From IMG/VR virus record IMGVR_UViG_3300035649_000033, positions 1-40,040 of that record: a stretch of 40,040 nt of DNA. One strand, written 5' to 3'. This document shows positions 1 to 40,040 of this stretch, piece by piece; the first letter of the stretch is position 1, and the number at the start of each line of letters is the position of its first letter. The position numbers and the translations under genes are program-made. The stretch is from a virus. The notes below the pieces were generated by a model, which was not told the origin of the DNA, made no database searches, and worked only from the letters and a program-made list of their open reading frames with translations.

Positions 1-98
1 ATGTCAAACAAAACAAACACAGGGCTTGTAAACTACGCCAAGGTGCAGGTTGGGAATCCATATTGGTACGGGACCTTTGGTCAGACAGCGACGGAAAG
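1..98. repeat. Terminal overlap copy 1 (identical to 39943..40040)
   Basis: Read directly: atgtcaaacaaaacaaacacagggcttgtaaac...gacggaaagt is present at both ends. Confidence 0.95.
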
Positions 99-999
99 TT
101 TGCTCACGCAAAAAATGAAACAGTACCCTGCTCAGTTCACCGGCAGCCGCCCGTCGACGGCGAGAAGCAAGCACCTGGGCAAACGGGTGCATGACTGCTG
201 CGGGCTGATCAAGGGCTATCTGTGGAGCGATACGACCACAAGTACACCGAAGTACAACGCGAGCCAGGACGTCAACGTCGGAGGGATGTTGCAGCGCTGC
301 AAGACGCGAGGCGCGATTAAGACGATCCCGGAAACACCGGGCGTGCTAGTATTCCGCGGCACGTCTCACGTTGGCGTGTACATTGGGAACGGCAGTGTGA
401 TCGAGGCCAAGGGGTTTGATTATGGTGTCATCCGCAGCGAGCTGGCCAAGGGTGACTGGGATCGTTGGGGTAAGCTCGATTGGATTACATACGAGACATA
501 CGAGTCAGCCACGAAGGAACCCAAGCCGGACGCCGGCAAAATTGAGGAGGGCGATCTCGTCACGGTTAGTGGCGTTGGCGCGGCCTCCAGCTCCGGGGCA
601 GGGGCAAAAACAAAGAAGTTCAGCGGCCAGAAAATGTGTGTTGTGAAGGTTGCCAAAGGCGCTGCCTACCCCTATGCCTGCTCTACTATCCTGACGGCAA
701 CCAGCGCGGCGCAGGCCACGGGCTGGTTCACAGCGGCGAGCGTCGGAGCAGCTTCCGGCGGATCGTCTGCCCCATCCAATCCGTATGCGGCGGGGCGCAA
801 AATCGCGCTCAAGGATGCGCCGCTGTACACATCAGCGACCACTGGAAAGGTCACTCGCAAGCTTAGCGGCACCTACTATCTATACGATGGGCAGGCATTC
901 AGCGGCAGGTATCGTGTTACTCCGCGAGCAGACATGGTTGGGAAAAAGCCGGTGGGCAGCAATGTGACCGGATATATCCCCAAATCCTATATCAAGTGA
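1..999 (+). CDS. Endolysin: NlpC/P60-type cell-wall peptidase with C-terminal SH3-like wall-binding repeats
   Basis: N-terminal NPYWYG...DCCGLIKGY...SHVGVYIGNG (Cys/His papain-like core). The C-terminal half has two SH3b-like segments (KMCVVKV..., RKIALKDAPLYTSA...YRV). Confidence 0.85.
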   Translation: MSNKTNTGLVNYAKVQVGNPYWYGTFGQTATESLLTQKMKQYPAQFTGSRPSTARSKHLGKRVHDCCGLIKGYLWSDTTTSTPKYNASQDVNVGGMLQRCKTRGAIKTIPETPGVLVFRGTSHVGVYIGNGSVIEAKGFDYGVIRSELAKGDWDRWGKLDWITYETYESATKEPKPDAGKIEEGDLVTVSGVGAASSSGAGAKTKKFSGQKMCVVKVAKGAAYPYACSTILTATSAAQATGWFTAASVGAASGGSSAPSNPYAAGRKIALKDAPLYTSATTGKVTRKLSGTYYLYDGQAFSGRYRVTPRADMVGKKPVGSNVTGYIPKSYIK

Positions 1000-1011
1000 G
1001 GGGACAAGCCG

Positions 1012-1251
1012 ATGGGAGAAACCGTTATCGTCGCGCTAATCACCGGAGGCTGCGCGCTGCTGGGATCCGTGATTACGGTATGGGCGTCCGGAAATAAAAC
1101 GATTTATCGAATTGCCCGCGTTGAAGAAAAGGTGGATCGACTCGAAAAGAAAGTAGATGAGCACAACCGCTTGCAGGAGCGAATGGGAATCGTGGAGCAG
1201 TCTACAAAGTCAGCGCACCATAGGATCGACGAGCTGAGAAAGGAGCGGTGA
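1012..1251 (+). CDS. Membrane-anchored coiled-coil protein, lysis-associated
   Basis: N-terminal TM helix (VIVALITGGCALLGSVITVWA) then a charged heptad-like region. Located between endolysin and holin. Confidence 0.6.
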   Translation: MGETVIVALITGGCALLGSVITVWASGNKTIYRIARVEEKVDRLEKKVDEHNRLQERMGIVEQSTKSAHHRIDELRKER

Positions 1252-1253
1252 AC

Positions 1254-1322
1254 ATGTTTGTATCGATCCCGATTGCAATTATCTCGTTTGTGACGTGGCT
1301 GCTGTCGCAGCTGATCCGTTGA
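1254..1322 (+). CDS. 22-aa hydrophobic peptide (MFVSIPIAIISFVTWLLSQLIR)
   Basis: ATG lies 8 nt after SD aaggag and 2 nt after the upstream stop. The peptide is a single TM-length hydrophobic stretch. It is too short for the ORF track. Confidence 0.35.
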   Translation: MFVSIPIAIISFVTWLLSQLIR

Positions 1323-1385
1323 GGAAATGAACTCAGCCGACGAGTGGGCGGAGGGCAGAAATTAAAATTTGGAGGTAAAAACATT

Positions 1386-1961
1386 ATGGAATATCGCAAA
1401 AAACCCGTTGTTGTGAATGCTTGGGACTGGTTAGGAGAATACAATCCCGACGAGATGCCGGAATGGCTTGCCGAAGCGCTTGCAGATGGAACTGTCACAA
1501 TTAAAAATCCCGGTGAATCCAATACCCAGATGATCATCAAGACGCTGGAGGGCGATCATACTGCCAACCCGCATGACTACATCATCCAAGGCGTGGTCGG
1601 GGAACTGTATCCCTGCAAGCCGGAGATTTTTAATGCGACCTACGAGATAGTCAATCTGGACGATGACGACGTGCCATCAGAAACCTTGATGGCGAATCCT
1701 GGTGCTAGCGACACGGTGCCCGAAAAAGTCAAGATCAAGGCCGACACCATCATCCGCACAATTGTGTTGGCCTTGGCTCTCATCAATCAGATCCTTGCCG
1801 CAGCCGGGTACAACCCGCTGCCGATCGAGGATGCAACGGTATACGAGTTGGGTAGCCTGTTGCTCACCCTGGGCGCGTCGCTCTGGGCGTGGTGGAAGAA
1901 CAACTCGTTCACGAAAAAGGCAATTCAGGCCGATGAAGAACTGCGCGACAAAAAGGATTGA
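1386..1961 (+). CDS. Holin (Phage_holin_1-like C-terminal domain) fused to a ~110-aa N-terminal soluble domain
   Basis: SD ggaggt lies before ATG 1386. The C-terminus DTIIRTIVLALALINQIL...WAWWKNNSFTKKA matches the staphylococcal phi11/80alpha-type holin pattern. The N-terminus MEYRKKPVVV...YPCKPEIFNATYE resembles a stand-alone small phage protein. Confidence 0.75.
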   Translation: MEYRKKPVVVNAWDWLGEYNPDEMPEWLAEALADGTVTIKNPGESNTQMIIKTLEGDHTANPHDYIIQGVVGELYPCKPEIFNATYEIVNLDDDDVPSETLMANPGASDTVPEKVKIKADTIIRTIVLALALINQILAAAGYNPLPIEDATVYELGSLLLTLGASLWAWWKNNSFTKKAIQADEELRDKKD

Positions 1962-1972
1962 ATAAGTTTTAA

Positions 1973-2002
1973 TTTTTGGAGGTTGCTAACACGTTGCTGA
2001 CA
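1973..2002. repeat. 30-bp direct repeat copy 1 (tttttgGaggttgctaacacgttgctgaca)
   Basis: Matches 2191..2220 with 1 mismatch. Contains the tandem sub-repeat GTTGCT(A/G)ACA. Confidence 0.9.
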
Positions 2003-2060
2003 AATTGTCTTTGAAACGTCGTACCTACGTTCACAAGTCATGCCTGGGGGTCAAGAGGCC

Positions 2061-2088
2061 GTGAGTTCAAGTCTCGCCACTCGGACCA
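2061..2088 (+). other. Partial tRNA 3' end (T-arm, acceptor 3' strand, discriminator A, CCA); probable attP core
   Basis: GTGAG-TTCAAGT-CTCGC is a canonical T-arm, followed by CACTCGG-A-CCA. No matching 5' acceptor strand (CCGAGTG), D-arm or anticodon arm lies upstream. Confidence 0.6.
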
Positions 2089-2096
2089 TGCGGAAG

Positions 2097-2137
2097 GCCC
2101 TGAAACAACGTACCTATGTTGTTTCAGGGCTTTTTCT
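2097..2137 (+). terminator. Rho-independent terminator just after the tRNA fragment
   Basis: Perfect 13-bp stem gccctgaaacaac/gttgtttcagggc, 8-nt loop, then ttttt. Confidence 0.7.
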
Positions 2138-2190
2138 TATGCTTTTTAATTGTTCCAAATCCGTATTAAAATCCGTGTAAAATAGTCTAT

Positions 2191-2220
2191 TTTTTGCAGG
2201 TTGCTAACACGTTGCTGACA
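2191..2220. repeat. 30-bp direct repeat copy 2
   Basis: tttttgCaggttgctaacacgttgctgaca, located 15 nt from the integrase stop. Confidence 0.9.
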
Positions 2221-2234
2221 CAGTGCCTTGACTT

Positions 2235-3290
2235 TCAGGCAAGTAGTTCCACGGCTTCTCGGAGTTCCTCGATCTCGACGTGCGTGTAAACTTTATCTGT
2301 CACATCGCCAGAGGCGTGGCCTACAATGCGCTTCACCGTCAGTTTATCCGCCCCGGCACGGTGTTCCATGCTAATGAAAGTATGGCGGGTTGCGTGTGGA
2401 GTAAGTTTACGAACGCCGAGCTGCTCGAGAGCGGGGTAGTAGCAGTTTTCACGGAAATAATTCGCTGTATAAGGGATAAGTTCAATATGCTTGTTGCCTT
2501 GCTTTCCTACAGCTTTCTCTCGACAGAAGATCGTGGGGCCGCCCTTCGCAAGCCAGCGGTCTACATACGGTTGGATTTTGGGATGGATCGGGACAATACG
2601 GTTGCGGCCGGCGTCTGTTTTCAGCCCACCGCGCAAGGTACGTTCAACCGGATCATAGGAAAAAGGTGTCAGTTCCAAAAATTCCGTGATGCGCCAGCCG
2701 GTGTAGCACAGGATCAAAATCAAGTCGGCGTAGGGAATTCCGTTTGCTGCGCCTTTTTCTATTTTTTTGACTTCCAGATCAGTGAAGGCCTCCTTTTTTG
2801 GTGTGTCGTTTTTCGGCAGCACGATGAAGGAGGCATAATTTTTATTGATGATATCGTTCTGCATAGCGTAGCTTTCCAACTGCGTACAAAGAACTTTGAC
2901 CTGGTGCAGCTTGGAATAGGATGCGTTGAGGCCGTCGATAATTGCCTGAAATTCGCCCGTGCGAATGTCTGCGACGCGGCGATCATATAACGGGGCCAGA
3001 TTCTTCCACGCGGCGTTATAGCCGTCTTTGGTGGATTTATCAAGGGTTTGATATTTGACAGTTTTCCATTCGTCGCGCAGCTCTTGGAGGGTCATCTCAG
3101 CCTTCGCTGCAGGAGGCGCGATATGCCACTGGGAGAGCGCGAGCATTGCCTCTTTCCGAGTTTCAAAATAGCCGATTATGTCGCGTTTTATTCGACTACC
3201 GTCGCGCTTCGCGGGCCCGGCGGCGCACCATGGTTTGCGCCGGTGGCCGGAGAGTTTATAGACGGTTCCGTAGCCGTTAGGATTTTTCAT
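2235..3290 (-). CDS. int: Tyrosine recombinase (phage integrase) with N-terminal arm-binding domain
   Basis: C-terminus ...HATRHTFISM...GHASGDVTDKVYTHV (R..HxxR..Y catalytic pattern). The N-terminus NPNGYGTVYKLSGHRRKPW is AP2-like. ATG 3290 follows SD gaggag; the track start at 3308 is a TTG. Confidence 0.9.
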   Translation of the reverse strand: MKNPNGYGTVYKLSGHRRKPWCAAGPAKRDGSRIKRDIIGYFETRKEAMLALSQWHIAPPAAKAEMTLQELRDEWKTVKYQTLDKSTKDGYNAAWKNLAPLYDRRVADIRTGEFQAIIDGLNASYSKLHQVKVLCTQLESYAMQNDIINKNYASFIVLPKNDTPKKEAFTDLEVKKIEKGAANGIPYADLILILCYTGWRITEFLELTPFSYDPVERTLRGGLKTDAGRNRIVPIHPKIQPYVDRWLAKGGPTIFCREKAVGKQGNKHIELIPYTANYFRENCYYPALEQLGVRKLTPHATRHTFISMEHRAGADKLTVKRIVGHASGDVTDKVYTHVEIEELREAVELLA

Positions 3291-3897
3291 GTTGCTGCAT
3301 CTCCTCAATTTGCTGCTTCACATATTCATCCGGCGATATGTTTGTGCATTTAATCTGTAAGTAGGTTTCCAAAGTATCTTCCATCCGCGCCCTCAACGAG
3401 TAATAATTCACCAAGTCGGGATATTCCTGCTCAAATCGATCTACGGCTTCTAATGTCCATTGAACTTCCCGCGGCATCCATAATGCCAAACAGAGATAAA
3501 TGAGGAGGACAATTATAACAGTGATAAGATAGGCGGTCGTCATTGGACGATCTGTCATTGCTTCGTAAACGCAAAGCGCAGTTATTACAGGGCTCATGAG
3601 GCAGAGAAAAGCGTTGAATTTTAAATCATTTTCATACGGAATTAGTTTAATGTTTCGATCTCCTATGCTGAATCCCGCATAGATTATAACGTATGCAAGC
3701 GCAATGAGGCCGGGGCCTATAAAAGCCGCCAATGGAGCTGTTAAAATTATGTCCAACAAGTCTCGCAGCTTCGCCTCTATAGCCCACTCTCCGCGTCCGT
3801 TCGCATAAACCAAAAGCGGAAAAGCGAATCCGATCGCCCAGTCAATCAGAACAATAAAAAACATGAATATTTTCTTTGCTTTTTTTACCTTTTCCAT
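3277..3897 (-). CDS. Multi-pass membrane protein with cytoplasmic C-terminal domain (lysogeny-module accessory gene)
   Basis: At least 4 hydrophobic helices. AT-rich codons. SD gaggag. Its end overlaps the int start by 14 nt. Confidence 0.7.
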   Translation of the reverse strand: MEKVKKAKKIFMFFIVLIDWAIGFAFPLLVYANGRGEWAIEAKLRDLLDIILTAPLAAFIGPGLIALAYVIIYAGFSIGDRNIKLIPYENDLKFNAFLCLMSPVITALCVYEAMTDRPMTTAYLITVIIVLLIYLCLALWMPREVQWTLEAVDRFEQEYPDLVNYYSLRARMEDTLETYLQIKCTNISPDEYVKQQIEEMQQHEKS

Positions 3898-4070
3898 ACA
3901 GATCTCCTCAGTATATTATCAAATAAGAATAATGGAAAAAACTCTACTACTCTATATAACGAAAAAACGCCAAATGTTGTACTTACCCATGAAAGTTTTT
4001 GTATTTTTTAAACTTTTCTACCTTTTTCACAAGACAAAGTCCGAATGTTTGTATAATATTTCAAAGGCTT

Positions 4071-4088
4071 GGCAAACTGCAGTTTGCC
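4071..4088. promoter_or_regulatory. Perfect 18-bp palindrome GGCAAACTGCAGTTTGCC (candidate operator)
   Basis: Read directly. Lies 14 nt downstream of a TATAAT hexamer (4052..4057) and about 100 nt upstream of the XRE gene. Confidence 0.4.
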
Positions 4089-4192
4089 CAAAATATGAAA
4101 GATATCTGTTAATATTTTACTTGTGGATGACATTCACACTTTTTACATATGAAGCGTAAGCAATGCAATAATAGCCCGAGGAGGGTGTTATT

Positions 4193-4426
4193 GTGTATAT
4201 TGTACGCTTAAAGCTCAAAGCAATCCGGAAAGAAAGAGGATACAGTACGAGAGAACTTGAAAAGCGCTCCGATGTGAGCCGCATGCGTATTGAAGCGCTG
4301 GAGAAGGAAACAAACGTGAATATCAAAACCTCTACCTTATGTAAATTGGCAGAAGCTCTGAATGTGCATCCGAATGAACTGATCACCTATACTTATGTTG
4401 AGGGGGATATCAATGAGACACCATGA
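4193..4426 (+). CDS. XRE-family helix-turn-helix regulator
   Basis: LKAIRKERGYSTRELEKRSDVSRMRIEALEKE...STLCKLAEALNVHPNELI. GTG start after SD gaggaggg. Confidence 0.8.
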   Translation: MYIVRLKLKAIRKERGYSTRELEKRSDVSRMRIEALEKETNVNIKTSTLCKLAEALNVHPNELITYTYVEGDINETP

Positions 4427-4613
4427 ACCGACAGTAGAGCTACATAATTTTGACCCGAATGAAGTTTTCTTGAAAAAAATCGCTCAAAACCTTTCGCGCG
4501 CAAATAACGCTGAGGCTGCCGTGATGGCCTTCGGAGAGGAATTAAAAGTTATCAGCAATAATATTGGAGATGATCTCCAGAGCAAGCTTTTGCCGGTCGG
4601 TAAGAGCGTTTAA
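4413..4613 (+). CDS. Small helical protein, translationally coupled to the XRE gene
   Basis: ATG 4413 follows SD gaggggga and overlaps the XRE end by 14 nt. The last 72 nt overlap the convergent CI-like gene. Confidence 0.4.
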   Translation: MRHHEPTVELHNFDPNEVFLKKIAQNLSRANNAEAAVMAFGEELKVISNNIGDDLQSKLLPVGKSV

Positions 4614-4928
4614 ATCAATGTGCAGATCCGAAACAAGCTTTTTTAACATTTGATATATTTCTTCTTCTTTCGCCCCCGAACTGGTTGCGACCGGTTTGGG
4701 GGTGTTTCTTACTTCCTGAAGTTCGTCATTAAGATTCGATACGCCGTATATATCACATAGAGCAAGAAACGTATCTGCATCTGGCTGACGATGACCGCTT
4801 TCCCAACTATAAATTGTTTTATCTGACACTACAATTTTCCTTTCAGAGAGTTTGTCAACTACTTCTTTTACGCTCATGCCAAGAGCCTTTCTCTTACTTT
4901 TAAGAAATAAATAGGCCACATTTCCCAT
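4542..4928 (-). CDS. CI-like repressor (XRE HTH, no S24 peptidase domain)
   Basis: KRKALGMSVKEVVDKLSERKIVVSDKTIYSWESGHRQP. SD gaaggagg. Divergent from the Cro-like gene. Confidence 0.8.
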   Translation of the reverse strand: MGNVAYLFLKSKRKALGMSVKEVVDKLSERKIVVSDKTIYSWESGHRQPDADTFLALCDIYGVSNLNDELQEVRNTPKPVATSSGAKEEEIYQMLKKLVSDLHIDLNALTDRQKLALEIISNIIADNF

Positions 4929-4951
4929 AAATAAACCTCCTTCATTATTTG

Positions 4952-4980
4952 AGTATATGTTTACAAATAGGTGAAGTCAA
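4952..4980 (-). promoter_or_regulatory. Sigma-70-type promoter for the CI-like gene (TTGACT-17-TATACT on the minus strand)
   Basis: The reverse complement of 4952..4980 reads TTGACTtcacctatttgtaaacaTATACT. Confidence 0.55.
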
Positions 4981-5022
4981 GAAAAAATTCTACATTTCGC
5001 GGAAATAAATCGAGAAATTCTA

Positions 5023-5051
5023 TTGACATGCTGCGAAAAGTAGAATATACT
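5023..5051 (+). promoter_or_regulatory. Sigma-70-type early promoter (TTGACA-17-TATACT) overlapped by ATTCTAC operator half-sites
   Basis: TTGACAtgctgcgaaaagtagaaTATACT. ATTCTA(C/T) half-sites at 4987, 5017, 5040 (inverted) and 5060. Confidence 0.6.
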
Positions 5052-5091
5052 TCAAATGGATTCTACGAAACGCAGAAATGAGGTGATAGAA

Positions 5092-5298
5092 ATGACAACG
5101 TGCGAGAACCTTAAAAGAATTATTAAAGGACGCGGAATTACCTATTCGCACATTTCCAAAGTCACAGGAATACCAGTTGATGCAATTTCTAGCTCCTTGA
5201 ACGGGAAGCGTGTGTTGAAAGCCGACGAGTTTATCTCAATATGCACAGCACTGCACATAGACATGGATGCTTTCAGAAAATCTCCAAAGTCCGCATAA
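5092..5298 (+). CDS. Cro-like XRE HTH regulator
   Basis: ATG 5092 follows SD aggtga. The track start 5056 sits 5 nt after the -10 box. HTH: YSHISKVTGIPVDAISSSLNGKR. Confidence 0.75.
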   Translation: MTTCENLKRIIKGRGITYSHISKVTGIPVDAISSSLNGKRVLKADEFISICTALHIDMDAFRKSPKSA

Positions 5299-5337
5299 AA
5301 ATTCCCCCACGGTGGGGGCCGTGAAAAGAAAGGATGG

Positions 5338-5868
5338 TTACCTGAAACACCAAATGATAAGCGCGATGATCACAGCCACAATGATCACAGATACAGGGAG
5401 CAAAAGAATAAAGAATGACGAGCCTAAACGGTGATGTGTTCCGACACGCCTTGGAGATTTCATCAATCTATATAAAACGATCCCGAATATGCCAAGGGAC
5501 AGCAAGATTAACAAGCCTGCGACAAATTTTCTGCCTGCAAAAGGCTTGTTGGAAGCTTCTGTTACCGGATGCCAAACAGATTTTGCTGAGCTTTCTTCCT
5601 GTGTTTCTTCCTCATACCAGGCATCGGTGTAATCCATTCCTGCGGTCTTTTCTAAGTTTTCTTCATAGTTGGAATCAAACGGGCAAACGCCGTCTGGATG
5701 CCCGTGCGCAGGAAAACCATGATGATAATGATACATCCCCATCTGATGGTCATAATGGCCGCCCCGTGAATCAGTACGGCCCGAATGCCCAAAAACCGTC
5801 AAGGGGAGCAACGTACAGAACAGCAGCGCACAGGCGGTTATAGCGGCACATTTTTTGCACAATCGCAT
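5338..5868 (-). CDS. Secreted/membrane-anchored His-rich YHYH-motif protein
   Basis: Signal-like N-terminus, then GHSGRTDSRGGHYDHQMGMYHYHHGFPAHGHPDG, an acidic linker and two C-terminal TM helices. Confidence 0.75.
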   Translation of the reverse strand: MRLCKKCAAITACALLFCTLLPLTVFGHSGRTDSRGGHYDHQMGMYHYHHGFPAHGHPDGVCPFDSNYEENLEKTAGMDYTDAWYEEETQEESSAKSVWHPVTEASNKPFAGRKFVAGLLILLSLGIFGIVLYRLMKSPRRVGTHHRLGSSFFILLLPVSVIIVAVIIALIIWCFR

Positions 5869-6012
5869 GCTCTCAATCCTTCCCTATTAACTTTCTATTT
5901 TTAACCCGCGCGAGCGGGTATGGCAGAAGCGCGAAATCTGTGATTTCACGCTGATTCTAGCACAATCTTACCACGATTTGGACTTCATGTAAATAAACAA
6001 GAGGTGATCTAC

Positions 6013-6354
6013 GTGCCCGAATATACCGACGAATACATACTCTCCCTGAAAACCGTATCCGTGAACGTCGCTGCAAAATATCTCGGCAAACCGAACACGT
6101 TCGTCTATTGGGGTTTGCAGGACGGCGTGCTGCCGATTGGTACCGCCGTGAAGCAGGCAAAGAAATGGACGTATGACATCCGGCCGCAGCTACTCTACAA
6201 CTACAAGCACGGGATCCGACAGGCGCCCGATCAACTGCTCAAGGAAATGGCGGAAACCATGCAGGAGGTTGTTGAGCAAGCAGCGCAGGTGTGCAAGGCG
6301 CTCGCTGCTCTGCAAGGAACAAAAAACGTAGAAGGGGAGGCGGCCGCATCGTGA
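6013..6354 (+). CDS. Putative HTH DNA-binding protein (excisionase/AlpA-like candidate)
   Basis: GTG 6013 follows SD aagaggtga. The segment LSLKTVSVNVAAKYLGKPNTFVYWGLQDGVLPIG resembles small Xis-type HTH proteins. Confidence 0.45.
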   Translation: MPEYTDEYILSLKTVSVNVAAKYLGKPNTFVYWGLQDGVLPIGTAVKQAKKWTYDIRPQLLYNYKHGIRQAPDQLLKEMAETMQEVVEQAAQVCKALAALQGTKNVEGEAAAS

Positions 6355-6530
6355 ACATCATCGCCATCGTCGAAGCCCTTCTCGGCCTCGCCGCCGTCGC
6401 ACTTTGCGCCGTGGCCTGCTGGCGAGAGGACAAGCTCATCGCCTGGGAAGACAAGCACCTGCTGCCGCTGGCTCGGCGCATCCGCAAAACTATCCTGCAT
6501 CGATCGCGCGAAAGGACTGCAAGCCGATGA
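6351..6530 (+). CDS. Small membrane protein (59 aa)
   Basis: GTGA overlap with the upstream stop. TM helix IIAIVEALLGLAAVALCAVACW. Confidence 0.5.
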   Translation: MNIIAIVEALLGLAAVALCAVACWREDKLIAWEDKHLLPLARRIRKTILHRSRERTASR

Positions 6531-6823
6531 CCGCCAAACGCCGTACACCAAAAACCAAAACAAAGCCCTGTGCAGGCTGTGCACACTACCGGTCGGAAAC
6601 CGGATCACGCGGCGGCAAAGAAATCTGCCATTACATCCTCGACACAGGCGAGCCACGCGGCTGCCCACCGGAGGAATGCGATAAGCGGACAACGCAATTA
6701 CCGCAAAAGCCGTCATTTGAAATGCCGTTTGATCATGATGGATACGAGTTACGCCGCGCGATGCGCTTTGGCGACAAAGAGCGCGCGATCTTCGCACGCA
6801 GAAAGGAGATACACACCCCATGA
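6527..6823 (+). CDS. Cys-rich (zinc-ribbon-like) small protein
   Basis: ATGA coupling. CAGCAHY...CHYILDTGEPRGCPPEEC. Confidence 0.55.
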   Translation: MTAKRRTPKTKTKPCAGCAHYRSETGSRGGKEICHYILDTGEPRGCPPEECDKRTTQLPQKPSFEMPFDHDGYELRRAMRFGDKERAIFARRKEIHTP

Positions 6824-7137
6824 GAAAACCACCCGCCCCCTGGACCCCGCCTTGCCCGCGGGAAGTCTACGTCGTACATACCGGCCTGACCAGTTTTAAT
6901 GTTAAAGAACGTAAATACAGCAAATCCCCGGAGGATACTCTCATCCCTGTTGTCACCCTGACCGCGCGCGGCCCGGTCACAGCGGAGAGCGCCCACCGGG
7001 AGGCGATGCAGATCGCCCGGGACTATGTCCGACGCGGCACAGCGGACAGCGTGGTGGTATCCGCCGCCCGGACGGCCGGCGTGCAGCGCATCTGCCTGTA
7101 TGTCCGGGAGACGCTCTGCCCGGAGGCGGCGTCATGA
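6820..7137 (+). CDS. Hypothetical early protein
   Basis: ATGA coupling; SD gaaaggag. Confidence 0.55.
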   Translation: MRKPPAPWTPPCPREVYVVHTGLTSFNVKERKYSKSPEDTLIPVVTLTARGPVTAESAHREAMQIARDYVRRGTADSVVVSAARTAGVQRICLYVRETLCPEAAS

Positions 7138-7358
7138 CCTGCCCGGTATGCGGCGGAAGGCCCGCGGGCGCGCAGGTGTGGGTACACTGTCCCAAGGTAC
7201 AGGCTGCGATCTGCATGGATCACTGCTACAGTGGCTGCCAGTACCACGATACCACCGCGAGCGTCGGCCACTGCAAATACCGCGCCTGCCTGCTGGACAA
7301 GCGCAAAGTGCTTGATGCCGCACTCGATGACGGGGAGGAGGAGCACTCATGCGCCTGA
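7134..7358 (+). CDS. Cys-rich small protein
   Basis: MTCPVCGG...CPK...CMDHCYSGCQYH...HCKYRAC. SD cggagg. Confidence 0.55.
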   Translation: MTCPVCGGRPAGAQVWVHCPKVQAAICMDHCYSGCQYHDTTASVGHCKYRACLLDKRKVLDAALDDGEEEHSCA

Positions 7359-7654
7359 TCTGGAGCTTCCACCGCGGCGAACTCGCCCTGCTGGAGGATG
7401 CGCCGCTGGCGGGGGATTCCGATTACGGGATCAAGCCTCCGGTTTATCTCGCCGTAGAAAACTGCCGCGCATCTGCAGCAATCCCCGGCGTGTATCAATA
7501 CAACGAGCTGCTGGAACGCTCGGGCAACCTGATGATCGTCTGGAATCGTCTCGAAAGCGCGTGGGAAGGCGCGATGCGGCGAAAAATCGGGGACGAGCTG
7601 GAGCGGCAGGGGCGTAATCGATACACCGGAGAAAAAACATCGAAAGGAGCATAA
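7349..7654 (+). CDS. Hypothetical early protein
   Basis: SD ggggaggaggag; 10-nt overlap with the upstream gene. Confidence 0.55.
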   Translation: MRLIWSFHRGELALLEDAPLAGDSDYGIKPPVYLAVENCRASAAIPGVYQYNELLERSGNLMIVWNRLESAWEGAMRRKIGDELERQGRNRYTGEKTSKGA

Positions 7655-7656
7655 CC

Positions 7657-8043
7657 ATGGCATTTGAACAGAAGGACGAGCTTTACCGGGTGATCGTTCG
7701 GGATCCGAAGCTCCCGCCGGAGGAACTGGCGAAGCATCACAAGGATCTATCCACAGCGGAGACCAAGCTATACGTGAAAGCGTATGCGGCCCTGGACGGC
7801 GCGGAGATCATCGTCAAAAAGTGCCCAGATGGTACATATTGCATCTGGGACTGGACCGAAAACGCCGATGCGCAGGTCCGCGACGCTTACTATGCAATCG
7901 AGCAAGACCGGGTATTCAGCGCATATTTCGGTGCGTATTGCGGCGACCGAGAAGGCTTTGAGAGGGCATGGGAAGAAGGCTGGGCGATCAAAACCGAAAT
8001 CACGCTTGCAGAGGATTTCTTCGAGATCATCGAAAAACTCTGA
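7657..8043 (+). CDS. Hypothetical early protein
   Basis: SD aaaggag; globular-looking composition. Confidence 0.6.
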   Translation: MAFEQKDELYRVIVRDPKLPPEELAKHHKDLSTAETKLYVKAYAALDGAEIIVKKCPDGTYCIWDWTENADAQVRDAYYAIEQDRVFSAYFGAYCGDREGFERAWEEGWAIKTEITLAEDFFEIIEKL

Positions 8044-8059
8044 GAAAGGAGGAACAACC

Positions 8060-8449
8060 ATGCTCACCGAAGAAACTGCCATCAAACTGATCCTCCAAGA
8101 ACTCGGCGCATCGCCCAATGCACTCCGGACGACTGGGGTACACAATGGTGAGATCAAAATGTATTTGGTCCACATGGGGCGCTATGACGTCAGAGTTACC
8201 GCATGTGATAAGGAAACCTTGCTCATGACCATTTGGCGCAGCGGCCAAAGCATCAGTACCTATCACAATGCGCAAACCCTGGCAGAGGACAAAACCCGCA
8301 CAGAGATCGAGCGCCGGGCCGCATATGCAGAAACCGTCCGCAATGCAATCTTAGGAATGGGTTTGGAAGGCTGCCGGGAATTGATCGACGCCTGGCAGGA
8401 TTTCTGCCGAGATGAACATGCGGTAAATACCAAAAATAACAATACATAA
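8060..8449 (+). CDS. Hypothetical early protein
   Basis: ATG 8060 follows SD aaaggagg. The longer track ORF (7784) is an out-of-frame extension across the previous gene. Confidence 0.6.
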   Translation: MLTEETAIKLILQELGASPNALRTTGVHNGEIKMYLVHMGRYDVRVTACDKETLLMTIWRSGQSISTYHNAQTLAEDKTRTEIERRAAYAETVRNAILGMGLEGCRELIDAWQDFCRDEHAVNTKNNNT

Positions 8450-8454
8450 AAAAT

Positions 8455-8624
8455 GGTCTGATCTCAGCAGCCACTGAGATCAGACCTCATAAAACAGCAG
8501 GGCTTCCCGCCCACACTTTACATATATAGTATAGCATTTTTGTGGCGGGAAGTCAATTTTTTTCGGGCGCCTGCGGGCGCCAATGCGGCTTGCTCACAGT
8601 ATTAACACTCCGACAGCAAGCCTC
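8455..8624. promoter_or_regulatory. Cluster of four inverted repeats upstream of the Rep-like gene (origin candidate)
   Basis: (1) 13-bp perfect stem 8455..8486. (2) cttcccgcc(c)ac/gtggcgggaag around an AT-rich 27-nt loop, 8503..8552. (3) GGGCGCC x2 at 8565 and 8575. (4) ggcttgct/agcaagcc 8586..8624. Confidence 0.4.
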
Positions 8625-8650
8625 AAAAAAAGAAAGGACGGAACGCCGCC

Positions 8651-9379
8651 ATGTACCTACAGAAAACCTACCGGGCCGGGAAAACCATCGAAATCCAGAA
8701 GCTTGCCATCCGCCGGTATCCCCGCAGCGCACGGCAGAAGAGGCACAGCCCCACCCCAGAGGCGATGGCAGCATATAACAAAAAGCTTGCAGAAAGGGAA
8801 CTGGCCCGGCTGCTCAATGAGAATTTCGGCCCGGGTGATCTGAGCATTATGGGAACCTATCGCAAAGCGGAACGCCCCACGCCGGAACAGGCGAAGAAAG
8901 ATCGGGAGAAGTTTTTGCGCAAGCTTCGGGAACACTTCCGCCGTCGCGGAGAGGAACTGCGTTATGTGGCGGTGACTGCCTACGGCGAGCGCGGCGCAAT
9001 CCATCATCACCTGGTGATCAGTGGGATGGATTACCGGGAGCTGCAAGCAATGTGGCCACATGGACGGGTGATTGTATCGCCGCTGGACGAAACGGGCAAT
9101 TACTGGCGGCTTGCATATTACTACGTCAACCAGTTGCATTCATCTCCTCTGACCGGGGAGGAAATCAAAGGGAAGCGGTGGAGTTGCAGCAAAAACCTGC
9201 GCCGCCCGCCGCCGAAAACAGAGGTCAAGGAGGCCCGAACGTGGCGGGATGAGCCGCGACCGCTCAATGGCTACTACATAGACAAGGACAGTGTCGAAAA
9301 CGGCATCTGCCCGCTAACCGGGGAGCCTTACCAGTTTTACAGGATGGTAAAAATCGCGCCGGAAAGGAGAAAGCGATGA
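8651..9379 (+). CDS. HUH-type rolling-circle replication initiator-like protein
   Basis: LSIMGTY (motif-1-like), GAIHHHLVISG (HUH motif) and NYWRLAYYYVNQ (Tyr motif) occur in canonical order. Confidence 0.6.
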   Translation: MYLQKTYRAGKTIEIQKLAIRRYPRSARQKRHSPTPEAMAAYNKKLAERELARLLNENFGPGDLSIMGTYRKAERPTPEQAKKDREKFLRKLREHFRRRGEELRYVAVTAYGERGAIHHHLVISGMDYRELQAMWPHGRVIVSPLDETGNYWRLAYYYVNQLHSSPLTGEEIKGKRWSCSKNLRRPPPKTEVKEARTWRDEPRPLNGYYIDKDSVENGICPLTGEPYQFYRMVKIAPERRKR

Positions 9380-9481
9380 GCGGAATACTTAACAAACCCA
9401 CATTGCCACGAGCCGTTTGAGTTGGAGGAATTGCTCGCCACAAATTGGTGCAATAAGCGATATATTGAGGAGAGAAATAGC

Positions 9482-9730
9482 ATGGGATACCTGAACGATA
9501 AGCACGGAATGACAATGATCGGTGCAACCCCTCCCGGCACCTGCCCGGAGTGCGCCGTTGCCCACGCGCCTGATCAGCCGCACAACCGGGACAGTCTATG
9601 CTATCAGTACAAATTTTATGATGTCCACGGCAGATGGCCGACATGGGAGGATGCAATGGCCCACTGTCCGCAGGAGGTAAAGGAAATATGGATAGTGGAA
9701 CTGAAAAAGCGCGGCGTGAAAGTGGGCTGA
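9482..9730 (+). CDS. Hypothetical Cys/His-containing small protein
   Basis: ATG 9482 follows SD gaggag. GTCPECAVAHAPDQPHNRDSLCYQYKF. Confidence 0.55.
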   Translation: MGYLNDKHGMTMIGATPPGTCPECAVAHAPDQPHNRDSLCYQYKFYDVHGRWPTWEDAMAHCPQEVKEIWIVELKKRGVKVG

Positions 9731-10356
9731 GAATACCAATGACTACTTTTGACCGCATGACGACCGCCGAATACCGCGTCTATCTCCAAAGCCTTGAGAG
9801 CGGGCAATCGTCCAAACCATCCAAAAAAATCGGAGCGTTGCCCGCATCCCGTTTCGGCCGCATGTCCGCCGCGGAATACCGCGCCCTGCTCAAAGCCGAA
9901 CAGCAGCCGAGCGGGCCGCAGCCCAAAGAGAAGGAAAAAACCCGAAAAAAAGCGCTCCCGCCCATCCCGACTGAGAGCGAAGAGCAGCGGGCTGTGATGG
10001 AATGGGCAGAAGCTGCGAGCGGACGGTGGCCAGAACTGCGGTTGCTCTACCATGTGCCAAATGAGGGCCAGCGGAGCATGGCCACCGGTGGGCGGCTGCG
10101 CGCGGAAGGCTTGAAAAGCGGCGTGCCGGATCTCTGCCTGCCGTCTGCGCACGGGAAATATCACGGACTGTACATCGAGATGAAGCGCACACAGGGCAGC
10201 AAGACCACGCCGGAACAGAAGGAATGGTTGGAGGCCCTGGAGGTGGAAGGATACAAAACGGCGCTGTGCAGGGGCGCGGATGCGGCGATTGAAATCATTG
10301 CGGATTACCTTGCACTGCCAAAATCGAGAAACGGAGGCGATGGGAATGACCTATGA
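9688..10356 (+). CDS. VRR-NUC domain nuclease
   Basis: ESEEQRAVMEW...HVPNEG...GVPDLCLP...GLYIEMKR...PEQKEWLEAL..GY. Start is uncertain: 9688 follows SD aggagg, and 9739 is the alternative. Confidence 0.8.
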   Translation: MDSGTEKARRESGLRIPMTTFDRMTTAEYRVYLQSLESGQSSKPSKKIGALPASRFGRMSAAEYRALLKAEQQPSGPQPKEKEKTRKKALPPIPTESEEQRAVMEWAEAASGRWPELRLLYHVPNEGQRSMATGGRLRAEGLKSGVPDLCLPSAHGKYHGLYIEMKRTQGSKTTPEQKEWLEALEVEGYKTALCRGADAAIEIIADYLALPKSRNGGDGNDL

Positions 10357-11410
10357 AGAAATGGCACAGAAGCAATCCTTGCCCTATGAATTAAAGGTTA
10401 TGGCGGCCCGTACACGCGCTTGGGAATTTTATAACAAAATCGTTGGAGAAGGGCACGACGTCCATGTGTCCGTAGGCGGATTGGACAGCATTACCCTGTA
10501 TTGCTTTTTAAAATCGATTGGTTTGAACGTGCATGGGATATCCGTTTCCAGCTTGGAGGATAAAAGCATACAGCGGGTACATAAAGAATTAGGAATAGAG
10601 ATCGTCCGGCCCTACAAAAGCAAATTGGAAGTCATCCAGGAGTTTGGATTTCCGGTTATTTCAAAGGCAAAGGCTCGCAAGATTGAACTGTTACAGCAGT
10701 CGAATTGCCCAAAGCAGACCTTTATTCACGCCATCATGACAGGGGATATGGGCAAACAGGGGAACTACAAACATAGCGACAAAATCAAGCTCCCTGATAA
10801 ATGGCTGGAATTGTTCGCAGGGAATTATCAGGAACACCGGCCGGATTTGCATTGCAAAAAAGCGCCGTTCAAGGTCAGCAGCGACTGCTGCAAATGGATG
10901 AAAGAACTGCCCTGCGACAATTGGGCGAAGGAGCATGACAGTTATCCCTACCTCGGATTGATGGCGAGTGAGGGTGGACAAAGGGAAATGGGGCTTGTCA
11001 AAAACGGCTGTAATTACTACGGCAAGAATTCCGTGCGCAGTTGCCCGTTTGCTCCTTTTTTGCGGCAGGATCTATTGCAGCTTGCATTAGATCTCAACGT
11101 ACATGTGCCTGAAGTTTACGGCTCCATTGAGCGGGCGGAGGATGGCACACTGTTTACGACGCGGGCACAGCGGACAGGGTGCAGTATGTGCGGGTTTGGA
11201 ATCCATCTCGAAAAGAGACCGCACCGGTTCGACCGGCTGAGAGAAGACAATCCAAAGGAATGGGAATTCTGGATGTATCGATGCTGTACCGATCCAGAAA
11301 CCGGGGAGAAATATGGTTGGGGGAGGGTACTCGACTATATCGGCATCGAATGGGAGGATGAATATATTGACTGGAGCAAGCGACAACTCAACCTCTTTCA
11401 AGCAGGGTGA
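10346..11410 (+). CDS. PP-loop ATPase / PAPS-reductase-family protein (DndC-like fold) with Cys-rich C-terminus
   Basis: HVSVGGLDSITL (SGGxDS-type PP-loop). Cys clusters SSDCCKW and TGCSMCGFG. ATG 10346 lies 8 nt after ggagg. Confidence 0.8.
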   Translation: MTYEEMAQKQSLPYELKVMAARTRAWEFYNKIVGEGHDVHVSVGGLDSITLYCFLKSIGLNVHGISVSSLEDKSIQRVHKELGIEIVRPYKSKLEVIQEFGFPVISKAKARKIELLQQSNCPKQTFIHAIMTGDMGKQGNYKHSDKIKLPDKWLELFAGNYQEHRPDLHCKKAPFKVSSDCCKWMKELPCDNWAKEHDSYPYLGLMASEGGQREMGLVKNGCNYYGKNSVRSCPFAPFLRQDLLQLALDLNVHVPEVYGSIERAEDGTLFTTRAQRTGCSMCGFGIHLEKRPHRFDRLREDNPKEWEFWMYRCCTDPETGEKYGWGRVLDYIGIEWEDEYIDWSKRQLNLFQAG

Positions 11411-11666
11411 CACTACGCATCCTTGGGCTCTTCGCTGGGCGCAGCGCCTTGCGAATGACATCCACCAGTCCCCGCAATTTGTTATGGAGTTAGAGCAACT
11501 GACAGCCAGAATGCCGGAAGCGCCGAGGGAAGACATGCGTACCGCCCTGTCATGGATGGTTGCAGCATATTATGAACATCTGAAGGGCCGATGGACCGAA
11601 GAGCGGACGAAAAAGCAGATCAGAGAAGCAGAAGAGCTGATGCAGAGAGGGGAGCTGATAAAGTGA
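11313..11666 (+). CDS. Hypothetical small protein (start uncertain: 11313, 11358 or 11484)
   Basis: Stop is GTGA-coupled to the helicase-MTase start. The C-terminal 60 aa look helical and protein-like. The N-terminus overlaps the upstream gene. Confidence 0.4.
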   Translation: MVGGGYSTISASNGRMNILTGASDNSTSFKQGDTTHPWALRWAQRLANDIHQSPQFVMELEQLTARMPEAPREDMRTALSWMVAAYYEHLKGRWTEERTKKQIREAEELMQRGELIK

Positions 11667-14179
11667 GAACCTATGAAGAATTTTTACGGTCTAAAATGGA
11701 GCTTGCCCCGAAGAGCGGGTTTGAGATAGATCCGTCGGAGATCAATCCCATCTTGAAACCGCACCAGCGGGATGCGGTGCAATGGGCGGTACGCGGCGGC
11801 CGGCGGGCATTGTTCGAGAGGTTCGGCCTCGGAAAGACCGTACAGGAGCTGGAATGGTGCCGAATCGTTACGGAGCGTCAGGGAGGACAGGCCCTACTGG
11901 TGTTGCCTCTGGGCGTGCGGCAGGAGTTTACCCACGACGCGCAGGAGCTGTTGCACATTGCCCCGCCGCAATATGTCCGCACGATGGAGGAAGTCCTACA
12001 GACGGAGGGACCGCTCCTGATGACCAACTATGAGCGGGTGCGGGACGGGGATATAGACCCGTCATATTTTACAACCGCTTGCCTCGATGAGGCGGCAGTG
12101 CTGCGCTCCTTCGGGAGCAAAACCTACCAGACGTTCCTTGACAAATTTAAGGGTGTGCCGTACAAGCTCGTAGCGACGGCCACGCCCGCGCCGAACCGGT
12201 ACAAGGAGCTGATCCACTATGCAGGGTATCTGGAAGTGATGGACACCGGGCAGGCCCTCACGCGGTTTTTCAAACGGGACAGCACGAAAGCGAATAACCT
12301 GACGCTTTACCCGCACAAAGAAGAGGAATTCTGGCTGTGGGTATCCTCCTGGGCGCTGTATATCTCGAAACCGTCCGATCTTGGCTACGATGATACCGGA
12401 TATGACCTGCCGCCGCTGGATGTGCGTTATCACAAGCTGTGCATGGACGCCGCGCCGGTCGTTGGCAAGGATGGGCAGGAGCATTTTCAGCGGGAGGCCT
12501 CTGTCTCCCTCAAGGACGCGGCTGCGGTCAAGCGAGAGAGCATCGCCACTCGCGTGGCAAAGGCGGCGGAGATCGTCGACGATAACCCGCAGGAGCATTT
12601 CATCCTCTGGCACGACTTGGAAGCGGAGCGGCACGCGATCAAAAAAGCTCTGCCGGAAGCCGTGGAAATCTACGGCTCGCAGGAGCTCGACGAGCGGGAA
12701 CGCAATACCATTGACTTTTCTAATGGGGAAATCCAACTGTTGGCCACGAAAAAGGAACTATCCGGATCAGGCTGCAACTTCCAGCGGCACTGCCACCGGG
12801 CGATTTTCGTCGGGATCGACTATGATTTTAACGACTTCATTCAGGCGATCCACCGTATTTACCGATTTTTACAGGGCGAGCGGGTTGTGATTGATATCAT
12901 TTACATGGATGCAGAAAGCGAGATTCTCAGGGCTCTGCAGCGCAAATGGGCGCAATACGATGAGATGACGGCAAAGATGGCCGAGATCGTCAAACAGTAC
13001 GGATTGTCGGGAACCAATATGATGGAAAAGTTGCAGCGCAGCATCGGTGTGGAGCGAAAAGAGATAAAAGGGGATCATTTCACCGCGGTGCAGAACGATT
13101 GCATTTTAGAATCGGAGCGTATGCCGGAGAACAGCATTGACCTGATTGTGACGAGCATCCCATTTTCCAACCATTATGAGTATACGGCGAGCTACAACGA
13201 CTTTGGGCACAATGAGGATACAAAGCGCTTTTTTGAGCAGATGGACTATCTGTCCCCGCAGCTGCTCCGGATCCTGCGTCCTGGACGGGTGATGGCGGTA
13301 CACGTCAAAGACCGGGTGCTGTTCGGCAACGCAACAGGAACGGGCATGCCGACGATGGAACCGTTTCACGCGATGTGCATTGAGCACTATATGCGCCACG
13401 GGTTTATGTACTTTGGGATGATAACGGTAATCACAGATGTGGTGCGGGAGAACAACCAGACCTACCGGTTGGGATGGACAGAGCAGTGCAAGGACGGAAC
13501 AAAGATGGGCGTCGGTTGCCCAGAATACATCCTTCTCTTTCGCAAGCTGCCGACGGACCGCAGCAAAGCCTATGCGGATACACCGGTGACGCGGACAAAG
13601 GAGGATTATCCGTTGGCGCAGTGGCAGATCGACGCACACGGCTTCTGGCGCAGCAGCGGGAACCGCCGGATGACGCGGGAGGAGATCAGTGCCATGCCGA
13701 TCGATCAGATCCAGCGCATTCAGAAGCAATTCTCCCGTTCGCATGTCTATGACTACATCCAGCATATCGGGTTCACAGAAGCATTGGGCGAAGCGGGAAG
13801 GCTGTCGAAAACCTTCATGACGGCGCCACCCGCGAGCTGGCACCCGGACGTATGGGACGACGTCAACCGTATGCGCACGCTCAACACGACGCAATCTGCC
13901 CGGCGGCAGCAGATGCACGTCTGCCCGCTGCAGATCGATATTGTACAGCGGCTGATTAACCGGTATTCCAACAAGGGGGACGTGGTGCTGGATCCGTTTG
14001 CAGGCCTGTTCACAGTGCCGGAGGAGGCAATTAAAATGGGCCGGGAAGGATACGGGATCGAACTGAATGTGGGATACTTTGCAGATGGTGTGGAATATTG
14101 CCGGTCAGCAGAAGCGGAGGTAGACCAGCCGACGCTGTTTGATTTCATAAAAAGCCAAAACGGGAGGGAAGCGGGTTGA
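11663..14179 (+). CDS. SNF2/DEAD-like helicase fused to an N6-A/N4-C type DNA methyltransferase domain
   Basis: Helicase motifs: PHQRDAV, GLGKT, LDEAAVL, QAIHRIYRFLQ. MTase motifs: DLIVTSIPFSNHYEY (motif IV variant) then VLDPFAGLFTVPEEAIKMGREGYGIELN (motif I), i.e. beta-class order. Confidence 0.85.
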   Translation: MRTYEEFLRSKMELAPKSGFEIDPSEINPILKPHQRDAVQWAVRGGRRALFERFGLGKTVQELEWCRIVTERQGGQALLVLPLGVRQEFTHDAQELLHIAPPQYVRTMEEVLQTEGPLLMTNYERVRDGDIDPSYFTTACLDEAAVLRSFGSKTYQTFLDKFKGVPYKLVATATPAPNRYKELIHYAGYLEVMDTGQALTRFFKRDSTKANNLTLYPHKEEEFWLWVSSWALYISKPSDLGYDDTGYDLPPLDVRYHKLCMDAAPVVGKDGQEHFQREASVSLKDAAAVKRESIATRVAKAAEIVDDNPQEHFILWHDLEAERHAIKKALPEAVEIYGSQELDERERNTIDFSNGEIQLLATKKELSGSGCNFQRHCHRAIFVGIDYDFNDFIQAIHRIYRFLQGERVVIDIIYMDAESEILRALQRKWAQYDEMTAKMAEIVKQYGLSGTNMMEKLQRSIGVERKEIKGDHFTAVQNDCILESERMPENSIDLIVTSIPFSNHYEYTASYNDFGHNEDTKRFFEQMDYLSPQLLRILRPGRVMAVHVKDRVLFGNATGTGMPTMEPFHAMCIEHYMRHGFMYFGMITVITDVVRENNQTYRLGWTEQCKDGTKMGVGCPEYILLFRKLPTDRSKAYADTPVTRTKEDYPLAQWQIDAHGFWRSSGNRRMTREEISAMPIDQIQRIQKQFSRSHVYDYIQHIGFTEALGEAGRLSKTFMTAPPASWHPDVWDDVNRMRTLNTTQSARRQQMHVCPLQIDIVQRLINRYSNKGDVVLDPFAGLFTVPEEAIKMGREGYGIELNVGYFADGVEYCRSAEAEVDQPTLFDFIKSQNGREAG

Positions 14180-15099
14180 AAAAACTGACGCATCTGTCCC
14201 TATTCTCCGGGATCGGCGGACTTGACCTCGCTGCCGAGCGGGCCGGCCTCCAGACGGTAGGGCAGTGCGAATTTGCAGATTACCCGTATAAGGTACTGTG
14301 CAAGCATTGGCCGGATGTCCCCAAATGGCGAGATATCCGCACGCTGACAGGGGAGGATTTTCATGCACGAACAGGATTGCGAACAGTTGACGTTCTTTCA
14401 GGGGGATTCCCCTGTCAACCGTTCTCCGTTGCCGGGAAGCGCAGAGGCGCGGAAGATGACCGTTACCTCTGGCCGGAAATGCTTAGAGTTATCAAAGAGC
14501 TGCGGCCCGCTTGGGTTATTGGAGAAAATGTTGCTGGAATCGTCAATATGGCGCTCGACACGGTGCTATCTGAATTGGAAGCCGAAGGCTACGAAACAAG
14601 GGCGTTTATTGTTCCAGCTTGCGGTGTCGATGCCCCACACCGAAGAGACAGGGTCGCAATTGTGGCTCGGCACAATGACGGCAAGCCAAACGGGAGGAAA
14701 CCACTCGTTGCGATCCCCAGAGAGGATGAAGGGAAGAACGCCAAGCCCTGCGGAGTTTGTTATGATGTGGCCCACCCCGAGGGCGAAGGAATCGGGGGAT
14801 TATCAGTACAGTGCAGGGAATCACAACAAGCCGATACCGACGCTTTCTGGCGCCGTAAAATTGTGGACAACTCCTACGGCCGCAGATTCGGTAGGCACAT
14901 CTGGCGGGAACAATTCGCGCAGTCTCAGGACGGATGTTGGTGGTCAGTTGAACCCGACGTGGGTCGAGTGGCTCATGGGATTCCCCACCGGGTGGACAGA
15001 CTTAGATGCCTAGGAAATGCGGTGGTTCCAGCACAGTTCTATCCGATTTTCAACGGGATAGCGCAAGCGGAATTACTTGGAAAGGAGGCACAAAAATGA
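14176..15099 (+). CDS. dcm: DNA cytosine-5 methyltransferase
   Basis: FSGIGG (I), GGFPCQPFS (IV), ENV (VI), HRRDRV (VIII), RLRCLGNAVVP (X). TTG start is coupled to the upstream TGA. Confidence 0.85.
   Translation: MKKLTHLSLFSGIGGLDLAAERAGLQTVGQCEFADYPYKVLCKHWPDVPKWRDIRTLTGEDFHARTGLRTVDVLSGGFPCQPFSVAGKRRGAEDDRYLWPEMLRVIKELRPAWVIGENVAGIVNMALDTVLSELEAEGYETRAFIVPACGVDAPHRRDRVAIVARHNDGKPNGRKPLVAIPREDEGKNAKPCGVCYDVAHPEGEGIGGLSVQCRESQQADTDAFWRRKIVDNSYGRRFGRHIWREQFAQSQDGCWWSVEPDVGRVAHGIPHRVDRLRCLGNAVVPAQFYPIFNGIAQAELLGKEAQK
14363..15013 (+). CDS. 216-codon ORF embedded in the +1 frame of the C5-MTase gene (candidate overprinted gene)
   Basis: SD gggagga lies 5 nt before the ATG. Repeated LW..T..A / MWPTPRA / LWTTPTA motifs; C-terminus LNPTWVEWLMGFPTGWTDL. 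GC3 shifts to this frame (see findings). Confidence 0.45.
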   Translation: MHEQDCEQLTFFQGDSPVNRSPLPGSAEARKMTVTSGRKCLELSKSCGPLGLLEKMLLESSIWRSTRCYLNWKPKATKQGRLLFQLAVSMPHTEETGSQLWLGTMTASQTGGNHSLRSPERMKGRTPSPAEFVMMWPTPRAKESGDYQYSAGNHNKPIPTLSGAVKLWTTPTAADSVGTSGGNNSRSLRTDVGGQLNPTWVEWLMGFPTGWTDLDA

Positions 15100-15365
15100 A
15101 AAGGAAAATCTGCTATATGGCGTATAGCATCATATATACCGCCCATATCCACGCCAATGCGCTGTGCCGGTTGAGGTTCCTGGTGATCAAGGCCCTTGCA
15201 AATCCGGACTACTGGCCGGCACATCATAAATGGTGCCCTACATGCAAATATCGCTGTTTGCAGCGAGCGGGCGTTTATGAGCGGGCGCGCGAGGGCTGGG
15301 CATACTATGGCATCACAATTCCGCCCGCAGAATCCCACCAAAAAATAAAGGAGTGTAACAAATGA
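15096..15365 (+). CDS. Hypothetical protein (89 aa, Cys-containing)
   Basis: ATGA coupling after SD aaggagg. Confidence 0.55.
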   Translation: MKRKICYMAYSIIYTAHIHANALCRLRFLVIKALANPDYWPAHHKWCPTCKYRCLQRAGVYERAREGWAYYGITIPPAESHQKIKECNK

Positions 15366-15703
15366 CAACATCCAAAGAATATTGCGATGTGATCTGCGAC
15401 GCTATTGATACATATGGCCGAGAGGCACAGACGGATATGTGCATTGAGGAGTGCAGTGAACTAATCAAGGCCCTACTCAAATTACGGCGCTTACCACTGG
15501 AGGAGCGGATTGCTGCAAAAGGTATGAAGGCTCTGGAAAATATCCAAGAGGAGATCGCCGACGTGCAAATCATGCTTTGGCAAATTGACTTGATGTATGG
15601 ATACGGATACGTGGAAGATCAAATCGATAAAAAACTCAATCGGTTGAAAGAGCGAATCAGGGCGGATGGAAAACCAAAAGAGGAGGAGAGCGGGATTGAG
15701 TAA
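15362..15703 (+). CDS. MazG-like nucleotide pyrophosphohydrolase
   Basis: IEECSELIKAL ... QEEIADVQIML: paired EExxE / EExxD helices typical of small all-alpha NTP-PPases. Confidence 0.6.
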   Translation: MTTSKEYCDVICDAIDTYGREAQTDMCIEECSELIKALLKLRRLPLEERIAAKGMKALENIQEEIADVQIMLWQIDLMYGYGYVEDQIDKKLNRLKERIRADGKPKEEESGIE

Positions 15704-15914
15704 ATATTCTTGCAAAGGTGAGGTTGCGGCGAAGTGTCCTTTCTATATCCGAGAATCTTTGCTTTCCATCACCTGCGAGGGTGAGGATGAGCAGGCGGAG
15801 TTCGCTGCAAAATTTAAAACGCAGGCAGAGAAATTGGATTGGCAAAAGAAGCGTTGTTTCCAAGTTCATCCAGACTGCCCTTTTTATCGAACTGCCGCTC
15901 AAAAATACAATTGA
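15696..15914 (+). CDS. Cys-rich small protein (CPFY...C...CPFY)
   Basis: TTG 15696 follows SD ggaggag; ATG 15666 is the alternative start. Confidence 0.5.
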   Translation: MSKYSCKGEVAAKCPFYIRESLLSITCEGEDEQAEFAAKFKTQAEKLDWQKKRCFQVHPDCPFYRTAAQKYN

Positions 15915-15919
15915 GTTTC

Positions 15920-15954
15920 AAAGTGGGGGGAAATATCCTCCCACTTTCTTTTAT
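15920..15954 (+). terminator. Rho-independent terminator closing the early/modification operon
   Basis: aaagtgggggg / cctcccacttt: 11-bp stem with one G-U pair, loop aaatat, then cttttat. Confidence 0.65.
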
Positions 15955-15998
15955 GATTAAATAAGAAACAGTATTTGCGAGCGGGGAAGGGGGCTGGA

Positions 15999-16571
15999 AT
16001 GGTGGAAAATCGGGATTGGAAACGGATCAAAACCGAATACATCACCACCGACACGAGCTACCGAAAACTGGCCGCCAAATACGACGTCCCGATGTCTACC
16101 CTTACCAGAATCGCTATCAAGGAAAAGTGGGTGGAAGCCCGCGAACGGTACAAAAACAAGGTGGTAACAAAAACGGTGGAGAAAATGGCGGCAAAAGAGG
16201 CCAATAAACTGGCGAAGCTCCGCACGATGACAGATAGTATGGTTGACGTTGTGGAGGGAATTTTTAACGATCCTGAACAATTTCAGCGGCATTTGGTACA
16301 AACGCGTGATGGGCAGATTTGGGATGTGGAAGAGCGGGTTTTCAAAAAGATAGATACAAAAGCGATTAAAGATATCACTGCGGCCCTAAAGGATCTTTCT
16401 TCCGTCCTGCGCAACGTCTACGACCTGCCGACGGTGCAGGAGCAGGCTGCCATGGACAACGCGGCCTCCCGCCTGCAGCTTGACCGCGAAAAGGCGGCGG
16501 TGGGCCAAACTGACGACAGTGAAACGGGCGTGGTGATGCTCGCACCGGTGGAAGGCGATGCAGATGGCTAA
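15999..16571 (+). CDS. terS: Terminase small subunit
   Basis: DWKRIKTEYITTDTSYRKLAAKYDVPMSTLTRIAIKEKW (HTH) immediately upstream of TerL. Confidence 0.75.
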   Translation: MVENRDWKRIKTEYITTDTSYRKLAAKYDVPMSTLTRIAIKEKWVEARERYKNKVVTKTVEKMAAKEANKLAKLRTMTDSMVDVVEGIFNDPEQFQRHLVQTRDGQIWDVEERVFKKIDTKAIKDITAALKDLSSVLRNVYDLPTVQEQAAMDNAASRLQLDREKAAVGQTDDSETGVVMLAPVEGDADG

Positions 16572-18012
16572 TATCGTTTGGCAGCCGCAGCCGAAGCAGG
16601 CGGCCTTCATGGCCCGGCCGGAGTACGAATGCCTATATGGCGGCGCGGCTGGCGGCGGGAAGAGTGACGCCCTACTGGCGGAAGCGCTACGCCAAGTGCA
16701 TATTTCGCACTATCGGGCAATTATCTTTCGCAAAACGTACCCACAGTTATCAGAACTGATTGACCGCAGCCGGGCACTCTATGGCCCAGCGTTCCCCCGC
16801 GCGCGGTACAACCAGACGGAGCACTGCTGGACTTTCCCTAGCGGGGCAAAGGTTTATTTCGGGTCTATGCAGTACACGAAAGACCGCATCAACTATCAGG
16901 GAAAGCGGTATGATTTCATCGCGTTTGACGAGCTGACGCACTTCACATGGGACGAATACAGCTATATGTTCTCCCGTAACCGGCCGAGCGGGCCGGGGAC
17001 GCGGGTCTATATGCGGGCAAGCACCAACCCGGGCAGCATCGGCCACGGGTGGGTGAAAGACCGATTTATTACCGCCGCACCGCCGCTGACACCAGTAGAA
17101 GACAATTACGAAGTGCCGGATCCATCCGGGAGGCTTATCAAGCTTAGGCGCCGGCGAATCTTTGTGCCAAGCACCGTATTTGACAATCAGGAGCTGCTGC
17201 GCAATGATCCGAACTATCTTGCCAATCTGGCCATGCTGCCGGAGGCCGAGCGCAATGCGCTGCTCTACGGATCATGGGATAGCTTCGACGGGCAGGTCTT
17301 CCGCGAGTGGCGCAACGATCCGCGGCATTACGATGACCAGCGCTGGACGCATGTTATTGATCCATTTCCAATCCCCAAGCACTGGCGCATTTATCGGGGC
17401 TTTGATTTTGGCTACGCAAAGCCGTTTTCCGTGGGCTGGTTCGCGGTGGATGAAGACGGCCGCATCTATCACATCAAAGAGTATTACGGCTGCACGGGCA
17501 CGCCGAACACTGGAATCAAACTGAACCCCGTAGAGATCGCGGCCGGTATCCGGCAGATGGAGGCGGAAGACCCGGTGTTAAAGGGCAAGCAGATTGTGGG
17601 CATTGCTGACCCGTCCATCTTTGACGAGAGCCGCGGGGAGAGTGTGGCGCGCATGATGCAGCGGTCGCCCAATTTCATTTACTGGCAGGGTGGCGACAAC
17701 ACGCGACTGGCCGGGAAGATGCAGTTTCACTACCGGCTGGCATTTGACAGCGAAGGACTGCCCATGTTTCAGGTGTTCAGCACCTGCAAGCATTTCATCC
17801 GCACGATCCCGACGCTGGTCTACGACGAAAGCAAGGTGGAGGACATCAACACAGACCAGGAGGATCACATCTACGATATGTGCCGGTACGTGATGATGGA
17901 GCACCCGCTTTCGCCGCGCATGAACGAGGACACCCGCAAGCTAGGCAACGATCCGCTGGATCTGCTGCAAGATTCGCAGCAGGCTGATAAATATCGATTT
18001 TACAGGATATAA
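16564..18012 (+). CDS. terL: Terminase large subunit
   Basis: Walker A YGGAAGGGKS; Walker B-like DFIAFDELTH; C-terminal nuclease-like region. Confidence 0.9.
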   Translation: MANIVWQPQPKQAAFMARPEYECLYGGAAGGGKSDALLAEALRQVHISHYRAIIFRKTYPQLSELIDRSRALYGPAFPRARYNQTEHCWTFPSGAKVYFGSMQYTKDRINYQGKRYDFIAFDELTHFTWDEYSYMFSRNRPSGPGTRVYMRASTNPGSIGHGWVKDRFITAAPPLTPVEDNYEVPDPSGRLIKLRRRRIFVPSTVFDNQELLRNDPNYLANLAMLPEAERNALLYGSWDSFDGQVFREWRNDPRHYDDQRWTHVIDPFPIPKHWRIYRGFDFGYAKPFSVGWFAVDEDGRIYHIKEYYGCTGTPNTGIKLNPVEIAAGIRQMEAEDPVLKGKQIVGIADPSIFDESRGESVARMMQRSPNFIYWQGGDNTRLAGKMQFHYRLAFDSEGLPMFQVFSTCKHFIRTIPTLVYDESKVEDINTDQEDHIYDMCRYVMMEHPLSPRMNEDTRKLGNDPLDLLQDSQQADKYRFYRI

Positions 18013-18024
18013 GGAGGACATAAC

Positions 18025-20067
18025 ATGCCCGGAAAGAAACAGAGAAAACAGGAAACACCGATGCCGGAGAAGCAGCCGGAACGGATGCCTAAAGAACCAT
18101 TGGCAGAGCCACTGCACAGCATGGAGGAGGAAGCAGAGCTTGCGGCGCCCCTCATGGAAGAAGAGTTGCCAGAAGGTACGCTCGGAGTTGCCCTTGGCCC
18201 GGAGATGCCTATAGGCGCGCTTGGAAAGATCGGTCAGGAGCAGGTACGCGAAGCGGCTGTTACACTTAAAAAGTATAAGGACGGCAAGGCCAATCTGGAA
18301 GCCCGTATCATTGCCAATGAACAATGGTGGAAGATGCGGCACTGGGATCTCATCAAAGGGAAAGATGACGCAGGGAAATCCCGCCCGGAGCCAGCCTCTG
18401 CATGGCTGTTCAACTCCGTTGCCAACAAGCATGCGGACGCGATGGACAACTACCCGGAGCCGAGCGTGCTGCCGCGCGCGCGGGACGATGAGCAGGCGGC
18501 GAAGCAGCTTTCCGCGATCCTGCCGGTCGTATTGGAACAAAACCAGTATGAGCAAGTCTACTCGGATACCTGGTGGTATAAGCTCAAAACCGGGACAGGC
18601 GTTAAGGGCGTGTTCTGGGATCCGCGCAGGTCGGACGGCCTAGGGGATATCGATGTGCGCAAGGTGGATATTCTCAACCTCTTTTGGGAGCCGGGGATCA
18701 CCGACATCCAGAAATCCCGCAATCTTTTTCACGTGGAGCTGATCGACAACGACCTGCTCATGCAGCAGTACCCGTTTTTGCATTTGGATGCAAGCCAGCC
18801 GAGCGTGCAGGTGAACAAATACGTTTATGACGACAGTGTGGACACATCTGGAAAGTCCGCCGTGATTGACTGGTATTATAAGCTCTACAACGGCGTGCGG
18901 GATGTGCTGCACTACTGCAAATTTGTAAACGACGTAGTGCTTTACGCCTCCGAAAATGACCCGGAGTATGCCGAGCGGGGTTTCTACGATCATGGGAAAT
19001 ACCCCTTTGTGTTTGATACGCTCTTCGAGGAAGAGGGCACGCCCTGCGGGTTTGGGTACATCGACGTAATGAAGGACACGCAGATGTACATTGATAAGAT
19101 GGGGCAGATCGTGATCGAGAACGCCCTGCAAGCGGCCCGTAAGCGGTATTTTATCCGTTCGGACGGCGGCGTGAATGAAAAGGAATACGCAGATCTCCAA
19201 AAGGATTTTGTCCATACGACAGGAAATCTGGGAGAAGACAGCATCCGGGAGATCATGGTCTCCCCGCTGCCCTCTATCTGCGTCGAAATTCTCAACAACA
19301 AAATCCAGGAGCTCAAGGAGACGAGCGGGAACCGGGACTTTTCTCAGGGCGGCACGACCTCCGGCGTAACGGCGGCCTCGGCAATTGCCGCGTTGCAGGA
19401 AGCCGGGAGCAAGCTCTCGCGCGACATGATCAAGAGCGCATACCGTGCCTTCACGCAGGAGTGCTACTTGGTGCTGGAGCTCATGCGGCAATTTTATGAC
19501 GAACCGCGTACCTTCCGGATCACCGGTGAGGGTGGCGGGCAGCAGTTTGAGACATTTGATAATTCCGGGATCCGGCCGCAGGCGCAGGGGCGGGATTTTG
19601 GCCTTGATCTGGGCGAGCGGGTACCGGTTTTTGATATCAAGGTTGCGGCGCAGAAAAAGAGCCCGTTTTCAAAGATTTCGCAGAATGAGCTTGCGAAGGA
19701 ACTCTATGGCGCCGGGATGTTCAACCCGGAAATTGCCGATCAGGCGCTGATTTGCCTCGATATGATGGACTTCGAAGGCAAGGACAAGGTGGTGCAAAAG
19801 GTTTCGCAAAACCAGACGCTTTTGCAGATGGTACAGCAGTTGCAGACGCAGATGCTCCAGATGGCGCAGATCATCGACGCGCAGAATGGAACAACGATTG
19901 CACAGGGAATGGCGGCGGAGCAAACGGGAATGCAGGGGCAGCCAATGCCGGGAGAAGGCGCAGGTGAAGGACAGACGCAGGTAAACGCGCTGGGTGGAGA
20001 ACTGCCCGAGAGCGGCGTTACCAATCAGGCACGGCAGCGCACGGCGCAGATAGCAAATCCGCAGTAA
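18025..20067 (+). CDS. Portal protein
   Basis: 680 aa directly after TerL. ANLEARIIANEQWWKMRHW portal-type N-terminal helix. Q/G-rich flexible C-terminus. Confidence 0.85.
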   Translation: MPGKKQRKQETPMPEKQPERMPKEPLAEPLHSMEEEAELAAPLMEEELPEGTLGVALGPEMPIGALGKIGQEQVREAAVTLKKYKDGKANLEARIIANEQWWKMRHWDLIKGKDDAGKSRPEPASAWLFNSVANKHADAMDNYPEPSVLPRARDDEQAAKQLSAILPVVLEQNQYEQVYSDTWWYKLKTGTGVKGVFWDPRRSDGLGDIDVRKVDILNLFWEPGITDIQKSRNLFHVELIDNDLLMQQYPFLHLDASQPSVQVNKYVYDDSVDTSGKSAVIDWYYKLYNGVRDVLHYCKFVNDVVLYASENDPEYAERGFYDHGKYPFVFDTLFEEEGTPCGFGYIDVMKDTQMYIDKMGQIVIENALQAARKRYFIRSDGGVNEKEYADLQKDFVHTTGNLGEDSIREIMVSPLPSICVEILNNKIQELKETSGNRDFSQGGTTSGVTAASAIAALQEAGSKLSRDMIKSAYRAFTQECYLVLELMRQFYDEPRTFRITGEGGGQQFETFDNSGIRPQAQGRDFGLDLGERVPVFDIKVAAQKKSPFSKISQNELAKELYGAGMFNPEIADQALICLDMMDFEGKDKVVQKVSQNQTLLQMVQQLQTQMLQMAQIIDAQNGTTIAQGMAAEQTGMQGQPMPGEGAGEGQTQVNALGGELPESGVTNQARQRTAQIANPQ

Positions 20068-20081
20068 AGGGAGGATGTATT

Positions 20082-20441
20082 GTGACACAGGTTATTTTTC
20101 GCATTGAGGAAGATCAAAAAATCCCGCATCATAAAAAGTTTAGCTTCTCTTCCATCGGACATGCGGGGTATGGGCCGAAGGGAGCGGATATTGTTTGCGC
20201 CGCTCTTTCTGCGCTCTGCTGCACGCTTACGTACAGCATGGAATTGGCGAAGGAAGAAAATAAAATTCTTGATTTGGATACTCGGTTTGAGGAAGGGAAC
20301 GTGGAGTTAGAAGTTGTTCCTGCTCGTAAGCATGAAGGCGGCACGATACAGGCGTTTGAGACAGTTATCAACGGATACCGCCTGTTGGCTGACAATTACC
20401 CGGATCATGTCCATTTAGATGAGAGCGGGTTCCGATATTAA
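20082..20441 (+). CDS. prp: Prp-family cysteine protease (ribosomal L27-processing protease homologue)
   Basis: SSIGHAGYGPKGADIVCAALSAL matches the GHA..G.DIVCAAVS catalytic His/Cys signature. Located between portal and scaffold. Confidence 0.8.
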   Translation: MTQVIFRIEEDQKIPHHKKFSFSSIGHAGYGPKGADIVCAALSALCCTLTYSMELAKEENKILDLDTRFEEGNVELEVVPARKHEGGTIQAFETVINGYRLLADNYPDHVHLDESGFRY

Positions 20442-20555
20442 AAATTTTCGTCCTCTGCGGCAAAAGTGGGGGGCGGATTTTTTTCATCCTTTTTACAATA
20501 GAGGCATAGGCACAACAAGCCTGACACTTCGGAACAGACGATGGAGGTAAAAAGC

Positions 20556-21512
20556 ATGAAACACACAACATGGCCGCTCAACCTGCAGTTATTTGACGGT
20601 GACGCCGGGGACGGGTCTGCGGGGGCCACGGGCGGAGACCAGGAGGCAGAACCTGCCGACGCCGGGCAGGGACACGGGCGGAAAGGCGATCTTTCACACG
20701 TACAGTACGGCAAGCGCGCAGAGCCGGATAACGGCCCGCCGGAAGACGATGAAGAGAAACCGGAAGAGGAGCAGGACGCCGCTGCTAAAAAAAAGCCCGC
20801 GGACAGAACCGCAGAATTTGAAAAGCTCATTAAAGGTGAGTACAAAGAGGCGTTCGACGCGCGGGTACAAGGGATCATTGACGGACGTTTCCGAGATTTC
20901 AAAACACTGCAGGAGCAGGTAGGCAAACTGCAGCCTGTGCTTCAACTGCTTTCCGGCCGCTACGGCGTGGACGCAACCGACGTGGAAGCCCTTTCCCGTG
21001 CAGTCGAAGAGGATGACGCTTACTACGAAGAAGAAGCGGAACGTCGTGGGCTATCTGTTGACCAACTGAAGGAAATGAAGCGGTTAGAGCGTGAAAACGA
21101 AGCGCTGCGCCGGGCACAGAAAGAGCGAGAGCGGGTAGAGCAAGCCAATCAGGTTTATGCTGATTGGATGCGGCAGGCGGAGGAAGCCAAGCAAATTTAC
21201 CCTTCTTTTGATTTTGAGGAGGAATCGCGCAATAAGATCTTCACAGACCTGCTGCAAAGCGGCGTAAACGTGCGCACAGCTTATGAGGTAGTCCACAAGG
21301 ACGATATCCTCGGAGGCGCAATGCAGTACGCTGCGCAGAAGGCTGCGGAGAAGGTGACCAACAGCGTTCGCACACGCGCAAAACGTCCCGTTGAAAACGG
21401 TGCCGGTGCGCAGGGTGCGTCTCGGCAAGTGACGGATGTCAACAAGCTCCAAAAAGAGGACATATTCGAAATTTTGAGGCGCGTAGAAAAGGGAGAAAAG
21501 ATTTCCTTCTGA
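20556..21512 (+). CDS. Scaffolding protein with N-terminal Prp-type leader
   Basis: MKHTTWPLNLQLFDGD leader. Acidic/coiled-coil body. Located upstream of the capsid gene. Confidence 0.75.
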   Translation: MKHTTWPLNLQLFDGDAGDGSAGATGGDQEAEPADAGQGHGRKGDLSHVQYGKRAEPDNGPPEDDEEKPEEEQDAAAKKKPADRTAEFEKLIKGEYKEAFDARVQGIIDGRFRDFKTLQEQVGKLQPVLQLLSGRYGVDATDVEALSRAVEEDDAYYEEEAERRGLSVDQLKEMKRLERENEALRRAQKERERVEQANQVYADWMRQAEEAKQIYPSFDFEEESRNKIFTDLLQSGVNVRTAYEVVHKDDILGGAMQYAAQKAAEKVTNSVRTRAKRPVENGAGAQGASRQVTDVNKLQKEDIFEILRRVEKGEKISF

Positions 21513-21549
21513 TCTTCCTCCGCGCCAAACACACAGGAGGAAGAAACAT

Positions 21550-22608
21550 ATGAAAACCAAGTTCAAATTGGATCTACAGCTCTTCGCTATGGGCGTGGCA
21601 GCGGCGCAGGCACAGTTGGACCTGCAGATGTTCGCCACGCAGACGACGCTGCTCAACTCTTCCGGGAACGACCTTTCGCCGGAAATGAAGACTTTTTATG
21701 ACAAAACACTGATCACGCTGGCTGAACCGGCTCTGGTGCATGACCAGTTCGGGCAGAAGCGGCCGATCCCCAAAAACGGCGGCAAGACGATTGAATTCCG
21801 CAGGTTTTCCGCACTGCCCAAGGCGTTGACACCAATCACGGAAGGCGTGACACCCGCAGGCAACAAACTCAACGTCTCTGCGATGACCGCCACGGTCAAC
21901 CAGTACGGCGATTATATCGAGCAGTCAGATATTCTGCAGCTGACCGCGATTGATAACACCGTGGTAGAAGCCACCAAAAAGCTAGCTGCACAGGCGGGCG
22001 CGACGATGGATACCGTTGTGCGCAACGAGCTTTGCGGAGGCACCAACGTGATGTACGCGCCGAAATCGGACGGCACAGCAGTCACTACCAGGGCGACGCT
22101 GGACGCAACCTGTAAGGTGACGGTGGATATGATTTTCCGCGCGGCGGCGCTTTTAAAATCCATGAACGCGCAGAAGATCGACGGCAGCTATGTTGCAATC
22201 GTGCATCCGTTCGTGGCCTACGATATCATGATGGGCGCGGGAGATGCGTGGGTGGATATCAACAAGTACGCCAATGCCGAGAAGATCTTTAATGGCGAAA
22301 TTGGAAAGATCGGCGGCGTACGTTTTGTAGAAACGACAGAGGCAAAAATCTGGAAGGGCGCAGGGTGCCCGAGTGGCCTTGCTGTGTTTGCAACTCTCGT
22401 GCTCGGCGCAGATGCCTATGGTGTGACGGAGATTGAGGGCGGCGGCCTGCAGCACATCGTCAAGCAGCTCGGCTATGGCAACGATCCACTTAACCAGCGC
22501 AGCTCCGTCGGCTGGAAAGGAATTAAGGTCGCGAAGCGCCTAGTAGAGGAATACATGGTGCGCATCGAATCCTGCTCCTCCTACAGCACGACGGCGGAAG
22601 CGAACTAA
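21550..22608 (+). CDS. Major capsid protein (N4-gp56-type HK97 fold)
   Basis: TIEFRRFSALPKALTPITEGVTPAGNKL...TATVNQYGDYIEQSDIL pattern. N-terminal LDLQLFA leader. Confidence 0.9.
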   Translation: MKTKFKLDLQLFAMGVAAAQAQLDLQMFATQTTLLNSSGNDLSPEMKTFYDKTLITLAEPALVHDQFGQKRPIPKNGGKTIEFRRFSALPKALTPITEGVTPAGNKLNVSAMTATVNQYGDYIEQSDILQLTAIDNTVVEATKKLAAQAGATMDTVVRNELCGGTNVMYAPKSDGTAVTTRATLDATCKVTVDMIFRAAALLKSMNAQKIDGSYVAIVHPFVAYDIMMGAGDAWVDINKYANAEKIFNGEIGKIGGVRFVETTEAKIWKGAGCPSGLAVFATLVLGADAYGVTEIEGGGLQHIVKQLGYGNDPLNQRSSVGWKGIKVAKRLVEEYMVRIESCSSYSTTAEAN

Positions 22609-22627
22609 AACATAAGGAGGCTATATC

Positions 22628-22960
22628 ATGGCTAAAGCAGCAGCACCGGTTCAGGAACCCGAAACAATGCCGGTTCAGGAGCCTGATATCAACCAGGAGC
22701 AGGAAGGCGGTACAGGCCCTGAAATGGCGAACCCTTGTCTAAAAATGGATCCTATGCAGGAAATGGTGAAAATCAAAATTCCCAGAGATCCGGTGAACAA
22801 GGGTAACGATTCTTTGTTTGTCGCGATCAATGGCCGCAAATTTCTGATCCAGCGGGGGAAAACCGTACAAGTCCCGCGCGCCGTGGCCGAAGTGATCGCT
22901 CACAGCGAAGAGCAGGCGGAAGAGGCCGATTTATTCATCGACGCGAATTCAGAGGCCTAA
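22628..22960 (+). CDS. Head-associated hypothetical protein
   Basis: SD aaggagg. Conserved-looking C-terminus VAINGRKFLIQRGKTVQVPRAVAEVIAHSE. Confidence 0.6.
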   Translation: MAKAAAPVQEPETMPVQEPDINQEQEGGTGPEMANPCLKMDPMQEMVKIKIPRDPVNKGNDSLFVAINGRKFLIQRGKTVQVPRAVAEVIAHSEEQAEEADLFIDANSEA

Positions 22961-22971
22961 CGGGGTATTTT

Positions 22972-23006
22972 GAGGGGGAGGCGGGATTCCGTCTCCCTCT
23001 TTTCTC
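22972..23006 (+). terminator. Rho-independent terminator after the head genes
   Basis: gagggggag...tctccctc stem followed by ttttctc. Confidence 0.55.
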
Positions 23007-23025
23007 ATTTCAGGAGGTGAAAAGA

Positions 23026-23400
23026 ATGACGATTGACGAAGCGATCAAAGAGATTGACGCATTAAAGCCAAACGCTTACCCGGAGGATATCAAGGTGCGC
23101 TGGCTTTCCCGCATAGACGGCACAATCAAGCGGGAAGTGATCGATACGCACGAGGGCGAATCGCAACCCTTTGAAGGATATAGTGAGGATCAGCTCGGCC
23201 AGGGCGTGCAGCTGCTTGCACCGGAGCCGTACAGCGAGATGTACGTGCACTATCTGGCCAGCCAGATCGACCTGCACAATGCAGAAACCGCCCGATACAA
23301 CAATAGTTCTATTGTTTTCAACACGGCGTACCAGACCTTTACGGACTGGTATAACCGAACGCACCTGCCACTGCAGCAGAACAGCATTAGGACGGTATAA
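23026..23400 (+). CDS. Putative head-tail connector/adaptor protein
   Basis: Position and size; ATG follows SD aggagg. No diagnostic motif. Confidence 0.5.
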   Translation: MTIDEAIKEIDALKPNAYPEDIKVRWLSRIDGTIKREVIDTHEGESQPFEGYSEDQLGQGVQLLAPEPYSEMYVHYLASQIDLHNAETARYNNSSIVFNTAYQTFTDWYNRTHLPLQQNSIRTV

Positions 23401-23417
23401 GAGGGAGGAGAAACGCA

Positions 23418-25151
23418 ATGCTTTATCCGCAGATTGGCGAGATTGCCGCATCCCGCGACATGCTCGCGGAATTTCAGGGCTACAACCACACGCAGAGCCT
23501 GAACGACGCGGAATTTTACGATATGCAGAACCTGACGGCCGCGGCCTACCCGACCCTTTCCCCGCGCGGCAGGAGGGGGATCATTCAGACCTTCCGCGAC
23601 CCGCATGCACTGGTTTGCAAAAACAATCTTTGTTGGGTGGATGGAGACCGTTTTTATTACAAGGGCCGGGACGTGGGGCAGGTCAACACGAACGACAAGC
23701 AGCTCGTCTCTATGGGTGCGTACATCCTGATCTTCCCGGACAAAAAGTATTACAATACATCGACCGGAGAATTCGGCAGCCTAGGCGCTAAATTTACTAC
23801 GGTGACGGATGTTTCCTTCACGCTCACTCGTCGGGATGGAGAAGCACTGGAAAATATGACGTCGGGAGCGGAACCGCCGGACGAGCCAAAGAACAAGGAC
23901 TATTGGATCGACACCTCGGATAAGCCGCATGTACTTAAACAGTTTTCCATGCAAACCGGTATGTGGGTACAGGTGCCAACAACATATGTAAAGATCGTCT
24001 CCACCGGGATCGGCAAGAACTTCAAACAATACGACGGCGTGACCATCAGCGGTTGCCAGGACGCGCAATTCAACACGGATATGGTGATCTGGGAATGCAC
24101 GGACGATTCGATCACCGTGACGGGAATCATAGACGAAGCGATCCTGCAGAAGCCCGCAGACGGCTCCGTAACACTGGAACGCAAGATACCGGACATGGCC
24201 TTTGTAACTGAATGTGAAAATCGCCTGTGGGGCTGCTCGCAGGATGGCCATGAAATCTACGCCTGCAAACTGGGTGACCCAACGAATTGGCGGTGTTACA
24301 TGGGCGTGGGATCGGACAGCTACGCGGCCACCATCGGTACAGACGGATTTTTCACAGGCGCATGCTCGCATCTGGGGTATGTGCTGTTTTTCAAGGAGGA
24401 TGTGATTCATAAAATCTACGGCTCTGTTCCTTCGAATTTTCAAGTTAAAGATGTGCGGTGCCGCGGCGTGCATCAGGGCAGCGAAAAAAGCCTGGTGGCG
24501 GTCAATGAAGTGCTTTACTATAAATCCCGCGACAGTGTGTGCGCCTATGACGGGGGTATGCCGGTGAGTGTTTCCCAGGCGCTTGGAAATGTGCGCTATT
24601 CGAGCGCTGTGGCCGGGGCAATCGGGGATAAATATTACATCTCCATGTGTGACGCAGGCGGAAAATACAGCCTTTTTGTGCTCGATACAGGCAAGGGAAT
24701 GTGGCATCGGGAAGACGATACGCAAGTGAAATGGTTTGCCCGGTATGCGGAGGAGCTGTATTTTGTAGACGGGGAAAACCGGCTCTGCGCGGTAAATGGA
24801 ACGACCTCCGTCTTAGACGACGCCGCGCCGGATCCGGCAAAGCTGGAACCGCCGGTGCAGTGGTACGCGGAAACGGGGGATATCGGGATCGACACGCCGG
24901 ACTTTAAATATATTTCCAAGATTCAGCTGCGGCTGTCCGTGGCGCGTGGCGCGCAGTTCAAAGTAGCAATCAGCTACGATTCCTCCGGCGTGTGGGAGAC
25001 AGTTGCATCGGTGCGCACGGCAACAAACCGAATATTTACCTTCCCGTTTGCGGTGCGGCGATGTGGGCACCTGCGCCTGCTGTTATCCGGCACTGGGGAA
25101 TTTAAACTGTATTCCATCTCCAAAATCACAGAGCAGGGGAGCGAAATTTAA
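23418..25151 (+). CDS. Large virion structural protein (beta-propeller-like repeats), neck/tail candidate
   Basis: 577 aa, SD gggaggag. Repeated strand-like segments (YYKGRD, YYKSRD, KYYISM, LYFVDG). Confidence 0.6.
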   Translation: MLYPQIGEIAASRDMLAEFQGYNHTQSLNDAEFYDMQNLTAAAYPTLSPRGRRGIIQTFRDPHALVCKNNLCWVDGDRFYYKGRDVGQVNTNDKQLVSMGAYILIFPDKKYYNTSTGEFGSLGAKFTTVTDVSFTLTRRDGEALENMTSGAEPPDEPKNKDYWIDTSDKPHVLKQFSMQTGMWVQVPTTYVKIVSTGIGKNFKQYDGVTISGCQDAQFNTDMVIWECTDDSITVTGIIDEAILQKPADGSVTLERKIPDMAFVTECENRLWGCSQDGHEIYACKLGDPTNWRCYMGVGSDSYAATIGTDGFFTGACSHLGYVLFFKEDVIHKIYGSVPSNFQVKDVRCRGVHQGSEKSLVAVNEVLYYKSRDSVCAYDGGMPVSVSQALGNVRYSSAVAGAIGDKYYISMCDAGGKYSLFVLDTGKGMWHREDDTQVKWFARYAEELYFVDGENRLCAVNGTTSVLDDAAPDPAKLEPPVQWYAETGDIGIDTPDFKYISKIQLRLSVARGAQFKVAISYDSSGVWETVASVRTATNRIFTFPFAVRRCGHLRLLLSGTGEFKLYSISKITEQGSEI

Positions 25152-25960
25152 TGGCGCTTTACGACCTCACAATACCGGCCGCGACCGGTCAATTATCCAT
25201 GGAACAGCGGCAGATGCTCAACTATATCTATCAGATGAACGAGCAGTTGCAATATGTGCTGAACAACCTCGATACGGATAATTTTGCACCGGCAGCTCGC
25301 GTGCAGTTTGAAGGCGGGGCGAACGCAGCGGCAAAGATCGTGGAGCTTACGCAGACGCAGCGGGAGTATTTTGAGAAGCTGCGCGCAGAGATCATCTCCA
25401 ACGCCGTTGAAATTGCACTCGATTACAATACGCAGTTTGAACAGACGGATCAAATGCTGCAGTCCCTCGCCGAACGGCTGACCGTCGCAACCACTTATAC
25501 CTACGAAGAAACAATCCTCGATGAGAACGGCAACGCGGTTACACAGGAAGTCACCAAGACCCTGCTGGAATACGTTGTGAGCACGCTGAAGCAGACGGCG
25601 ACGGATATTCAGATGAATTTTGCAACCAAGGCCGAGGTTCAGACGGTAGATCAGAATGCACAGGACAGGCTGGATGCGTATAAGTACAGCATGTCCACCT
25701 ATATCCGGTTTTCCGAAGCAGGCATTGAGATCGGGAAGACAGAGAATGATGAAACGCTTCCCTATGCGGTACGCATCACGAACGAAAAAATGTCTTTTTT
25801 GGCAAATGGCGTGGAGGTCGCCTACATCCGATACAACAAGCTGTACATCAGCCAGGCGGAGATTATGGACAGACTGGCAATCGGCAACGCCGCGAACGGC
25901 GGATACTTTGAATTTATCACAGCGCCTACGGGATTAGGGCTGAAATGGAGGGTTGGGTAA
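25151..25960 (+). CDS. Tail-associated structural protein
   Basis: TAATG coupling on both sides. N-terminal coiled coil, beta-rich C-terminus. Confidence 0.55.
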   Translation: MALYDLTIPAATGQLSMEQRQMLNYIYQMNEQLQYVLNNLDTDNFAPAARVQFEGGANAAAKIVELTQTQREYFEKLRAEIISNAVEIALDYNTQFEQTDQMLQSLAERLTVATTYTYEETILDENGNAVTQEVTKTLLEYVVSTLKQTATDIQMNFATKAEVQTVDQNAQDRLDAYKYSMSTYIRFSEAGIEIGKTENDETLPYAVRITNEKMSFLANGVEVAYIRYNKLYISQAEIMDRLAIGNAANGGYFEFITAPTGLGLKWRVG

Positions 25961-27663
25961 TGGCTGCATCAGAAAGTTGGACCACAACATGTTCTGGAAC
26001 CTATGGATCAAAATATACGCTAAAGCTGCAATGCACACAGCATAAAAGGAACGTTGCCGCCAATACATCCAATGTCACAGTGACGCTTACCTGCTACAGG
26101 CCGGATGGATCCTCGAGCGGCGCATATAGCCTGACAGCCTCCAACAATAACGCAAAGCTCAGCGTAAACGGTGCGCAGCGGGTAAATAAGAGCCTTGCAA
26201 TAGATATGAGGAACGGAAAGGTTGTCACGCTTGCAACGTGGACGGGAGATATTGCCCATAACAGCGACGGCAGTAAAGTAGTTGCAATCTCTGGCAGCTT
26301 TTCTATGCCGAGCGGTACAGGGTGTTCTGGAGGTAGCATTTCAAAGTCATGGTCGCTGGTGTCTATCCCGCGCGCTTCCTCGATTTCCTCCGTTACTTCA
26401 TCTGTAGCGGCGGGTGGAACTGCTACCGTGAATATTTCTAGAGCCAGCAGTTCTTTCACACATGAAGTTACTTGGTCGATGGGAGGGTATTCCTACAAGC
26501 AGACTGGAGTTGCAACAAGCGCCTCCTATGCGATTCCAATGAGCTGGGTCAACGCGATCCCAAATTCAACGAGCGGGATAGCAACGGTAAAGGTACAGAC
26601 CAAAAATGGTTCAACAAACATTGGCAGCGCGGTATCAAAGACGTTTACCGTGACCGTGCCTTCTTCTGTGGCGCCGTCGTTTAATTTTGGAATCAGCCGT
26701 GTAAATGGATCAGTACCTGACTCGTGGGGCATTTATCTGAAAGGAAAAAGCAAGGCGACTGCGACCATCAGTGGGGCTGCCGGAAGCTATAGCAGCACGA
26801 TTAAATCCTACAGCATCAGCGGCGGGGGAAGCAGTACAACAGGAGCAAGCATGACGACTGGTTTTTTGAACTCTGCCGGGACGGTTACCTTCACAGCGAA
26901 AGTGACGGATTCCCGTGGGCGCACCGCAACGAAAACAGAGTCGATTACCGTCGTCGATTATTTTGCCCCATATGTGTCGGGCGCGTCTGTTTACCGCTGC
27001 AACAGCGCGGGAACGGCCGATTCCAACGGCACATACTTTCGTGCCGCTGCCACGGCCAAATATGCGAGCTGCAGTGGGAAAAACGGTTATTCTCTTCGGG
27101 TTCGATATAAAAAGTCGACGGATAGCGCCTGGTCTGGATATACCAATATATCCAGCGGGAGTTACGTAATCGTTTCCGGGCTATCGACAGAATATTCCTA
27201 CGATATTGAAATTTCCGTCGGCGACTACTTCACCGGGGCAATCTGGCGCTCAACGATTCCGACGGCTGCCTACACGATGCACCTGAAAAAAGGTGGAAAA
27301 GGCATCGCATTCGGCAAGGCTTCCGAGCGGGACAATGCGGTGGAGAGCGCTTGGCCGATCTATATCAACGGGCTTTCCAATTGGAACATCGCACAACCAA
27401 CGATCCTAAACAGCGGGACAAACCTCGATACTGTACGTAAGCCTGGGTTTTACGCAGTTGTATCAAACGCGGAAGCCGAAGGAGTTTCCAACATGCCCTT
27501 TCAGTTAGCGGCCTTTATTGTTGTGGCTCCTTATGGCCTTTCAGCAGATCCAATGGTATCTCAGATCGTTCTGTGCTTTAACGCATCTCGATTTTCTATC
27601 CGTACCTACTACAACTGGGATCCTATCAGATGGACAGGATGGTCGCACTATTATCCAACATAA
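25960..27663 (+). CDS. Receptor-binding/host-specificity protein (DUF859-like N-terminus, knob-like C-terminus)
   Basis: N-terminus YTLKLQCTQHKRNVAANTSNVTVTL...HNSDGSK. S/T-rich Ig-like repeats. C-terminus LDTVRKPGFY...SNMP...W..W knob pattern. Confidence 0.65.
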   Translation: MAASESWTTTCSGTYGSKYTLKLQCTQHKRNVAANTSNVTVTLTCYRPDGSSSGAYSLTASNNNAKLSVNGAQRVNKSLAIDMRNGKVVTLATWTGDIAHNSDGSKVVAISGSFSMPSGTGCSGGSISKSWSLVSIPRASSISSVTSSVAAGGTATVNISRASSSFTHEVTWSMGGYSYKQTGVATSASYAIPMSWVNAIPNSTSGIATVKVQTKNGSTNIGSAVSKTFTVTVPSSVAPSFNFGISRVNGSVPDSWGIYLKGKSKATATISGAAGSYSSTIKSYSISGGGSSTTGASMTTGFLNSAGTVTFTAKVTDSRGRTATKTESITVVDYFAPYVSGASVYRCNSAGTADSNGTYFRAAATAKYASCSGKNGYSLRVRYKKSTDSAWSGYTNISSGSYVIVSGLSTEYSYDIEISVGDYFTGAIWRSTIPTAAYTMHLKKGGKGIAFGKASERDNAVESAWPIYINGLSNWNIAQPTILNSGTNLDTVRKPGFYAVVSNAEAEGVSNMPFQLAAFIVVAPYGLSADPMVSQIVLCFNASRFSIRTYYNWDPIRWTGWSHYYPT

Positions 27664-27678
27664 AGGGAGGGAATGCAC

Positions 27679-29154
27679 ATGGCAACCACTTATAAAATCA
27701 AAAAAGGCGATACGCTCAGCGGCATCGCCTCTCGGTACGGGACGACTGTATCCGCACTGGCGAAGGCCAACAACATCAAAAACCCCAATTTGATTTACGC
27801 CGGGAACACGCTCACAATCCCTGGATCATCCGGCAGCACAACAAAAAAGACAACTACGACTTCCACAACAACCACTGTTACAGCACCGAAAGCACCGGCC
27901 GCGCCGAAGGCGACGCAGACGGCCACTCAGAAAAAAGTTGCGCAGCTCGAATCCAGCAAGCCGACCTATACGCAGTCGGACGCACTCAAACAGGCGGCCG
28001 CCACCCTTGCACAGAAGGAGCAGGCAAAACCAGGCGAGTATCAGAGCAGCTACGCACAGCAGATTCAAGACCTACTCAACAAGGTCACGAACCGCGAGAA
28101 GTTTTCCTACGATATGAACGCTGACCCGCTTTACCAGCAGTACAAGGATCAATACACCCAGCAGGGGCAGATGGCCATGATGGACACCATGGCGAATGCT
28201 GCGGCGCTCACGGGCGGTTACGGCAATTCTTATGCTTCTACGGCCGGGAATCAGGCATATCAGGCGTATCTTGGGCAGTTGAACAATGTGATCCCCGAGC
28301 TTTACAATGCGGCCTATGGACGCTACCGGGATGAAGGAAACGACATGTATCAGCAGTTGGGAGTATTGCAGGGGCTGGAGGAATCCGAATACGGGAAGTA
28401 TCGCGATACGGTTTCCGACTACTACACTGACCTTAATTATTACTACAACAAATATCACGATATGTCAGCGGATGAATACAACAGATACGTCAACGATCTT
28501 TCGGCTTGGCAGCAGGATCGCGCCTACTACTACGGCAAGCAAAACGACGAGCAGCAGCAGGCCAATTGGCTGGAGCAGATGGCCTACCAGAAAGCGCAGG
28601 ACGACCTGGCGCGCCAGCAGTGGGAAAAGCAGTTCGCCTACCAGAAGGAGCAGGATGCAAAGAGCCTGGCGCTCTCCTATGCACAGCTCAACGCGCAGAA
28701 GGCGGCAAGCGCAGCGTCGAGAAGCAGTGGGTCCAGCAGTAGCTCGAGCAAAAAGTCGGCCAATCTCTCAAAATATGAGGATAGACTTGATTATTATGAG
28801 CAGGACATGGGGTATACGCCGCAGGAGCTTGCAAAAGTGATCGCGGGATTTGGGCTTGATACAGCCAGCTCTCAGGAGCTCGCGCGGATGTATGGCTGTT
28901 ACAACGAATATGCAACGCTTACCGGCTCCGGCAACGGTGGAAGCACGAGCAGCAAAAAGAATTCCAGTTCCACTTCTTCCGCCGCAGTGAAGAATGACCA
29001 AAACAGTATTTTGGCGCTGGGATACGGCCCAATCAATGACGCTGAACTAAAAAGGCTGCTTGCGGAAGGAAAAATTACATACACCGTTAAAAACGGAACC
29101 CGCTACTACAAAAAGGTCAACTTCCAGGGAAGCCGGACGTTCCCACTGAAATAA
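27679..29154 (+). CDS. LysM-domain protein with long Q/Y/N-rich region
   Basis: [44 protein letters not shown] is a canonical LysM domain. Confidence 0.75.
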
Positions 29155-29169
29155 AGGAGGAAGCGGCAG

Positions 29170-32100
29170 ATGAGTATTAAAAAGATCAAAAACTATTTTG
29201 ATCCCCGTGAAAACCTCATTCTAAACCGAGAAGACAAGGATGAAGATGAGCTGACGTTTGAAGATGCGCACAATATTGGCGTGCAGCGCATGAAAGCGGA
29301 GCGCAGCGGCGGCAAGGCCGCAACTTCGTCATCCGCTTCGCGGCCGGCCGCTCAGACTGCTGGCATGCAGGCTACCGGAATGGGACTGATGACGGAGCTG
29401 CAAAAGAACAATCTTAGTTTTGATGACGCCCGGCAGCTTGGTATGCGCAACCATGCGCTCGATTACCAGCGGAAGATCCGCGAGCGAGCGCTCAAAATGC
29501 GGGAAGAATTGAAAAATCAAAAATCCCCCTACGAAGAACTCAGTAAAGAGGACAAAGGGAGCTTGGCACGCCTTTATTCCCTGCAAAATCAGTTGAAAAC
29601 GTTCGCGACATATAATCAGACGAACCCACAGGGCGGGAACCCGATGCTGCAAACACAGAACCCGTACAACTCCGACATCCAGCAGGAGTATAACAAGCTT
29701 TATGCCGATCTCAACAAAAAGGGATATGATGTTACCGAGCTGATGCGCCATTATGAGCGCATTAAAAACGGAGAAGCTGCAGAGAGCATCAAGGGCTACC
29801 TTGCGGAAAAGACAGCAGACCATCCCGCTTTGATGAGTGCCGCCTCCGTGGGGCTGAACCTTGCCACGCTACAAAACAGCTTTCCAAAGGCTGTGAAGGA
29901 TGCTATTTATGATAAGGTGTATGGGACCGATCTCAGCGTCGACACAAACGCCCCGGAATTCTTTGGAACCTACGCCACAAGTGCGGTCAGGCAAAAAGCA
30001 TCCGAGGATATCGTTGAAAAAACGCGTGAAAAATACGGCAACGGAGCTGCGTGGGCGGCAAACCTGCTCTATGGCACAGGAATGTCCATGGCGGATTCCT
30101 TGACCGCAAATGCGCTTGGAGGCTTTACTCCCATTGGGGGTGTGATACAAGGCATCAATGCGGCAAATAGCAGTTTGATCGATGCGAGTGAGCGGGGCGT
30201 TTCGGTAGGAAAGACGCTTCTTACCGCAGCGGCCTCGGGCGTTTTTGAGGGCTTGTTTGAAAATGTAAGTCTGGGGAGCCTGAAGGTGATGCAGCCGGAG
30301 ACAACCAGTACATTGAAAGCGGTAGGCAAGAATATTTTAAAGCAGATGGGTGTAGAAGGCTCGGAAGAAGCAGCTACGGAAATTGCAAATATCGCTTTTG
30401 ACAGCCTTGTGAACGGAGATAAATCCAACATGGCTCTGAAGCGTGCTGCATACGTCAATCAAGGAATGTCCAAGGCAGAAGCAACCAGCCAAGTCATATG
30501 GGATGCAGTGAAGCAGGCTGCAGAGGCTGGGCTTGGCGGAGCATTATCCGGTGTTGGCTTCGGCGGCGGCGCTGCGCTCATGAATTATGCAGCCTACAAT
30601 GGACAGCTGCATCAGATCGGCGCCGAGGCCCTGCAATCCAGCCAATTCAATGCCCGACTGCAAAACGCTTTGCAATTTGAACCCAATAGTTCCATCGGGA
30701 TGCTTGCCGCGCAAATGGCGAACAGGGACAACGTCAGCAACAGGGAGGCTGGACGATTTGTAACGAAATACGACCATGCGGCGGTCGAGGCGATTGAGGG
30801 GGCTCAAAATGAACAGGAAGCACGGGAGGCATACGCACGTTTTGCAGGCTCAGAGGAGGCCGCAGACGACACAGCCTACCTTGCAGGAACGCTCAATGAG
30901 AGGCTGAGGGAACTAGCCCTTCAAAAAACAGATGAAGAGCGGGCAGCAGATAGGGACAATGAAGCGTCCAAGATAGAAAAAGCAGCCCCGCATGCTGCGC
31001 AGGAGGAGGCTGCACGCGCCTCTTCAATGGCCAACGCATCCAACGACTACGTTGGCCGGGAGGGGACAGCACAGCGCATAGATACCACAGCGGCGGAAAG
31101 CGCGCCGCGCACCGCGACTGGCAGATATGTCAGGCGGGACGGAACGGCGTGGCGCACGGGAGCAGGGACAAGCCTGGCCACGGGTACCGCAGCAGAGGAA
31201 GCAGGCGGCCGTTATTCCTCAATGGCACCCGCCAAGCTGGCAAACACGGGAGAAGAAGTTGCTGTGACGGACGTCGCAAGTACAGACGGCGGCGTGACCG
31301 TGAAACTTTCCGACGGGAGAACTGCGAAGCTGGATGAACTGCAATTTGACAGCAACGAAGAAAGAGCACTTTATAGTATGGCGAAGCAGTTCCCGACAGA
31401 TAAGGCCAAATCCTTTGTCAATAATTACGATGGGAAGGTGGAACTGGAAACTTATACGCAGGCTTTCAACGTCCTCTACGATGCGGGCTATCAGGGCAAA
31501 GTGAGCCTAGAAAAAGCAATGCAAAAATTCTCTGATCTTCCCAAGTCCATCCGCAGCTGGTTGCAGTTCCTTTATCTCGCGGGGCAAAACCGCGCGGCGG
31601 TGGATGCTCAAACCAACAAGACAGATCTATCTGTCCAAAAGGAGACTGGAAGCTTTGTCAATGAACTCTCGCCCGGCAGCGAACTGGAGGAATCTCTGAA
31701 AGTGCTCTATGAAGGCGTTGCTGCGAAGACAGGGCAGGATGTGGTGCTGCGTGATCAAATCGAGCACGACGCTAACGGGGCGTTTAACCGCGCTCTTTCC
31801 CAGATCGTTATTTCCGACCAGGCGGACAACAAAGTCGCCACACTCATCCACGAGACGGCGGAATACGTGAGGGAATATAACCCGAAGGGTATGCTTGACC
31901 TGCAGGAAACAATGCTCAGCTGGTACGCAAAGAGCTGCGATTTTGAATCGCTGGCTGATATGGTTGAACACTACCGCGATTTGTATGCCTCAAGCCTTGG
32001 AGATGAAAGCGCGCAGGATGCGATGGGAGAGATGTACAACGACGCTCTGTCAGCATTGTTTACCGATGAGGAAGGCGTGAAAGACCTGCTGAATTGGTTG

Positions 32101-35100
32101 AAAACAGATTCCGGGAAGACTGTGGAGCAACAGAAGAGCTTTCTTCAGACGGTTGTTGACTTATTCGACCGCTTGATCGAGAAGATCACAGGGTATTTCA
32201 AGGAACATAGCCTGCCTGATGGCGCAAAGGGTTTTGAGCGGATGGGCCTCGACCAGATGAAGGCGATCCGCCAGCAGTTCCTTGAGGCAATTGACCAGGC
32301 AAAGGAAAACTATGACGCCGCCACGCAGCAAACATCAGACGGCTTTGCGGAGGTCGAGACTGCCGGAAAAGACAAGCAAGAGATCTCCGTCAAAATGGAA
32401 AATGGGGAAGAGGTAAAGGCTGAGCGCATTGACAGAAGCGACGCAAAATATGCCTTGAACCCTGATTTTGAGCAGCAATACGATCAATGGGACAAGAAAG
32501 ATCCCCGCTGGCGGTTCAAAGTGGGAACGACCTCCGAAGCGCTGAAAAGTATTGGAATCCCAGATAAAAAAATTATATGGGATTCTGGTAAAATTATTAA
32601 AATCAAAGCCAAGCATTCTGGGATGACGGATTCGGTTATCAAGCAAGTGCCGCACATTTTAGAATCTCCGGTTATCATTATGAGATCAAAACAATCCGAC
32701 AGCCGGATCACGATGTTTGGAGAAGTATATGACCGGAACGAAAAGCCCGTCTTAGGTGTTATAGAACTTCATCCCACCCGAAATGGAATCGCGATGGACG
32801 AATTCAAAGTGGCAAGCGCCTATGGGAAGGACAACGCCCAGCGATTCATTAGCAGCAGCGAAATTCTTTATGTAGAGCCAAATAAAAATAGGACGCATAC
32901 ATGGCTGAGGCGTACTGGGCTCCAATTGCCGGTCGGCCTCAACCAATATGGTCCTATTGGTAGAATAGCACGCGCTGATGAAAATGTCAACAGTGAGGCC
33001 TCCACCGATAGCAGTATACGCAACGGTGAGCAAAACGATGCATCCGGCGAGGACGTCAAATACATGTTCGCTGGGGAAAAGGCCAAAACTGCAAACCTGT
33101 CTGCATTAGAGCGCGCCAAGAAGGAGAAAGAAAGCGAGCTGCAACCAGGCGAGATGATCCGGCGTAGTACCGGATGGCACCAGGGAGCAGACGGGAAATG
33201 GCGGTTTGAAATTGACGACAGCAAGGCAAGGCTTGGAGATGAGAACAGCCATAAGCTGGGCAACTTCCTAATTCACGAAGAACTGTATGAGGCGTATCCC
33301 GAGCTGCGGGACGTCAAGGTGGCGGCTCTGCCGGAAAGCACGCCGCTGAACCGGAGAGGAAAATATAACTCAAAAGAAAACACAATCCAATACAACCCGA
33401 ACCTTTCGACCAAAGAACAGATGAAGGTGATGCTGCACGAGATACAGCATATCATCCAAAGAACAGAAGGTTTTGGGAGAGGGGGAAGTGTGGAGTTCTC
33501 CAAAAGGTACTTGTTTAACCGGGCGTACGATTACGCAAAAGCGCTACCTTCCTATCAAAATATGCAAACGCCGGAGCAGCGAGAGCAGTTTGTGATCGAT
33601 CTGATCGCTGCTCAAAGCCGATCAGGGGACCTTGAGGGAGCGGCCGAAGGAGCTTACCGCAATCTGTTCGGGGAAATTGAGGCGCGCAATACCGCCAACC
33701 GCCAGCCGTTAGATCATCGAGGGAGAAAGCTGTCATCACCGGCAAACCCGAAGGGAAGCATTGCCGTCACCGACTGGCGCGCGGAGAACGAACGCTACCG
33801 GAAGAACATGGAAGAAATTGAAGGAGCTATTGCTTCTTCCCAGCAGACGCCATATAATCAGGATAAAGGAGGCAATCTGTATGACGAAGAAAGAAGTTTA
33901 CGAAGCGCTGATGGACGATTTGTTGGGGGACGGGATGCAATACGACGAGAACTACAAACATCCTCCGATGAGCGGGATGGAGTGGATGGAAATGACGAGA
34001 GAATTCTTCAAACTGGAAAAAGAAGTAATGAACAACCCGGAAGCGGCGCAGGAAGAATTTACGACGGAGAACAAGGCGCTGATGGATTGGGTCGAGGAGA
34101 TAAAAATATTTTACGACCTGAAATAGACCAGTCACACCTGCAACTGAAAGACCCCGCCGAAGGCACGCCAGAGTATGCCGAGATGCTCTCTAAGTGGGGA
34201 GCGATCAAGCCGGGGCACAGCCCCTTCCGACACATTGAAGTGCCAAAAAAGACCTCCAGAACGAAAAATGTGCGGCAGTTCGTCCGGACAGTGCTCGAAT
34301 CGAACGCGATTTCGGACGATATGGTAACGGATATTCAGGAATCCGTTGTGAATGAAGCAATGTCCTACATGCCAATTTCCGACAAGCAGGCACAGGAAAC
34401 AGCAAAGAAGCTTTTAAAATCCGGGATGGATAAAGCCTGGCGGCGGTGGAATGCAATTGTTGACGGCGACAGTATGCCTCAAAAGAGCGATATCGCCCTT
34501 GGGGAATACCTGCTGCGCACAGCTGCGGAGAACGGGGACAAAGCAGAGGTGGTGCGCTTGACGGCGGAGATTGCCGAGTTTGGCACGCGAGCGGGCCAGA
34601 ATGTGCAGGCGCTCTCCATGCTGAAAAAGATGAGCGGAGTCGGTCAGCTCGTCTATGTGCAGCGCACGGTGGAAACGATCAACAAAGATTTGCTCAGGCA
34701 ATTTAAGGGAAAAGCTTTCGGCGAAGTGACGATCAACGAGAAGCTTGCGGAGAATCTGGCGAACGCAAAAACGCCAGAAGAAGCGGATGCCGCTGCAATG
34801 GAAATCTACAAGGATGTCGCCGACCAACTACCGCCAACGTGGATTGACAAATGGAATGCTTGGCGCTACCTTTCCATGCTTGGCAATCCGAAAACGCACA
34901 TCCGAAACATCTTGGGTAATGCGGTGTTCGCTCCGGCTGCCCGACTGAAAGATGCAATCGGGGCAGGGATTGAGGTTGCGGCAATCAAGGATGGAGAGCG
35001 GACGAAAGCAGTCGCTCCAAAACAGGAGTATAAAGAGTTTGCAAAGAAAGACTTTGAACAAATGCAGGATATCATCAAATCCGGTGGCAAAATGAACCCC

Positions 35101-36879
35101 GCCGATGTTATCCGCGATCAGATGACGATCTTCAAAAACAAAACCCTGGAACGCTTGCGAAAGAAAAACTTTGAGCTTATGGAACTGGAAGATGGTTGGT
35201 TCCTGAAAAATCACTATCAGGCTGCTTTGGCGCAGTATCTGCAGGCAAATAAAGTAAATCTTTCCGAGATCAGCGAAGAGCAGCTGAATAAAGCCCGAGC
35301 CTATGCGGTAGAGCAGGCACAAAAGGCGACGTTCCGTGACACCTCGCCAGTGGCCACTGCAATTCAAAGAGCATCCGATGCCAACAAAGTCTTAAGCTTG
35401 ATTGCAGAAGGCGTGCTTCCTTTCAAGAAAACGCCGATCAATGTTTTAAAACGCGGCGTGGAATACAGCCCTGCCGGCCTTTTATATACCCTGAGCCGTG
35501 GAAGCATGCAGTTAAAACGCGGAGAAATTACCGCATCACAGTACATTGATGGCTTAGCTTCTGGGCTGACTGGTACAGGCCTTACAGCGCTTGGCGCGCT
35601 TCTCTATAGTTTAGGCTGGGTATCCGGCGGTTTCAGCGACGACAAGGAGGACGAATTTGCCAAGCTGCAGGGGCGACAGGAGTATGCCATACGCATCGGA
35701 GATAAGACCTACACCATCGACTGGATGGCTCCGGCTGCAATTCCGTTTTTTATCGGAGTAGAGTTGATGGCGGCTCTCAAAGGCGAGTATGATGATGTTC
35801 CATCCCGTGCGATTATTGATGCGCTCACCAATATCGCAGAACCCATGTTTAACCTCTCCATGCTGGACGGGCTGAACAATACGATCAATACAGTTTCCTT
35901 CTCAGATAATAAGCTAACTGCGATGATGCAAGAAGTCCTGACCAGCTACTTTATGCAGGCAATTCCATCAGTATCTGGGCAGGTGGCGCGCACAGCCGAT
36001 AAAACACGCAGACGGACATATATTGATAAAAATAGTTGGATTCCCGAATCCGTGCAGCGTGCTTACCAAAAGCTTTTCAACAAGATCCCCGGCCTTTCCT
36101 TCCTGAACCAGCCCTACATTGACGAATGGGGCCGAGAGGATACGACACAGAATATTGTGGTAAGGGCTTTTGAAAACTTCCTATCTCCCGGCTGGTTCTC
36201 CGAAATCAAAACATCCGATATGGAGCAGGAACTCCAACGGCTGTACGAAACCACCGGAGAAAACGGTGTGCTGCCGGGCTATGCGGCGAAGTACATCACC
36301 GTCAATGGCGAGAAAATCAACCTCACTGGCGACGAATACACGCTCTTTGCCTCTACGCGCGGCATGACTGCCTACAGTATTATCAGCGAGATTGTGAGCT
36401 CAGAGGAATATGCCAATATGAGCGACGGCCAGAAAGTAAAGGCAATCAAGGACGCCTTTGAATTTGCTGGTGCTGCTGCGAAGGCCGCTGTATCCGACTA
36501 CGAACTTGACGGATGGCAGCAGGACGCGAACGAGGAAAATCAGAAGGAAGGAACCTCCATCGGCGAAATCATAGCCCACCGAGCGGCGACGAATGGCGCG
36601 GTACCAGAAATTGCTTCCATCCTTCAGAAAGAAGGGGCGGAGGCCGCCCAGGAGAAACTCGACCGTATGATGAAGGCTTGCGTTTCAAGGGACGAGATGA
36701 AGGATCAGAAAGGCAATGTGAAATCAGCGATCACCAGAGCATATAAGAAGCAATACATAAAATACCACGATGCGGGAGATGCAGAAGGAATGCGAAAGAT
36801 CCGGCAAGAGATGATGCAGTTGCGCACGCCGGTTGGGAAGCTATATACGATGAAGGACTTCCGCAATTGGATCAATTAA
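29170..36879 (+). CDS. Giant (2569 aa) polyvalent-type virion protein with zincin-like HExxH domain and hydrophobic segments
   Basis: Uninterrupted ORF after SD aaaggagg. MLHEIQHIIQ at 33436..33450. Gly-zipper/TM-like stretches near 30060..30600 and 35550..35790. Confidence 0.8.
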   Translation: MSIKKIKNYFDPRENLILNREDKDEDELTFEDAHNIGVQRMKAERSGGKAATSSSASRPAAQTAGMQATGMGLMTELQKNNLSFDDARQLGMRNHALDYQRKIRERALKMREELKNQKSPYEELSKEDKGSLARLYSLQNQLKTFATYNQTNPQGGNPMLQTQNPYNSDIQQEYNKLYADLNKKGYDVTELMRHYERIKNGEAAESIKGYLAEKTADHPALMSAASVGLNLATLQNSFPKAVKDAIYDKVYGTDLSVDTNAPEFFGTYATSAVRQKASEDIVEKTREKYGNGAAWAANLLYGTGMSMADSLTANALGGFTPIGGVIQGINAANSSLIDASERGVSVGKTLLTAAASGVFEGLFENVSLGSLKVMQPETTSTLKAVGKNILKQMGVEGSEEAATEIANIAFDSLVNGDKSNMALKRAAYVNQGMSKAEATSQVIWDAVKQAAEAGLGGALSGVGFGGGAALMNYAAYNGQLHQIGAEALQSSQFNARLQNALQFEPNSSIGMLAAQMANRDNVSNREAGRFVTKYDHAAVEAIEGAQNEQEAREAYARFAGSEEAADDTAYLAGTLNERLRELALQKTDEERAADRDNEASKIEKAAPHAAQEEAARASSMANASNDYVGREGTAQRIDTTAAESAPRTATGRYVRRDGTAWRTGAGTSLATGTAAEEAGGRYSSMAPAKLANTGEEVAVTDVASTDGGVTVKLSDGRTAKLDELQFDSNEERALYSMAKQFPTDKAKSFVNNYDGKVELETYTQAFNVLYDAGYQGKVSLEKAMQKFSDLPKSIRSWLQFLYLAGQNRAAVDAQTNKTDLSVQKETGSFVNELSPGSELEESLKVLYEGVAAKTGQDVVLRDQIEHDANGAFNRALSQIVISDQADNKVATLIHETAEYVREYNPKGMLDLQETMLSWYAKSCDFESLADMVEHYRDLYASSLGDESAQDAMGEMYNDALSALFTDEEGVKDLLNWLKTDSGKTVEQQKSFLQTVVDLFDRLIEKITGYFKEHSLPDGAKGFERMGLDQMKAIRQQFLEAIDQAKENYDAATQQTSDGFAEVETAGKDKQEISVKMENGEEVKAERIDRSDAKYALNPDFEQQYDQWDKKDPRWRFKVGTTSEALKSIGIPDKKIIWDSGKIIKIKAKHSGMTDSVIKQVPHILESPVIIMRSKQSDSRITMFGEVYDRNEKPVLGVIELHPTRNGIAMDEFKVASAYGKDNAQRFISSSEILYVEPNKNRTHTWLRRTGLQLPVGLNQYGPIGRIARADENVNSEASTDSSIRNGEQNDASGEDVKYMFAGEKAKTANLSALERAKKEKESELQPGEMIRRSTGWHQGADGKWRFEIDDSKARLGDENSHKLGNFLIHEELYEAYPELRDVKVAALPESTPLNRRGKYNSKENTIQYNPNLSTKEQMKVMLHEIQHIIQRTEGFGRGGSVEFSKRYLFNRAYDYAKALPSYQNMQTPEQREQFVIDLIAAQSRSGDLEGAAEGAYRNLFGEIEARNTANRQPLDHRGRKLSSPANPKGSIAVTDWRAENERYRKNMEEIEGAIASSQQTPYNQDKGGNLYDEERSLRSADGRFVGGRDAIRRELQTSSDERDGVDGNDERILQTGKRSNEQPGSGAGRIYDGEQGADGLGRGDKNILRPEIDQSHLQLKDPAEGTPEYAEMLSKWGAIKPGHSPFRHIEVPKKTSRTKNVRQFVRTVLESNAISDDMVTDIQESVVNEAMSYMPISDKQAQETAKKLLKSGMDKAWRRWNAIVDGDSMPQKSDIALGEYLLRTAAENGDKAEVVRLTAEIAEFGTRAGQNVQALSMLKKMSGVGQLVYVQRTVETINKDLLRQFKGKAFGEVTINEKLAENLANAKTPEEADAAAMEIYKDVADQLPPTWIDKWNAWRYLSMLGNPKTHIRNILGNAVFAPAARLKDAIGAGIEVAAIKDGERTKAVAPKQEYKEFAKKDFEQMQDIIKSGGKMNPADVIRDQMTIFKNKTLERLRKKNFELMELEDGWFLKNHYQAALAQYLQANKVNLSEISEEQLNKARAYAVEQAQKATFRDTSPVATAIQRASDANKVLSLIAEGVLPFKKTPINVLKRGVEYSPAGLLYTLSRGSMQLKRGEITASQYIDGLASGLTGTGLTALGALLYSLGWVSGGFSDDKEDEFAKLQGRQEYAIRIGDKTYTIDWMAPAAIPFFIGVELMAALKGEYDDVPSRAIIDALTNIAEPMFNLSMLDGLNNTINTVSFSDNKLTAMMQEVLTSYFMQAIPSVSGQVARTADKTRRRTYIDKNSWIPESVQRAYQKLFNKIPGLSFLNQPYIDEWGREDTTQNIVVRAFENFLSPGWFSEIKTSDMEQELQRLYETTGENGVLPGYAAKYITVNGEKINLTGDEYTLFASTRGMTAYSIISEIVSSEEYANMSDGQKVKAIKDAFEFAGAAAKAAVSDYELDGWQQDANEENQKEGTSIGEIIAHRAATNGAVPEIASILQKEGAEAAQEKLDRMMKACVSRDEMKDQKGNVKSAITRAYKKQYIKYHDAGDAEGMRKIRQEMMQLRTPVGKLYTMKDFRNWIN
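33881..34126 (+). CDS. 81-aa acidic, Met-rich protein embedded in the +1 frame of the giant gene
   Basis: SD aaaggagg lies 8 nt before ATG 33881. GC3 is 67% in this frame against 22% in the giant frame over the same nt. Confidence 0.5.
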   Translation: MTKKEVYEALMDDLLGDGMQYDENYKHPPMSGMEWMEMTREFFKLEKEVMNNPEAAQEEFTTENKALMDWVEEIKIFYDLK

Positions 36880-36891
36880 AAATTAAAGCGC

Positions 36892-36923
36892 AAAGTGGGG
36901 GGAGAAATCCCCTCACTTTTGTT
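36892..36923 (+). terminator. Rho-independent terminator after the giant gene
   Basis: aaagtgggggga / tcccctcacttt: 12-bp stem with one G-U pair, loop gaaa, then T-rich tail. Confidence 0.65.
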
Positions 36924-36954
36924 ATGCTCAAAAATAGATAGAGAGGTGGTCAAA

Positions 36955-38565
36955 TTGCAGGAAATCAGGCACCAGTTTGCGTTAGACATTAAAAGAGACG
37001 GCATACAAAAAATCGTGCACATGCGGCAGGGCGATATCCAATCGCAGCGGATTGTTGTGCAATTTTTCTCCGGCGCGTTGGCCTATGATATGGCAGGTGT
37101 TGCCTCTGCTACCCTTCGCGCAAAAAAACCGGACGGGAACATCCTATTCAACAGCTGCACAGTGACAGATCTAGGCGTGGAATACTTGGTGACGTCGCAA
37201 ACGATTGCCGCCGTGGGTGATGTGGAATGTTTGATAACGTTTTACGGCCTATCCGGAGAAGTGCTCGGCACACCGCGCTTTCTGATTGAGGTGGAAGAAA
37301 AGATTTATGCCGATTCAGAAGTGGAATCCACCAATGAATTTACCGCCTTGCAAACCGCTATGGTTGACAAAGCTGAGATCGAAGGATATGAGCAAAGCGC
37401 GGCGACGTCGAGCACCGATGCGGCAACCAGCGCAGCGGCGGCCCAGAAATCCGAAACCCAAGCAGCCGCAGCGCTACAGGAGCTGAAAGATAGGATTGCG
37501 GCCGGGGACTTTAAGGGCGAAAAGGGAGAGACCGGCGCCATAGGGCCGCAGGGAGAAAAAGGTGAGAAGGGAGATACGGGACCACAGGGGGAAATGGGGC
37601 CCCAAGGGGAAAAAGGAGAGCCAGGGGGCATCGGGCCGCGAGGGCCGAAGGGCGAGCAAGGCGACACGGGCGATACCGGACCGCAGGGGCTAAGAGGGCC
37701 ACAGGGGGAAAAAGGCAACACGGGGGACACCGGGCCGAAGGGAGAACAGGGCCCGCACGGCGAGCAAGGCCCTCAAGGCGAGCGGGGACCCGCTGGCCCG
37801 CAAGGAGAAACAGGTCCGCAAGGACCGAAGGGCGAGGATGGAACCAGTTTCACTCTGCTGGGCCTATATGCAACGATTGAGGATTTGCAGGCAGCACACC
37901 CGATCGGCAGTGCAGGAGATGCATGGGCGATCGGTACGCAGGCGGAAAACGTTGTATACCTATGGGACACGGAGAAGAACGCATGGGCCAATATTGGCGG
38001 GATCAAGGGGCCCAAAGGAGACACGGGGGACACTGGCCCCCAAGGAGAACAAGGCCCTGTCGGCACCCAAGGCGAGAAGGGAGATACCGGGCCACAGGGG
38101 CCAGCTGGCGAGAAAGGTGATCCCGGAAAACAAGGACCAGCAGGCCCGCAGGGGAATCAGGGAGAGCCCGGCGCAACCGGCGCACAGGGGCCGGCCGGCA
38201 CAGATGGGTATACACCCATAAAAGGCGTGGATTATTGGACGTCAGCGGATATTGAAGAGATCAATGCATACACAACGAGCCTTCTGACAAACAAACAGGA
38301 CAAACCGTCGCAGATCAACGCAGGCACAACAATCACGCTGGCCGACAATACAGAATATCGTCTGAGCAATGTGTCCTCGCTGACAATCTTCTATCCCACA
38401 GGCAATTTTGAGTGCTGGCTGTCTATCACCACAGCCGCATCCGGCGCGATCACGATTACGCTGCCGGATTCCTCATATGCCAGTTCTGCGCCCACATTTA
38501 CGAACAGCGACACATGGGAAGTATCAATCAAGGACGGTACCGTAATTGCGGTCAAGGTGGTATGA
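36955..38565 (+). CDS. Tail fibre: BppU-like N-terminal domain plus two collagen-like G-X-Y blocks
   Basis: TTG 36955 follows SD gagaggtgg; the track start 36895 lies inside the terminator. LDIKRDG...VHMRQGD...ATLRAKKPDG. G-X-Y runs at about 37504..37843 and 37996..38208. Confidence 0.8.
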   Translation: MQEIRHQFALDIKRDGIQKIVHMRQGDIQSQRIVVQFFSGALAYDMAGVASATLRAKKPDGNILFNSCTVTDLGVEYLVTSQTIAAVGDVECLITFYGLSGEVLGTPRFLIEVEEKIYADSEVESTNEFTALQTAMVDKAEIEGYEQSAATSSTDAATSAAAAQKSETQAAAALQELKDRIAAGDFKGEKGETGAIGPQGEKGEKGDTGPQGEMGPQGEKGEPGGIGPRGPKGEQGDTGDTGPQGLRGPQGEKGNTGDTGPKGEQGPHGEQGPQGERGPAGPQGETGPQGPKGEDGTSFTLLGLYATIEDLQAAHPIGSAGDAWAIGTQAENVVYLWDTEKNAWANIGGIKGPKGDTGDTGPQGEQGPVGTQGEKGDTGPQGPAGEKGDPGKQGPAGPQGNQGEPGATGAQGPAGTDGYTPIKGVDYWTSADIEEINAYTTSLLTNKQDKPSQINAGTTITLADNTEYRLSNVSSLTIFYPTGNFECWLSITTAASGAITITLPDSSYASSAPTFTNSDTWEVSIKDGTVIAVKVV

Positions 38566-38568
38566 AGT

Positions 38569-39123
38569 ATGAAAAGAAGACGTTACATGATGACTGCCCT
38601 CGGACATAGCAATCCGCCACCGGAATTGACGCCTGTTACGGTTGCCTACATTGATTTTACCCAAGAATCAGGCGCAGTGAGCGGGGGAGACATTATTAAC
38701 GGGGGGCTATATCGCATTGAGATGCAACAAGACAGTTTGTGGTTAAAAGTACCTGATATTAGCGGCGGTCCACCATGCTTGCTCCGTCTCCTGTCCCGTA
38801 TCCGGTGCGAAAATGAAGGGATTTATATTCCAACTCCCAATGCTGGACCGTATCAGGCAACATTGACGCGAATAGGTAACCCGGCAAATGCCAGATTGCA
38901 GCAGGAGGTTACAGCAACATTATACAATCCGGAGGGCGAGGCATTTGCAACGGCTACCGCATATGATACGCGCTTAGATACAGACGGGGAGTATACGTTA
39001 GCAATACCGGGTCTGGAGGTACAATATCCCGAAGTAACTTTGGAAATATATATGCATCTAGTGGAGGGAGCAAGTAGTAATACGACAAAGATTCGAACTT
39101 GCACACTTGATTATTTAACCTGA
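38569..39123 (+). CDS. Hypothetical tail-fibre-associated protein
   Basis: SD aaggtgg; follows the fibre gene. Confidence 0.55.
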   Translation: MKRRRYMMTALGHSNPPPELTPVTVAYIDFTQESGAVSGGDIINGGLYRIEMQQDSLWLKVPDISGGPPCLLRLLSRIRCENEGIYIPTPNAGPYQATLTRIGNPANARLQQEVTATLYNPEGEAFATATAYDTRLDTDGEYTLAIPGLEVQYPEVTLEIYMHLVEGASSNTTKIRTCTLDYLT

Positions 39124-39145
39124 CCAGGAATTTTTAGGAGGCGAA

Positions 39146-39415
39146 ATGGTGTACGCAAAATTAAGATTGGGCGGCCTGGAGTTGGCCCCCAACCCGTTAA
39201 AAACAGAGCGTGGAGATGTTTTCACAAACGACCCAGAGATTTTTGCGGCGAATGGATATAAGCCAGTTACGTTTTGCCCATACCCTGAAGACGGAAAATA
39301 TTATGAATCCGTATGGTATGAGACGGATGAGGCGATCATGCAGGCGTGGAAGGAAAAAGAGCCGCCTCCCGCAACTGCACGCGACCTGTTGAACATTATA
39401 ACGGGGGGTGCATGA
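39146..39415 (+). CDS. Hypothetical small protein
   Basis: SD aggagg. Confidence 0.55.
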   Translation: MVYAKLRLGGLELAPNPLKTERGDVFTNDPEIFAANGYKPVTFCPYPEDGKYYESVWYETDEAIMQAWKEKEPPPATARDLLNIITGGA

Positions 39416-39416
39416 C

Positions 39417-39851
39417 ATGGTTACAACAGTGGAAGAGGCACGCATATTCCGAGCCAAAATCGAAGCCTCAGCTATGCATCTGCCAGATGCAGAAGCATTG
39501 AAATGCATGGAACTGTTCCCGCAGTGGACAGGTAACCAGGGTTATCAATCCGGAGCTCTCTGTCGGTATCAGGGCATGCTGTATCGTTGCTACAACCCGA
39601 TTGCTGCGAATCCTACATGGACACCCGACGTTACTTCAGCGCATTGGGAGGTAGTGCGGCCAGATCGGGCCGGCACAAAGGATGATCCAATTACCGCAGC
39701 CGAAGGGATGCGGTATTACAGAGGATTTTATTATATGGATGGAGAAGGGCTGTATTTGTGTACCCGGGACGATACAAACGGTGCAGGGACAGTTTTGCAA
39801 TACCTGCCTTCCCAGCTCTCAGGTATCTATTTTGAAGCGGTGGAAGCATGA
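39417..39851 (+). CDS. Small protein with carbohydrate-binding-module-like (CBM5/12-like) Trp/Tyr motif
   Basis: YQSGALCRYQGMLYRCYNPIAANPTWTPDVTSAHWEVV. ATG 39417 is in frame; the track start is GTG 39408. Confidence 0.5.
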   Translation: MVTTVEEARIFRAKIEASAMHLPDAEALKCMELFPQWTGNQGYQSGALCRYQGMLYRCYNPIAANPTWTPDVTSAHWEVVRPDRAGTKDDPITAAEGMRYYRGFYYMDGEGLYLCTRDDTNGAGTVLQYLPSQLSGIYFEAVEA

Positions 39852-39942
39852 GTTTCTTTTTTGCTGCGGCCGTTATTCTTCATATTCTAGTCATTTCCTT
39901 ATTGTAATGGCCGGAAATATATAAAAACGAGGAGAATGATCA

Positions 39943-40040
39943 TGTCAAACAAAACAAACACAGGGCTTGTAAACTACGCCAAGGTGCAGGTTGGGAATCC
40001 ATATTGGTACGGGACCTTTGGTCAGACAGCGACGGAAAGT
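39943..40040. repeat. Terminal overlap copy 2 (restarts the endolysin gene)
   Basis: Identical to 1..98. Preceded by SD gaggag at about 39931. Confidence 0.95.

Follow-up and report, generated by a model that had tools for sequence, protein, structure and literature searches.

A nested reading frame in a phage cytosine-5 DNA methyltransferase gene as the candidate small subunit of a two-polypeptide enzyme

An orphan methyltransferase gene of a temperate phage, located in the 40,040-nucleotide stretch of viral DNA that we analysed (the window), appears to encode a cytosine-5 DNA methyltransferase made of two polypeptides, both specified by one piece of DNA read in two frames, in which the product of the nested frame, beta, would be the small subunit; we assign this reading a probability of roughly 0.72. 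On the evidence of comparative sequence analysis, the nested ORF is a real and widely conserved second gene: both frames are kept open, the beta protein and its start site are conserved, and the frame under selection switches along the gene. We infer that beta associates with alpha, the product of the Dcm frame, that neither chain suffices by itself, and that the DNA is read by beta and not by alpha.

An earlier note on this DNA had described a 216-codon ORF in the +1 frame, with its own Shine-Dalgarno (SD) sequence and ATG, inside an intact Dcm ORF. The sequence confirms this description, and the ORF listing places the beta ORF wholly inside the alpha ORF in a different frame. Alpha begins with a TTG that shares bases with the TGA terminating the gene upstream (GTTGA), and the beta frame is closed upstream by an in-frame TGA at 14345-14347. 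The source annotation has a single called gene here, P0262, which is identical to alpha, and leaves beta uncalled. The features of the locus are the following.

14176..15099, + strand: alpha ORF (Dcm frame, frame 0), TTG start, 307 aa, 34.3 kDa
14203..14220, + strand: alpha motif I, FSGIGG, which binds AdoMet; invariant or close to it in alignment A3
14350..14357, + strand: Shine-Dalgarno sequence of beta, GGGGAGGA, 5 nt before the ATG at 14363
14363..15013, + strand: beta ORF, ATG start, 216 aa, 23.7 kDa, in the +1 frame of alpha
14363..14649, + strand: region A, the first ~95 beta residues, over alpha motifs IV-VIII
14401..14427, + strand: alpha motif IV, GGFPCQPFS, with the catalytic Cys; the same bases read GDSPVNRSP in the beta frame
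14638..14652, + strand: alpha motif VIII, HRRDR, which closes the conserved alpha core; selection passes to the beta frame here
14650..14931, + strand: region B, the variable module region of beta; the alpha reading is an unconserved R/G-rich spacer
14660-14683, 14765-14785 and 14861-14881, + strand: [LM]W-x-T-P-x-A units of beta, LWLGTMTA, MWPTPRA and LWTTPTA, respectively
14939..15004, + strand: C-terminal, motif-IX-like end of beta, GGQLNPTWVEWLMGFPTGWTDL, read in the alpha frame as EPDVGRVAHGIPHRVDRL
15010..15030, + strand: alpha motif X, LGNAVVP, which starts where beta stops and runs into the C-terminal helix

Dcm motifs I, IV, VI, VIII and X, which the earlier note had read as kept, are all present, motif VI as ENV. 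The sequence likewise contains its three beta motifs, its beta C-terminus and, as quoted there, the codon runs cga aga gac agg and aga ctt aga tgc cta gga. The beta translation also contains the stretches LLFQLAVSMPHTEETGSQLWLGTMTASQTGGNHSLR and TDVGGQLNPTWVEWLMGFPTGWTDLDA.

The nested arrangement is not confined to the window. Among 80 viral loci chosen for homology to alpha (50-88% identity), 77 keep both frames, as do 65 of 80 species-representative loci from bacterial and archaeal genomes of many phyla, sampled by beta homology. The pair is also present in phages of Paenibacillus, Lacticaseibacillus, E. coli, Klebsiella, Pseudomonas, Gordonia, Mycobacterium, Synechococcus and Bacteroides, and the host phyla of phages with the pair comprise the Bacillota, Pseudomonadota, Actinomycetota, Bacteroidota and Cyanobacteriota. 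Where phages of E. coli, Klebsiella, Gordonia, Mycobacterium, Synechococcus and Bacteroides have been annotated, beta matches at offset 1 (mod 3) relative to the Dcm CDS of the annotation, and in the Bacteroides phage, at 41% G+C, the +1 frame is still open for 329 codons. Homologues of the +1 translation are abundant: one search gave 4529 matches and another 37,615 cluster representatives (50% identity, E<=1e-3), with 20,065 cluster representatives (50% identity) among called proteins at E<=1e-10. The 'stand-alone' proteins with WPTP and EWLMGFPxGW motifs that the earlier note mentioned do not form an independent family; they are largely this nested ORF, which gene finders have called where the Dcm frame was left out.

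A sceptical reading of these observations is that beta is a shadow ORF, its openness and 'conservation' being those of Dcm and its database homologues being errors of gene callers. Gene callers do indeed pick either frame, and in region A, where substitutions fall mostly at alpha position 3, much of the beta similarity follows from the conserved Dcm motifs. The +1 open stretch of the window gene, however, spans 221 codons versus a mean of 118 in 300 synonymous-codon permutations of that gene (p=0.010), and the +2 frame shows no excess openness (p=0.997). The same excess over synonymous permutations (p<0.01) was found for the +1 frame in 88% of 69 loci, which share phylogeny, so that the per-locus p-values are not independent; the +2 control gave a median p of 0.82 across loci. 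In the reverse direction, there are 0 alpha stops inside beta versus 4-10 expected. Moreover, the +1 frame stays open across highly variable insertions in the 41% G+C phage. Between ~14650 and 15011 conservation is found in the beta frame and not in alpha: alpha identity in region B is about 0, beta has conserved islands at WPTP/TPTA, substitutions in regions B and C peak at beta position 3, and those in the motif-IX-like stretch follow the beta phase. In Paenibacillus phage Bloom, the alpha reading of the bases that encode the beta motif LNPDWVECLMGFPIGWTD is unconserved and the alpha C-terminal motif follows downstream, which shows that the conservation of the beta motif is independent of alpha. 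The shadow-ORF reading is, on these alignment, permutation and substitution-phase results, already contradicted, and we consider it hardly credible.

The synonymous sites of alpha are also constrained inside the overlap, as would be expected of real dual coding. Synonymous codon identity is 0.42-0.48 outside the overlap, 0.555 in region A (against 0.417/0.476) and 0.776 over the motif-IX-like stretch (p=6e-7), and 20 of 75 columns in region A have a synonymous identity of at least 0.8, versus 3 of 65 (Mann-Whitney p=0.006). Four-fold codons at 14383, 14386, 14392, 14533 and 14617 are 100% fixed, as is the three-fold Ile codon at 14539. The sites of beta-specific constraint are EQLTFF (14381-14398), MTVTSGRKC (14456-14482) and a predicted beta-hairpin (14561-14629). 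Alpha is the dominant constraint in region A and beta adds site-specific constraint; the sequence evidence for selection on beta is weaker there, the chance of finding no +1 stop in region A being 0.16 per locus.

In the case of codon composition, the earlier note had argued that the synonymous-site signature jumps to the nested frame exactly at 14363. Its hand counts of G/C-ending codons are reproduced exactly (40/62, 28/62 and 40/62), and the fall in the GC3 of the Dcm frame, from 0.65 to 0.47, is genuine. The value of 65% in the +1 frame is confounded, and we discarded it as evidence because the position counted is the first position of the Dcm codons, which is G+C-rich throughout (0.63 even in the Dcm-only N-terminal part). 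The evolutionary signature makes no jump at 14363; its switch to the nested frame takes place at about 14650, after motif VIII. The broader claim of that note, real dual coding, is supported by the conservation, permutation, synonymous-constraint and substitution-phase tests.

The start site of beta is conserved. An SD-like motif is present in 65 of 69 unique loci, and in 64 of the 69 the beta ATG occupies a fixed position, 15 codons ahead of the F of FPCQ in motif IV. Synonymous codon identity at the SD and ATG is 0.665, versus 0.417 in the alpha-only N-terminal part, and the alpha His codon that creates the beta ATG is fixed as CAT. These features argue for a translation start of beta's own inside alpha, and the codon tests, the synonymous constraint and the conserved SD and ATG together point to translation of both frames. 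A promoter scan found no internal promoter between the alpha and beta starts, and the sole promoter-like site on the + strand lies at 14009-14037.

Motifs I, IV, VI and VIII of C5 methyltransferases are all located in the alpha chain, which also has motif X and the C-terminal helix. Alpha matches phrog_363 (5.5e-82), and M.HhaI aligns with its residues 4-168; PF00145 matches residues 5-177 only (1.5e-39), the match ending at profile position 169 of 324. The AlphaFold2 (AF2) model of alpha is confident in the core, the only part that matches M.HhaI, and it fits the large domain of M.HhaI/M.HaeIII over about 173 columns. A structured variable region (target recognition domain, TRD) and motif IX, which would be expected between motifs VIII and X, are absent from alpha according to PF00145, conservation and the AF2 model. 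In this interval, residues ~165-255 are unconserved in the alignment, and residues 171-283 have a pLDDT of 27-39 and no predicted secondary structure. Conservation is seen again in motif X (L279 and N281 invariant; G280, A282, V283, V284 and P285 near-invariant; alignment A3), and the C-terminal helix (residues 286-306) has a pLDDT of 65-91. At the site of the small domain of a normal enzyme, alpha has a spacer of about 110 residues that is unconserved and predicted to be unstructured. The alpha protein of the E. coli phage gave no match to the prophage Dcm structures 3g7u or 3lx6.

The beta protein is more difficult to place. It matches phrog_1008 (2.7e-36), no Pfam or NCBIfam model matched it, PF00145 detects nothing in it, and a PDB sequence search with the beta profile returned only a chance match to RpoD (E=1.5). 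Its AF2 model, built from 115 sequences, has strands at residues 69-76 and 82-89, and with a mean pLDDT of 58.8 and a pTM of 0.30 it is too weak for a fold search. The C-terminal motif is nearly invariant across the beta family. Gp88 of Gordonia phage CheeseTouch has an in-frame motif IX to which it can be aligned by BLASTP (E=0.001) and by hhalign (E=4.5e-4), in an alignment of 18-47 residues at an E of about 1e-3. In CheeseTouch this motif sits in the alpha frame, and PF00145 aligns there through profile position 316 of 324. In three rare relatives (L122, P0152 and P0188), alpha ends after motif VIII and beta continues without a frame change as far as motif X. When alpha 1-160, beta 98-214 and alpha 277-307 were joined by hand into a mosaic, PF00145 gave it 126.5 bits, versus 136.8 bits for alpha by itself, and the profile detected neither of the C-terminal constructs; as the mosaic does no better than alpha, Pfam gives no support for motif IX in beta. 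We also considered a 'TL' dipeptide in beta, as found in canonical target recognition domains, and rejected it: the Thr is unconserved, and only L..AV.h[WFY]PTP is conserved.

Beta might instead be translated and serve a function unrelated to methylation, for instance as a regulator or an anti-defence factor, its linkage to Dcm reflecting no more than shared DNA. Such a role would be compatible with the missing Pfam, NCBIfam and PDB matches, the poor AF2 model, the short motif IX similarity and the lack of gain in the mosaic test. We nevertheless regard it as unlikely, given that alpha itself is without motif IX and without a conserved or structured variable region, and that in M.EcoHK31I, which has the same layout, beta is needed (PMC2836561). 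In addition, motifs IX and X change frame between lineages, as seen in the Gordonia phage and in the three relatives just mentioned, and this exchange is expected if both products form one enzyme.

The canonical order of the mosaic (motifs I-VIII, WPTP modules, motif IX, motif X) raises yet another possibility, namely that two programmed frameshifts (0 to +1 to 0) restore a single polypeptide equivalent to the canonical monomeric Dcm. Occasional contigs with in-frame fusions (P0026, L147, L060 and L138) are in line with it. However, the alpha frame has no slippery X XXY YYZ heptamer, only short homopolymers, and frameshifting needs neither an open beta frame back to the conserved SD and ATG 95 codons upstream nor an open alpha frame across the whole spacer, both of which are kept beyond chance. 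The end of beta relative to motifs IX and X also varies among lineages, and the chains of M.EcoHK31I are separate polypeptides (PMC2836561). We consider frameshifting very improbable.

Under the preferred two-polypeptide reading, frame 0 would yield alpha, its two halves joined by the unconserved spacer, and beta would be made from the same mRNA via its own SD and ATG. Past its first ~95 residues, the WPTP-type modules and the motif-IX-like end of beta would correspond to the part of a monomeric enzyme that runs from motif VIII to motif X. Beta would then bind alpha and supply the missing small-domain function, that is motif IX and, as we infer, target recognition, and methylation would need both chains, as in M.EcoHK31I. 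The further proposal that the nested beta, through its WPTP-type modules together with motif IX, encodes DNA target recognition throughout this very large family, with the alpha 'variable region' as a disordered by-product spacer, is more tentative, and we rate its chances at slightly under even.

These findings bear on annotation. Beta is for the most part left uncalled or given a wrong name; in genomes other than that of the window it is the frame called instead of alpha, under the names 'hypothetical', 'Mte8-like' or 'DNA methyltransferase', and only Paenibacillus larvae phage records list both genes. The papers on the P. larvae phages give two cytosine methyltransferase genes and do not discuss the nesting; a search of the literature for 'Mte8' found no functional information, and one for earlier descriptions of a gene nested in phage Dcm returned nothing. 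If beta is required, attempts to clone or predict these methyltransferases that start from just the Dcm ORF will fail or be misleading, and one subunit will be lost systematically wherever a gene finder does not allow nested genes. If beta reads DNA, specificity predictions based on alpha alone will be wrong for thousands of phage methyltransferases. If the proposal is true, few long nested gene pairs known from bacterial viruses would be as widespread or as old as this one. The pair also offers a clean and data-rich test case for methods that detect overlapping genes.

The nested layout itself has a precedent in an E. coli enzyme described in 1995 (Lee, Kam & Shaw 1995; Fung et al. 2006; accounts in PMC2836561 and PMC3404938), and a single gene of this type therefore does not amount to a new sort of system. 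The contribution of the comparison lies in scale, the nested pair being found in most sampled relatives, in phages and prophages of many phyla, and in its consequences for annotation. M.EcoHK31I (E. coli, YGGCCR) is a natural heterodimeric C5 methyltransferase, in which alpha carries motifs I-VIII plus X and beta carries motif IX, and silent removal of the beta starts abolished methylation (PMC2836561, PMC3404938). The nested ORF of the window is what one would expect of beta in a C5 methyltransferase made of two polypeptides with this layout. As far as the described layouts can be compared, both systems have beta fully within alpha in another frame, alpha with motif X in addition to motifs I-VIII, and internal start codons for beta; the end of the window beta is motif-IX-like by a weak, short alignment (E about 1e-3). 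In M.EcoHK31I the N-terminal part of beta serves association and not catalysis, and that of the window beta would do likewise. The size of beta is also alike, the M.EcoHK31I plasmids being named M38 and C23 (PMC2836561) and the window proteins having masses of 34.3 (alpha) and 23.7 kDa (beta). The two systems differ in that published work assigns a predicted target recognition domain to the alpha chain of M.EcoHK31I, whereas the variable region of the window alpha is unconserved and predicted to be unstructured, the conserved modules being in beta, and in that M.EcoHK31I belongs to a restriction-modification system whereas the window gene is an orphan.

Other known systems also share features with the window gene. 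M.AquI (CYCGRG) is a two-subunit C5 methyltransferase split in the variable region, the polypeptides of which must combine (PMC3404938). Its layout, with motifs IX and X on the small subunit, is matched by the rare relatives L122, P0152 and P0188; in the window, unlike in M.AquI, alpha reaches motif X, a single chain holds the whole large domain, and the nesting of beta is complete. Active enzyme can also assemble from engineered large- and small-domain fragments, as shown with M.HhaI, M.SssI and others cut between motif VIII and the target recognition domain (PMC3404938), but these splits are artificial, the fragments share no DNA, and motif X remains on the C-terminal fragment. Finally, the overprinted genes of small viruses (PMC8227390, PMC3494269) share with the window pair a long same-strand overlap, a dominant frame in each segment and synonymous constraint. 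In contrast to these, the second frame in the window appears to be an old part of the same enzyme and not a new accessory protein, and the pair spans phages of many bacterial phyla and is not confined to one virus family.

The window (positions 1-40,040) looks like a whole temperate phage, and its C5 DNA methyltransferase gene, here referred to as alpha, encloses a second ORF, beta. The features concerned are the following:

2235-3308, minus strand: integrase
8651-9379: replication protein
9634-10356: VRR-NUC protein
14176..15099, plus strand: alpha, TTG start, 307 codons, 34.3 kDa
14345-14347, plus strand: in-frame TGA, the upstream closure of the beta frame
14350-14357, plus strand: Shine-Dalgarno (SD) sequence of beta, GGGGAGGA, 5 nt ahead of its ATG
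14363..15013, plus strand: beta, ATG start, 216 codons, 23.7 kDa, in the +1 frame inside alpha
16558-18012: large terminase
18025-20067: P22-like portal
21550-22608: capsid protein
29170-36879: 2569-aa ORF

A low-G+C stretch (0.42) is located at 4001-6000. Alpha contains the C5-methyltransferase motifs FSGIGG, GGFPCQPFS, ENV, HRRDR and LGNAVVP, and it alone is called at this locus in the source annotation (P0262). The product of the gene 5' of alpha (11591-14179) is 862 aa long and fuses an SNF2-related domain to an N6_N4 DNA methylase domain; the TGA stop of this gene and the TTG start of alpha share bases (GTTGA), an overlap suggestive of translational coupling between the two methyltransferases. 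The earlier note had proposed that beta is a truly dual-coded ORF, and the window sequence bears out its description: the ATG-initiated ORF preceded by GGGGAGGA, its three [LM]W-x-T-P/x-x-A motifs and its C-terminal LNPTWVEWLMGFPTGWTDL are all found. Neither an internal promoter for beta nor a slippery site was found at the locus.

That note had based its case for dual coding partly on counts of G/C-ending codons (40/62, 28/62 and 40/62 for the Dcm frame upstream of 14363, the Dcm frame downstream and the +1 frame, respectively). These counts matched exactly on recount, but the argument drawn from the +1 frame is weak because its third codon positions coincide with the first positions of the Dcm codons, which are G+C-rich throughout. 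The alternative that beta is a shadow ORF of alpha is contradicted by other tests. In codon permutations, the synonymous codons of one frame were shuffled and the other frame was scored in 69 unique loci. With alpha shuffled, the +1 frame was longer than expected at p<0.01 in 88% of the loci, and in the window its open stretch was 221 codons (permuted mean 118, p=0.010); no such excess was seen in the +2 frame, used as a control in the same permutation (median p 0.82). With beta shuffled, 4-10 stops were expected in the alpha frame versus 0 observed (p<=0.01 in every locus). Suppressed synonymous variation in the Dcm frame was also found, measured as the frequency of the same codon where the alpha residue is identical, in locus pairs at <65% alpha identity.

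Codon identity along the alpha frame
Alpha-only N-terminal part: 0.417
SD and ATG of beta: 0.665
Region A (14366-14650), over alpha motifs IV-VIII: 0.555
Region C (14930-15011), the motif-IX-like end of beta: 0.776
Downstream of the beta stop: 0.476

An identity of at least 0.8 was reached in 3/65 columns outside the overlap, compared with 20/75 in region A (Mann-Whitney p 0.006) and 12/20 in region C (p 6e-7); the loci are mutually related and the p-values non-independent, but the contrasts are between segments within the same sequences. Most substitutions fall on alpha position 3 in 14378-14650, and on beta position 3 (alpha position 1) in both 14650-14930 and 14930-15011, which indicates that selection follows the alpha frame as far as motif VIII and then the beta frame until the beta stop, with extra constraint from beta at particular sites of region A. 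Concordantly, the amino-acid conservation of alpha is near-invariant at motifs I-VIII and the C-terminus and near zero in between, and that of beta shows islands at WPTP/TPTA and a near-invariant GGQLNPxWVEWLMGFPxGWTDL. The start site is conserved as well: the first beta-frame ATG lies 15 codons ahead of the F of FPCQ in 64/69 loci, and an SD-like motif (often AAGGAG) precedes it in 65/69. Taken together, the permutation, synonymous-site, substitution-phase and start-site results support dual coding of alpha and beta. It is unlikely that double frameshifting instead yields a single polypeptide, since there is no slippery site, and this would leave unexplained both the conserved SD and ATG and why neither frame is interrupted in the part where selection acts on the other.

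The match of alpha to PF00145 is confined to aa 5-177 (1.5e-39), and that to phrog_363 spans the whole protein (5.5e-82). Beta has zero matches in Pfam and NCBIfam, and it matches phrog_1008, named 'DNA methyltransferase' (2.7e-36). Its homologues are abundant: a 90%-clustered protein collection holds 4529, mostly of 180-300 aa, with full beta coverage and without a Pfam domain, and a profile built from 115 of the relatives retrieved 37,615 cluster representatives (50% identity) at E<=1e-3, 20,065 at E<=1e-10 and 2,665 at E<=1e-30. The contigs inspected behind these relatives also contain the Dcm frame, shifted upstream by one base in phase; what looks like a beta 'family' is largely this nested ORF. 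Among 80 viral contigs chosen by alpha homology (50-88% identity), and thus without bias towards intact beta, both frames are kept in 77, the exceptions being a stop in alpha, a stop in beta and rearranged frames (one each), and the beta frame opens at a constant position, 20 codons ahead of the F of FPCQ. The full layout is present in 65 of 80 species-representative genomes picked by beta homology, with alpha open across beta in 4 more; they include Oscillospiraceae, Paenibacillus, Brevibacillus, Coriobacteriia, Bacteroidota, Desulfobacterota, Chlorobiota, Verrucomicrobiota, Planctomycetota, CPR bacteria and two archaeal MAGs. An offset of 1 (mod 3) between the beta match and the annotated Dcm CDS was found in six annotated phages: Escherichia phage ESSI2_ev129, Klebsiella virus KpV2811, Gordonia phage CheeseTouch, Mycobacterium phage Rhynn, Synechococcus phage Yong-M2-251 and Bacteroides phage BKO1-TP3, the last having 329 open +1 codons at 41% G+C. 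The nested layout is the rule across this very large and poorly annotated phage methyltransferase family, which is a notable addition.

Existing records treat the pair unevenly. In the GenBank record of Pseudomonas phage PMG1 (L088, 1240-2001), beta is annotated as 'DNA methyltransferase, similar to Mte8-like protein' and the Dcm frame, open over 1191-2021, is left uncalled; 'Mte8-like' in enterobacterial phage records appears to mean beta, and no paper explaining the origin of the name was found. Paenibacillus larvae phage records annotate both genes (e.g., BLOOM_56 and the nested BLOOM_57), and the corresponding papers, which list two genes for cytosine methyltransferases, do not comment on this.

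Several loci depart from the common layout. In three unrelated bacterial genomes (L098, about 1530-1545; L153, about 1528-1540; L168, about 1548-1556), 6 inserted nucleotides place an in-frame stop directly 5' of the motif IV catalytic Cys codon; the insert is identical in two (TTGACC, in CC-TTGACC-ATGCCA, i.e., P-stop-P-C-Q) and GTAGGC (stop TAG) in the third; beta stays open, two residues longer. This could reflect recurrent inactivation of alpha or leaky-stop control of it. Where the beta module region ends, an (AG)9-11 tract (L060, 1360-1377; L138, 2061-2082) is surrounded by rearranged frames, with alpha fused to motif IX or beta to motif X, which may be due to slippage or to an assembly error. 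A 964-nt contig (P0026) encodes a protein of 218 aa (98% identity to the window) in which alpha up to DDRYLWP is joined directly to beta QLWLGTMTA... by a deletion of about 190 nt. L040 (764-1345) has one beta stop just ahead of the WPTP modules, and between motifs VI and VIII a divergent alpha sequence (GENVPGILRIAAADVV...), a subtype shared with L168. A phosphoadenosine phosphosulfate reductase-like gene adjoins the pair in several unrelated phages (a gut MAG prophage, phage C72C1 and a Bacteroides phage; L001, 1901-2817; L005, 2153-2827; L092, 2875-3537); none was seen beside the pair in the window.

The motifs themselves suggest that beta belongs to the methyltransferase. In phage Bloom, the beta motif LNPDWVECLMGFPIGWTD lies over unconserved alpha sequence, and is therefore conserved for its own sake, and the alpha C-terminal motif (WEP...RVGRIKALGNAVNP) follows further downstream, past the beta stop. 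CheeseTouch has LPTPTA modules in the +1 frame, and LNAAFAEWMMGLPDGHVT in the alpha frame directly before motif X; its PF00145 alignment extends through position 316/324, which identifies LNAAFAEWMMGLPDGHVT as motif IX. Window beta matches this stretch (BLASTP E=0.001, hhalign 4.5e-4). Together with the tests described, these motifs exclude the shadow ORF. In the relatives L122 (1486-2592), P0152 and P0188, alpha stops beyond motif VIII, and an extended beta carries motif IX, an EP...RV segment and motif X in its own frame. Depending on the lineage, motifs IX and X thus reside on either chain, as expected if the two chains form one enzyme; a real beta with a function unrelated to methylation fits this movement less well. 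In the AF2 model of alpha (107 sequences), the core (aa 1-170) and the C-terminal helix are confident, aa 171-283 have a pLDDT of 27-39 without secondary structure, and Foldseek aligns only about 173 columns with M.HhaI and M.HaeIII. The beta model is weak (pLDDT 58.8), with a predicted hairpin at residues 69-89 and a few helices.

We propose that a single mRNA is read twice. Initiation at TTG 14176, coupled to termination of the SNF2/N6_N4-methylase gene ahead of it, would yield alpha, consisting of the large domain and a spacer in place of the small domain, and initiation at ATG 14363 would yield beta. The N-terminal part of beta would dock on alpha, and beta would supply motif IX and may also supply the DNA-reading modules, which we place there because of where selection acts. 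Association of the chains, the need for both of them and the site of target recognition are inferred.

There is a precedent for such an enzyme. M.EcoHK31I is a natural two-chain C5 methyltransferase with beta nested in alpha; silent removal of the beta starts, keeping the alpha frame, abolishes methylation, beta provided in trans restores it, and the first ~42 residues of beta are for association with alpha (PMC2836561, PMC3404938). The window gene resembles it in layout, a likeness based on the published description, and in the size of beta (23.7 kDa, versus a beta plasmid named C23). The pair can hence be regarded as a probable nested alpha/beta C5 methyltransferase of the kind already known from M.EcoHK31I. 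M.AquI divides its motifs in another way, one chain bearing I-VIII and the second IX-X (PMC3404938), and it is this split that the rare relatives L122, P0152 and P0188 resemble.

Follow-up and report, generated by a model that had tools for sequence, protein, structure and literature searches.

The segment from 33881 to 34126 of the viral DNA analysed here (the window: 40,040 nucleotides, positions 1 to 40,040 of IMG/VR record IMGVR_UViG_3300035649_000033) is probably an independently translated nested gene, situated in an inter-domain spacer of a giant polyvalent virion protein. This assessment comprises the architecture as well as the mechanism of translation. The same nucleotides of one strand would code in two frames. 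Internal initiation at the nested Shine-Dalgarno (SD) sequence and ATG, on the giant gene's late mRNA, would open the +1 frame and yield a free, acidic and compact three-helix protein, and ribosomes coming from position 29170 would read frame 0 and produce an 82-residue flexible spacer. This spacer would link a variable effector array (MuF_C, LPD23, zincin) to a conserved C-terminal region. Its residues would be immaterial and its sole constraint the lack of a stop codon, which would be satisfied in that T-ending codons of the small gene never precede codons starting with AA, AG or GA. A leader helix and the nested gene would together form a unit gained in the inter-domain linker and shuffled like other modules of polyvalent proteins. 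Judging from sequence features, the small ORF is presumably translated. The unit behaves as a cassette, being found in tandem copies and beside varied domains and missing from more distant relatives. The features concerned are compiled in Table 1.

Table 1. Features of the giant gene and of the nested ORF (positions in the window).
Feature	Position	Strand	Details
Giant-gene ribosome-binding site AAAGGAGG	29153-29160	+	9 nt 5' of the giant ATG
Giant polyvalent virion-protein gene, 2569 aa	29170..36879	+	ORF list; 7.7 kb
MuF_C, residues 1142-1241	32593..32892	+	Pfam PF18819, E = 2.1e-15
LPD23, residues 1298-1355	33061..33234	+	Pfam PF18838, E = 1.3e-19
Zincin-like metallopeptidase module, residues 1381-1452	33310..33525	+	Pfam DUF6782, E = 1.6e-8; Peptidase_M78, E = 9e-4
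Giant-frame leader WRAENERYRKNMEEIEGAI...YNQDK	33775..33864	+	Giant-frame translations of relatives
Shine-Dalgarno of the putative nested gene AAAGGAGG	33865..33872	+	8 nt 5' of ATG; K-G-G in the giant frame
Putatively overprinted giant-protein spacer, residues 1571-1652	33880..34125	+	Stop-free, hydrophilic, G/R/D/E/S-rich, non-conserved
Putative nested small gene	33881..34126	+	ATG 33881, TAG 34126; 81 codons; +1 frame of the giant gene
Giant-protein C-terminal region, ~917 aa	34126..36879	+	Starts directly past the nested stop codon; conserved

A preliminary description of this DNA had reported an 81-aa ORF whose ATG follows an SD by 8 nt and which occupies frame +1 within the giant gene of 2569 aa. 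Coordinates and translation could be reproduced, and the ORF is located wholly within the giant gene, on the same strand and at an offset of +1. It possesses initiation signals of its own, of which the ribosome-binding 8-mer is identical to that of the giant gene. Nevertheless, AAGGAGG also occurs in the window away from gene starts, so that its presence alone counts for little. RNA folding around the nested start revealed no stable structure masking the SD (fold z-scores -1.45 to +1.0). A scan of the + strand near the nested gene found neither promoter nor terminator, and an Rfam search at E <= 1 returned no RNA family on this strand, the sole match being a chance lncRNA on the opposite one. 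A self-splicing intron or another RNA element was rejected, as there is no Rfam family match and no stable fold; an intein was rejected as well.

The enclosing gene belongs to a structural module that also includes terminase and portal, and it combines MuF_C, LPD23 and a DUF6782 zincin in one giant multidomain protein, as is characteristic of polyvalent proteins. PHROGs assigned it to giant families of unknown function only, in addition to one metalloprotease match. The HExxH motif of the zincin, HEIQH, starts at residue 1423 (nt 33436). The leader accompanies the cassette and is kept in the giant frame in the window and in the relatives L019, L001 and L107, regardless of the domain upstream, and a helix is predicted at residues 1536-1557 (pLDDT 73-91). 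Over the nested ORF, the giant frame reads an R/G/D string, as described before, with a hydrophobic fraction of 0.22. It is predicted as coil (pLDDT 40-52) in a single-sequence prediction in which the downstream flank is also weakly predicted. The C-terminal region is 75-92% identical among members of the close clade, and about 85 additional loci from viruses or MAGs show 34-51% identity; it features a hydrophobic segment at residues 2128-2156 and matches no family in Pfam and PHROGs.

Codon usage changes over this segment. The GC3 values formerly counted by hand were obtained again (0.671 in the embedded and 0.220 in the giant frame), and the sliding-window analysis proposed along with them reproduced the codon-bias shift: throughout the 7.7-kb gene, the +1 frame outscores the giant frame only in windows starting at 33850-33970. 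By the codon-usage criterion, the small gene would be the older reading and the giant-frame spacer the overprinted one. A free-standing homologue of the small gene was not found, and the order of origin is read from codon usage only.

The junction counts of the preliminary description also stood, with seven T-ending codons, 34 codons starting with AA, AG or GA, and none of these 34 preceded by a T-ending one. The giant frame is indeed open beyond chance, although the figure of about 2% given for this was too cautious. Resampling of synonymous codons with phage codon usage left it open with a probability of 6e-4 or 2e-4 (two runs). Simulations for the L019 and L021b versions of the cassette gave 9e-4 and 2e-3, respectively, which places the window/L019 subfamily at 2e-4 to 2e-3, and the avoidance is modest in the L001 subfamily (about 0.02 by simulation; 9% in empirically comparable windows of real genes). 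The range thus extends from 2e-4 to 2e-2, and these values cannot simply be multiplied because the lineages are related and the open frame is partly inherited. As an empirical control, none of 426 windows of 81 codons from the genes of this phage, each with at least 30 codons starting with AA, AG or GA, had an open -1 frame. The length of the ORF alone is unremarkable, since +1 ORFs of at least 55 codons starting with ATG are common in these giant genes (about four each; the 335 observed are close to the 271 predicted by codon shuffling). The departure from chance lies in the flip in codon usage, the SD, the conservation and the avoidance of stops.

Homologues of the small protein were found in at least five diverged relatives, with 27-41% identity and in two subfamilies. 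The nested copies belong to L001/L017/L018, to L019, to L021 (two tandem copies, L021a and L021b) and to L107. All of them are nested at +1 in an open giant frame and conserve SD, ATG and stop codon. The SD (aaggag, agggagg, aaaggagg, taggagg or caaggagg in L001, L019, L021a, L021b and L107) is placed 8-9 nt before the ATG, whereby the conservation of SD and ATG is not fully separable from that of the K-G-G and [Y/H]-D-E-E residues which they encode in the giant frame. The family members are all 78-81 aa long and share the invariant positions M1, T2, K3, E23, P28, E41, L45, E48, P53, E59, F60 and L80, with conservation beginning precisely at Met-Thr-Lys. In the second cassette of L021, which succeeds the first, the +1 frame contains a stop five codons upstream of the ATG; this copy must therefore initiate independently.

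The surroundings of the cassette vary. It follows the zincin in the window, L019 and L107, and it directly follows MuF_C in L001/L017/L018, whose giant protein has the cassette and lacks zincin and LPD23. Downstream, L021 is 92% identical to the window, yet it carries different cassettes. In the roughly 85 more distant relatives the cassette is absent and the junction is empty. The question raised before, whether related phages have the small gene free-standing or always nested, is answered by the loci found: it was always nested, and no free-standing copy turned up. An in-frame version of the small protein was found neither by phmmer among 1.84 billion representative proteins nor by searching 5.8 billion clustered proteins with a profile. 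Likewise, neither the 50,697 deposited phage genomes queried by blastn and tblastn nor the plasmids queried by tblastn contained a match. Nucleotide-identical copies of the cassette were absent both from a tblastn search of all fetched loci with the small proteins and from a scan of viral contigs for the SD-ATG pattern, whose 10 loci included a single relevant one, the L001 contig already known.

Three candidates from these searches were set aside. A protein of 3760 aa (P0002) with 10 matching stretches, considered as an in-frame repeat version, proved to be low-complexity and Asn/Asp-rich, the match being compositional. L107, considered as a free-standing copy among bacterial genes, is a fragment of a giant gene in which the ORF is nested as usual. 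This fragment abuts a CRISPR-like array and is probably part of a chimeric assembly. An 84-aa +1 ORF in a similar place in L002 is not a member of the family, the giant frame there appearing by eye as normal coding sequence.

Substitution patterns distinguish the two frames. Between L001 and L107, substitutions at small-frame positions 1/2/3 number 20/8/32 (p = 7e-4), and amino-acid differences in the small, giant and third frames number 24, 45 and 40. Between L019 and L021b, the corresponding values are 16/9/29 and 24, 37 and 36. Thus, the giant-frame peptide across the spacer diverges like the unused third frame. A codon-aware comparison of the flanking regions gave the normal giant-frame pattern (42/30/147 and 47/42/144). 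The nested frame is accordingly under purifying selection within an enclosing frame that stays open. The earlier claim of two maintained frames holds for the small frame as a protein and for the giant frame as an open, spacer-like reading, but not for the giant-frame peptide, which is not conserved. The observations named beforehand as speaking against a small gene did not occur, given that the relatives keep the +1 SD, ATG and ORF rather than the giant-frame peptide; together with the retained stop and the selection on the small frame, this bears out the view of a genuine small gene.

This situation appears to extend to other families. In the giant genes of the relatives, 28 coding-like +1 ORFs were observed versus 0.0 expected. 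They are enriched for SD sequences (p = 2e-6), and the +1-nested small genes of the relatives amount to about eight unrelated families. Purifying selection on the small frame was likewise detected in family B (4/3/12), and family C (L041/L042) gave no significant frame signal (27/19/29). Five nested families other than the one described here had no match in Pfam, PHROGs and NCBIfam. These observations suggest that giant genes of this kind frequently contain nested genes.

Among the explanations competing with a nested gene of the phage, a selfish mobile cassette which invades the linkers of giant genes, leaves the host frame open and encodes a protein serving the element is unlikely, though it has several of the above observations on its side. 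The spread is patchy and confined to one clade, L021 has tandem copies, the flanking domains differ between the window and L001, and the cassettes differ between phages as similar downstream as L021 and the window. Moreover, an insertion that keeps the host frame open and hides an out-of-frame gene has been published (PMC11855218). Still, the product of about 80 aa has no nuclease, recombinase or HNH/GIY-YIG signature in Pfam and NCBIfam, with no Cys and one His, and the searches for nucleotide-identical copies among fetched loci and viral contigs were negative. The purifying selection on the small frame spans a deep divergence, and a long-resident functional gene therefore fits better than a recent homing element. 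It is very improbable that the segment was remodelled from a former in-frame domain by two compensating frameshifts, with the codon usage of the +1 frame as a fossil and the small ORF untranslated. Out-of-frame remodelling is known in bacterial gene families, and genome-like codon usage in the +1 but not in the giant frame would be in line with it. A fossil frame would decay, however, whereas both comparisons above show purifying selection in +1 among lineages which are already nested. In addition, SD, N-terminal ATG and C-terminal stop are kept in every lineage, each of the tandem cassettes has its own SD and ATG, and family members of such uniform length have no in-frame version in either of the two large protein searches.

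A programmed +1 frameshift near 33880, leading to a truncated giant protein with an 81-residue tail terminating at 34126 beside the full-length product, is improbable to a similarly high degree. SD-like internal sequences stimulate frameshifting in prfB and dnaX, and in the window, L001 and L019 an open stretch of 23-56 codons precedes the ATG in the +1 frame. However, the giant-frame codons past the SD (GGC AAT CTG TAT in the window, GCT GAC ATG CAT in L001) offer no slippery and no stop or hungry-codon context, and nothing past the SD is conserved except the ATG. The distance of 8-9 nt corresponds to initiation spacing, as opposed to about 3 nt at the prfB +1 site, so that the site differs from the prfB type in context as well as in spacing. 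The +1 stop ahead of the second L021 cassette and the onset of family conservation exactly at Met-Thr-Lys likewise oppose a shift. A chance ORF in a long purine-rich gene, a compositional artefact or an assembly error joining separate genes by indels is effectively refuted. Long +1 ORFs are common, as mentioned, but the excess of coding-like ones, the conservation of the small protein in +1, its confident AlphaFold model and the giant frame staying open in every lineage, with at-risk junctions specifically avoided, contradict chance, and four independent ENA assemblies show no sequence difference over the ORF.

The product of the proposed nested gene was formerly characterized as acidic with 10 Met; it is acidic (pI 4.3, net charge -11) and has 9 Met. 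AlphaFold (AF2) returned a confident three-helix model of the 81 aa (pLDDT 85.2, pTM 0.74). Homology and HMM searches of Pfam, PHROGs, NCBIfam and PDB profiles gave no match, and Foldseek found no neighbour in the PDB and BFVD (best E about 2-6). These searches revealed no similarity in sequence or fold to anti-restriction or anti-CRISPR DNA mimics such as Ocr, ArdA and AcrIIA4; since DNA mimics are not known to have a fold in common, the acidic protein may nonetheless be one of them. The supposed link to the upstream HExxH module did not persist, for the position behind it is not conserved. A function as immunity protein for the zincin was rejected, as one lineage has the cassette but no zincin, and the invariable adjacency to one effector domain typical of toxin-immunity pairs is missing, the neighbours varying across lineages. 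The protein might be a counter-defence or host-interaction factor, for which the fast divergence and the swapping of cassettes between phages that are otherwise 92% identical speak. With only slightly lower probability, it might be a partner made in cis for the giant protein (an adaptor, chaperone or neutralizer), which might dock on the adjacent conserved leader helix. With low confidence, the small protein may be regarded as accessory to the polyvalent array, a module which has to act as a polypeptide of its own.

As an example of dual coding on one strand of a dsDNA phage, the architecture described here is unusually clean and well supported by statistics. The two frames differ in their roles, and the asymmetry has an unexpected direction, with the nested frame specifying the conserved protein and the giant gene accepting any stop-free spacer. 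Gene-calling pipelines pick the small ORF only if the giant ORF is cut short by the end of a contig, which renders such genes invisible in phage and metagenome annotation. As a rather speculative extension, the giant polyvalent genes of gut Clostridia phages might systematically carry a hidden second coding layer. At least about eight unrelated, independently translated +1 families would then reside in inter-domain spacers, be shuffled with the effector domains as 'gene-in-linker' cassettes and supply non-covalent partners (adaptors, neutralizers, counter-defence factors) to the injected array, with continuity of the giant protein being kept by stop avoidance. If this is true, no current annotation pipeline counts the polyvalent effector repertoire and the gene content of such phages in full. 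Polyvalent proteins are regarded as arrays injected for counter-defence; embedded modules with a translation of their own would add a new element to their biology and could furnish candidates for anti-defence or adaptor proteins. The frame geometry also permits single-base mutations separating the two functions: T33882C, by which the start codon is lost, and C33901A, which turns Tyr7 into a stop, are both silent in the giant frame.

The architecture has precedents in Rz/Rz1, the hidden HNH gene of ShiLan and the spacer of hepatitis B virus (HBV). Like Rz1 within Rz of lambda and T7, the nested ORF is a small gene of a tailed phage which is wholly enclosed by a larger one on the same strand, uses a different frame and has its own start, and the classical embedded o-spanins are all positioned at +1, as is the case here. 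Embedded spanin genes are routinely missed by automated annotation (PMC6139136). In contrast to Rz1, the nested product has no lipoprotein signal, no lipobox and no Cys at all, and the enclosing gene encodes a polyvalent virion protein instead of a lysis protein. A spanin is not expected either, because the host is probably a Gram-positive member of the Clostridia. Furthermore, both products of Rz/Rz1 are functional and interact, whereas the host-frame reading here is a non-conserved spacer.

A further resemblance exists to the mycobacteriophage ShiLan, in which an HNH endonuclease encoded out of frame is hidden in an insertion of the gene for a DNA methylase (Arsenault et al., 2025, PMC11855218). 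In both cases no stop interrupts the host frame over the insert and a real protein is specified by a different frame; read in the host frame, the insert is predicted to be loop-like and tolerated, and the distribution is patchy (PMC11855218). Unlike the ShiLan gene, which has a GTG start and no detectable ribosome-binding site, the nested gene features a strong canonical SD and an ATG. Its product is an acidic three-helix orphan of about 80 aa instead of an HNH or homing endonuclease, and no homing evidence was obtained for the cassette. Besides, it occurs in tandem and is one of several unrelated families in giant polyvalent genes. In HBV, the spacer of the polymerase overlaps preS/S, so that here, too, the disordered tether of a multidomain protein coincides with an independently expressed protein (Pavesi review, PMC8227390). 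The HBV case was modelled as a 'fusion across a pre-existing short gene', and a new frame displaced by +2 from the old one, as is likewise the case in the phage, is linked to high disorder (PMC8227390). By codon usage, the newer frame is that of the tether in both systems, though in the phage the evolutionary direction is deduced from this feature only. HBV differs in being a pararetrovirus of eukaryotes, in having a much longer overlap and in the known functions of both frames. For the phage, the gain of a cassette in a linker is favoured over a fusion of three ancestral genes because distant relatives have an empty junction.

Regarding the enclosing gene, the arrangement agrees with the polyvalent proteins defined by Iyer, Burroughs, Anand, de Souza and Aravind (2017, PMC5512222), as it constitutes a typical giant, MuF-associated and shuffled effector array. 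The giant proteins of the relatives carry, in turn, PBECR5 and the domains PF18760, PF18798 and PF18812. The main text of that work contains neither the term 'overlap' nor 'frameshift' and does not describe a nested ORF (PMC5512222). Nested small genes would accordingly be an unrecorded, non-covalent layer of polyvalent arrays.

The 81-codon ORF in the +1 frame of the giant gene was reproduced with its coordinates, its offset and its proposed translation, and likewise the Shine-Dalgarno (SD) sequence AAAGGAGG was found 8 nt ahead of its ATG. The identical 8-mer serves as ribosome binding site of the giant gene itself, there with a spacer of 9 nt. The hand counts of the preliminary description hold for GC3 (0.67 in the embedded and 0.22 in the giant frame) as well as for stop avoidance, as none of the 34 codons starting with AA, AG or GA is preceded by one of the seven T-ending codons; merely the methionine count of the product has to be lowered from ten to nine. 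The proposed shift in codon bias emerged also from a sliding-window codon log-likelihood score, for which ten further long ORFs of the window served as training set: across the 7.7-kb gene, the +1 frame beats the giant frame only in windows starting at 33850-33970. ORFs of this length in the +1 frame are per se unremarkable in giant genes (335 observed vs. 271 expected from codon shuffling). Thus, the signal for a nested gene is not the length of the ORF, but everything else.

The conserved downstream region, a query unbiased toward the nested ORF, was used to gather close relatives in viral and metagenome collections, and further ones were added from protein-collection searches. Homologues of the small protein occur in at least five diverged lineages and two subfamilies with 27-41% identity to the window's version. 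The window's subfamily comprises the locus L019, the protein entries P0005 and P0007 and one of two copies on locus L021 (L021b, P0003), and the second one includes L001/L017/L018 (P0004), the other copy L021a (close to P0006) and L107 (P0008). Whether the gene is free-standing or always nested in relatives could be answered, since all copies are +1-nested with the giant ORF open across each; no free-standing or in-frame version was found in the 107 loci examined or by phmmer over 1.84 billion representative proteins. All copies start with Met-Thr-Lys, are preceded by an SD at a distance of 8-9 nt and end with their own stop codon, and the family alignment features the invariant residues M1, T2, K3, E23, P28, E41, L45, E48, P53, E59, F60, and L80. 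Seven called proteins, all 78-81 aa long, emerged when 5.8 billion clustered proteins were searched with a profile; in the three contigs inspected, the small ORF was called as a protein because the contig end truncates the giant ORF. L021 harbors tandem paralogous nested genes, one per subfamily and both with an SD and ATG of their own, over which the giant frame stays open for about 500 nt. A +1-frame stop lies five codons ahead of the second ATG, so the second copy must initiate independently. As a separate observation, a 34-nt CRISPR-like repeat occurring three times on L107 (GGTCGCTCCCCACACGGGGAGCGTGGATTGAAAT, spacing 66-68) abuts the related giant-gene fragment, and the contig is bacterial elsewhere (GH3, FGGY kinase, xylose isomerase, AraC). 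L107 is probably an assembly chimera via a spacer/protospacer match, which offers a possible host link.

The substitution pattern between nested copies indicates purifying selection on the small frame and not on the giant-frame peptide. Between L001 and L107, nucleotide differences at small-frame positions 1/2/3 amount to 20/8/32 (p = 7e-4), corresponding to 24 amino-acid differences in the small, 45 in the giant and 40 in the third frame, and the comparison of L019 with L021b resulted in 16/9/29 nucleotide and 24, 37, and 36 amino-acid differences, respectively. In giant-frame numbering, the third position of the nested region varies least, and the flanks show the normal giant-frame pattern (42/30/147 and 47/42/144).

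The giant frame is never interrupted across nested copies, while the third frame contains 3-9 stops in each lineage. When the synonymous codons of each small protein were resampled according to phage codon usage, the probability of an open giant frame was 6e-4 for the window's version (2e-4 with a second codon table), 9e-4 for L019, 2e-3 for L021b and about 0.02 for the L001 type. As neighbouring codons are not independent, an empirical control on the window's real genes was added. There, the -1 frame is open in 16% of all 81-codon windows, in 9% of those with 25-29 codons starting with AA, AG or GA (like the L001 type) and in 0/426 of those with at least 30 (like the window's subfamily). The stop-avoidance argument thus carries much weight in the window's subfamily, but only modest weight in the L001-type subfamily taken alone. 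Of the earlier proposal that both frames are maintained, the small frame stands as a constrained protein; the giant frame is kept open, but its peptide is not constrained. Single-base mutations separating the two frames exist, as verified in silico: T33882C converts the nested ATG to ACG and is silent in the giant frame, C33901A turns Tyr7 of the small gene into a stop with the giant codon changing from CGA to AGA (Arg to Arg), and G33886T introduces a stop at the giant GAA (Glu, the 8th codon counted from 33865) while leaving the small protein unchanged (ACG to ACT).

The small product is indeed acidic (net charge -11, pI 4.3) and predicted to be helical as described previously, with AlphaFold2 placing helices at residues 3-14, 32-51, and 65-77 of a compact and confident model (7-sequence alignment, mean pLDDT 85, pTM 0.74). 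Structural neighbours were found neither in the PDB nor in BFVD, and homology and profile searches assigned no sequence family. The protein contains the peptide EVYEALMDDLLGDGMQYDENYK, and the giant-frame spacer, i.e., the giant-frame reading of the same DNA, contains ELQTSSDER and ILQTGK. This spacer is hydrophilic (hydrophobic fraction 0.22; 78% Gly/Pro/Ser/Arg/Asp/Glu/Gln/Asn/Lys/Thr) and appears as coil at pLDDT 40-52 in a single-sequence model, which is supportive and not decisive as the downstream flank is also modelled poorly. The leader just upstream is conserved and modelled as a confident helix. Codon usage serves as a criterion to tell the older from the overprinted frame in overlapping genes (PMC8227390), and by this measure the small gene would have existed first, with the spacer overprinted on it later. 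Relative to the small gene, the spacer frame is +2, the shift reported to yield high disorder (PMC8227390).

The window represents a tailed-phage genome of ~40 kb from human-gut metagenomes, of which an independent ENA assembly exists as a contig of 39,996 nt. Genes for a terminase, a P22-like portal, a DUF859 protein and a LysM protein precede the giant gene, and a BppU/collagen protein follows. The giant protein belongs to the polyvalent proteins as defined by Iyer et al. (2017; PMC5512222). Its C-terminal region matched no family and resembled nothing among the deposited phages and plasmids searched; distant relatives occur in Clostridia and Oscillospiraceae MAGs. Giant proteins of L054, P0010, P0013, P0025, P0027, and P0030 carry other polyvalent effector domains (PBECR5, PF18760, PF18812, PF18798) upstream of the same C-terminal region, confirming that the effector array varies and the C-terminal chassis stays constant. 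Between MuF_C and LPD23, the giant-frame codon score falls below zero (-0.13 to -0.15) with no other frame winning; this dip may represent a further linker or the boundary of a module gained recently. Elsewhere in the genome, an 862-aa ORF in the early/replication part is a fusion of an SNF2-related helicase N-terminal region and an N6/N4 DNA methylase domain, and an in-frame ATG 7 nt after AAGGAGG inside ORF 7784-8449 may be an internal start or reflect a mis-set gene start.

Coordinates of the nested gene, the giant protein and related features
Feature	Location	Remarks
Giant gene	window 29170-36879 (+)	2569 codons
Nested gene	window 33881-34126 (+)	ATG to TAG
SD of nested gene	window 33865-33872	
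MuF_C	giant-protein residues 1142-1241	
LPD23	giant-protein residues 1298-1355	
DUF6782/M78-type zincin	giant-protein residues 1381-1452	HEIQH at 1423
Leader helix	giant-protein residues 1536-1557	
C-terminal region	giant protein	~917 residues, hydrophobic segment
Codon-score dip	window 32830-32950	
Helicase/methylase ORF	window 11591-14179	
Internal ORF	window 8046-8449	129 codons
Tandem nested genes	L021 55-294, 307-546	
Other effector domains	L054 about 3369-4056	
Extra in-frame domain	L001 5441-6006	about 190 residues
CRISPR-like repeat	L107 1258-1425	
Nested +1 ORF, 55-94 aa	L098/L102 3112-3282	
Nested +1 ORF, 55-94 aa	L042 4099-4368	
Nested +1 ORF, 55-94 aa	L041 4099-4383	
Nested +1 ORF, 55-94 aa	L058 4120-4290	
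Further nested +1 ORF	L053 4150-4362	
Further nested +1 ORFs	L106 40-219, 3319-3486	
Further nested +1 ORFs	e.g., L054 2053-2220	about 24 loci

The nested gene and its giant-frame leader move together between contexts. This cassette follows the zincin in the window, L019, and L107 and stands directly after MuF_C in L001, whose giant protein features neither zincin nor LPD23; the suggestion that the small gene confers immunity to the zincin is thereby not supported. In more distant relatives, the junction is empty, with a short Ser/Asn-rich linker and no frame switch. Downstream, L021 shares 92% identity with the window and still has a different cassette complement, which points to cassette exchange between close phages. 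Given these varied contexts, the unit is read as one of the modules of the polyvalent array, a 'gene-in-linker' that shuffles. An extra in-frame domain (YSLKRSMGEAGVYMDD...WDNPELVRWFFEE...), for which no Pfam family was reported, separates the cassette from the conserved C-terminal region in L001, and the same domain begins after the cassette of L107. With low confidence, the small protein might be an accessory module of the array which must work as a polypeptide of its own, and, just as tentatively, either a counter-defence/host-interaction factor or a partner made in cis for the giant protein.

Further nested genes became apparent in a scan of 76 non-redundant giant ORFs of relatives for ATG-ORFs of at least 55 codons with a codon usage above the main frame. 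It revealed 28 coding-like ORFs of 55-94 aa in the +1 frame (0.0 expected from codon shuffles) and none in the +2 frame, and an SD 4-11 nt upstream was present in 15 of the 28, whereas the 305 remaining +1 ORFs included 40 with such an SD (p = 2e-6). They form about eight unrelated families; for six nested families, all tblastn matches were nested, except those at contig edges where nesting is unscorable. One of them, family B (MEKQYIYATAANG...), encodes a basic protein of 55 aa (pI 9.8) with 24 matches across relatives in seven distinct nucleotide variants. Its variable columns (4/3/12) and variable amino-acid columns (small frame 4, giant 14, third 15) show purifying selection on the small frame. 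Family C (L041/L042) gave position counts of 27/19/29 with no significant frame signal, and for these families the probability of an open giant frame was only 0.01-0.15. Such +1-nested small genes are likely, though not established, to be general in such giant genes.

The coding appearance of the +1 frame could be the relic of a compensated frameshift, a reading contradicted by copies which still show purifying selection while already nested and by the retention of SD, ATG, and stop; besides, neither the phmmer scan of 1.84 billion representative proteins nor the profile run over the 5.8 billion clustered ones recovered the in-frame version which such a fossil implies. A programmed +1 frameshift into the small frame would likewise give a +1-encoded product, but a shift-prone context is absent, the SD spacing is of the initiation type and a stop lies just upstream of L021b, all of which contradict it. 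Neither an RNA family, a plus-strand promoter or terminator nor a stable structure was found at the nested start. The simplest mechanism would be internal initiation of the small gene on the late mRNA, where its SD-ATG is strong and accessible, with frame-0 read-through of the giant gene proceeding in parallel.

Four independent assemblies carry identical DNA here, which, together with the frame and stop-avoidance statistics, excludes a chance ORF or an assembly error. Less probably, the cassette is a ShiLan-type selfish insertion (PMC11855218), with which it has the architecture in common; against this stand a product without nuclease features and a family that is old and constrained.

Architectural precedents for a nested phage gene exist in the embedded spanins Rz/Rz1 (PMC6139136) and the hidden HNH insertion of ShiLan (PMC11855218), and the spacer of the HBV polymerase over preS/S is a conceptual precedent for a spacer over a nested gene (PMC8227390). 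Overlapping or nested ORFs did not turn up in a term search of the main text of the founding polyvalent-protein paper (Iyer et al., 2017; PMC5512222). Compared to these systems, the setting in a giant polyvalent virion-protein gene is new, as are the orphan protein family of the small product, the modular, tandem and recurrent nature of the cassettes, and the asymmetry of a nested gene being constrained while its host frame is merely kept stop-free.
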